This document shows positions 1 through 32,000 of a stretch of 32,000 nt of DNA, one piece after another. The notes below the pieces were generated by a model, which did not search any database, was not told the origin of the DNA, and saw nothing but the letters and a program-made list of their open reading frames with translations. The DNA comes from an uncultured Opitutales bacterium (GTDB taxonomy: Bacteria; Verrucomicrobiota; Verrucomicrobiia; Opitutales; Intestinicryptomonadaceae). The translations under genes were made by a program, and so were the position numbers. The stretch covers positions 540,001 through 572,000 of the forward strand of contig CAKTSY010000001.1 in NCBI GenBank assembly GCA_934613415.1, read 5' to 3'. Position 1 is the first letter of the stretch; each line of letters opens with the position of its first letter.

Positions 1-580
1 GCACTACAATGTCTTGAATGTGCTTACGGCTTTGTCGGCGCTTTATTCACAAGATATTGACATCGTAAAAGCGGCCCAAACCCTTGCCGACTTTAGGGGG
101 GTTCCCGGCAGAATGGAGCGCGTAAAAAGCAATGCGCCATTCGACATTTTTATAGACTACGCCCACACCGACGACGCCCTTAAAAACGGGCTTTCAATGC
201 TTAAAAGCGTTACAAAGAAAAGGCTTTTGGTTGTGTTCGGCTGCGGTGGCAAACGCGACAGAACAAAGAGACCAAAAATGGTTGCAGCCGTTCAAAAATA
301 TGCGGACTTTGCGTGGGCAACCTCTGACAATCCGCGCGGCGAAGACATCTCGCAAATCTTTGCGGATATGAAAGCGGGAGTTGTAGACAATTCAACAATA
401 GAGTTTGTTGAAAACCGCCGCCGAGCCATAAATATGGCAATTTCGCAGGCAAAGGAAGGCGACTGCATTCTTATTGCGGGCAAGGGTCACGAAACATTTC
501 AGGAATTAAAAGACACCATTATTCCCTTCGACGACAAAAAGGTTGCCGAAGAGCTGCTCGCCTTAAGGGAGTTGATATAA
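1..580 (+). CDS. murE: MurE (UDP-MurNAc-L-Ala-D-Glu:meso-diaminopimelate ligase), C-terminal part; the 5' end lies upstream of the window
   Basis: The frame is open from nt 2 (HYNVLNVLTAL...), so the listed ORF start at 14 is only an internal codon. Mur-ligase C-terminal motifs are present: DYAHTDDAL, VVFGCGGKRDRTKRP, SDNPRGED (the DNPR motif typical of mDAP-adding MurE) and IAGKGHE. It sits first in a dcw gene order. Confidence 0.9.
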   Translation, partial: HYNVLNVLTALSALYSQDIDIVKAAQTLADFRGVPGRMERVKSNAPFDIFIDYAHTDDALKNGLSMLKSVTKKRLLVVFGCGGKRDRTKRPKMVAAVQKYADFAWATSDNPRGEDISQIFADMKAGVVDNSTIEFVENRRRAINMAISQAKEGDCILIAGKGHETFQELKDTIIPFDDKKVAEELLALRELI

Positions 581-601
581 CTTTAAATACAAGGGTAAAA
601 A

Positions 602-2200
602 ATGCCATTCTTTAAATCTAACGACTTGAAAATCTGGACCGGCGGCGAATGGAAACAGCTGCCCAAAGACATAACTATTAACAAGTTTTCCACAGACACT
701 CGCACGCTTGAAAAAGGCGATGCCTTTGTTTGCCTAGTTGGCGAACGCGACGGACACGAATTTGCAAAAACAGCGCAGGAATTGGGAGCTAGCGCAATAA
801 TAGCCTCTAAAGAGCTAGAGGGCATAGAAATTCCCGTATTGCAGGTTGCCGACACATTAAAGGCACTGCAAACCATAGCAAAAATGCACAGGCTTAGGCT
901 CGACTACCCCGTAGTTGGAATAACGGGCTCGTGCGGCAAAACTTTCACAAAGGAATTATTGGCAAAAACTCTTGCATGGCGCAGCCCCTGCTATTCCGAA
1001 AAAAATTTAAACAACCAGCTGGGCGTAGCCTTAAGCCTGCTTAAGGCCGACTGCAAAAACAACAACTTGGCAATTATTGAAGCCGGCGTTTCGCGCCCAG
1101 AAGAGATGGACGTTTTGGCCTCCATGATAGAGCCGGACATTGCCGTTATAACCAATGTTACGGCGTCGCATTTGGCGGGCTTTGGCGAAATAAAACAAAT
1201 TGCAAAAGAAAAGGCAAAGCTTGCCGAACACTGTGCCGAAGGCGGCTATTGCGTTATGCCCGCGGGCCTGCTTTCGTGGAAGTCTTTCGACGAACTAAAA
1301 TGCAAAAAGGCAATAGCCTTGCCTATGGACGCCCCCGAAACAAAAGCCGACTTGGTGTTCAGATACCAAATAGGCTATTTGCCCGACAAGTGCTCGATAG
1401 AAATTTACCTTGAAGGCGGCAACGAATATTCGTTTGAAACCCCCCTTATGAGCAGGGGCAACGCCGAAGACACGGTTTTGGCGATAATAGTTTCGCTTAT
1501 GCTCGGCTGCAAAGAAGAAATTATATATACGGGCATAGAAAACACAAAGAATGTGGGCTATAGAAACCTGTTTGTAAACACGCCCAATGCCGAATATTTT
1601 ATAGACTGCTACAACGCAAACCCCACTTCTATGAAAGACTCTTTGGAGTTTTTCGAATTAAAATCGAAAGACGCCACGCAAAGAACTTTTGTTTTGGGCT
1701 CTATGGCCGAATTGGGAATTTCCACACTGAGCTACCATAGGGAAATTGCAAACAACATAAAACGCCGCGAAAACGACAAGGCAATATTGGTTGGCGAAAG
1801 CGCAAACATCTACAAGGACGCCCTTATAGAAAACGGCTGGAACGAAGCCGACATAACACTTTGCGAATCGGCGCAAGACGTAAAGCCTTTGTTGGAAAAC
1901 GCGGTGGGGTTTGTGTTCCTAAAGGGCAGTCGCAAATACGCGCTTGAAAACGCCCTGCCCGACGAAGTTGTAAACACAATAAACGGAACCGAACCAAAAT
2001 CCGAGGAACCCGCAAACGAAGAAAAGCCCGAAGACGAAACGCCGCCTAGCCCCAGCGAAAACGACGACGAACCCCACGCGCAAACCCTTTTAGACAGCAT
2101 CGACGAAAACGACGACGAAAGCGAGGAACACCATTTTTGCGACGACGACGATTTCGACGACGAAAACATACAAATAGACAAAGATATTGAAAGATTCTAA
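602..2200 (+). CDS. murF: MurF (UDP-MurNAc-tripeptide:D-Ala-D-Ala ligase) with an unusual ~80-aa Asp/Glu-rich C-terminal extension
   Basis: ATG at 602. P-loop GITGSCGKT and DCYNANPTSM are present, and the Mur ligase C-domain ends around FLKGSRKYALENAL (nt ~1950). Position is between murE and mraY. The acidic tail spans nt 1961-2197. Confidence 0.9.
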   Translation: MPFFKSNDLKIWTGGEWKQLPKDITINKFSTDTRTLEKGDAFVCLVGERDGHEFAKTAQELGASAIIASKELEGIEIPVLQVADTLKALQTIAKMHRLRLDYPVVGITGSCGKTFTKELLAKTLAWRSPCYSEKNLNNQLGVALSLLKADCKNNNLAIIEAGVSRPEEMDVLASMIEPDIAVITNVTASHLAGFGEIKQIAKEKAKLAEHCAEGGYCVMPAGLLSWKSFDELKCKKAIALPMDAPETKADLVFRYQIGYLPDKCSIEIYLEGGNEYSFETPLMSRGNAEDTVLAIIVSLMLGCKEEIIYTGIENTKNVGYRNLFVNTPNAEYFIDCYNANPTSMKDSLEFFELKSKDATQRTFVLGSMAELGISTLSYHREIANNIKRRENDKAILVGESANIYKDALIENGWNEADITLCESAQDVKPLLENAVGFVFLKGSRKYALENALPDEVVNTINGTEPKSEEPANEEKPEDETPPSPSENDDEPHAQTLLDSIDENDDESEEHHFCDDDDFDDENIQIDKDIERF

Positions 2201-2212
2201 CTTAATTTTGCT

Positions 2213-3310
2213 ATGTTATACTATCTGGCTGACTACGAAAATTTTTTCGGCCCGCTAAGGCTATTTAGATATTTGTCGTTTAGATGCCTTATGGCGTTTT
2301 GCTTTGCCGCGTTTATAGGGTTTCTTATTGCGCCGTATGCCATAGACATTCTGCACAAAATAAAATTCGGGCAGGCTTTTAGAACAAAAGAACAGGTTGG
2401 CAAACTTGCCGAATTGCACGCCGCAAAAAAGGGAACGCCTACAATGGGCGGCATTATAATATTTTTTGCGCTTGTAATTTCGGCGGTGCTTTGGGCGCAG
2501 CTAAACACGCTTGTTTTGGTTTCGCTTTTTGTTTATGTGTCGTTCACAATTTTGGGCTTTGCCGACGATTTTCTTAAAATTAAAAGAAAAAGCAGCGAGG
2601 GCGTTCACGGCAAAGTTAAGCTTTTAGTGCAGCTAATTGTGTCGCTTGCATGCGTTTTTGTTTTGGTAAACAGCCAATACGAAGGCGTTGTAAGAGATTT
2701 GTACGCGCCCTTTATAAAAGGCCCCATTATAAGCAATATGCCGATTTGGGCATTGTGTGCATTTTTCTTTTTGGTAATTTCTGGGGCAAGCAATGCAATT
2801 AACCTAACCGACGGCGTAGACGGCCTGGCTATAGGCTGCACAATTTCGTCTACACTTGCCTACGGCGTGTTTGCGTATGTTGCGGGCAACGCAATTGCCG
2901 CAAACTATTTGTTTTTACCCGCTATAAACGGCTGCGGCGAACTGTGCGTAGTTTGCGCCGCCCTAGTTGGGGCAAGCATGGCGTTTTTGTGGCACAATGC
3001 GTATCCTGCCGCCGTATTTATGGGCGACACTGGCTCGCTTGCACTAGGCGGCTTAATAGGCACAATGGCAATTTTAACGGCGCAGCCTTTAACCCTTGTA
3101 ATTGTCGGCGGCGTTTTTGTTATGGAAACCGTATCGGTTATGATGCAGGTTTCTTCCTACAAACTTTGCGGAAAAAGAATTTTTAGATGCACTCCCATAC
3201 ACCACCATTTTGAATACGGCGGTTGGAAGGAAACGCAGGTTGTAATAAGGTTTTGGATAATTTCGCTTGCGTTTGCCCTTATGGGAATTGCAACACTTAA
3301 ATTTAGATGA
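2213..3310 (+). CDS. mraY: Phospho-N-acetylmuramoyl-pentapeptide transferase MraY
   Basis: A 365-aa polytopic membrane protein with NAINLTDGVDGLA, FMGDTGSLALGG and a HHHFE motif, in the canonical dcw position. Confidence 0.95.
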   Translation: MLYYLADYENFFGPLRLFRYLSFRCLMAFCFAAFIGFLIAPYAIDILHKIKFGQAFRTKEQVGKLAELHAAKKGTPTMGGIIIFFALVISAVLWAQLNTLVLVSLFVYVSFTILGFADDFLKIKRKSSEGVHGKVKLLVQLIVSLACVFVLVNSQYEGVVRDLYAPFIKGPIISNMPIWALCAFFFLVISGASNAINLTDGVDGLAIGCTISSTLAYGVFAYVAGNAIAANYLFLPAINGCGELCVVCAALVGASMAFLWHNAYPAAVFMGDTGSLALGGLIGTMAILTAQPLTLVIVGGVFVMETVSVMMQVSSYKLCGKRIFRCTPIHHHFEYGGWKETQVVIRFWIISLAFALMGIATLKFR

Positions 3311-4581
3311 GCGACAAAATTAAAGAGCTTTGCAATAACAAGCCCGCCGCAATATTCGGCAAGGGCGTTAGTGCGTTGTGCGCCAAAGGCCTGTTCGACA
3401 GCCTTGGCATAGAATCGGTTTTATATTCCGAAAACGCCGCCGACAACTGCCCCGTTTTCGACGAAAACGCGGCAAAAAAACACAGCCTGGTTGTATATTC
3501 GCCTGCGTTTCGCCCCGATCACAAGTGGCTAAAGCTTGCCAAACAAAACAACGCCGAGCTTATTTGCGAGCCAGACTTGGCTTCGCTTGCCTGGCAGGGC
3601 AACATAATTGCAATTTCGGGCACAAACGGCAAAACCACAACAACCGCATTTTTGGCAAAGGCATTAAACGAAGCCGGCATTAACGCAGTTGCCGCCGGCA
3701 ACATAGGCATTCCGCTTTCAAAATTTTGCGTCGAAAAAAACGGCGGCAAAAATTGCACTGCGGTTTGCGAGCTAAGCTCTTTTCAGCTTATGGGCGTAAA
3801 ATATATGTCGCCTATAGCCTATGTTTGGACAAATTTCGATCAAGACCATTTGGATTGGCACACCGATATGCGCGAATATTTCGACGCAAAATTTGCGCTG
3901 GTTAAAATGCTAAAAAAACCCGTGTTTATTGTGGGGCAAAGCGTTGCCGACTATGCCGAAAAATACGGAGTTGCCCTGCCCGATTTTACCGAAGTTGTGC
4001 AAAGGCAAAACAACTGCCCAAAGCCTTTCGACAACAACATACAATGCGAAAATTATTGTCTGGCAAAAGCTCTGTTTAAAAAGCTGCAACTTAGCGAAGA
4101 AATTTTGCAAAAGGCAGCGCAAACATTTTCGCTTGCAAAATATAGGTTTGCAACAAGCGGCACAATAAACGGCATAACCTTTATAAACGACTCGAAAGGC
4201 ACAAACGCGCACTCTACAATAGCCGCCATAAACGCCCTTAAGGGAAAGCCCGTTATTTGGATAGGCGGCGGCAAAAATAAAAAGTGCGACTTAACCGATT
4301 TGGCAAACGCCGTTGCCGAAAACTGCAAATGCGCATTTTTAATTGGGCAAAGCGCAAGCTTGCTAGAGCCATTGCTTAACGAAAGACACTGCAATACAAA
4401 AACTTGCGCCACGCTAAAAGAAGCCGTATGCGGGGCGTACACCGCGGCAAAAAGCGGATACTATGTGCTCTTTAGCCCAGCCTTTTCAAGCTTCGGAATG
4501 TTCGACGGCTACGCACACCGCGGAAAATGTTTCGACGAAGAGCTTTTAAGTTTGAAAATCGCGCAAAAAGGGCAAGTATAA
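3307..4581 (+). CDS. murD: MurD (UDP-MurNAc-L-Ala:D-Glu ligase)
   Basis: ATGA start/stop overlap with mraY. P-loop ISGTNGKTTT, NDSKGTN and a FSPAFSSFGMF C-terminal motif are present. Confidence 0.9.
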   Translation: MSDKIKELCNNKPAAIFGKGVSALCAKGLFDSLGIESVLYSENAADNCPVFDENAAKKHSLVVYSPAFRPDHKWLKLAKQNNAELICEPDLASLAWQGNIIAISGTNGKTTTTAFLAKALNEAGINAVAAGNIGIPLSKFCVEKNGGKNCTAVCELSSFQLMGVKYMSPIAYVWTNFDQDHLDWHTDMREYFDAKFALVKMLKKPVFIVGQSVADYAEKYGVALPDFTEVVQRQNNCPKPFDNNIQCENYCLAKALFKKLQLSEEILQKAAQTFSLAKYRFATSGTINGITFINDSKGTNAHSTIAAINALKGKPVIWIGGGKNKKCDLTDLANAVAENCKCAFLIGQSASLLEPLLNERHCNTKTCATLKEAVCGAYTAAKSGYYVLFSPAFSSFGMFDGYAHRGKCFDEELLSLKIAQKGQV

Positions 4582-4608
4582 TTTCAATACATAAAGGATA
4601 ACCACACT

Positions 4609-5802
4609 ATGAAAAACTCACTTACAATAACGGCCATTGCCGCCTTGCATATTGCGGTAGGTTTGCTTATATTCGCGCAGTCGGGCTGCAACTCGGCTAG
4701 CGACCAAAAAACGGAAAAAGACGTTAACGCCGAAATAGTTCCCGCCAACGAAGAAAAGGTTGAAACTGCCGCCCCCGTTCAGGAAGAAGCTCCCGAAGGC
4801 AGCTCGGCATTAAGGGCAAACCCAACAAGGCCCGTTTGGTCGATGGACAACGGCAAAAACAAGCCCGTTATAGTCGAAAACCAGCCCTCTACAGTTTCGC
4901 CTAAATCTCAGGCAAACGAAGGGCTTATTGCACCCTCTACCTTAACGGCTAAAAGCGAAAAACAGCTGCCCGAAAATACAAAGATGTATACCGTAGCCAA
5001 GGGCGACTCGCTCGGCAAAATCGCAAGACGCCACAACACAACCGTTTCGAAACTTAAAAGCCTAAACAGCCTAAGCAGCCTTACAATAAAAGTAGGTCAA
5101 GAATTGATTGTGCCTGCAAACCCCTCCGACGAAGTTGTAAACCAAACCGCTCCCAAAGCGCAAACAATGGCTTCGGTTGAAAGCGTAGGCACCGACACAA
5201 TAAAATATAAAGTTCAAAAAGGCGATTCGCTCGGCAAGATTGCAAAACGCCACAACACAACCGTTTCGCAAATTAAGGCTTTAAACAACTTAAAGAACGA
5301 CACTATCCGCATCGGGCAAACCCTTACGCTTGAAAAATCGGGCAAAGCGGTTTCCGAAACAAAAGCTTCGGCAAAAACCGAAGCGCAAAAAAGCGAAGTT
5401 GCAGGCAATTTCGAGGTATACAAAGTTCAAAAAGGAGACACATTGGGCGCAATAGCCAGAAAAAACAAAGTTAGCCTTTCGCAGATAGAAAAGCTTAACC
5501 CCTCTATAAACCCCAAAAGGCTTAAGATTGGCCAGCTTGTAAAAATAAAGGCTGCAGCCGAAGTTAAGGAACAGCCCAAACCTCAGGCAACCCCCGAACA
5601 GCCCAAGGTTGAAGAACCCAAGCAACAGGTTCAACCCACAGTATCTGCGGCTCCTGCAGCTCCCGCAGCTGCGGCAGAAAACAAGGTTGAACAACAACCC
5701 AAGCCGGTTCAAACACAACCTGCACAGCCCGTGCAAGTTCAGCAAACTACAACTCCCGCCCCCGAACCAAAGGCAGGCGAAGAGGAAGTTATAGAAATAT
5801 AA
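4609..5802 (+). CDS. Exported or membrane-anchored protein with three LysM peptidoglycan-binding modules and a Pro/Gln/Ala-rich C-terminal tail
   Basis: ATG at 4609 with AAGGA upstream. The N-terminal hydrophobic segment ends in ..LLIFAQSGC, a possible lipobox. There are three [Y][TK]V.KGD[ST]LG.IA[RK]...V...[LI]..LN......[IL]..GQ.L modules. The last ~84 aa are low-complexity P/Q/A/V/E. Confidence 0.85.
   Translation: MKNSLTITAIAALHIAVGLLIFAQSGCNSASDQKTEKDVNAEIVPANEEKVETAAPVQEEAPEGSSALRANPTRPVWSMDNGKNKPVIVENQPSTVSPKSQANEGLIAPSTLTAKSEKQLPENTKMYTVAKGDSLGKIARRHNTTVSKLKSLNSLSSLTIKVGQELIVPANPSDEVVNQTAPKAQTMASVESVGTDTIKYKVQKGDSLGKIAKRHNTTVSQIKALNNLKNDTIRIGQTLTLEKSGKAVSETKASAKTEAQKSEVAGNFEVYKVQKGDTLGAIARKNKVSLSQIEKLNPSINPKRLKIGQLVKIKAAAEVKEQPKPQATPEQPKVEEPKQQVQPTVSAAPAAPAAAAENKVEQQPKPVQTQPAQPVQVQQTTTPAPEPKAGEEEVIEI
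4987..5547 (+). repeat. Three tandem LysM-coding modules (4987-5115, 5206-5331, 5419-5547)
   Basis: Modules 1 and 2 share an identical 21-nt stretch, cgccacaacacaaccgtttcg, at 5029-5049 and 5248-5268. Flanking DNA is near-identical (ggcga[ct]tcgctcggcaa[ag]at[ct]gcaa). Module 3 is more diverged. Confidence 0.85.
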
Positions 5803-5833
5803 TTAAAAAAAGAGAAAGCCGAATACATTTGAA

Positions 5834-6970
5834 ATGAAAAGCGAAAAACAAAAGACCGAGGGTAAGTCTCCAATTCCGTCGTGGCTGTTGTTTTTGCTTT
5901 TTGTAATCTTCCTTACCACTCTGGGCTTGGTTATCCTTATAAGCGCAGGGTCGGCAAAGGAAGATTCGCTTGTATTCTTTAAAAAACAGGCAACGTGGCT
6001 TGTAATTGCAACAATTATAGGAACGGCGGCGGCTTTTATAAATCTGAATCTACTAAAGAAATACGCCCTGCACTTCGGCGTATTTTCGGTTTTAACGCTT
6101 ATTGCGGTTGCAATTCCGCACATAGGCAAAGTTGTTAACGGCGCGCGCCGTTGGATAGAAATTGGCCCCATTACATTTCAGCCTAGCGACATAGGCAAAA
6201 TTGCGTTGGTTGTGCTGCTTGCCTGGTATTTGCAAAACAACCAAAGGTATATGAAAACCTTTTTAAAGGGCTTTGTATACCCGATGACAATTGCGGGCTT
6301 TTTCTTTTTGCTTATAATAATCGAGCCCGATTTCGGCACGGCAACACTTTGCGCAATCGTCTCGCTTAGCATGATATTTTTAGCGGGCACAAAATTTTTG
6401 TATATAATTGCAATTTTCATTTTTGGGGTTGCCGGCATTTTAACTTTGGTTTATTTCGACCCCGTGCGCTGGGCACGCCTTACAAGCTATTTGGATTTGG
6501 AAAACAACAAGCTAGACGGCGCATACCAGCTTTATCAGGCAATATTGGGCTTTGGCGCGGGCGGTGTAGACGGCGCAGGCCTAGGCCAGGGCCGCCAGCA
6601 GCAGTTCTTTTTACCCGAGGCGCACACCGACTTTATCTTTGCCATAGTAGGCGAAGAACTTGGGCTTGTGTTTACCCTTTTGGTTGTAGCCGCCTTTTTT
6701 GCAATGTTTTTAATTGTAGTTTCAAGGCTAAAAAAAGCCCCGAATATTTTCGAGCTATACATTGCGGCGGGCTCTATGCTAATGATAACGCTGCAGTCGA
6801 TTTTCAATATGGGTGTTGTTACGGGAATGTTCCCGACCAAGGGAATTTCGCTTCCGTTTTTAAGCTATGGGGGATCTAACCTTGTGGCTATGTTCGTTTT
6901 TGCGGGGCTGCTTGTAAACTGCCTGCGCTCGTGGAACAAACCCATTAAAATAAAGGCTACACTGCTATGA
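5834..6970 (+). CDS. ftsW: SEDS-family peptidoglycan glycosyltransferase FtsW
   Basis: A 378-aa polytopic protein with FQPSDIGKIALV, PEAHTDFIFA and GISLPFLSYGGSN motifs. The dcw position before murG supports FtsW rather than RodA. Confidence 0.9.
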   Translation: MKSEKQKTEGKSPIPSWLLFLLFVIFLTTLGLVILISAGSAKEDSLVFFKKQATWLVIATIIGTAAAFINLNLLKKYALHFGVFSVLTLIAVAIPHIGKVVNGARRWIEIGPITFQPSDIGKIALVVLLAWYLQNNQRYMKTFLKGFVYPMTIAGFFFLLIIIEPDFGTATLCAIVSLSMIFLAGTKFLYIIAIFIFGVAGILTLVYFDPVRWARLTSYLDLENNKLDGAYQLYQAILGFGAGGVDGAGLGQGRQQQFFLPEAHTDFIFAIVGEELGLVFTLLVVAAFFAMFLIVVSRLKKAPNIFELYIAAGSMLMITLQSIFNMGVVTGMFPTKGISLPFLSYGGSNLVAMFVFAGLLVNCLRSWNKPIKIKATLL

Positions 6971-8055
6971 GTAATTTTGTAATATCCTGCGGCGGCACGG
7001 GCGGGCATTTGGCCCCCGGAATAGCAATAGGCAAGGCGTTGATAAACAGGGGGCACAAAGTAGTTTTTGCCATAAGCAAAAAACAGGTAGATTCCGCCCT
7101 TGTAGAAAAATACCCCGAATGCGACTTTGTAAAAATTTCGGGCGCGCCCTTTTCGCTTAATCCGAAAAAGGCGTTAACATTTGCATATATGCAAACTTCG
7201 GGGCTTTTGGCTTCGCTTAAACTTTTAAAAAATTTTAATTGCAACACGGCAATAGCCTTTGGCGGCTTTAATTCGTTGGGCGTTGCGCTTGCGGCAAAAA
7301 TACTTAAACGCCGCCTTGTTTTGCACGAAGCCAATATGAAAATCGGCAAGGCCGTACGCTTTTTAAGCGTGTTTGCCGACCGCATTTACATTCCCCACGG
7401 AACTAGTATGGAGCGTTTTAAGCCCGACGTTGTAAAATATGCCGGCTACCCCGTTCGCCCCGAAATTAAGCGCATACCCAAAACCGAGGCTAAAGAATTT
7501 TTCGGCTTTGGCGAAAGCGACAGGGTTTTGCTTGTGTTTGGCGGCAGCCAAGGCGCCTTTGCCCTTAACGACTGGCTTGCAAAAAACGAAAGGCTTTTCG
7601 CCGAAAACGGAATTTCGGTGCTGTGCATTTGCGGCGCAAAATTCGGGGTTGAAAACGAAAAGCTTTTGCCCGCAAAAAACGGCAAAACGGTTAAAATAAA
7701 AAGAATTATGTTTTGCGACAATATGGCGTATGCGCTTTCGTGCTGCGACCTTGTTGTTGCGCGCGCGGGCGCGGGCTCTATTGCCGAATTTGCAAAATGC
7801 GGCTGCGTGCCCGTGTTAGTGCCCTTGCCCACTTCGGCCGACAACCACCAGTTTGAAAACGCAAAGCTTGTAGAGCGTTGCGGCGGCGGCCTGCTTATTC
7901 AGCAAAGCGACATCGACAAACTTTTCGACAATGTCAAAGACCTGTTTTTTAACGATGCATTAAAAGAGCGTATGGCAAAAAATCTTGCAAGGATAGACGC
8001 CATGAACGACGTTTCCGAAATGATTGCAGACATAGAAAAGTTGGCGGAGGCTTAA
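6967..8055 (+). CDS. murG: MurG (lipid I N-acetylglucosaminyltransferase)
   Basis: ATGA overlap with ftsW. Motifs CGGTGGHLAPGIA, FGGSQGA, ARAGAGSIAE and NHQFENA are present. Confidence 0.92.
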   Translation: MSNFVISCGGTGGHLAPGIAIGKALINRGHKVVFAISKKQVDSALVEKYPECDFVKISGAPFSLNPKKALTFAYMQTSGLLASLKLLKNFNCNTAIAFGGFNSLGVALAAKILKRRLVLHEANMKIGKAVRFLSVFADRIYIPHGTSMERFKPDVVKYAGYPVRPEIKRIPKTEAKEFFGFGESDRVLLVFGGSQGAFALNDWLAKNERLFAENGISVLCICGAKFGVENEKLLPAKNGKTVKIKRIMFCDNMAYALSCCDLVVARAGAGSIAEFAKCGCVPVLVPLPTSADNHQFENAKLVERCGGGLLIQQSDIDKLFDNVKDLFFNDALKERMAKNLARIDAMNDVSEMIADIEKLAEA

Positions 8056-8062
8056 AAAGCAA

Positions 8063-9280
8063 ATGGGCGTAGTCTATATGGGAGGCATTTGCGGAATGGG
8101 AATGGCGCCTTTGGCCATTCTCCTTAAGGCCGCAGGCAACACGGTTTTAGGCTTCGACGACAACGCCGACATTCGCGTAAAAAACCTGCTGCAGCAATTC
8201 GGCATAGAATGCCAAAGCTCTTTTAACGAAGCTGTAAAACCCGACTTGTTTGTAATTAGCACAGCCCTTTGTAGCCGCAACTTAAAAAGCACGGCAAAAA
8301 TACAAAGACGCGGCGTTTGTTTTGCGGACTTTTGCAAAAACAGAAAGCTTGTTGCAATAACGGGCAGCCACGGCAAAAGCACGGTAAGCAATCTTTGCGC
8401 GCACGCAATAAACAAACTTTCGCTTAACGCAGGCTATATGGTAGGAGCCTTGTCAGAGCACTACGCCCCGGCAAAATTCTGCAAAGACGGCGAATATATG
8501 TTTTCGGAAATAGACGAAAGCGACGCTACCATAGAAAACTTTTCGCCCGAAATTTGCGTTGCCTTAAACTACGATTTAGACCACACCGACACCTACAAAA
8601 ACGCCGACGCCCTAAAGGATATGTTTTGCAGGCTTTTTGAAAGGACAAAGCAAAAAATAATAGTGCCCAGCTGCGACAAAACATTGTGCGAACTGGCAAA
8701 AGCTTCGGGCAAAAATTTCGAGATTGTGCAAATTGAACCGAATGCCGATTTTTCCTTAATAAACGCGCTTATGGCGCAATGCGCATTAAAAAGCGTTTTT
8801 GGAGACACCTTAGATTGCACCGTTTTAAATTCTTTTGAAGGAACATACCGAAGGCAGGAGGTTTTGTGCAATACCCCCGCCCTTTTTGCGATGGCAGACT
8901 ACGCGCATCACCCAAGCGAAGTAAAAGCCTTTTTAAATTGGTTTGGCAAAAAATACGGCAACGGCAATTATATATTTTTCCAGCCCCACAGATATTCAAG
9001 AACAAAGTGCTTTGCAAAAACTTTTGCGCAAATTTTAGAGGATTTTGCAAAACAAGGCAACAGCGTCTACGTTTTGCCTGTATATGCGGCAAGCGAAAAA
9101 TTCGACGAGCTTGGAACTTCCGACAAAATAACGCAAAATTCGCAACTGTTAAAATTGGCAAGTTTTTCGGAAATGCAAAAAATTGTAGAGCAGCTAAAAA
9201 CCGGCGGCAAAAAATCCGCCGCATTTGTCGGGGCCGGCGACATTTATTTTAAGGCAAAGGAGTTTATATTACAGAAATGA
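8063..9280 (+). CDS. murC: MurC (UDP-MurNAc:L-Ala ligase), short form (405 aa)
   Basis: GGAGG lies 12 nt upstream of the ATG. The N-terminal Rossmann motif is GGICGMGMAPLA. P-loop TGSHGKST, DYAHHPSEV and FQPHRYSRT are present. An alternative start at Met6 (8078) is possible. Confidence 0.88.
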   Translation: MGVVYMGGICGMGMAPLAILLKAAGNTVLGFDDNADIRVKNLLQQFGIECQSSFNEAVKPDLFVISTALCSRNLKSTAKIQRRGVCFADFCKNRKLVAITGSHGKSTVSNLCAHAINKLSLNAGYMVGALSEHYAPAKFCKDGEYMFSEIDESDATIENFSPEICVALNYDLDHTDTYKNADALKDMFCRLFERTKQKIIVPSCDKTLCELAKASGKNFEIVQIEPNADFSLINALMAQCALKSVFGDTLDCTVLNSFEGTYRRQEVLCNTPALFAMADYAHHPSEVKAFLNWFGKKYGNGNYIFFQPHRYSRTKCFAKTFAQILEDFAKQGNSVYVLPVYAASEKFDELGTSDKITQNSQLLKLASFSEMQKIVEQLKTGGKKSAAFVGAGDIYFKAKEFILQK

Positions 9281-10191
9281 AAAGTTTTAAATTGGCGGTA
9301 CTGTGCGGCGGAATTTCGCCCGAAAGAGACGTTTCGCTAGTAAGCGGCAGCTATGTGGCAAAGGCTTTGGAAAATTTCTACGATGTGGAAAAATTTGAGC
9401 TTGCCGAAAACAAACTGCCCGAAAAGCTTAACGGCAAAGACTATGTTGTAATGCCCGTAATGCATGGCGACTACGGCGAAAACGGCGGGCTTCAGCGCGA
9501 CTTGGAAAACGCCAATATTGCATTTGCAGGCTGCGGCAGTTTGTCTAGCTCGGTTTGCATGGTTAAACCCGCGGCAAAAGCCCTTATGCGCTCGGCAAAT
9601 ATTAACACTGCAAAGGAAATTCTGTTTTGTTCTTCCGACAAAATTTCGGGGCAAAGCCTGGTAGAAATTTTGGACAATAAAACAGTAATAAAACCCGCCG
9701 ATAAAGGTTCAAGCGTTGGGCTTAAGTGCCCCGAAGGCGTTGCCGAAACCGACAGCGCGCTAAAAGATTTGGACAACGGGCAATGGATGGCCGAAAGCTT
9801 TTTTAAGGGACGCGAATTGTCGGTTGGCGTTTTAAACGGCCGCGCAATGGGCATTGTTGAAATAAAACCCGAAGGCGGCGTATACGACTTTAAACGCAAG
9901 TATACGGCGGGCTCTACAAAATACGAATTTCCCGCCCAAATAGGCGACGAAAATACAAAAAAAATTCAGGCTGCCGCCGAACGCGCCTACATAGCCTGCG
10001 GCTGCCGAGACTTTTGCAGGGTAGACTTTATTTTGGGCGAAACTTCGTTTATTGCGCTTGAAATAAACACGCTTCCGGGTATGACGCCCACAAGCTTGCT
10101 GCCCAAAAGCGCATCGTGCATAGGCTTAAGTTTTAACGACTTGTGCAACGAAATGGTAAAACCCGCAATACAAAGGTTTTTAAACAGCTAA
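9277..10191 (+). CDS. ddl: D-alanine--D-alanine ligase
   Basis: ATGA overlap with murC. Motifs LAVLCGGISPERDVSLVSG, an ATP-grasp core and EINTLPGMT are present. Confidence 0.9.
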   Translation: MKSFKLAVLCGGISPERDVSLVSGSYVAKALENFYDVEKFELAENKLPEKLNGKDYVVMPVMHGDYGENGGLQRDLENANIAFAGCGSLSSSVCMVKPAAKALMRSANINTAKEILFCSSDKISGQSLVEILDNKTVIKPADKGSSVGLKCPEGVAETDSALKDLDNGQWMAESFFKGRELSVGVLNGRAMGIVEIKPEGGVYDFKRKYTAGSTKYEFPAQIGDENTKKIQAAAERAYIACGCRDFCRVDFILGETSFIALEINTLPGMTPTSLLPKSASCIGLSFNDLCNEMVKPAIQRFLNS

Positions 10192-11057
10192 TGGCAACAA
10201 AACAAAAGTCTAAAACCTGGAAAGACATAGGCAAAAGCAAAAGCTCTAAAAAAGCCCCCTTGTCTTTCGAGGCAAAGTTCAGAAAATTTGCGATATTTTG
10301 CAAAATTGGCGGCTTTGTGCTGCTGTTGGCGGCCTTGGGCTTTGGCGCATACAAGGCGGTGCAGTTGGGCTTCGTAGACGACATTTTATACAACAAAAAT
10401 CAGGTTGCAAAAAAGCTGTTTTTAGACAACCCCGACGGCAAGATTTCCCCAAAATGGATAAGGGAATATCTGGGCATAAAAAAGGCAACCCCCATAGACA
10501 AAATAGACCTGCTTGGACTTAAGAAAAAAATCGAAAATGTAAATCAGGTAAGTTCGGCAAAAGTTGAAAGGGTTTACCCCGACCAAATAAAAATCTGCAT
10601 AACCGAGAAAAAGCCAATAGCCAAGGTAAACACAAACAACGGCGTTTTGCTTATGTCGGCAAACGGTGAATTTTTTGAACCTATATGCTATGCCGTAGAG
10701 GAAATCGACGCGTTTGTAGAGCTTACGGGTATAAAGATTTTGAAACAGGGCAAAAAATATGTTGCATACCCGATGGCAAAAACCGTAAACGAGCTTTTTG
10801 CGGAAACAAAAAAAATGCTGCCAGCGGTTTTCAACACCTACCAAAGGGTAGACTTAAGCGACCTGCACTCGAAGGTTTCGCCGCTGCTTGAAGTATACAC
10901 AAACGAAGACGTTAAAATAATATTTTTGGCGACAGATTTTAACAAGCAGCTTTCCAAGCTCGAATATGTTTTAAGATACGCAAAAGACAAATCCGTAAGG
11001 GGTGCACAAATAGACTTGTCTCTTGAAGGCCGTACTGATATGAAATTGCGAAAATAG
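10191..11057 (+). CDS. ftsQ: Cell division protein FtsQ (Lys-rich cytoplasmic N-terminus, one TM helix, POTRA domain)
   Basis: I prefer the ATG at 10191 (TAATG overlap with the ddl stop) over the track's GTG at 10143. The TM helix is FAIFCKIGGFVLLLAALGFGAY. The POTRA-like segment is ...IREYLGIKKATPIDKIDLLGLKKKIENVNQVSSAKVERVYPDQIKICITEKKPIA. It lies between ddl and ftsA. Confidence 0.75.
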   Translation: MATKQKSKTWKDIGKSKSSKKAPLSFEAKFRKFAIFCKIGGFVLLLAALGFGAYKAVQLGFVDDILYNKNQVAKKLFLDNPDGKISPKWIREYLGIKKATPIDKIDLLGLKKKIENVNQVSSAKVERVYPDQIKICITEKKPIAKVNTNNGVLLMSANGEFFEPICYAVEEIDAFVELTGIKILKQGKKYVAYPMAKTVNELFAETKKMLPAVFNTYQRVDLSDLHSKVSPLLEVYTNEDVKIIFLATDFNKQLSKLEYVLRYAKDKSVRGAQIDLSLEGRTDMKLRK

Positions 11058-11068
11058 GATAATTTTTT

Positions 11069-12268
11069 ATGAACGACAGCAAAATGGTGGCAGCCCTCGA
11101 AATAGGAACCTCGAAAATGCAGGTTTTTGTGGGGGAAATTGTAGACGGCGAGTCTTTAAGCATTATAGGAATGGGACAAAAGCCCAGTGCTGGCGTAAAA
11201 AAAGGCGACATTGTAGACTTAAAAAAAGCGTCGCAGTTGGCGCAAGAGGCAATTTTAGACGCCGAAAAAAACACAAGCATAAAAACAAAGTCTATTTATG
11301 TTAGCATTAGCGGCTCGCAAATAAAGGGCATGCGCACAATGGGCTATGCAAACGTGCGCAGCGCAAACAATATTGTTACCCAAGAAGACGTAGACAGAGC
11401 CTGCGAAGACGCAAAAAGCAAAACATTGCCCGAAAACAGAGCCTTTATACATTTCATTTGCTGCGGCTACTATATAGACGGCGTATATTGCCAAGACCCT
11501 GTCGGCAAGCGCGCCCGCCGCATAGACGCCGAATTTTGGCTTGTACACGACGATTGCGACGCCATTGCAAACACCGTTCACATTGTGCGAAGCTTCGGAA
11601 TGGAAGTAGACGACATTGTGCTTTCGGCGATTGCGTCGGCTAGAATGGTAACAAGCATGCAGCAGCGCAAGGAAGGCGTTTTGGTTATAGACATAGGCTG
11701 CGGCACAACCGACTATGCAATGTACAAAAATTCGAGAATAGTTATTGCCGGCACAATTCCCGTAGGCGGCGACCATATTACAAACGACCTTGCGCACGGC
11801 CTTAGGCTTTACAACAAAAACGCAGAGCTTTTAAAATGCAAAATAGGCAAAGCCGTAATTAGCGAAGACGAAAAATCGGAATTTATCTGGACAAAGGGCG
11901 ACCAGCAAATTGGCGACAGAAAAATTTCGCTAAACTCTATGAACATAATAATAAGGGCAAGGCTTGAAGAACTTTTCCTTATACTAAGAGACGAGCTTGG
12001 CGAGGTTTTCGACTCTACAATTCAAAGCGTTGTAATAACGGGCGGAACCTCGCGCCTTACGGGCATAAACGAGCTTGCCGAGGGCGTTTTGGGCGTAAAA
12101 TGCACAACGGGCAAATTCAATTCGTGGGTAAAACATTCGCTTTGCCACCCAGAATTTGCAACGTCGCTTGGGCTGTTAGACTACGCGCTTGAAAACGAAA
12201 TACGCAACGCTTCCGACTCGGGCGAAGGCCTGTTTTCTAAAATTAAGGGGCTTTGGAGGAATCTGTAA
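11069..12268 (+). CDS. ftsA: Cell division protein FtsA (actin-like ATPase) with a C-terminal amphipathic membrane-targeting helix
   Basis: Motifs ALEIGTSKMQV, VIDIGCGTTD and VITGGTSRLTGI (ASKHA phosphate/adenosine motifs) are present. The C-terminus GLFSKIKGLWRNL looks amphipathic. Confidence 0.9.
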   Translation: MNDSKMVAALEIGTSKMQVFVGEIVDGESLSIIGMGQKPSAGVKKGDIVDLKKASQLAQEAILDAEKNTSIKTKSIYVSISGSQIKGMRTMGYANVRSANNIVTQEDVDRACEDAKSKTLPENRAFIHFICCGYYIDGVYCQDPVGKRARRIDAEFWLVHDDCDAIANTVHIVRSFGMEVDDIVLSAIASARMVTSMQQRKEGVLVIDIGCGTTDYAMYKNSRIVIAGTIPVGGDHITNDLAHGLRLYNKNAELLKCKIGKAVISEDEKSEFIWTKGDQQIGDRKISLNSMNIIIRARLEELFLILRDELGEVFDSTIQSVVITGGTSRLTGINELAEGVLGVKCTTGKFNSWVKHSLCHPEFATSLGLLDYALENEIRNASDSGEGLFSKIKGLWRNL

Positions 12269-13017
12269 TGGCGGCAAACATAAAGATTATAGGAATCGGC
12301 AAAGGAGGCTCTTTTTTGGCGTCTAAGCTAAAGATGGGAGCCTTTAAAAACGCGGCGTGCTGCGCGGTTTCAACAAACAAGACCGATTTGGAAAGCGTTT
12401 CGATAGGCGAAAAAATGCTGATTAGTGCCGACCCCGAAGCCGCCCAACTTCAGATTGCGTCTATAAAGCGCAGCATAGAAGGATATTCCACAATAATTTT
12501 ATTGGCGCAATTTGGGGGAGATAAATCTGCGCATCTGACCGCCGCATTCGCAAAAATTGCAAAGACAATGAATATTGGCAGGCTTGCCATTTGCGCAATT
12601 GCAAACAAGATAGACGACTATTCCAGAGCCTCGCTTGCCCGCCTTAGGGAAAATTGCGAAAACCTGCTATGCCTACCGAACGACCTTTCCGTAGGCGAAA
12701 TATTCCGTCAAAACGATATAATGAAGTCCTTTCAGTATGTGCAGACAATTCCCCCGCAAAGGGTTGCGCCCGAAGTAAAGAAAACTTCGTTTATGTCGAA
12801 AATAACAAGGTCTAAACCCAAAGACACGCCGCCTGCCGAGCAAAAAAGCCAAACGCCAAAGGCGGCCTCGGGCGAAAACCTTGCCCAAGACGAATTTCCC
12901 TTCGTTTCGCTTTCCGAACAAAGGGGCTTTTTCGGCGATACAAAACGCAATTTCTACAACGGCGAAGATTTGGATATACCAACCTATTTGCGCCGAAACC
13001 TTAAAATTATAGTATAG
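12268..13017 (+). CDS. ftsZ: Degenerate, truncated FtsZ-like protein (~249 aa): N-terminal FtsZ-like half, Lys/Pro/Ser/Gln linker and conserved FtsZ C-terminal peptide
   Basis: The ATG at 12268 overlaps the ftsA stop (TAATG) and GGAGG lies 8 nt upstream; the track's 12253 start is a TTG. NIKIIGIGKGGSF compares with canonical IKVIGVGGGGxNA, AVSTNKTDL with AxNTDxQxL, and LLCLPND with LIxIPND. The C-terminal EDLDIPTYLRRN matches the FtsA-binding peptide. The tubulin signature GGGTG[ST]G is replaced by FGGDKSAH, and no T7 loop or C-terminal domain is present. Confidence 0.7.
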   Translation: MAANIKIIGIGKGGSFLASKLKMGAFKNAACCAVSTNKTDLESVSIGEKMLISADPEAAQLQIASIKRSIEGYSTIILLAQFGGDKSAHLTAAFAKIAKTMNIGRLAICAIANKIDDYSRASLARLRENCENLLCLPNDLSVGEIFRQNDIMKSFQYVQTIPPQRVAPEVKKTSFMSKITRSKPKDTPPAEQKSQTPKAASGENLAQDEFPFVSLSEQRGFFGDTKRNFYNGEDLDIPTYLRRNLKIIV

Positions 13018-13021
13018 AAAA

Positions 13022-13312
13022 ATGATAACCCACTTTGTTGTAATAAGAACTAAATCGGGCGAAAACGCCTCTAAAATTTTAGAGGGCCTGCAAACCCTAA
13101 AACAGATTAAATGCGCCGACAGCGTAAGTTTTGGCAGCCCCGTTGCCAGCGAAAGACCAGTTGTAGACGACACATTCACCGCCGCCTTGTGCGTTCAGTG
13201 CAAAGATTCCCAAACCCTTTCGCAATATCTTAACGACCCTATCCACGTTAAATTCGCCCAAGACTATCTAAAAAAGTATCAGGCAAAAATAACGGTGTAT
13301 GACGTTCAGTAG
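13022..13312 (+). CDS. Dabb (stress-responsive alpha/beta-barrel) domain protein
   Basis: A 96-aa protein. The pattern MITHFVVIR..., ...TAALCVQCKDSQTLSQYLNDPIHVKFAQ... is typical of the Dabb family. It starts 4 nt after the ftsZ-like stop. Confidence 0.7.
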   Translation: MITHFVVIRTKSGENASKILEGLQTLKQIKCADSVSFGSPVASERPVVDDTFTAALCVQCKDSQTLSQYLNDPIHVKFAQDYLKKYQAKITVYDVQ

Positions 13313-14657
13313 CAAAGACGCCTGCCAATATATTGCCGCCCAAGCGGCGGCTCTCGGCGGCCGCGCCTACTATGTGGGCGGCTGCGTGCGAGACTCTATT
13401 TTAGGCATACAGTCGAAAGATACCGACGTTGAAATTTTCGGGTTAAGCCCCGAACAAATAGAAAAAGTTTTGTCGAAAAAATTCCACTTCGAAGCTGTCG
13501 GCAAAAGCTTTGGGGTTTGGATTTTAAAAGGGCTGGATATAGACGTAAGTATGCCGCGCAAAGAGCGCAAAAACGGGCTGGGCCATAAATCGTTCGAAAT
13601 TATAGGCGACCCAAACCTTTCGCCCAAAGAGGCGTGCTCGCGCCGCGACTTTACCATAAACGCAATGCTGCGCGACATTTTAAGCGGCGAAATTATAGAC
13701 CCTTTTGACGGACAAAAAGACCTTGCAAAAAAGCTTATAAGGCACACTTCCGACAAGTTTGCGGAAGACCCTTTGCGCGTGCTTAGGGCAATGCAGTTTG
13801 CCGCGCGCTTCGATTTTGACGTGGCAGAAAAAACCGTCGAACTTTGCTCGAATATACCCATGGAAAACCTACCAAAAGAAAGGGTTTTTCAGGAATTTAA
13901 AAAGCTTATTTTAAAGGGCAAAAAAATTTCGAGGGGACTTGCCTTTTTAAGAGATTGCAACTGGGTTAAATATTTCCCCGAACTTTCGGCAATGGTTGGC
14001 TGCCCGCAAGACCCTATTTGGCACCCCGAAGGAGACGTATACACCCACACAATGCTTTGTATGGACTCTTTTGCGCAAGACCGCATTGGCGACGAAAAGG
14101 AAGACACCATTGTAGGCCTTGCCGTTTTATGCCACGATATGGGCAAACCCCTTTGCACTAAAAAAGACTCTACCGGACGCATACGCTCGCTAGGTCACGA
14201 CATTTTGGGAGGCCCTGTTGCCGAAAAGTTTTTACGCCGCATTAGCGACGAAAAAGTTTTGCTAGACGACGTAAAAGTTTTGGTTGAACGGCATATGGCA
14301 ATTTTAGACTTGTGGCGTTCAAAAGCGGGCGATTCCGCCATACGCAGGCTTGCAAACAAGGTAGGTCGCATAGACAGGCTTGTGCGCATCGACAAGGCCG
14401 ACCGCGAAGGCCGCGCCGTAAAAGAGGTAGAAAGCTCGCCACAGGGCGAATGGATTTTGTCGAGAGCCGAAGAATTGAAAATTAAAGATTCCGCCCCCAA
14501 GCCCCTGCTAATGGGAAGGCACCTTATAGAGCGCAAGCTAAAGCCGTCGCCAAAGTTTGCCGAAATTTTAAACGCCGCCTACGAAGCCCAGCTAGACGGA
14601 AAATTCTTCGACCTAGACGGCGCGTTGAAATATCTAGACAATGTGTTGCTAAAGTAG
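13299..14657 (+). CDS. cca: tRNA nucleotidyltransferase (CCA-adding enzyme) with a C-terminal HD phosphohydrolase domain
   Basis: The Pol-beta head motif is GGCVRDSILG...DTDVEIFG. RRDFTINAM and the HD motif LCHDMGKP are present. It overlaps the Dabb gene by 14 nt. Confidence 0.85.
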   Translation: MTFSSKDACQYIAAQAAALGGRAYYVGGCVRDSILGIQSKDTDVEIFGLSPEQIEKVLSKKFHFEAVGKSFGVWILKGLDIDVSMPRKERKNGLGHKSFEIIGDPNLSPKEACSRRDFTINAMLRDILSGEIIDPFDGQKDLAKKLIRHTSDKFAEDPLRVLRAMQFAARFDFDVAEKTVELCSNIPMENLPKERVFQEFKKLILKGKKISRGLAFLRDCNWVKYFPELSAMVGCPQDPIWHPEGDVYTHTMLCMDSFAQDRIGDEKEDTIVGLAVLCHDMGKPLCTKKDSTGRIRSLGHDILGGPVAEKFLRRISDEKVLLDDVKVLVERHMAILDLWRSKAGDSAIRRLANKVGRIDRLVRIDKADREGRAVKEVESSPQGEWILSRAEELKIKDSAPKPLLMGRHLIERKLKPSPKFAEILNAAYEAQLDGKFFDLDGALKYLDNVLLK

Positions 14658-14664
14658 CATTTTG

Positions 14665-16152
14665 CTAAAACAGCATAAAGCACCCTACCATTACCGCGGC
14701 TGGGAACAGCGCATAAAGCAAAAGCATAACGGGCGAAACACCGTTTTTAAAGCATGGCGACAATATAGAAACGCCCGCAGGGTTCGGCGCATTTGCAATA
14801 ATTGTAAGCCCGCCGCCCGAAACCGCGCCGGCCACTACCATATATTTCATTGTGTCCGACAAATTCGGAACAAGCGAAGCCAAATAGGTAATTGCGGCGT
14901 TGTCGTTAAACGCGCTTAAAATCATCGAGCCGAAAAATATCATATCCTTGCCCATTCTGCCAAGCAAAGGTTCTATCCACCAAGCCTGCAAACCGCCGTG
15001 AATGACCAAGCCCGTAAGGAACAAGCCAACCAAAACGGGGCTGCGCAACGACACTTTGTTTTGGTATTGGGCAGTGCCTTCCACAAATGCCAGAAAAAGC
15101 AAAAAACCGAAGCACAAAAGCACAATGTGGTGCAAAAACATAACCGAATACGCCAAAAAGAAAACGTGCGCCATCATTATAAACTTTACGGTAACCGACT
15201 CGCGCTTTTGCCCCATATCCAAGTCGCTGTGCATTTTTGCCATATAGGAAAAGTCTTTGGCAAACGCAAAACGCCCAACAACCACGCAAATAACAATGCC
15301 CACTACCGCGCTTAGCCCGAAATTTTCAAGCATATACAAAAAGCCCCAGTCCCATTTTGCGGCAATCATCAACACCGGAGGGGCTGCAAAGTGGGTAAGA
15401 GTACCCCCTACCGAAACAGAGGCAAGCAATACCGCAAGCGTATAATACTTAAAGTGCCCCGAAGGCCTTAGCTTGAATATCTTTTTATGCAAAAGCATTG
15501 CCGAAATTGTAATTGCGGCAGGCTCGGTTATAAACGAACCCAAAAGAGGCCCTATTATTAAAATTGCGCACCACCAAGCGGCGGGAGTTCCCGAACCTAT
15601 TCGCGCAAAAAAGCCTATTAAGTCTTCCGCCAATCTTATTACGGGGCGCGTTGCCGAAATTGTCATAATAACAATAACAAAGGCAGGTTCCGTAAACTTC
15701 TTTTCTACATACATTAGCGAATTTAAATATTCAAGCAACGCCGAATGCCCCTTAAAGAAAACAATTGCCGCAAATAGCGGTATAAGCCAAATGGCAAAAA
15801 CCGTTTCTATTTCGCCCATATAGTGCAATGTTGTTGCCAAAAGGCTTACGCGCCTTTTATGGGGCAGCTTGCCGCTGCGTATAAGCGGCTCTAGTTTGTT
15901 CGAGTATCTGCGGGCAACCTTTTTCGACAACGATTCAAAAAACGGACACACAAAGGTGTGCACTATTGCCATAAAAAAGATTATTGCCGCCCACAAATTA
16001 AACGGGTCTTTTTTTATTCTGTCGACCAAAGTGCGCCAAAGGCACTCGCTTTGAGCCCCGTATTCGGAAATGGGCAAAGGAAATTGGTCTACCGCGTTTG
16101 CAGCGCACGCAACCCCCGCCAAAACAACAGCTGTTAAAAATACCTTCTTCAT
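14665..16152 (-). CDS. Polytopic membrane transporter, ion-transporter (IT) superfamily-like, possibly the 'putative Na+/H+ antiporter' family
   Basis: I prefer the start at MKKVFLTAVVLAGVACAANA (16152, signal-peptide-like; alternative 16167). The track's 16428 start would overlap the divergent regulator gene. There are more than 10 hydrophobic helices. Two hairpin-like repeats, VGGTLTHFAAPPV and GGGLTIIANAPNPAG, are reminiscent of IT-superfamily re-entrant loops. Confidence 0.6.
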   Translation of the reverse strand: MKKVFLTAVVLAGVACAANAVDQFPLPISEYGAQSECLWRTLVDRIKKDPFNLWAAIIFFMAIVHTFVCPFFESLSKKVARRYSNKLEPLIRSGKLPHKRRVSLLATTLHYMGEIETVFAIWLIPLFAAIVFFKGHSALLEYLNSLMYVEKKFTEPAFVIVIMTISATRPVIRLAEDLIGFFARIGSGTPAAWWCAILIIGPLLGSFITEPAAITISAMLLHKKIFKLRPSGHFKYYTLAVLLASVSVGGTLTHFAAPPVLMIAAKWDWGFLYMLENFGLSAVVGIVICVVVGRFAFAKDFSYMAKMHSDLDMGQKRESVTVKFIMMAHVFFLAYSVMFLHHIVLLCFGFLLFLAFVEGTAQYQNKVSLRSPVLVGLFLTGLVIHGGLQAWWIEPLLGRMGKDMIFFGSMILSAFNDNAAITYLASLVPNLSDTMKYMVVAGAVSGGGLTIIANAPNPAGVSILSPCFKNGVSPVMLLLYALFPAAVMVGCFMLF

Positions 16153-16325
16153 TTTCGTATTTAACATTAGCCCTTTTTTGCAAAAAAAGCTTTCTACGTC
16201 AACAATATCCGACCTGTTTAAATCGGATAATATTTCGATGCCATAAAATTTTACATTATTGTAGTTTTTTTGTTGAAGAGAAAAAATAAACAGGCAATAT
16301 TTACCGCGTGAAACAAAACCCCAAT

Positions 16326-17963
16326 ATGTATTCGGTAGAGGCCGTGCGAGAGGCATGGGAAAGCTCCAGACGCACAAAGAATCTGGAAGTTGAGGTTTTA
16401 CATAAAATAAGCTATGCGGTTGCCACAAAAAAAGACGTTTCGCTTTTGCTTAAGGAAGTCTTGGAAATTCTCTACCGCGAAATGGATTTGCAAAGGGGAA
16501 CTATCACCCTAAAGCAGGGCGATATTCTTATGATAGAAGCCTCGCACGGAATGACCGAAGAAGAAATAAAGCGCGGCATCTACCGAATAGGCGAAGGCGT
16601 AACTGGCAAGGTGGCGCAAACGGGCAAGTCTAGAATTGTGCCTAATATTGCGGAATCTTCAGACTTTTTAAACCGAACCAAAACAAGAGACGGCAAACAC
16701 AACATAGCCTTTATCTGCGTGCCGATTATACACTTAGGCGAAGTTATAGGCACAATGAGCATAGACCGCAAGCTAGACGCCAACGCAAATTTGGGCAGAG
16801 ATTTATGCCTGCTTGAAACAGTTTCGAACATTATTGCCGAAGCCGTTTCGGTGCTATTTTTATATAACGAAGAGCGCGAAAAGCTTATAGAGGAAAACAA
16901 CCGCCTAAAATCTGAGCTAGACGACAAACGCCCCGCAGACCTTATCGGCAACTGCAGCGCAATGCGCAAGATTTACCGCGACATAAACCAATTTGCCAAT
17001 AGCGACATTCCCGTGCTTATAAACGGCGAATCGGGCACGGGCAAAGACCTTATTAGCCGCGCAATTTGGCGGGCTTCGCGCGAATGGAACAAAAGCTATT
17101 GCGTGGCGCACTCGTATGCTTTAAGCGACACTTTGTTTGCCGCCGAACTTTTCGGCTACGAAAAGGGAGCTTTTGAAGGAGCTACCTCGCGCAAAAAGGG
17201 CTTGGTGGAAAAGGCGGAATCGGGCACGCTTTTTATAGACGAAATCGGCCAGCTGTCGAAGGAAAATCAGGCTAGGCTAAAAACCCTTTTGCAGGACAAA
17301 AGCTACCGCAGGCTGGGCTCGTCGGAAGAGCGCAAGGCGAATGTCAGAATTATTATGTCTACAAGCTACGACCTTGAAGAGCTTGTAAAAAACGGAATGT
17401 TTTTGGAGGACTTATACGCCCAAATTTCGCCCTTTAAGATAACAATTCCACCGCTTAGAAACAGGCGCAGCGACATAATTTTGCTTTCGGAATTCTTTAT
17501 AGAAAAATACGCGGTCGAAAACGGCAAAAAAATAGAGCGCATTTCCACCCCCGCAATAAATATGCTTATGGCCTACCACTGGCCGGGCAACGTAAGAGAG
17601 CTTGAAAACTGCATAGAGCGCGCTGTTATTTCGGCTACAAGCAAGGTTATTTTAGGCTACAACCTGCCGCCCTCGCTGCAAACGGGGCAGTCTACCGAAT
17701 CGGCAAAAGTTCCAAGCGAAAGCGAAACCGACTTTACCTCTATGGTAAATTCTTTCGAGCGCGAGCTTATAACCGAGGCCTTAAAACTGCACAAGGGCAA
17801 CGCCTCTTTGGCTGCAAAACACCTGAACATAACCCAACGCATAATCAACTACAAAATAAAAAAGTTCGGCATTAAACTTGAATGGTTTAAAAACAGGTCG
17901 TCGCCCTACTTTATAAAAAAGAGAATGTTGATGAAGAAAAATTCAAACGCGCTAAACTCGTAA
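16326..17963 (+). CDS. Sigma-54-type enhancer-binding protein: N-terminal GAF sensor, AAA+ domain, C-terminal Fis-type HTH; no receiver domain
   Basis: I prefer the ATG at 16326 over the track's GTG at 16308. Walker A is GESGTGKD and Walker B is TLFIDEIG. ELFGYEKGAFEGA is a variant of the GAFTGA motif. WPGNVRELEN and the HTH NASLAAKHLNITQRIINYKIKKFGI are present. Confidence 0.85.
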   Translation: MYSVEAVREAWESSRRTKNLEVEVLHKISYAVATKKDVSLLLKEVLEILYREMDLQRGTITLKQGDILMIEASHGMTEEEIKRGIYRIGEGVTGKVAQTGKSRIVPNIAESSDFLNRTKTRDGKHNIAFICVPIIHLGEVIGTMSIDRKLDANANLGRDLCLLETVSNIIAEAVSVLFLYNEEREKLIEENNRLKSELDDKRPADLIGNCSAMRKIYRDINQFANSDIPVLINGESGTGKDLISRAIWRASREWNKSYCVAHSYALSDTLFAAELFGYEKGAFEGATSRKKGLVEKAESGTLFIDEIGQLSKENQARLKTLLQDKSYRRLGSSEERKANVRIIMSTSYDLEELVKNGMFLEDLYAQISPFKITIPPLRNRRSDIILLSEFFIEKYAVENGKKIERISTPAINMLMAYHWPGNVRELENCIERAVISATSKVILGYNLPPSLQTGQSTESAKVPSESETDFTSMVNSFERELITEALKLHKGNASLAAKHLNITQRIINYKIKKFGIKLEWFKNRSSPYFIKKRMLMKKNSNALNS

Positions 17964-17973
17964 AAATCAAATA

Positions 17974-18009
17974 AAATTCCGTACCTTTAAAAAAGTATGG
18001 AATTTTTTT
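17974..18009 (+). terminator. Rho-independent terminator candidate downstream of the activator gene
   Basis: The stem AAATTCCGTAC (17974-17984) pairs with GTATGGAATTT (17995-18005), with one G-U pair and a 10-nt loop. It runs into a T7 tract at 18003-18009. Confidence 0.55.
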
Positions 18010-18035
18010 GTTATGTATGCTTTAATTTACGGCGA

Positions 18036-18533
18036 ATGAGACTTTTTTTACTACGACACAGCATTGCCAAAGAAATTTTGCCCGATTGCGATAGGCCGCT
18101 TACCGAAAGCGGCGTTGCGCAGCTCGACAAACTTTGCAGCCTGCTAGACCCCGCAATTTTCAGGAACACCGCCCAGTTGTGGCATAGCCCGTATTTAAGA
18201 GCAGCCCAAAGCGCAAAACTTTTTGCCGAAAAGCTAAATATAAAAATTCCCCTTCTTAAAACAAAAGGGCTTTTGCCCGACGATTCGTGCACTCAAATGG
18301 CAAAGACAATTGCTTCGCTTTCAACAATAGGTGCCGATTTAATGATTGTAGGGCACAACCCGCATTTAGAATCGCTTTCGCAGCTGCTGCTAAACGACAA
18401 GTCGCACAGGTGCGCCGTAAGGTTTTACCCCGCAACATTTGCGTACCTTGAATTGGCAGAATTTCCCTCGCACGAAAACGAATTCGGCATATGGCACTTA
18501 AAAAGCCTTATATCGCCTACACTTTTAAAATAG
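18036..18533 (+). CDS. sixA: SixA-type phosphohistidine phosphatase
   Basis: I prefer the start MRLFLLRHSIA at 18036. The histidine-phosphatase RH motif is present, along with RPLTESG, SPYLRAAQS and IVGHNPHL, collinear with E. coli SixA. Confidence 0.72.
   Translation: MRLFLLRHSIAKEILPDCDRPLTESGVAQLDKLCSLLDPAIFRNTAQLWHSPYLRAAQSAKLFAEKLNIKIPLLKTKGLLPDDSCTQMAKTIASLSTIGADLMIVGHNPHLESLSQLLLNDKSHRCAVRFYPATFAYLELAEFPSHENEFGIWHLKSLISPTLLK
18492..18506 (+). promoter_or_regulatory. Weak sigma-54 (-24/-12)-like element, TGGCAC-N5-AAGC, 35 nt upstream of the GT2 start
   Basis: The -24 hexamer TGGCAC is perfect and the GG-N10-GC spacing is exact. The -12 region is AAGC rather than TTGC. It lies inside the 3' end of sixA and could be a chance match. 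Confidence 0.2.
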
Positions 18534-18540
18534 CATTAAA

Positions 18541-19452
18541 ATGGATATCTCGATAATTCTTCCGCTTTACAACGAACAGGAAACTTTGCCCGCCTTCTTT
18601 GCAAAGCTTTCGGAAACAATGTCGAAAATTCCATCTTATTCGTACGAAGTTATTTGCGTTAACGACGGCAGCACCGACAACACCCCCGCAATTTTAAACG
18701 AACTGGCAAAGGATAACCCAGATATAAAAGTTATAAATTTTTCGCGCAATTTCGGCAAAGAAGCCTCTATGATGGCTGCGTTAAAATTCTGTTCCGGCAA
18801 ATGCGCAATACCAATCGACGCCGATTTGCAAGACCCCCCAAGCCTTATAATTGAATTTGTTAAAAAGTGGCAAAGCGGCTACGATGTTGTTTACGGAGTG
18901 CGCAAAGACAGAACAAGCGACGGGCTTTTTAGAAAGCTTACCGCAGGCGGGTTTTACAAGATTTACAACCTACTTGCCGAACGCCCCATTCCCTACAACA
19001 CAGGCGACTATAGGCTTATGTCGCGCAAGGTTATAGAGGCTGTTTTGTCGCTTAACGAGCGCGGACTTTTTATGAAGGGGCTTTTTAACTGGGTTGGCTT
19101 TAAGTCGTGCGCGGTAGAATATGTGCGCCCCAAGCGCGTCGGCGGGAAATCTAAATGGAACAACCTAAAGCTTTGGAACTTTGCGCTAGACGGCATTTTT
19201 AGCGCTTCTACTTTGCCCCTTAGAATTTGGAGCTATGTGGGCTGCTTTATGGCGTTTATTTCGTTCTTTGCGGCGTTTTGCGTATTGATTTTCGGAGAGG
19301 CTTCGTATGCAAAAATAACGCTGCTTTCGGTGCTGTTTTTGGGCGGCATTCAGCTTATTGCGCTTGGCATTTTAGGCGAATACATAGGCAGAATCTTTAA
19401 GGAATCTAAACAACGCCCGCGCTATATAATAGAAAGCACGAAAAACTTGTAG
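18541..19452 (+). CDS. Family-2 glycosyltransferase of the polyprenyl-phosphate sugar transferase type (GtrB/ArnC/DPM1-like) with two C-terminal TM helices
   Basis: Motifs IILPLYNE, VNDGSTDNT, SRNFGKE, DADLQDPP and YDVVYGVR are present. The C-terminal hydrophobic helices are followed by RPRYII. Confidence 0.85.
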   Translation: MDISIILPLYNEQETLPAFFAKLSETMSKIPSYSYEVICVNDGSTDNTPAILNELAKDNPDIKVINFSRNFGKEASMMAALKFCSGKCAIPIDADLQDPPSLIIEFVKKWQSGYDVVYGVRKDRTSDGLFRKLTAGGFYKIYNLLAERPIPYNTGDYRLMSRKVIEAVLSLNERGLFMKGLFNWVGFKSCAVEYVRPKRVGGKSKWNNLKLWNFALDGIFSASTLPLRIWSYVGCFMAFISFFAAFCVLIFGEASYAKITLLSVLFLGGIQLIALGILGEYIGRIFKESKQRPRYIIESTKNL

Positions 19453-19453
19453 G

Positions 19454-19489
19454 GCAAAAAAGCGGCTTGCGACAAAGCCAGTTTTTTGC
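19454..19489 (+). terminator. Hairpin plus T-tract downstream of the GT2 gene
   Basis: The outer arms are GCAAAAAA (19454-19461) and TTTTTTGC (19482-19489). The inner stem is GGCTT (19464-68) with AAGCC (19475-79). Confidence 0.4.
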
Positions 19490-19492
19490 GAA

Positions 19493-19543
19493 CACAAAAA
19501 AGCGGCAAAAGAGCAAATTCTTTTATGCCGCCTTTTTGTTTTT
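19493..19543. terminator. Bidirectional Rho-independent terminator between convergent GT2 and lpxA
   Basis: The stem GCGGCAAAAG (19502-19511) pairs with CTTTTATGCCGC (19520-19531), with one bulge. It is flanked by an A-tract (19495-19500) and a T-rich run (19533-19543), so it reads as stem plus U-tract on both strands. Confidence 0.6.
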
Positions 19544-19554
19544 GCGTTAAAAGA

Positions 19555-20331
19555 CTATAGCAAACCGCGCTCTGTAGAATTTTCCGCAAAATGTATTATA
19601 GCCTGAAGCACCCTGTCGGAAGCTTCGGGGTGTTTGCGCAATTCTTCTATTGCCTGCGGACGCGCATAGTGGCGTTTGTAGATAATCTTAAACGCGCTAA
19701 ACGCCAAGTCTATTTCGGCAACAGTGTAGGCGTTTCTTTGCATATTAACCTTGTTTATTGCGCAAACCGCCGCGGGCGAGCCGTCGGCCATAAAAAACGG
19801 AGGCAAGTCTTTTACAAGTTTAGACGATGCGCTTAGCATTGCGTACGCGCCTATTCTGCAAAACTGGTGCACACCGCTACCCCAACCTATTACGGCGTGG
19901 TCTTCAACCTTAACGTGGCCGCCCAAAGCGGCGTGTGCACTCATAACAATGTAGTTGCCAACGATGCAATCGTGCGCAATGTGGCTGTAGGCCAAAATGT
20001 TGTTGTTGTCGCCAACTATTGTGTTTTCGCCGTCTTTTGTGGCGCAGTGGGCGGTTGTATATTCTCTAAATACGTTGCCCGAACCTATCTTAAGCCCGGG
20101 GGTGCCCCCTACAAATTTAAGGTCGTGGGTTTTGCCGCCTATAAACGCATAGGGAAAAACCTGATTGTTTTCGCCCATTTCGGTAAGGCCGTCTACTGTG
20201 GCATGGTGCGCAATTACGCTGCCCGCGCCAATCTTTACACTTGCGCCAATATACGCATAGGCGCCGACTTGCACGTTGTCGTCTAGCTGGGCGCCCTTTT
20301 CAATAATGGCAGTAGGATGTATATTTGTCAT
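19555..20331 (-). CDS. lpxA: UDP-N-acetylglucosamine acyltransferase LpxA
   Basis: A 258-aa protein starting MTNIHPTAIIEKGAQLDDNVQVGAYAYIG, with left-handed beta-helix hexapeptide repeats and an LpxA-type C-terminal helical domain. Confidence 0.92.
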   Translation of the reverse strand: MTNIHPTAIIEKGAQLDDNVQVGAYAYIGASVKIGAGSVIAHHATVDGLTEMGENNQVFPYAFIGGKTHDLKFVGGTPGLKIGSGNVFREYTTAHCATKDGENTIVGDNNNILAYSHIAHDCIVGNYIVMSAHAALGGHVKVEDHAVIGWGSGVHQFCRIGAYAMLSASSKLVKDLPPFFMADGSPAAVCAINKVNMQRNAYTVAEIDLAFSAFKIIYKRHYARPQAIEELRKHPEASDRVLQAIIHFAENSTERGLL

Positions 20332-20355
20332 AACCGCTATTTATTTTTAAATTCG

Positions 20356-21702
20356 TTAAACCGTTTCGGGGGCTGCAACTATTGCAAACATAATTTCGGC
20401 CGACGAAACCGTTTTGCCGTCTACACAACACTCAGCCGTTGCGCATGCAAATTTTTCGCCGCGCGTTTTTGTTATTTTTACGTCTATTTGAATTTGGTCG
20501 CCCGGCTTTACGGTGTTACGAAACTTTACGTTGTCGGCACTCATAAAATATGCAATTTTGTTTTCGCCGTTAACGTGCCTTAGCATAAGCACGCCCGCCG
20601 CCTGCGCCATTGCCTCGAGCTGCAAAACCCCCGGCATTACGGGGTTGCCAGGGAAGTGCCCCTGAAAAAACGGCTCGTTAATTGTAACGTTCTTTATTGC
20701 AGTAAGAGACATATTGTCGGGGCTAACCTTAACGACTTTGTCTATCATCACAAAGGGGTATCTATGCGGCAACAAATCCAAAATGCGGCGCGAGTCCAAT
20801 ACCTCTTCGGTAAACATCTTTACCTTGGGCGAAAGAGACTTTGCCGGAGTAGAATGCTCTTCGGCGGGCACGGCAGTCATTTGCTCGTAGATTGCCTTTG
20901 TAAGCTTTGCGTTAAGCGAATGCCCCGGGCGCACGGCAATTATGTGTGCTTTAAGTTTTTTGCCCAGCAAAGCCAAATCGCCCATAAGGTCTAAAATCTT
21001 ATGGCGCACAAACTCGTCCTGAAAACGCAGGGGCTCTTTCGACAAAATTTTGTCGCCCTTAATAACTATTGCAGAATCTAAGCTGCCGCCCTGAATTTTG
21101 CCCATTTTAAGCAAGGGCTCTATATCTTCGTAAACTGTAAATGTGCGCGAAGGAGCAATGTCGGACTGGTAGAAATCCGGATACAAATCTACCGACAAGT
21201 GCTGGGTGTGAATGCCCCTGTCGTCGGCCGAAGTGCAGGTTATTTTTAAGCCGTCGTATGGCAATGCAATAAGCGAGCGGTTGCCGTCGGTTACCGAAAG
21301 CGGGCTTTTAAGAGAATAGTATTCGCGCTCGGCGTTTTGCTCTACGGGTTCTGCCTGCTGTATTAAATTTACAAAATATTTCGCCGAACCGTCTAAAATG
21401 GGGGGTTCTGCGGCGTTCATTTCGACAATAACGTTGTCGATATTCATACCGTTTAACGCCGACATAACGTGCTCTATTGTATGAAGCGAAACATTGCCGT
21501 CGCTAACGCCCGTGTTGCGTATTAAATCTGTGCCTATAAGGGTAATAGACGGCTTTATTTCGGGCTTGCCGTAAAGGTCTTTGCGCCTGAAAACTATGCC
21601 CGTATTTTCGGGGGCGGGCTTTAATGTAAGCGTTACGTCTACACCCGAGTGCAACGCTTTGCCGCTAATCGAAACTTCCCTATTTATGGTTCTTTGCTTC
21701 AT
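20356..21702 (-). CDS. lpxC-fabZ: Bifunctional LpxC (UDP-3-O-acyl-GlcNAc deacetylase) / FabZ (3-hydroxyacyl-ACP dehydratase) fusion
   Basis: I prefer the start [20 protein letters not shown] at 21702 (compare E. coli MIKQRTLKR...). The track's 21783 start would overlap obg by 76 nt. The LpxC motifs are [10 protein letters not shown] and [10 protein letters not shown]. The FabZ part contains [12 protein letters not shown] and [15 protein letters not shown]. Confidence 0.9.
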
Positions 21703-21707
21703 ATCGT

Positions 21708-22712
21708 CTATAAATTGTTCTTGGCTTTTACAGATGTGTATATTGCACTCTTTAAGGTGTCTAACCCCTCGTTTGTAAGGCACGAAACGGGGATAACGTC
21801 TACCAAAGGATATTTCTTTTTAAACGCCTTAAGGTTTTTTGCCGAGCTTTCTTCGTCCATCTTATTGGCTGCCACAAGCCTTGGCTTTTTAAGCAGGTCT
21901 TCGTTATACAAGGCAAGCTCTTTAAGCAGGTTTTCGTAGTCGTCTACAGGCTTGCGGTTGTCGGTACCCGCCATATCAAGCATAAACAAAATAGTTTTGC
22001 ATCTTTCTATATGGCGCAAAAACTTGTGCCCTAAACCCTTGTTTTCCGAAGCGCCCTCTATTAAGCCGGGAATGTCTGCCATACTTACAAAGTCGTAGGT
22101 GTCGGGGTATTTTATAATGCCAACATTAACATGCAGCGTTGTAAACGGATAACTTGCAACTTTGGGCCTTGCCATTGTTATAATGTGCATTAGCGAAGAC
22201 TTGCCCGCATTTGGGAACCCAACCAACCCTACGTCGGAAATGGTTTTTAAAACTATGTCGAACTCGCCGTATTGCCCCTCTTCGCCCATTGTGTGCTGGC
22301 GCGGAGCCTGATTTACCGAGCTTTTAAAATGCAGGTTGCCCAAGCCGCCCTTGCCGCCCTTTAGCAGCAAAATTTCCTGCCCGTGGGTAAGCAGTTCGCA
22401 AACAATGTCGCCCGTTTCGGGGTTTATAAAAACGGTTCCCGGGGGGAAATGCACGCGAACATCTTTGCCGCATTCTCCCGTTTTTTGGCGGCTTTGACCT
22501 TTTTTGCCGTCGCCCGCCTTATAGAACGGAGTATATCTAAAGCGTTCCAAATCGCCAACGTTTTCGTCGCACAGCGCGTATATGCTGCCGCCGTTGCCGC
22601 CGTCGCCGCCGTCGGGCCCGCCAAAGGGTATATATTTTTCCCTTCTAAAGCTGGCAATTCCGTTGCCGCCGTCGCCCGCCTTTAATCTGATATGTGCTTC
22701 GTCTACAAACAT
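21708..22712 (-). CDS. obg: GTPase Obg/CgtA
   Basis: I prefer the ATG at 22712 ([18 protein letters not shown]); the track's 22748 start is a TTG. The Gly-rich Obg fold contains GGDGGNGG. The G domain contains [18 protein letters not shown] and NKMD. Confidence 0.92.
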
Positions 22713-22734
22713 AATTATATAGACAAAAGTTTCT

Positions 22735-22752
22735 ACATTTGCCGGCAAATGT
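22735..22752. repeat. Perfect 18-bp palindrome ACATTTGCCGGCAAATGT in the ppx/gppA-obg intergenic gap
   Basis: Read directly from the sequence; its reverse complement is identical. It lies in the only gap longer than 24 nt in the 15-gene minus-strand array. Confidence 0.9.
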
Positions 22753-22757
22753 CAAAA

Positions 22758-23654
22758 TCAAAAAAAGCCCCTAAAATGCTCCATACACATACCCCATCTT
22801 AGGCTTTTCCGGGTATAGTATATTTTATCGGCGTCGAAATACTCTAGGGCTGCCAATATGCAAGTAAAAGCCGCAGCAATTATGTCGGAACGCGCGGGCT
22901 CTATCCCGTATTTTTCGGAACGCTCTTTTGCCGAAGAAGCCGCAATTTTCTTTAGCGCAAATTTAAGCTGCCCAAGCTCTAACGGCGAACCGTTTGGTGT
23001 TTTTTGCATTAAGCGCGCGGCAGCCACCGCTCCGCCCGTGGCTATAACACATCTGTTGTGCGACTTAAAGTTTGCAGCTTTAAGCTGGGCTAGGCAATAG
23101 TCGTTTATCTTTAAAATAGTTTCCTCTAAAACGGGCATTTGAGGGTTTTTTATAAACTTTTTTGTAAGCCTTACCGCCCCTATGGGTATAGACACCGCCT
23201 TTTCGGGCTTTCCGTTTTCGCAATAACCGCATTCCATACTGCCGCCGCCTAGGTCGAAAAACACGCATTTGTCGAATTTTGGCAGCGCAGAATCCGACAA
23301 CGCTCCCGACATAGAAAGCATTGCCTCGGTTTGCCCCGAAATTATGTTTATTTTAACGCCGCACTTGTCGTAAATATACCTGCAAATTTCGTCGGCATTT
23401 TGCGCCCCCCTTAATGCGGAAGTAGCGCACGCAATTATGTCGAAACTTTCGCTCTCTTTTTTTGCAAGCTCTATAAAATCGCAAATTGCTTGAACGATAA
23501 GCTCTTTTGCGTTGCCTACAAGCCCGTTTTTGCCGCAAATTCTAAAATTGGCGGTATTCGTAAAAATTTCCCTAATAGACAGCTGCGCCTTTTTTGCAAA
23601 CAGACACTTTATTGTGTTCGAGCCTATGTCTATAGCCAATACATATTCGTTCAT
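22758..23654 (-). CDS. Ppx/GppA-family phosphatase, short form (ASKHA N-terminal domains only, 298 aa)
   Basis: Motifs LAIDIGSNTIKCL, FFDLGGGSMEC and the ATGGA region are present. No C-terminal HD-like domain is present. Confidence 0.8.
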   Translation of the reverse strand: MNEYVLAIDIGSNTIKCLFAKKAQLSIREIFTNTANFRICGKNGLVGNAKELIVQAICDFIELAKKESESFDIIACATSALRGAQNADEICRYIYDKCGVKINIISGQTEAMLSMSGALSDSALPKFDKCVFFDLGGGSMECGYCENGKPEKAVSIPIGAVRLTKKFIKNPQMPVLEETILKINDYCLAQLKAANFKSHNRCVIATGGAVAAARLMQKTPNGSPLELGQLKFALKKIAASSAKERSEKYGIEPARSDIIAAAFTCILAALEYFDADKIYYTRKSLRWGMCMEHFRGFF

Positions 23655-24334
23655 ATTTGGTATCCTTCGGGTGCAATTATAACCACAAATTCGCCCTTAA
23701 CCGCGCTTTTTAAAAGCTCTTGGCGCACGCTTTCTATTGTGCCCGTAAAAAAGCGTTCGTGCATTTTTGTAAGCTCTTTTGCTATGCAAATTGCACGGTT
23801 GGGGCCAAAAACTTCAAGGGCGTCGTCTACAAACTTGGTTATTCTGTGCACCGATTCGTAGAATATTAGCGTGTGTTCGCTATTGGCATATTTTGTAAAG
23901 CACGCAATTCTTGCCGAAGTTTTTGGCGGCAAAAAGCCCAAAAACAAAAAGGCGTTTGTGGGCAACCCCGATGCGCTTAGGGCTGTTGTAAAGGCGCAAG
24001 GCCCCGTAAGCGGCACAACATTAATTTGGTTTTTGCGGCACAAGCGCACAATTCTAAACCCCGGATCGCTTATGCAGGGGGTTCCGGCGTCGGAAACCAA
24101 AGCTACGTTTTTGCCCGCCTGCAATTTTTGCAAAAGATAGTCGGCATTGGCAACTTCGCGCACGTCGGAATATACAACAAATTCTTTCGAAACCCCCAAA
24201 TGCGCGGTAAGTTTTGAAGAAACCCTGGTGTCTTCGCAGGCTACAATGTCGCATTCGCGGATTGTTTTTGCCGCCCTTTCCGACAGGTCTTCAAGGTTGC
24301 CTATAGGTGTAGGTACAATAAAAAGCGTTCCCAT
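23651..24334 (-). CDS. rsmI: 16S rRNA (cytidine1402-2'-O)-methyltransferase RsmI
   Basis: Motifs MGTLFIVPTPIGNLEDLSERA, ACEDTR, SDAGTPCISDPG and YESVHR are present. There is an ATGA overlap with the downstream gene. Confidence 0.9.
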   Translation of the reverse strand: MGTLFIVPTPIGNLEDLSERAAKTIRECDIVACEDTRVSSKLTAHLGVSKEFVVYSDVREVANADYLLQKLQAGKNVALVSDAGTPCISDPGFRIVRLCRKNQINVVPLTGPCAFTTALSASGLPTNAFLFLGFLPPKTSARIACFTKYANSEHTLIFYESVHRITKFVDDALEVFGPNRAICIAKELTKMHERFFTGTIESVRQELLKSAVKGEFVVIIAPEGYQI

Positions 24335-24339
24335 AATCT

Positions 24340-24822
24340 TTACATTTCGTATTTTGCAAATATTTCGCTTTTAGGCAAAACTTTTATTATTTCGCGCTCG
24401 AAAGGAAAGGCCTCGGCAAAAGTTTGGTCGTTGCAAAAATCCCTTAGGGGGACATATACAAACTGCCTTTCCTTCCACTGCGCGTGCGGAATTTTTAAAG
24501 ACTGCATATTTATGCGCGTTTCGCCGTAAAAAATTATGTCTAAATCTATCGGGCGCGGCGCGTTCCTAAAAGTGTTAACGCGCCCCATTTTTTTCTCTAT
24601 TTGCTTTAAGAAGCAAAGCAACTCGAAAGGCGCGCATAGCGTAGTTCCAAAAACCGCCCCGTTAAGGAAATCGCCCTGGTCTAGGTAGCCTACGGGCTTT
24701 GTTTCGTATATGCGCGACTTTTTTAAAACTCCTACCTTTTCGGATAACGCCGCAAGCGTGTTTTGCAAATTTGCAAGCCTGTCGCCCATATTCGAGCCCA
24801 TTGCTATTACGCAGTATGTCAT
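24340..24822 (-). CDS. folK: 2-amino-4-hydroxy-6-hydroxymethyldihydropteridine pyrophosphokinase (HPPK)
   Basis: Motifs IAMGSNMGDR, YETKPVGY, RPIDLDII, IPH and R.FV are present. Confidence 0.9.
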   Translation of the reverse strand: MTYCVIAMGSNMGDRLANLQNTLAALSEKVGVLKKSRIYETKPVGYLDQGDFLNGAVFGTTLCAPFELLCFLKQIEKKMGRVNTFRNAPRPIDLDIIFYGETRINMQSLKIPHAQWKERQFVYVPLRDFCNDQTFAEAFPFEREIIKVLPKSEIFAKYEM

Positions 24823-25181
24823 TGCCTATGCCTGTTTATTTTTACCGCAATTTTCGAAAGCCCGAAATTTTTTTCGCATAAAAGTTTGCGCAGCTGCAGT
24901 TCAATGCTCTGAATTTTGTCGAAATTAAAAAACAAATCCTGCGCGATTTTTTCGGCAAGGCTTTCTATTAAATTGTATCTGGTATTTGCAACGGTTTGCC
25001 TTACGCATTCTATAACGCTAGGGTAGTCTACACTGTCAGAAAGCGAGTCGCTTTTTGCGCATTTGCCGAAATCGAAACCGAGTTTTAGCGATACGTTAAA
25101 ATCCTGCGCGTGCAGTTTTTCCTCTTCGGTGCACCCGCAGCTGCCCGATGCTATAATTCCCTCTAAAATAAGCTCGTCCAT
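24819..25181 (-). CDS. folB: Dihydroneopterin aldolase
   Basis: A 120-aa protein with GCTEEEKLHAQDFNVSL, SDSLSDSVDYPSV and LIESLAEKIA motifs, sitting between folP and folK. Confidence 0.8.
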   Translation of the reverse strand: MDELILEGIIASGSCGCTEEEKLHAQDFNVSLKLGFDFGKCAKSDSLSDSVDYPSVIECVRQTVANTRYNLIESLAEKIAQDLFFNFDKIQSIELQLRKLLCEKNFGLSKIAVKINRHRQ

Positions 25182-25187
25182 TTTATG

Positions 25188-26018
25188 CTATTTGTTTTGC
25201 AGCAAAAACAAGTCCAGACAAATTTTTGCCGCCCTTACATTGTGTGTTCTAAAAATATCCGCTCCGCATTTTGCCAGCGCAAAAGCGTAGGCTGCAATAG
25301 TCGCAAAATCCAAATCGCCCAGGTTTAAGCCCGCAACTTTTTTTAGTGTAGACTTTCGCGAAACGCCCAGCAAATGTGGATATTCCAGCTCGGAATAGTC
25401 GCATATATTTTTAAGTATGTCGATGTTTGTTTCGGCATTTTTGTTAAACCCGAAACCGCAGTCTATAATTATGTCGCTTTTTGGCATACCGCATTCTTGT
25501 GCGATTTTGGCGGAATCTAAAAGGTCTTTTACAACGTCTTTTGCAAAAGTGCGCGGCTTGTTGTGGGTTATAACAACGGGACACTTAAGCTCGGCACAGG
25601 TTTTATACATATTTGTTTCGTCACGCGCGCAGTCGAAAGCCCCGCCAAAAACATCGTTTACAATGTCGGCTCCTTCGCCTACCGCGTAGCGTGCAACGTC
25701 TTCTTTATAGGTATCTACCGAAATGCAAATGTCGGGAAAGTTTTTTCTTAAATCCGGCAAAATTTCGGAAAGGCGTTTTACCTCCTCTTCGGCGGAAATT
25801 CTAAGCGAGTTGGGCCTTGTAGATTCGGCCCCCAAATCTATAATTGCAGCCCCCTGCAAAATCATTTCCTCGGCGTGCTTTAACGCCGAAGTTTTGTCGA
25901 AATACTTGCCGCCGTCGGAAAACGAGTCGGGAGTAAAGTTCAATATGCCCATAATTTGGGGCGTATCTAAACTTATAAAGCCCGAGTTGTGCGGCGTTCT
26001 AATTTTTAGATTTTTCAT
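25188..26018 (-). CDS. folP: Dihydropteroate synthase
   Basis: Motifs IMGILNFTPDSFSDGG, IIDLGAESTRP, SVDT, DIVNDV and GVSRKS are present. Confidence 0.9.
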   Translation of the reverse strand: MKNLKIRTPHNSGFISLDTPQIMGILNFTPDSFSDGGKYFDKTSALKHAEEMILQGAAIIDLGAESTRPNSLRISAEEEVKRLSEILPDLRKNFPDICISVDTYKEDVARYAVGEGADIVNDVFGGAFDCARDETNMYKTCAELKCPVVITHNKPRTFAKDVVKDLLDSAKIAQECGMPKSDIIIDCGFGFNKNAETNIDILKNICDYSELEYPHLLGVSRKSTLKKVAGLNLGDLDFATIAAYAFALAKCGADIFRTHNVRAAKICLDLFLLQNK

Positions 26019-27222
26019 CTTTAATATAGTGCGCCAAACTTTCTATGGCGGCATCGTATTTTTGCGAATTAAATTTTGATTTTAAGTCGGTTAAAAGCTG
26101 CAATGCCGTTTTGTAGTCGCCAATTTCGACTGCAATTTTCGCAAGCATTGTAGTTGCGCTTTTATAAAAGGCTTTGTCGAAGGTAGCCTTAGAATAATAA
26201 TATTGGGCTTTTGAATATTTTTTTTGGGCGTATAAAACATAGCCCATTTGGCACATAATTTCGGCGGTAGGTTCGGCGGTTTGCAAAAACGCGCGCTCAA
26301 AAGATTTTTCGGCATTTTCAAACAAACCTTTGCCGCCATAGGCAATGCCCTTTGCTGTGTTGCCAAAAAATGTGTCGGGCGCAATTTTAAGGGCAATCTC
26401 GTATTCGCCGGCTTTTGCAAGCAAAAGCGAAATTCTGCCAAGCCTTTCGGGCGCAACGGCTTTGCCTGCATTTTTGTATGCGTCTACAGCAAAAGAATAC
26501 ATTTGAAGATTAAAATATAAGTCGCCCATGACGGAGTAGTCGTCGGCGTTTGCAAGGTTTAGGCTTTGCAGGCTTTTTATTGCGGCAAGCGCGTTTTTAT
26601 AGTCGCCAATTTTCGTGTAGGCGGCGCACAACATACGCCAGCTTTGCGCATCGCTTTTGTCGAGCAACACAAGCTCTTTTGCCTGAGCTATGCACTTTAC
26701 GTTTTCGCCCAGTTGCGAAAGGCAATATAGCCTGTTTTTCTTCAGCAAAATGTCGCTTTCGTCCAGCATTATTGCGTTGTTTAGGGCAAAAAGCGCGCTT
26801 AAATAATCGCCGCTTTGCATATGACAAAGCGCAATGCACTTATACATATCGGCGTCTAGCGAAGATGTTTTTGAAACCTTTGCCGCATACTGCAACGCTG
26901 TTTTATAGTCGCCAACCTTTGCGCATTCGTAAGTAGCGTTTTTTAAGGCCGCCGTAAATTCGGGCATAATTTTAAGCGCGCGTTCGTAATAGGCAATTGC
27001 CCTTTTATGCTCGTTATGGCTTGCGCATATATTGCCCATATTAAACAAAATTGCGGGCGAATTTTCGCAATGCTTTTCCATATATTCCAACGCCTCGTTT
27101 TTGTCGGCAAATTGAGCCGCCTTTTTTATAACGGCAGCCTCGCTTGCGTCTATTTTTGGAGAATCGGCAAAAGAGCTAAAAAACGCAAACAGCGCAAAAA
27201 GTATAAATGTTATTTTTTTCAT
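25999..27222 (-). CDS. Secreted tetratricopeptide-repeat protein (TtpD-like position in a TonB2-type module)
   Basis: The signal peptide is MKKITFILFALFAFFSSFA. Multiple A..Y..A-type TPR units are present (e.g. AIAYYERALKIMPEF). There is an ATGA overlap with tonB. Confidence 0.7.
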   Translation of the reverse strand: MKKITFILFALFAFFSSFADSPKIDASEAAVIKKAAQFADKNEALEYMEKHCENSPAILFNMGNICASHNEHKRAIAYYERALKIMPEFTAALKNATYECAKVGDYKTALQYAAKVSKTSSLDADMYKCIALCHMQSGDYLSALFALNNAIMLDESDILLKKNRLYCLSQLGENVKCIAQAKELVLLDKSDAQSWRMLCAAYTKIGDYKNALAAIKSLQSLNLANADDYSVMGDLYFNLQMYSFAVDAYKNAGKAVAPERLGRISLLLAKAGEYEIALKIAPDTFFGNTAKGIAYGGKGLFENAEKSFERAFLQTAEPTAEIMCQMGYVLYAQKKYSKAQYYYSKATFDKAFYKSATTMLAKIAVEIGDYKTALQLLTDLKSKFNSQKYDAAIESLAHYIKDEKSKN

Positions 27223-27917
27223 TTTAAAATTCTAAATGGAATTGGCAGCGTAAAGCGCGCCCTTACCGGTTTGCCGTTAATTGTGGGGGGTTCGTAGCGC
27301 AGTTTTTGCGCGGCATAAATTGCCTGTTCGGCAAATTCTGCATAGTCGCTTTTTTCAACTTTTTCTACGCTTAAAAGGCCGTTTTCGTCTATAACCACAA
27401 CAAGAACAACCGTACCTTGTATACCCCTTTTTAAAAGATTTTTTGGATAGTTTATTTTAACCGAGTTTAGCCTTTTTGGAATTTTGTCGAGCGAGGCGAG
27501 TTCAAAAATTTGCATAGAATATCTTTTTGCATCGCCCCTTTGCATTGAAAGGCGCAAAGCGTCGGAGTTGTCTGCTGCGTTAAATTCGCCAAAGACCGCA
27601 TATTTGCCGCTGCTTGCCAACGAAATTTGCGCCGGCTGCATTTGCATTTTTTGCAGATTTACCTCTAAAGGCGGCGTTTTAAAACTTGCAGTTTTTTCGG
27701 CTGCAATGTCGCAAAGCAACTTGTCTGGCGGCGTTTGTTTTCTTTGCAATGCCTTGGGCTTTTGCGCAATCGAAAACGAAATTCTTTGCTTTTGTTCGGG
27801 CTTTGCAACGGGGCTAGCATTCAGCAAAAGATGCAGCAAAAGCACAAATATAAGCGAAAGAAAAAGCGGTAGCATTCTCTTTAAGCGCATAAAAAGTTTT
27901 TGCCTAGACATTTTCAT
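27219..27917 (-). CDS. tonB: Energy transducer TonB
   Basis: It has an N-terminal TM anchor (LPLFLSLIFVLLLHLLL) and a Lys/Pro/Gln-rich spacer. The TonB C-terminal domain is YPKNLLKRGIQGTVVLVVVIDENG...YEPPTINGKPV. Confidence 0.8.
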   Translation of the reverse strand: MKMSRQKLFMRLKRMLPLFLSLIFVLLLHLLLNASPVAKPEQKQRISFSIAQKPKALQRKQTPPDKLLCDIAAEKTASFKTPPLEVNLQKMQMQPAQISLASSGKYAVFGEFNAADNSDALRLSMQRGDAKRYSMQIFELASLDKIPKRLNSVKINYPKNLLKRGIQGTVVLVVVIDENGLLSVEKVEKSDYAEFAEQAIYAAQKLRYEPPTINGKPVRARFTLPIPFRILK

Positions 27918-28315
27918 TTTTGCTTTTCGGCAAGCACAAACACGTCTTTTATGCCGACCCTTTTTGCGGCGTCCATTAAGGCCACCAATTCGCGCACGTT
28001 TGCCGAAGAATCTGCATCTATCAGCAAAACGGGGGTTTCTTTGGCTTTTTTAGCCAACTGCTTTTCTATAAAGGCCAATTTTTGCTCTTTGGAATTTAGG
28101 TAGTAGCGACCCAGTTTGTCTATTAAAACCGTAATTTTGCCGCCTTTGGGCTGCTGGGCTTCGGTGGCTACGGGGCTTTCTATTTGCAGCGCGCTTTTGC
28201 GCGAAAACGCCGTTGCCACCGCAAAAAATATCAGCAAAATAAACATTACGTCTATAAGCGGCGAAATGTTTATTTCGCTATCGTTTAATGGCTCGTCTAA
28301 ATCGCGGCGTCTCAT
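27914..28315 (-). CDS. exbD: Biopolymer transport protein ExbD/TolR
   Basis: A 133-aa protein. INISPLIDVMFILLIFF contains the conserved TM Asp. Confidence 0.9.
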   Translation of the reverse strand: MRRRDLDEPLNDSEINISPLIDVMFILLIFFAVATAFSRKSALQIESPVATEAQQPKGGKITVLIDKLGRYYLNSKEQKLAFIEKQLAKKAKETPVLLIDADSSANVRELVALMDAAKRVGIKDVFVLAEKQK

Positions 28316-28794
28316 AATGCACCCCCGTTTTTTTTGCGGGGCAAAGCCGCATTTTGCAAATTACCGGCCAAGCGCGTTTTTAAATATTTTGCGCAAAAAA
28401 CGAACACGAACGACGGCAGCGACAATACCAAACCCGCCTGCGTTGTAAGCAATGCCTTTGAAACACCAAGGGCAACAATGTCGTAGCTACCCGAGTTCGA
28501 CACAAAGCAAATTTCCATACCCAAAACAGTGCCCAACAAACCCAACAGCGGCAACGCCGCCGCCAATGCCGCCGCCAATTTAAGCTTTAAATTTACGGCC
28601 TTAAAATATGCAAAATATTTATTTTGCAAACTCCCAAATTCTTCGCTTATGCCCAATTTTTGCACGCTTTTATTTTTGGAATACAACTCTAATATTAGCG
28701 AAAATAAAATGTTGTATAGAACAACCGCCACCGCAAGCATTGCGTAGGCCACAACACCCGAAGTTTCGAAATAATAGGCAAACGAATTTTGCAT
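28312..28794 (-). CDS. exbB: MotA/TolQ/ExbB proton-channel protein (short ExbB)
   Basis: A 160-aa protein with 3 TM helices and the LPLLGLLGTVLGM signature. Confidence 0.85.
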   Translation of the reverse strand: MQNSFAYYFETSGVVAYAMLAVAVVLYNILFSLILELYSKNKSVQKLGISEEFGSLQNKYFAYFKAVNLKLKLAAALAAALPLLGLLGTVLGMEICFVSNSGSYDIVALGVSKALLTTQAGLVLSLPSFVFVFCAKYLKTRLAGNLQNAALPRKKNGGAL

Positions 28795-28797
28795 TCG

Positions 28798-29826
28798 TTA
28801 ATTTCCCTTTTTGTTAAAGTAAAGCTCAAATGCCGCCGATATTTGCCGCATATTTGCCGAAACCGTTTTTGCCCTGCGCGAAATTACCGCAAAAACTATG
28901 TACGACGGAATTGCCAAAACCAGGCCGAATTCGGTTGTAATTAAAGCTTCGCCTATGCCGCCGCCAAGCATATCGGCATTTACACCGCCGTATAACGACA
29001 ACGCCGAAAAGGTTTTTATTATTCCCGTTATAGTACCCAAAAGCCCCAACAGCGGCGCAACCGAAGCGGTAATTGAAACTATCGGCAAAAACGAGCACAA
29101 CTTTGAATTGCCTTCAAATTCCAGCGCATACGCCTTTTCAATAACATAGTCTTTGCCGAAAGATACGCTTTCGAGCAAATCGCACGCAAATTTTGCGTAA
29201 AATTTCGGCAGATTTTCTGCGGCTTTTTGCGCCGATTGCAAGTCGCCTTTTTTTAGACTTTCGGAAAGCGCGTTTACTAATTCGCCTTTTATGCCGCCAA
29301 CAGAATATATGCGTATTGCAGAATATAGCGCGGCAAAAAACGCCAAAACCGCAAAGAAAGCTATTGGGTAAACCCATATGCCGCCGCGTTCGAATTTTTC
29401 GGCAAACGACATGGGCTTTTCGTCGGCAAACTTGCCCGCGCTTAAATCTATGCAAACGCCGCTTTTTTGCGCTGAATTTTCGCCCGTGGCATATAGATAT
29501 TTTTGCGGAAACCGCGAAAGCTTTTCAAAATTGGCCGCGCCGTTTTTTAGATCGAAAACAACGGCATCTAAAGCGTCTAGCTGCTGCAAAGTTTTTTCTA
29601 TTCGGCTTTCAAGCTCGGCATTTTGCCCCGACAAAAAATCTAAATTTGGAGTTTTGTTGTCGTTTAACTGCGCTTTTAAGGAATCTATCTTTTTATATGC
29701 TTCGTCTTCGCGTTGCGACAAACTTGCCATTGTTTTTTCGAAACTTTGCGCGGTTGTGTGCTGCGTTTTTGCAACGCCGCTTTGCAAAAAGCAAAGGCAA
29801 AAAAGTATGTATAGAACAATTTTCAT
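28798..29826 (-). CDS. Long MotA/TolQ/ExbB-family protein with a signal peptide and periplasmic coiled-coil N-terminal extension (TtpC-like)
   Basis: The C-terminal half has APLLGLLGTITGIIKTF plus 3 TM helices. The N-terminal ~150 aa are secreted and coiled-coil. This is the second ExbB paralogue in the same module. Confidence 0.8.
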   Translation of the reverse strand: MKIVLYILFCLCFLQSGVAKTQHTTAQSFEKTMASLSQREDEAYKKIDSLKAQLNDNKTPNLDFLSGQNAELESRIEKTLQQLDALDAVVFDLKNGAANFEKLSRFPQKYLYATGENSAQKSGVCIDLSAGKFADEKPMSFAEKFERGGIWVYPIAFFAVLAFFAALYSAIRIYSVGGIKGELVNALSESLKKGDLQSAQKAAENLPKFYAKFACDLLESVSFGKDYVIEKAYALEFEGNSKLCSFLPIVSITASVAPLLGLLGTITGIIKTFSALSLYGGVNADMLGGGIGEALITTEFGLVLAIPSYIVFAVISRRAKTVSANMRQISAAFELYFNKKGN

Positions 29827-30521
29827 TTGCTTTGCTCCAAATATACGGGGGTAATTTTCGCCGCGTTTTGCGCCATATCAAAAAGCCTTTTAATGCTTGC
29901 GTCTTTAATTTCTACCGGAGTTTTGCCGCTCATTTTGCCGCACTCTTTTGTAGACAAAATTTGATAAAAGCTACAGCTTAGACCGAAGGTTAAAAACTTT
30001 GCAGCCTTGCCGTTTAGGGGATACTCGTATAGCTTATATTCTTTAGAATCTGCACAAATGCTTTCTAAAAACGCAATTTTGCGCGAAATTGCCGAAACGC
30101 CGGAGCCTGCAATTTGCGCTTTGTTTGCCTTTGCAGAATATATTTCGTTTAGCGGATAGGGCAAAGTTTTTACATATTCGGCGCACTCGGCAAAAATTTT
30201 TTCGACTGCGTTTGTAAGGATTTGCAACTGCTTTTTGTTGTTTTCCACTTTTTCTAGCAAAAGTTTTTCCGCATTTTTTGCCTTGGCGTTTTCGGATTGT
30301 TTCGCATTTAGCAACTTTTGCATAGCCGCAATTTGCGCGTTTAACGCTTCAAGCCTTGAAGTTAGTTCAACAATCTTTTCCTTTGCCAACAATTCGGTTT
30401 TGGCAACGGCAATTTCCGACTCTACATTTTTTGCGGAATGCTCGAAAAGCGTTTGCGCGCTTTCGCCCAAAAGCGAATGGCAGGCAAGGCAAAGGCAAAA
30501 TGTGGCAAACAAAGCTTTCAT
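29823..30521 (-). CDS. Secreted coiled-coil protein, DUF3450/TtpB-like by architecture and position
   Basis: The signal peptide is MKALFATFCLCLACHSLLG. A long heptad-like region is present (EIAVAKTELLAKEKIVELTSRLEALNAQIAAMQKLL...). There is an ATGA overlap with the TtpC-like gene. Confidence 0.55.
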   Translation of the reverse strand: MKALFATFCLCLACHSLLGESAQTLFEHSAKNVESEIAVAKTELLAKEKIVELTSRLEALNAQIAAMQKLLNAKQSENAKAKNAEKLLLEKVENNKKQLQILTNAVEKIFAECAEYVKTLPYPLNEIYSAKANKAQIAGSGVSAISRKIAFLESICADSKEYKLYEYPLNGKAAKFLTFGLSCSFYQILSTKECGKMSGKTPVEIKDASIKRLFDMAQNAAKITPVYLEQSK

Positions 30522-30524
30522 TTG

Positions 30525-31520
30525 CTAGAACAATATTTTTAAGCTTGCATACGAGTAGCACCGCAACGAGCCCTTTTGGTTTTCAAATTCGTCGCTTTGA
30601 ATCATAAAAGTGTAGTCTAGCTGAATATAATCGTAGCGCAAAGAGGCGCCGAAACGCGCAGTTCCTACCACATATTCTTTTTCCACACTGCGGGGACTAT
30701 GCCTAAAGGCGTTGCCGTCTAAAGTGATATCGTAGCCTACAACTTGGCCTGTCGCCCCCGCAAAAAGATAGGCGTGCCAATTTGCGCCGTTTGTTTTTGC
30801 AATGCCAACGTCTTGAGAATTACTATAGTCTATGCAGCCTGAATCGAAAGAATTGGGCAAATTGTAGCCGAACCTAAGCAGAATGTCGGCTTGCCCCGAA
30901 ACTTTTATGTTGCCCAAGTTTGCAGAACACGAGGCTACAACGTCGCCCCCGAACGAGCCTTTTTGTATTTTATAAACCCTTTCGGCGTGGCGGTAGTTAA
31001 ACAAAAATGCGGGCTCTGTTTCTATTTGGTTGTGCCAGCCCATTGGCCATTTGGCTTCGGTGTTTATGCTGTGCACAAATTTTTGGGTTGCTTCGGCAAA
31101 CGAGTATTTGCCCGTAAGGCCAATATTAAGCCCGAAGCTGTCCAGCGAATTTTCGCGCATTATGTGCGATGTTGCAAAAAAATACAGCAATCCGCAATAG
31201 GGTCTGTCGTCGGCTGGCGGGTTCGGATCGCTAATATCGTAGCCTACATACATTCCCTGCCCAAAGCCTGCGGTTTGAAATTTTTGCGTCTTTGAATTTT
31301 CGTCTATAAAAAGTTCCAACAACTTAAACTGCAGTTTGTTTGCAAGCCAGTCCGAGCCGTTGTCGGTATACGAAAGCCTTACGCCGTTGGTATAGTAGCG
31401 GTCGGTAAAGCCCAAATCGTTTTCGAAGTCTAACGCCAAAACCGATTTGTATTGCTTTTCTTCGGCAAAAACCGATATTGGCAAAAGTACAAAAAATAAA
31501 GCTGCATTTAACCACTTCAT
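30525..31520 (-). CDS. Outer-membrane beta-barrel protein resembling the LpxR/DUF2219 lipid A deacylase family
   Basis: The signal peptide is MKWLNAALFFVLLPISVFA. The N-terminal ALDFENDLGFTDRYYTNGVRLSY matches my recollection of the ..ND.F...DR.YT.G.. family signature. It has an alternating hydrophobic beta-strand pattern and a terminal aromatic residue (..SLKILF). Confidence 0.5.
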   Translation of the reverse strand: MKWLNAALFFVLLPISVFAEEKQYKSVLALDFENDLGFTDRYYTNGVRLSYTDNGSDWLANKLQFKLLELFIDENSKTQKFQTAGFGQGMYVGYDISDPNPPADDRPYCGLLYFFATSHIMRENSLDSFGLNIGLTGKYSFAEATQKFVHSINTEAKWPMGWHNQIETEPAFLFNYRHAERVYKIQKGSFGGDVVASCSANLGNIKVSGQADILLRFGYNLPNSFDSGCIDYSNSQDVGIAKTNGANWHAYLFAGATGQVVGYDITLDGNAFRHSPRSVEKEYVVGTARFGASLRYDYIQLDYTFMIQSDEFENQKGSLRCYSYASLKILF

Positions 31521-31533
31521 AATACGCGACTAT

Positions 31534-32000
31534 ATGAGAATAAGCTCTGGATTGGCAAGAGGATTCAACCTAAAAAGCCCCAAATCGGACAAAACCAGAC
31601 CCGCCACCGACGCTGGCAGGCTTGCGCTGTTTTCGTCGCTGGCAAACGCGGTAGAAAACGCAGCCGTGCTAGACCTTTTTGCGGGAACGGGAGCCTACGG
31701 GCTTGAAGCTTTAAGCCACGGGGCAGTTTCGGCGACTTTTGTGGAAAAAGACAAAGTAGCCCTACAGTGCCTAAAGGCAAATTGCAGCGGCATTACCTCC
31801 TACATAAAAAACGCCGACATAAAAATAAGCGCGTGCGACTGCTTTAAGTTTAAAAGCACCCAAAAATTCGACTTTATATTTTTAGACCCGCCCTACCCAC
31901 TGCTGCTGGCAAATGCGGCAGAAATTTTTAAACTTGTAAAAGGGCTGTGCTCTACAAACACAACCGTTGTGCTAGAAGCCCCGTTTGAATTTACACCCCC
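31534..32000 (+). CDS. rsmD: 16S rRNA (guanine966-N2)-methyltransferase RsmD, N-terminal ~155 aa; the 3' end is beyond the window
   Basis: This gene is not in the ORF track because no stop is reached. My translation from the ATG at 31534 is MRISSGLARGFNLKSPKSDKTRPATDAGRLALFSSL...VLDLFAGTGAYGLEALSHGA...FIFLDPPY. These are the RsmD hallmarks: RP.T, the SAM-binding DLFAG.G and DPPY. Confidence 0.85.
   Translation, partial: MRISSGLARGFNLKSPKSDKTRPATDAGRLALFSSLANAVENAAVLDLFAGTGAYGLEALSHGAVSATFVEKDKVALQCLKANCSGITSYIKNADIKISACDCFKFKSTQKFDFIFLDPPYPLLLANAAEIFKLVKGLCSTNTTVVLEAPFEFTP

Follow-up and report, generated by a model that had tools for sequence, protein, structure and literature searches.

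What does a bacterium keep of FtsZ when the ftsZ position of its dcw cluster encodes a protein of only 249 amino acids, and could such a protein still serve cell division? Bacterial cytokinesis is regarded as being organized by the GTP-dependent treadmilling of FtsZ. Among bacteria that make peptidoglycan, the main exceptions are the Chlamydiota and Planctomycetota. The locus considered here comes from a member of the Opitutales (Verrucomicrobiota, PVC group) and lies in a 32,000-nucleotide stretch of DNA that was analyzed as a whole (the window).

A short ftsZ gene in the dcw cluster

The dcw cluster of the window was delimited from Pfam matches and from the gene tables of near-identical contigs. 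It begins with the 3' end of a Mur ligase gene and continues with a Mur ligase gene, mraY, a Mur ligase gene in the murD position, a gene for a LysM protein, ftsW, murG, a Mur ligase gene in the murC position, ddl, ftsQ, ftsA and the short ftsZ. This gene order is identical in all relatives compared. The features relevant to the gene and its surroundings are the following.

14..13017, forward strand: dcw cluster
5834..6970, forward strand: ftsW (FTSW_RODA_SPOVE family, PF01098 on the orthologous gene of related locus L001)
10191..11057, forward strand: ftsQ (POTRA_1, E 3.4e-8; 288-aa gene calls in relatives)
11069..12268, forward strand: ftsA, 399 aa (TIGR01174 ftsA, E 2.3e-82, over the curated cut-off)
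12255..12259, forward strand: GGAGG ribosome-binding site, 8 nt 5' of the short-ftsZ ATG
12266..12270, forward strand: TAATG, the ftsA stop TAA (12266-12268) over the ATG (12268-12270), translational coupling
12268..13017, forward strand: short ftsZ ORF, 249 aa plus stop (ATG 12268, TAG 13015-13017)
13022..13312, forward strand: Dabb (stress-responsive A/B barrel) gene by Pfam, 4 nt downstream of the short ftsZ
13299-14657: CCA/poly(A)-polymerase-family gene, downstream of the Dabb gene

The original prediction, made from the sequence by eye, had placed a 249-aa ORF right after ftsA, with the TAATG overlap, a GGAGG 8 nt upstream and the next gene 4 nt past the stop. Re-reading the sequence gave the same coordinates, with the next start at 13022, and also located the C-terminal peptide EDLDIPTYLRRN where it had been predicted. 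The segment FGGDKSAH, which had been given a start of 12505, occupies 12511-12534; the earlier start includes the preceding Ala-Gln. Overlap or direct abutment of ftsA and the short ftsZ is also seen in the gene tables of three related loci (L001, L007 and L011), and around the short ftsZ no promoter or terminator of its own was found above shuffled expectation. The ftsA product ends in a C-terminal amphipathic stretch, GLFSKIKGLWRNL. The gene ftsQ probably starts with the ATG at 10191, where ddl stops; in the ORF list it extends to a GTG at 10143. A horizontally acquired island was ruled out, as the GC content of the short ftsZ (~0.46) matches that of its flanks.

Full-length ftsZ occupies the same post-ftsA slot at 70+ Opitutales loci. 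The short gene is the orthologue of ftsZ in the ancestral dcw slot rather than a paralogue, and its homology to FtsZ, together with this shared position, bears out the earlier view of a true ftsZ derivative in the ftsZ slot. The arrangement in which Dabb and CCA/poly(A)-polymerase-family genes follow ftsZ occurs only in the short-FtsZ clade. The Dabb gene was considered as a displaced FtsZ C-terminal domain and rejected, as its product matches Dabb over the full length (E 1.3e-10, positions 1-94 of 96) and it is located after the tail.

Retained and lost parts of FtsZ

Residues 4-158 of the short protein are homologous to the N-terminal domain of FtsZ. When the short family was aligned with canonical Opitutales FtsZ, hhalign returned a probability of 99.9% (E 2e-33, columns 4-158), and the NCBIfam model TIGR00065 (ftsZ) matched amino acids 3-159 on profile positions 18-192 (E 1e-8). 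In PDB searches, FtsZ chains were recovered with the single sequence (E 1.5e-4) and with the family profile (E 1.5e-10). The AlphaFold model, with a pLDDT of 73-94 per 10-residue block across amino acids 1-140, retrieved FtsZ in all 50 of its top 50 Foldseek matches in the PDB (E ~1e-9). The collinearity with FtsZ proposed for the N-terminal region is thus upheld by significant profile homology, at bit scores that fall far short of the family cut-offs (34.9 versus 295.2 bits for TIGR00065 and 17.4 versus 33 bits for PF00091). The parts of the protein, placed by alignment unless otherwise stated, are as follows.

12268..12687, forward strand: Rossmann-type N-terminal domain of FtsZ, aa 1-140, in which six strands and the helices alternate (AlphaFold, Foldseek and dN/dS)
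12292..12315, forward strand: T1 loop, GIGKGGSF (canonical GIGGAGTN or GVGGGGGN)
12424..12432, forward strand: site of a 14-aa T3-loop deletion, between Ser53-Ala54-Asp55 and Pro56
12511..12534, forward strand: T4 "tubulin signature" position, FGGDKSAH (canonical LGGGTGSG)
12598..12618, forward strand: T5 region, IANKIDD, 5 aa below canonical length, PFxFEG motif lost
12676..12684, forward strand: T6, Pro-Asn-Asp
12688..12747, forward strand: H6 and the start of H7, aa 141-160, with conserved EIF-x-Q-x-x-I (alignments and hhalign; low pLDDT)
12748..12879, forward strand: K/P/S/Q-rich linker, aa 161-204, disordered (pLDDT <50)
12880..13014, forward strand: conserved 45-aa Opitutales FtsZ tail, LAQDEFPF..EQRGFF..RNFYNGEDLDIPTYLRRNLKIIV (tail comparisons)
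12964..12999, forward strand: C-terminal peptide EDLDIPTYLRRN, aligned with the E. coli FtsZ peptide YLDIPAFLRKQ

The nucleotide-binding loops of this domain are degenerate. In addition to the changes in T1, T3, T4 and T5, the T2 motif reads STN versus the canonical NTD. The T4 segment GGDKSAH of the window corresponds to GDDNSAH and DDDKSVI in the other two lineages with a short FtsZ, giving a family consensus of AQF-x-x-D-x-S, and the T6 motif of the window is replaced by SSD and PNS in those lineages. Invariant across the short family are GxGxxG of T1, AQF, D85, S87 and EIF-Q-I. The deletion breakpoint lies directly after the H6/H7-start segment: the alignment stops within the first third of H7, the C-terminal half of this helix is absent, there are no columns for the T7 synergy loop (NxDxxD), and the whole C-terminal domain (~125 aligned columns) is gone. 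The Pfam FtsZ_C model PF12327 found no match in the short protein even at E <= 10. A tblastn search of all frames of the 32-kb window with six full-length FtsZ proteins recovered nothing of the missing part, and no other FtsZ/tubulin homologue was found there. The alignments therefore agree with the original prediction in its account of degraded or shortened T1, T2/T3 and T4 motifs and of an absent T7 loop and C-terminal domain; the G-box is truly degenerate and had not been misaligned by eye. Its claim of a clean in-frame deletion, with no frameshift, is likewise sustained by the lack of a hidden remnant in the window and by the same ORF in independent contigs.

The tail is the best-conserved part of the short protein. 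Within the short family 64% of its positions are invariant, identity to the tails of full-length Opitutales FtsZ is 58-60%, and there are no non-synonymous changes between the window and L001. The C-terminal peptide of E. coli FtsZ docks FtsA and ZipA, a docking role established for the FtsZ of E. coli and T. maritima. The segment DLDIPTYLRR of the short protein is identical to that of Opitutales FtsZ tails and aligns with YLDIPAFLRK of E. coli, in keeping with the prediction of an intact FtsA-binding tail; by analogy, we assume that this peptide docks FtsA. A C-terminal extension of FtsZ is essential in Verrucomicrobium spinosum (PMC12283558).

The model and the tail comparisons show that the short FtsZ still has a folded N-domain of the FtsZ type, followed by a disordered linker and all 45 residues of the tail. 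It shares with canonical Opitutales FtsZ (~420 aa) the post-ftsA dcw slot, the N-terminal Rossmann-type domain (S1-S6), a disordered linker and the same 45-aa tail with the FtsA-docking peptide DLD[IV]PTYLRR. In contrast to the canonical protein, it is without the 24-aa N-terminal extension, T3, 5 aa of T5, GGGTGSG, the C-terminal half of H7, T7 and the C-terminal domain.

Conservation and origin of the deletion

An index of public assemblies contains the exact short protein in 58 blocks. An assembly deletion or frameshift was rejected, because dozens of contigs assembled independently (ENA, NCBI, Logan and JGI) have the same ORF and no C-domain remnant was found in the window. Seventeen gene copies from separate contigs represent 13 DNA alleles and contain no stops and no frameshifts; 98 of their 109 variable codons are purely synonymous, and 7 of 11 amino-acid polymorphisms fall in the linker. 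The dN/dS of the short ftsZ is 0.03 overall (dS 0.65-0.70), with values of 0.02 for the N-domain, 0.10 for the linker and 0 for the tail, compared to 0.01 for ftsA, 0.045 for ftsW, 0.06 for murG and 0.10 for ddl. The short ORF is kept in relatives under purifying selection. A dN/dS of 0.02 indicates a constrained, functional N-domain, and the word "remnant", which the original prediction had used for the protein, is therefore misleading.

The deletion is also present, at the same position after ftsA, in two other lineages whose short proteins are 243-248 aa long (42-46% identity). Clustering at 50% identity divides the short family into three groups (249, 248 and 243 aa) with shared breakpoints. 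Carriers of the short FtsZ are monophyletic (99% neighbor-joining bootstrap, FtsA+Ddl+MurC+FtsQ). They form a super-clade (100% bootstrap) with sister lineages that have a full-length FtsZ, among them Puniceicoccaceae bacterium Marseille-Q1082, HGM23550, UBA6410 and P0038. The sister lineages have the same dcw layout, in which a LysM gene separates ftsW from the gene in the murD position, and the same tail. Their FtsZ also resembles the short form in its fast-evolving GTPase core, in which T1, T4, T5 and T7 are partly degenerate (GGGTGSV or GGETGSE at T4, PLSVEG at T5, NIGIPSF or NIDLPSF at T7), but, with 390-480 aa, it still includes H7, a T7 region and the C-terminal domain, whose deletion takes the short form one stage further. 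In the sister FtsZ proteins the rate of evolution of the N-domain exceeds that of FtsA, and the tail remains conserved. Judged from these motifs and rates, relaxation of the FtsZ core predates the deletion. We suggest that ftsZ was altered in the last ancestor shared by a small clade of uncultured Opitutales, where one in-frame internal deletion would have taken out everything from the C-terminal half of H7 through the T7 loop to the end of the C-terminal domain, and that the T3, T4 and T5 nucleotide loops were additionally lost or rewritten.

Possible roles of the short FtsZ

The reading that best explains these observations as a whole, to which we assign a probability of roughly 0.6, is that the short FtsZ is an FtsA-bound, FtsZ-derived adaptor that acts without GTP hydrolysis or canonical polymers. 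Because the T7 loop and the bottom face are absent, the protein would be unable to form canonical head-to-tail filaments or to activate GTP hydrolysis, and the deletion of T3 and the change from GGGTGSG to GGDKSAH have probably abolished GTP binding; we infer both losses from the motifs. The retained job of the protein may be mediated by the tail, through docking at the membrane on FtsA and perhaps on further proteins that bind the extended tail. The N-domain would then be a constrained interaction or oligomerization module. A passive spacer would not need a dN/dS of 0.02, so this domain should have a specific activity, which might be some remaining ligand binding or an interface for a new kind of polymer. 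The short FtsZ could thus serve the FtsQ/FtsW divisome by scaffolding it or by switching the state of FtsA, and not as a GTPase polymer that treadmills. Given that the GTP loops, T7 and the C-terminal domain are lost yet purifying selection is strong, Opitutales with a short FtsZ may divide without a GTP-driven Z-ring.

Shortened or degenerate relatives of FtsZ occur elsewhere. Hyphomicrobiales FtsZ1 and FtsZ3 are not known to have the C-terminal linker and the FtsA-binding peptide, which would be the inverse of the architecture described here. The plant chloroplast protein ARC3 is not known to function any longer as a polymerizing GTPase. A preprint presents Agrobacterium tumefaciens FtsZ1 and FtsZ3 as extra GTPase-region copies beside an essential full-length FtsZ (bioRxiv 10.1101/2025.09.29.679267). 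They resemble the short FtsZ as naturally shortened FtsZ-family proteins maintained over long evolutionary times; the short FtsZ, the only copy detected, is instead a dcw-slot orthologue with a halved and eroded GTPase domain and a retained linker and tail, and falls outside their type. ARC3 combines an FtsZ-like domain with a middle domain and MORN and inhibits the Z-ring (PMC12232670). It likewise re-uses an FtsZ-derived domain for protein-protein interaction in division, but it is a eukaryotic chimera without an FtsA-binding tail that inhibits bona fide FtsZ1/FtsZ2 rings. FtsZl1 (Makarova and Koonin 2010, PMC2875224), an ancient paralogue outside the dcw cluster, has an FtsZ-like N-domain that also is without T6-H7 and the FtsZ/tubulin C-terminal domain. 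Unlike the short FtsZ, it has a coiled-coil and an unrelated alpha-helical C-domain, has no FtsZ tail and is not derived from a resident ftsZ (PMC2875224); the short FtsZ has no coiled-coil or extra domain, carries an FtsZ tail, has its closest relatives among Opitutales FtsZ and does not belong with FtsZl1. In the thaumarchaeal FtsZ homologue Nmar_1262 of Nitrosopumilus maritimus, the GTP-binding motif is degenerate and the T7 loop is not conserved; the protein does not polymerize, and its host divides by other machinery (PMC3684127). That protein is full-length and archaeal and its host's division machinery, Cdv, is known (PMC3684127), whereas in the short-FtsZ Opitutales the link to FtsA is retained. 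A literature search for truncated FtsZ in Opitutales or Verrucomicrobiota found no description of the short protein.

A more tentative proposal is that the short protein is the sole FtsZ-family protein of these peptidoglycan-making Opitutales, which would have no GTP binding or Z-ring and whose division would be organized by FtsA (with FtsQ, FtsW and the rest) together with a tail-bearing pseudo-GTPase. Alternatively, the short protein could regulate a canonical FtsZ encoded elsewhere, by competing for FtsA via its tail or by binding FtsZ subunits. ARC3 (PMC12232670) and A. tumefaciens FtsZ1 (10.1101/2025.09.29.679267) are precedents for a degenerate FtsZ-like protein whose target is a true FtsZ, and the strong constraint on the N-domain fits a specific protein-binding role. 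We nevertheless consider regulation less likely, as the short gene is an orthologue in the ancestral slot and the top-face loops that a capping protein could use are lost (T3 deleted, T5 shortened). In a tail-pattern scan of GTDB species representatives, both short-form genomes (JAXFOH01 and JAWXTY01, one of them a very fragmented MAG) yielded only their dcw-slot locus among the best 80 loci, and no genome had two matches among these 80. A search with amino acids 1-311 of P0037, the most canonical core of the super-clade, is a low-power test; it found no relocated vertical ftsZ paralogue, and among the closest matches checked the only close non-self clusters (P0196 and P0197) were dcw-slot orthologues of other lineages. 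Furthermore, the sister clade has a single full-length FtsZ whose GTPase motifs are already eroded, which argues for lineage-wide relaxation and not replacement.

It is still less probable that the short protein remains a nucleotide-dependent polymer, with a rebuilt pocket (AQF-x-x-D-x-S, GxGKGG) and a new interface, and that a modified Z-ring persists. The invariant T1 GxGxxG and family motifs and the N-domain dN/dS would suit such a polymer, and FtsZl1 has been proposed perhaps to polymerize by a novel mechanism (PMC2875224). Against this, T3, the gamma-phosphate sensor, is deleted, the phosphate-binding glycines of T4 are exchanged for Asp, Lys and Ser, the T5 motif is lost, the Asn-Asp of T6 varies across the short family, and the T7 loop that completes the active site of the neighboring subunit is absent. 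To our knowledge, no FtsZ or tubulin polymerizes without the C-terminal domain. Finally, the view that the ORF has no function, being either a fragment of a pseudogene in decay or an artefact of assembly or gene calling, as the public annotation "hypothetical protein" and the scores under the Pfam and NCBIfam cut-offs might suggest, is effectively refuted by the low dN/dS at substantial dS, the length and breakpoints conserved across lineages of only 42-46% identity and the polymorphism counts (0 of 17 copies disrupted), with identical architecture in dozens of independent assemblies, a conserved ribosome-binding site and stop/start coupling, and a base composition similar to that of the neighbors pointing the same way.

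The adaptor reading describes a conserved, strongly selected orthologue in the PVC superphylum that has shed the parts for GTP hydrolysis and canonical polymerization and kept the FtsA-docking tail, with sister lineages at intermediate stages of erosion. Since NCBI labels the short proteins "hypothetical", surveys would score the genomes that carry them as being without FtsZ. The original prediction had linked the gene to the FtsZ-less division of Chlamydiae and Planctomycetes, and the link is apt because the organism belongs to the same PVC group. If the short protein is the sole copy and there is no Z-ring, these bacteria would represent a living intermediate from FtsZ-driven to FtsZ-less division as in Chlamydiota and Planctomycetota, and the last indispensable part of FtsZ would be its FtsA-binding tail together with a non-catalytic function of the N-domain. 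As a sole copy, the short FtsZ would be a small protein open to direct tests of GTP binding, FtsA binding and oligomerization. It would also complete a graded natural series for reconstructing the loss of FtsZ dependence, and could show whether the last essential function of FtsZ is scaffolding by the tail or GTPase dynamics.

Gene setting of the short ftsZ

The 249-aa ORF occupies the ftsZ position of a classical dcw cluster. Its upstream neighbor is FtsA (TIGR01174, E 2e-82, above the curated cut-off), preceded by FtsQ, identified by POTRA_1, and farther upstream by Ddl, three Mur ligases, MurG, FtsW and MraY. The short gene is co-oriented with ftsA and translationally coupled to it by a stop/start overlap. 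The TAATG overlap, the GGAGG at 8 nt and the 4-nt gap to the next gene, all claimed in the original prediction, are borne out by the sequence. Its peptide coordinates are also correct, except that the start of FGGDKSAH had been placed at 12505, which includes the preceding Ala-Gln.

Features of the window (sequence-derived around the short gene)
4609-5802, +: LysM protein, 397 aa, three LysM domains, between the murD-position ligase and ftsW
12255-12259, +: GGAGG, 8 nt before the short-ftsZ ATG
12266-12268, +: ftsA stop TAA, overlapping the short-ftsZ ATG to give TAATG
12268-13017, +: short ftsZ ORF, 249 codons, ATG to TAG
12511-12534, +: FGGDKSAH
13022, +: start of the gene after short ftsZ, 4 nt past its stop
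13022-13312, +: Dabb (stress-responsive A/B-barrel) gene, 4 nt after short ftsZ, overlapping the next gene
13299-14657, +: CCA/poly(A)-polymerase-family gene, overlapped by the Dabb gene
20356-21783, -: LpxC and FabZ/FabA-type dehydratase domains in one ORF (LpxC-FabZ fusion)

The ORF list starts ftsQ at GTG 10143, with a 49-nt overlap with ddl. An alternative start, ATG 10191 at the ddl stop, is favored by 288-aa gene calls in relatives and would add stop/start coupling of the kind found in ftsA/short-ftsZ and murG/ftsW. The LysM gene is at the same dcw site in every locus looked at (L001, L007, L011, L092, L094) from the super-clade, which comprises the carriers of the deleted FtsZ (the short-FtsZ clade) and sister lineages with full-length FtsZ; compared within these loci, the LysM protein seems to be a divisome or peptidoglycan-binding component specific to the clade. 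Among approximately 100 fetched loci, it is only the short-FtsZ clade that has the Dabb and CCA/poly(A)-polymerase-family pair 3' of ftsZ; the pair may just mark a rearrangement, or may be a partner expressed along with it. An LpxA-like acyltransferase gene adjoins the LpxC-FabZ fusion, which has no relation to short ftsZ.

FtsZ homology and lost elements

Profile and structure searches settle the homology of the short protein to FtsZ, with matches far stronger than chance would give. It aligned with canonical Opitutales FtsZ by hhalign (probability 99.9%, E 2e-33, columns 4-158 on 24-197) and with NCBIfam TIGR00065 (E 1e-8, aa 3-159 on profile positions 18-192 of 353). Single-sequence searches led to FtsZ alone, including FtsZ chains in the PDB (E 1.5e-4, aa 3-164), and a profile built from the four known short sequences reached PDB FtsZ at E 1.5e-10. 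The Pfam Tubulin match was marginal (E 0.006, 17 bits; gathering score 33). AlphaFold2 predicted six strand-helix units in aa 1-140 (pLDDT 73-94 per 10-residue block), a mostly disordered segment at 147-205 (pLDDT below 50) and a moderately confident tail (pLDDT 77-88), and all 50 top Foldseek matches in the PDB were FtsZ (E about 1e-9). The proposed FtsZ homology of the N-terminal part is thus significant in hhalign, TIGR00065 and Foldseek, and the protein combines a folded N-domain of FtsZ type with a flexible linker and a full FtsZ tail.

FtsZ elements in canonical FtsZ and in the short protein, as aligned to FtsZ of Opitutales and of E. coli
N-terminal extension: about 24 aa in Opitutales; none
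T1: GIGGAGTN; GIGKGGSF
T2: NTD or DTD; STN
T3 loop: 14 aa; deleted
T4 (tubulin signature): GGGTGSG; GGDKSAH
T5: PFxFEG; 5 aa shorter, no motif
T6 Asn-Asp: ND; present in the window, replaced by SD or NS in the two further short lineages
C-terminal part of H7, T7 and C-terminal domain: about 125 aa; none

The alignment with FtsZ ends within the first third of H7, and Pfam FtsZ_C had no match in the short protein even at E <= 10. Eroded T1 and T4, a shortened T2/T3 region and the absence of T7 and the C-terminal domain had all been predicted, and are confirmed by these results. A tblastn search with six full-length FtsZ proteins recovered nothing of the missing part from any reading frame across the 32-kb window, in agreement with the claim that it is not hidden in another frame. 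Because the protein lacks most defining features of the FtsZ family (score cut-offs, T4, T3, T5, T7 and FtsZ_C), it is better called an FtsZ-derived protein than "an FtsZ".

In its last 45 residues (LAQDEFPF..EQRGFF..RNFYNGEDLDIPTYLRRNLKIIV), the short protein shares 58-60% identity with full-length Opitutales FtsZ tails, which bears out the proposal of an intact FtsZ-type C-terminal peptide, with FtsA docking as its predicted role. Most database matches of the short protein came through this tail. A C-terminal extension of FtsZ was reported to be essential in V. spinosum (PMC12283558).

Conservation and origin of the deletion

The short ftsZ is real, old and under selection. The identical protein turns up in 58 indexed blocks of public assemblies, carried on contigs of up to 0.2-1 Mb, and seventeen gene copies drawn from different contigs in ENA, Logan and NCBI, representing 13 DNA alleles, contained no stops or frameshifts, making an assembly deletion very unlikely. 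Among these copies, 98 of 109 variable codons were purely synonymous; the 11 amino acid changes were all conservative, and seven of them fell in the linker. Relative to a 96%-identical sister species (L001, L002), dS was 0.65-0.70.

dN/dS relative to the sister species
Short ftsZ, whole: 0.03
Short ftsZ N-domain: 0.02
Short ftsZ linker: 0.10
Short ftsZ tail: 0
ftsA: 0.01
ftsW: 0.045
murG: 0.06
ddl: 0.10

When 1.84 billion cluster representatives were searched exhaustively with HMMER, short forms appeared in just three clusters, P0001 (249 aa, 96% identical), P0034 (248 aa, 46% identical) and P0035 (243 aa, 42% identical), the rest being full-length FtsZ. All three have the slot ftsQ-ftsA-short ftsZ-Dabb-CCA/poly(A)-polymerase-family gene, identical deletion breakpoints, and a family-specific motif, AQF-x-x-D-x-S, where the tubulin signature would be. 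The short ORF is conserved in three lineages and, in the comparison with the sister species, under purifying selection. The MAGs are labeled Opitutales (Verrucomicrobiota, PVC group, in NCBI taxonomy), and in NCBI the short proteins carry the label "hypothetical protein" (MDY6069366.1, MFI3291383.1). In a neighbor-joining tree of FtsA, Ddl, MurC and FtsQ, the carriers formed one clade (99% bootstrap) nested within the super-clade, which itself had 100% support. Since the carriers are monophyletic, the deletion occurred once, in an ancestor deep enough for FtsA to reach 48-68% identity among them.

The sister group (including Puniceicoccaceae bacterium Marseille-Q1082, HGM23550, UBA6410, Opitutales MAG E27__bin283 and clusters P0037 and P0038) encodes full-length FtsZ of 390-480 aa in the same slot. 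The cores of these proteins are partly eroded, with Lys or Glu in place of Asn in T1, GGGTGSV in T4 (GGETGSE in P0038, where the T3 motif is also missing), PLSVEG in T5, and NIGIPSF (as in Marseille-Q1082), NIDLPSF or NTDFPTL in T7, compared to the usual NxDFxx. Judging from these motifs, their GTPase activity may be weak or absent. Across the super-clade, the FtsZ N-domain has diverged faster than FtsA (44% versus 73% identity between L026 and L037; 28% versus 55% between L037 and L092), and tail identity is 58-93%. The constrained part of FtsZ in the super-clade is the tail, not the GTPase, and the deletion marks the final stage of a relaxation of FtsZ across the lineage.

The full-length ftsZ ORFs of L026, L027, L032 and L037 end near locus position 6200, and that of L092 is at 8001-9281. 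Marseille-Q1082 was deposited as an isolate, with no MAG label, and is a possible experimental handle. Ordinary Opitutales FtsZ T7 loops, such as NLDFAML or NVDFSTL (Cerasicoccus frondis, L014; Oceanipulchritudo, P0008; others), lack the second Asp of E. coli NVDFAD (D212); cluster P0197 has the canonical NIDFADL.

Function of the short protein

In FtsZ, the phosphates are held by T3 and T4. GTP hydrolysis requires the next subunit to insert its T7 loop into the nucleotide pocket, and the longitudinal interface requires a bottom face made up of H7-T7-H8 together with the C-terminal domain. From this structure, canonical protofilaments and in-polymer GTP hydrolysis should be impossible for the short protein, and GTP binding has probably been lost. 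Its C-terminal peptide is invariant, and in model bacteria this peptide docks FtsZ onto FtsA or ZipA, so the retained role would most likely be FtsA-linked. We favor, with a probability of roughly 60%, a protein that forms no canonical filaments and acts upstream of FtsQ and FtsW as a membrane-proximal adaptor or scaffold, or as a modulator of the oligomeric state of FtsA. The original prediction stands, by alignment, for the FtsZ ancestry, the ftsZ slot, the eroded loops and the retained tail; the adaptor role and GTPase loss we infer.

An alternative that we consider unlikely, and the strongest of those remaining, is that the short protein regulates a canonical FtsZ encoded elsewhere in the genome. 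The truncated FtsZ paralogs of Hyphomicrobiales are not known to have a linker or tail, and would thus be the inverse of the short protein in architecture. A preprint outlines them as additional copies of the GTPase region that accompany a full-length, essential FtsZ (bioRxiv 10.1101/2025.09.29.679267). ARC3, a plant protein with an FtsZ-like domain, directly inhibits assembly of the true FtsZ ring (PMC12232670). We found no other tubulin-like gene in the 32-kb window. In a tail-pattern scan of GTDB species representatives, the short-form genomes JAXFOH01 (fragmented) and JAWXTY01 gave the dcw-slot locus alone, and no genome had two such loci, among the best 80 of 411 relatives and for a pattern to which a tail-less FtsZ is invisible. 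With the most canonical super-clade FtsZ core as query, close relatives came from its own lineage alone, and the next two clusters, 42% identical to it, both adjoin ftsA in other lineages. The window, these 80 relatives and the canonical-core search thus gave no sign of a relocated ftsZ paralog. Opitutales-type FtsZ tails also occurred in MAGs labeled Zhongshania aliphaticivorans (Gammaproteobacteria; L024, JBNMPR010000019.1) and Dehalococcoidia (L068, JAPYRO010000131.1), probably through bin contamination.

The very low dN/dS of the N-domain indicates that this domain itself carries out some specific activity, for example oligomerization or partner binding. A rebuilt nucleotide-dependent polymer is more doubtful still, with the phosphate-holding loops altered or deleted and the bottom face missing. 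A non-functional remnant or artefact is scarcely credible for a gene with this record of selection.

Two other degenerate homologs offer comparisons with the FtsA-linked adaptor or modulator that we favor. FtsZl1 likewise lacks T6-H7 and the FtsZ C-terminal domain, but is an ancient paralog with a coiled coil and another C-terminal domain, encoded outside the dcw cluster (PMC2875224). The FtsZ homolog of Nitrosopumilus, a Cdv-dividing archaeon, has a degenerate GTP motif and no conserved T7 loop, and does not polymerize (PMC3684127). Our literature search found no description of a domain-deleted FtsZ ortholog in Verrucomicrobiota, which are said in recent PVC work to retain ftsZ and all dcw genes (PMC12283558). 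If the short ftsZ is the sole FtsZ-family gene of its genome, it would be of clear interest for the cell-division and PVC fields.
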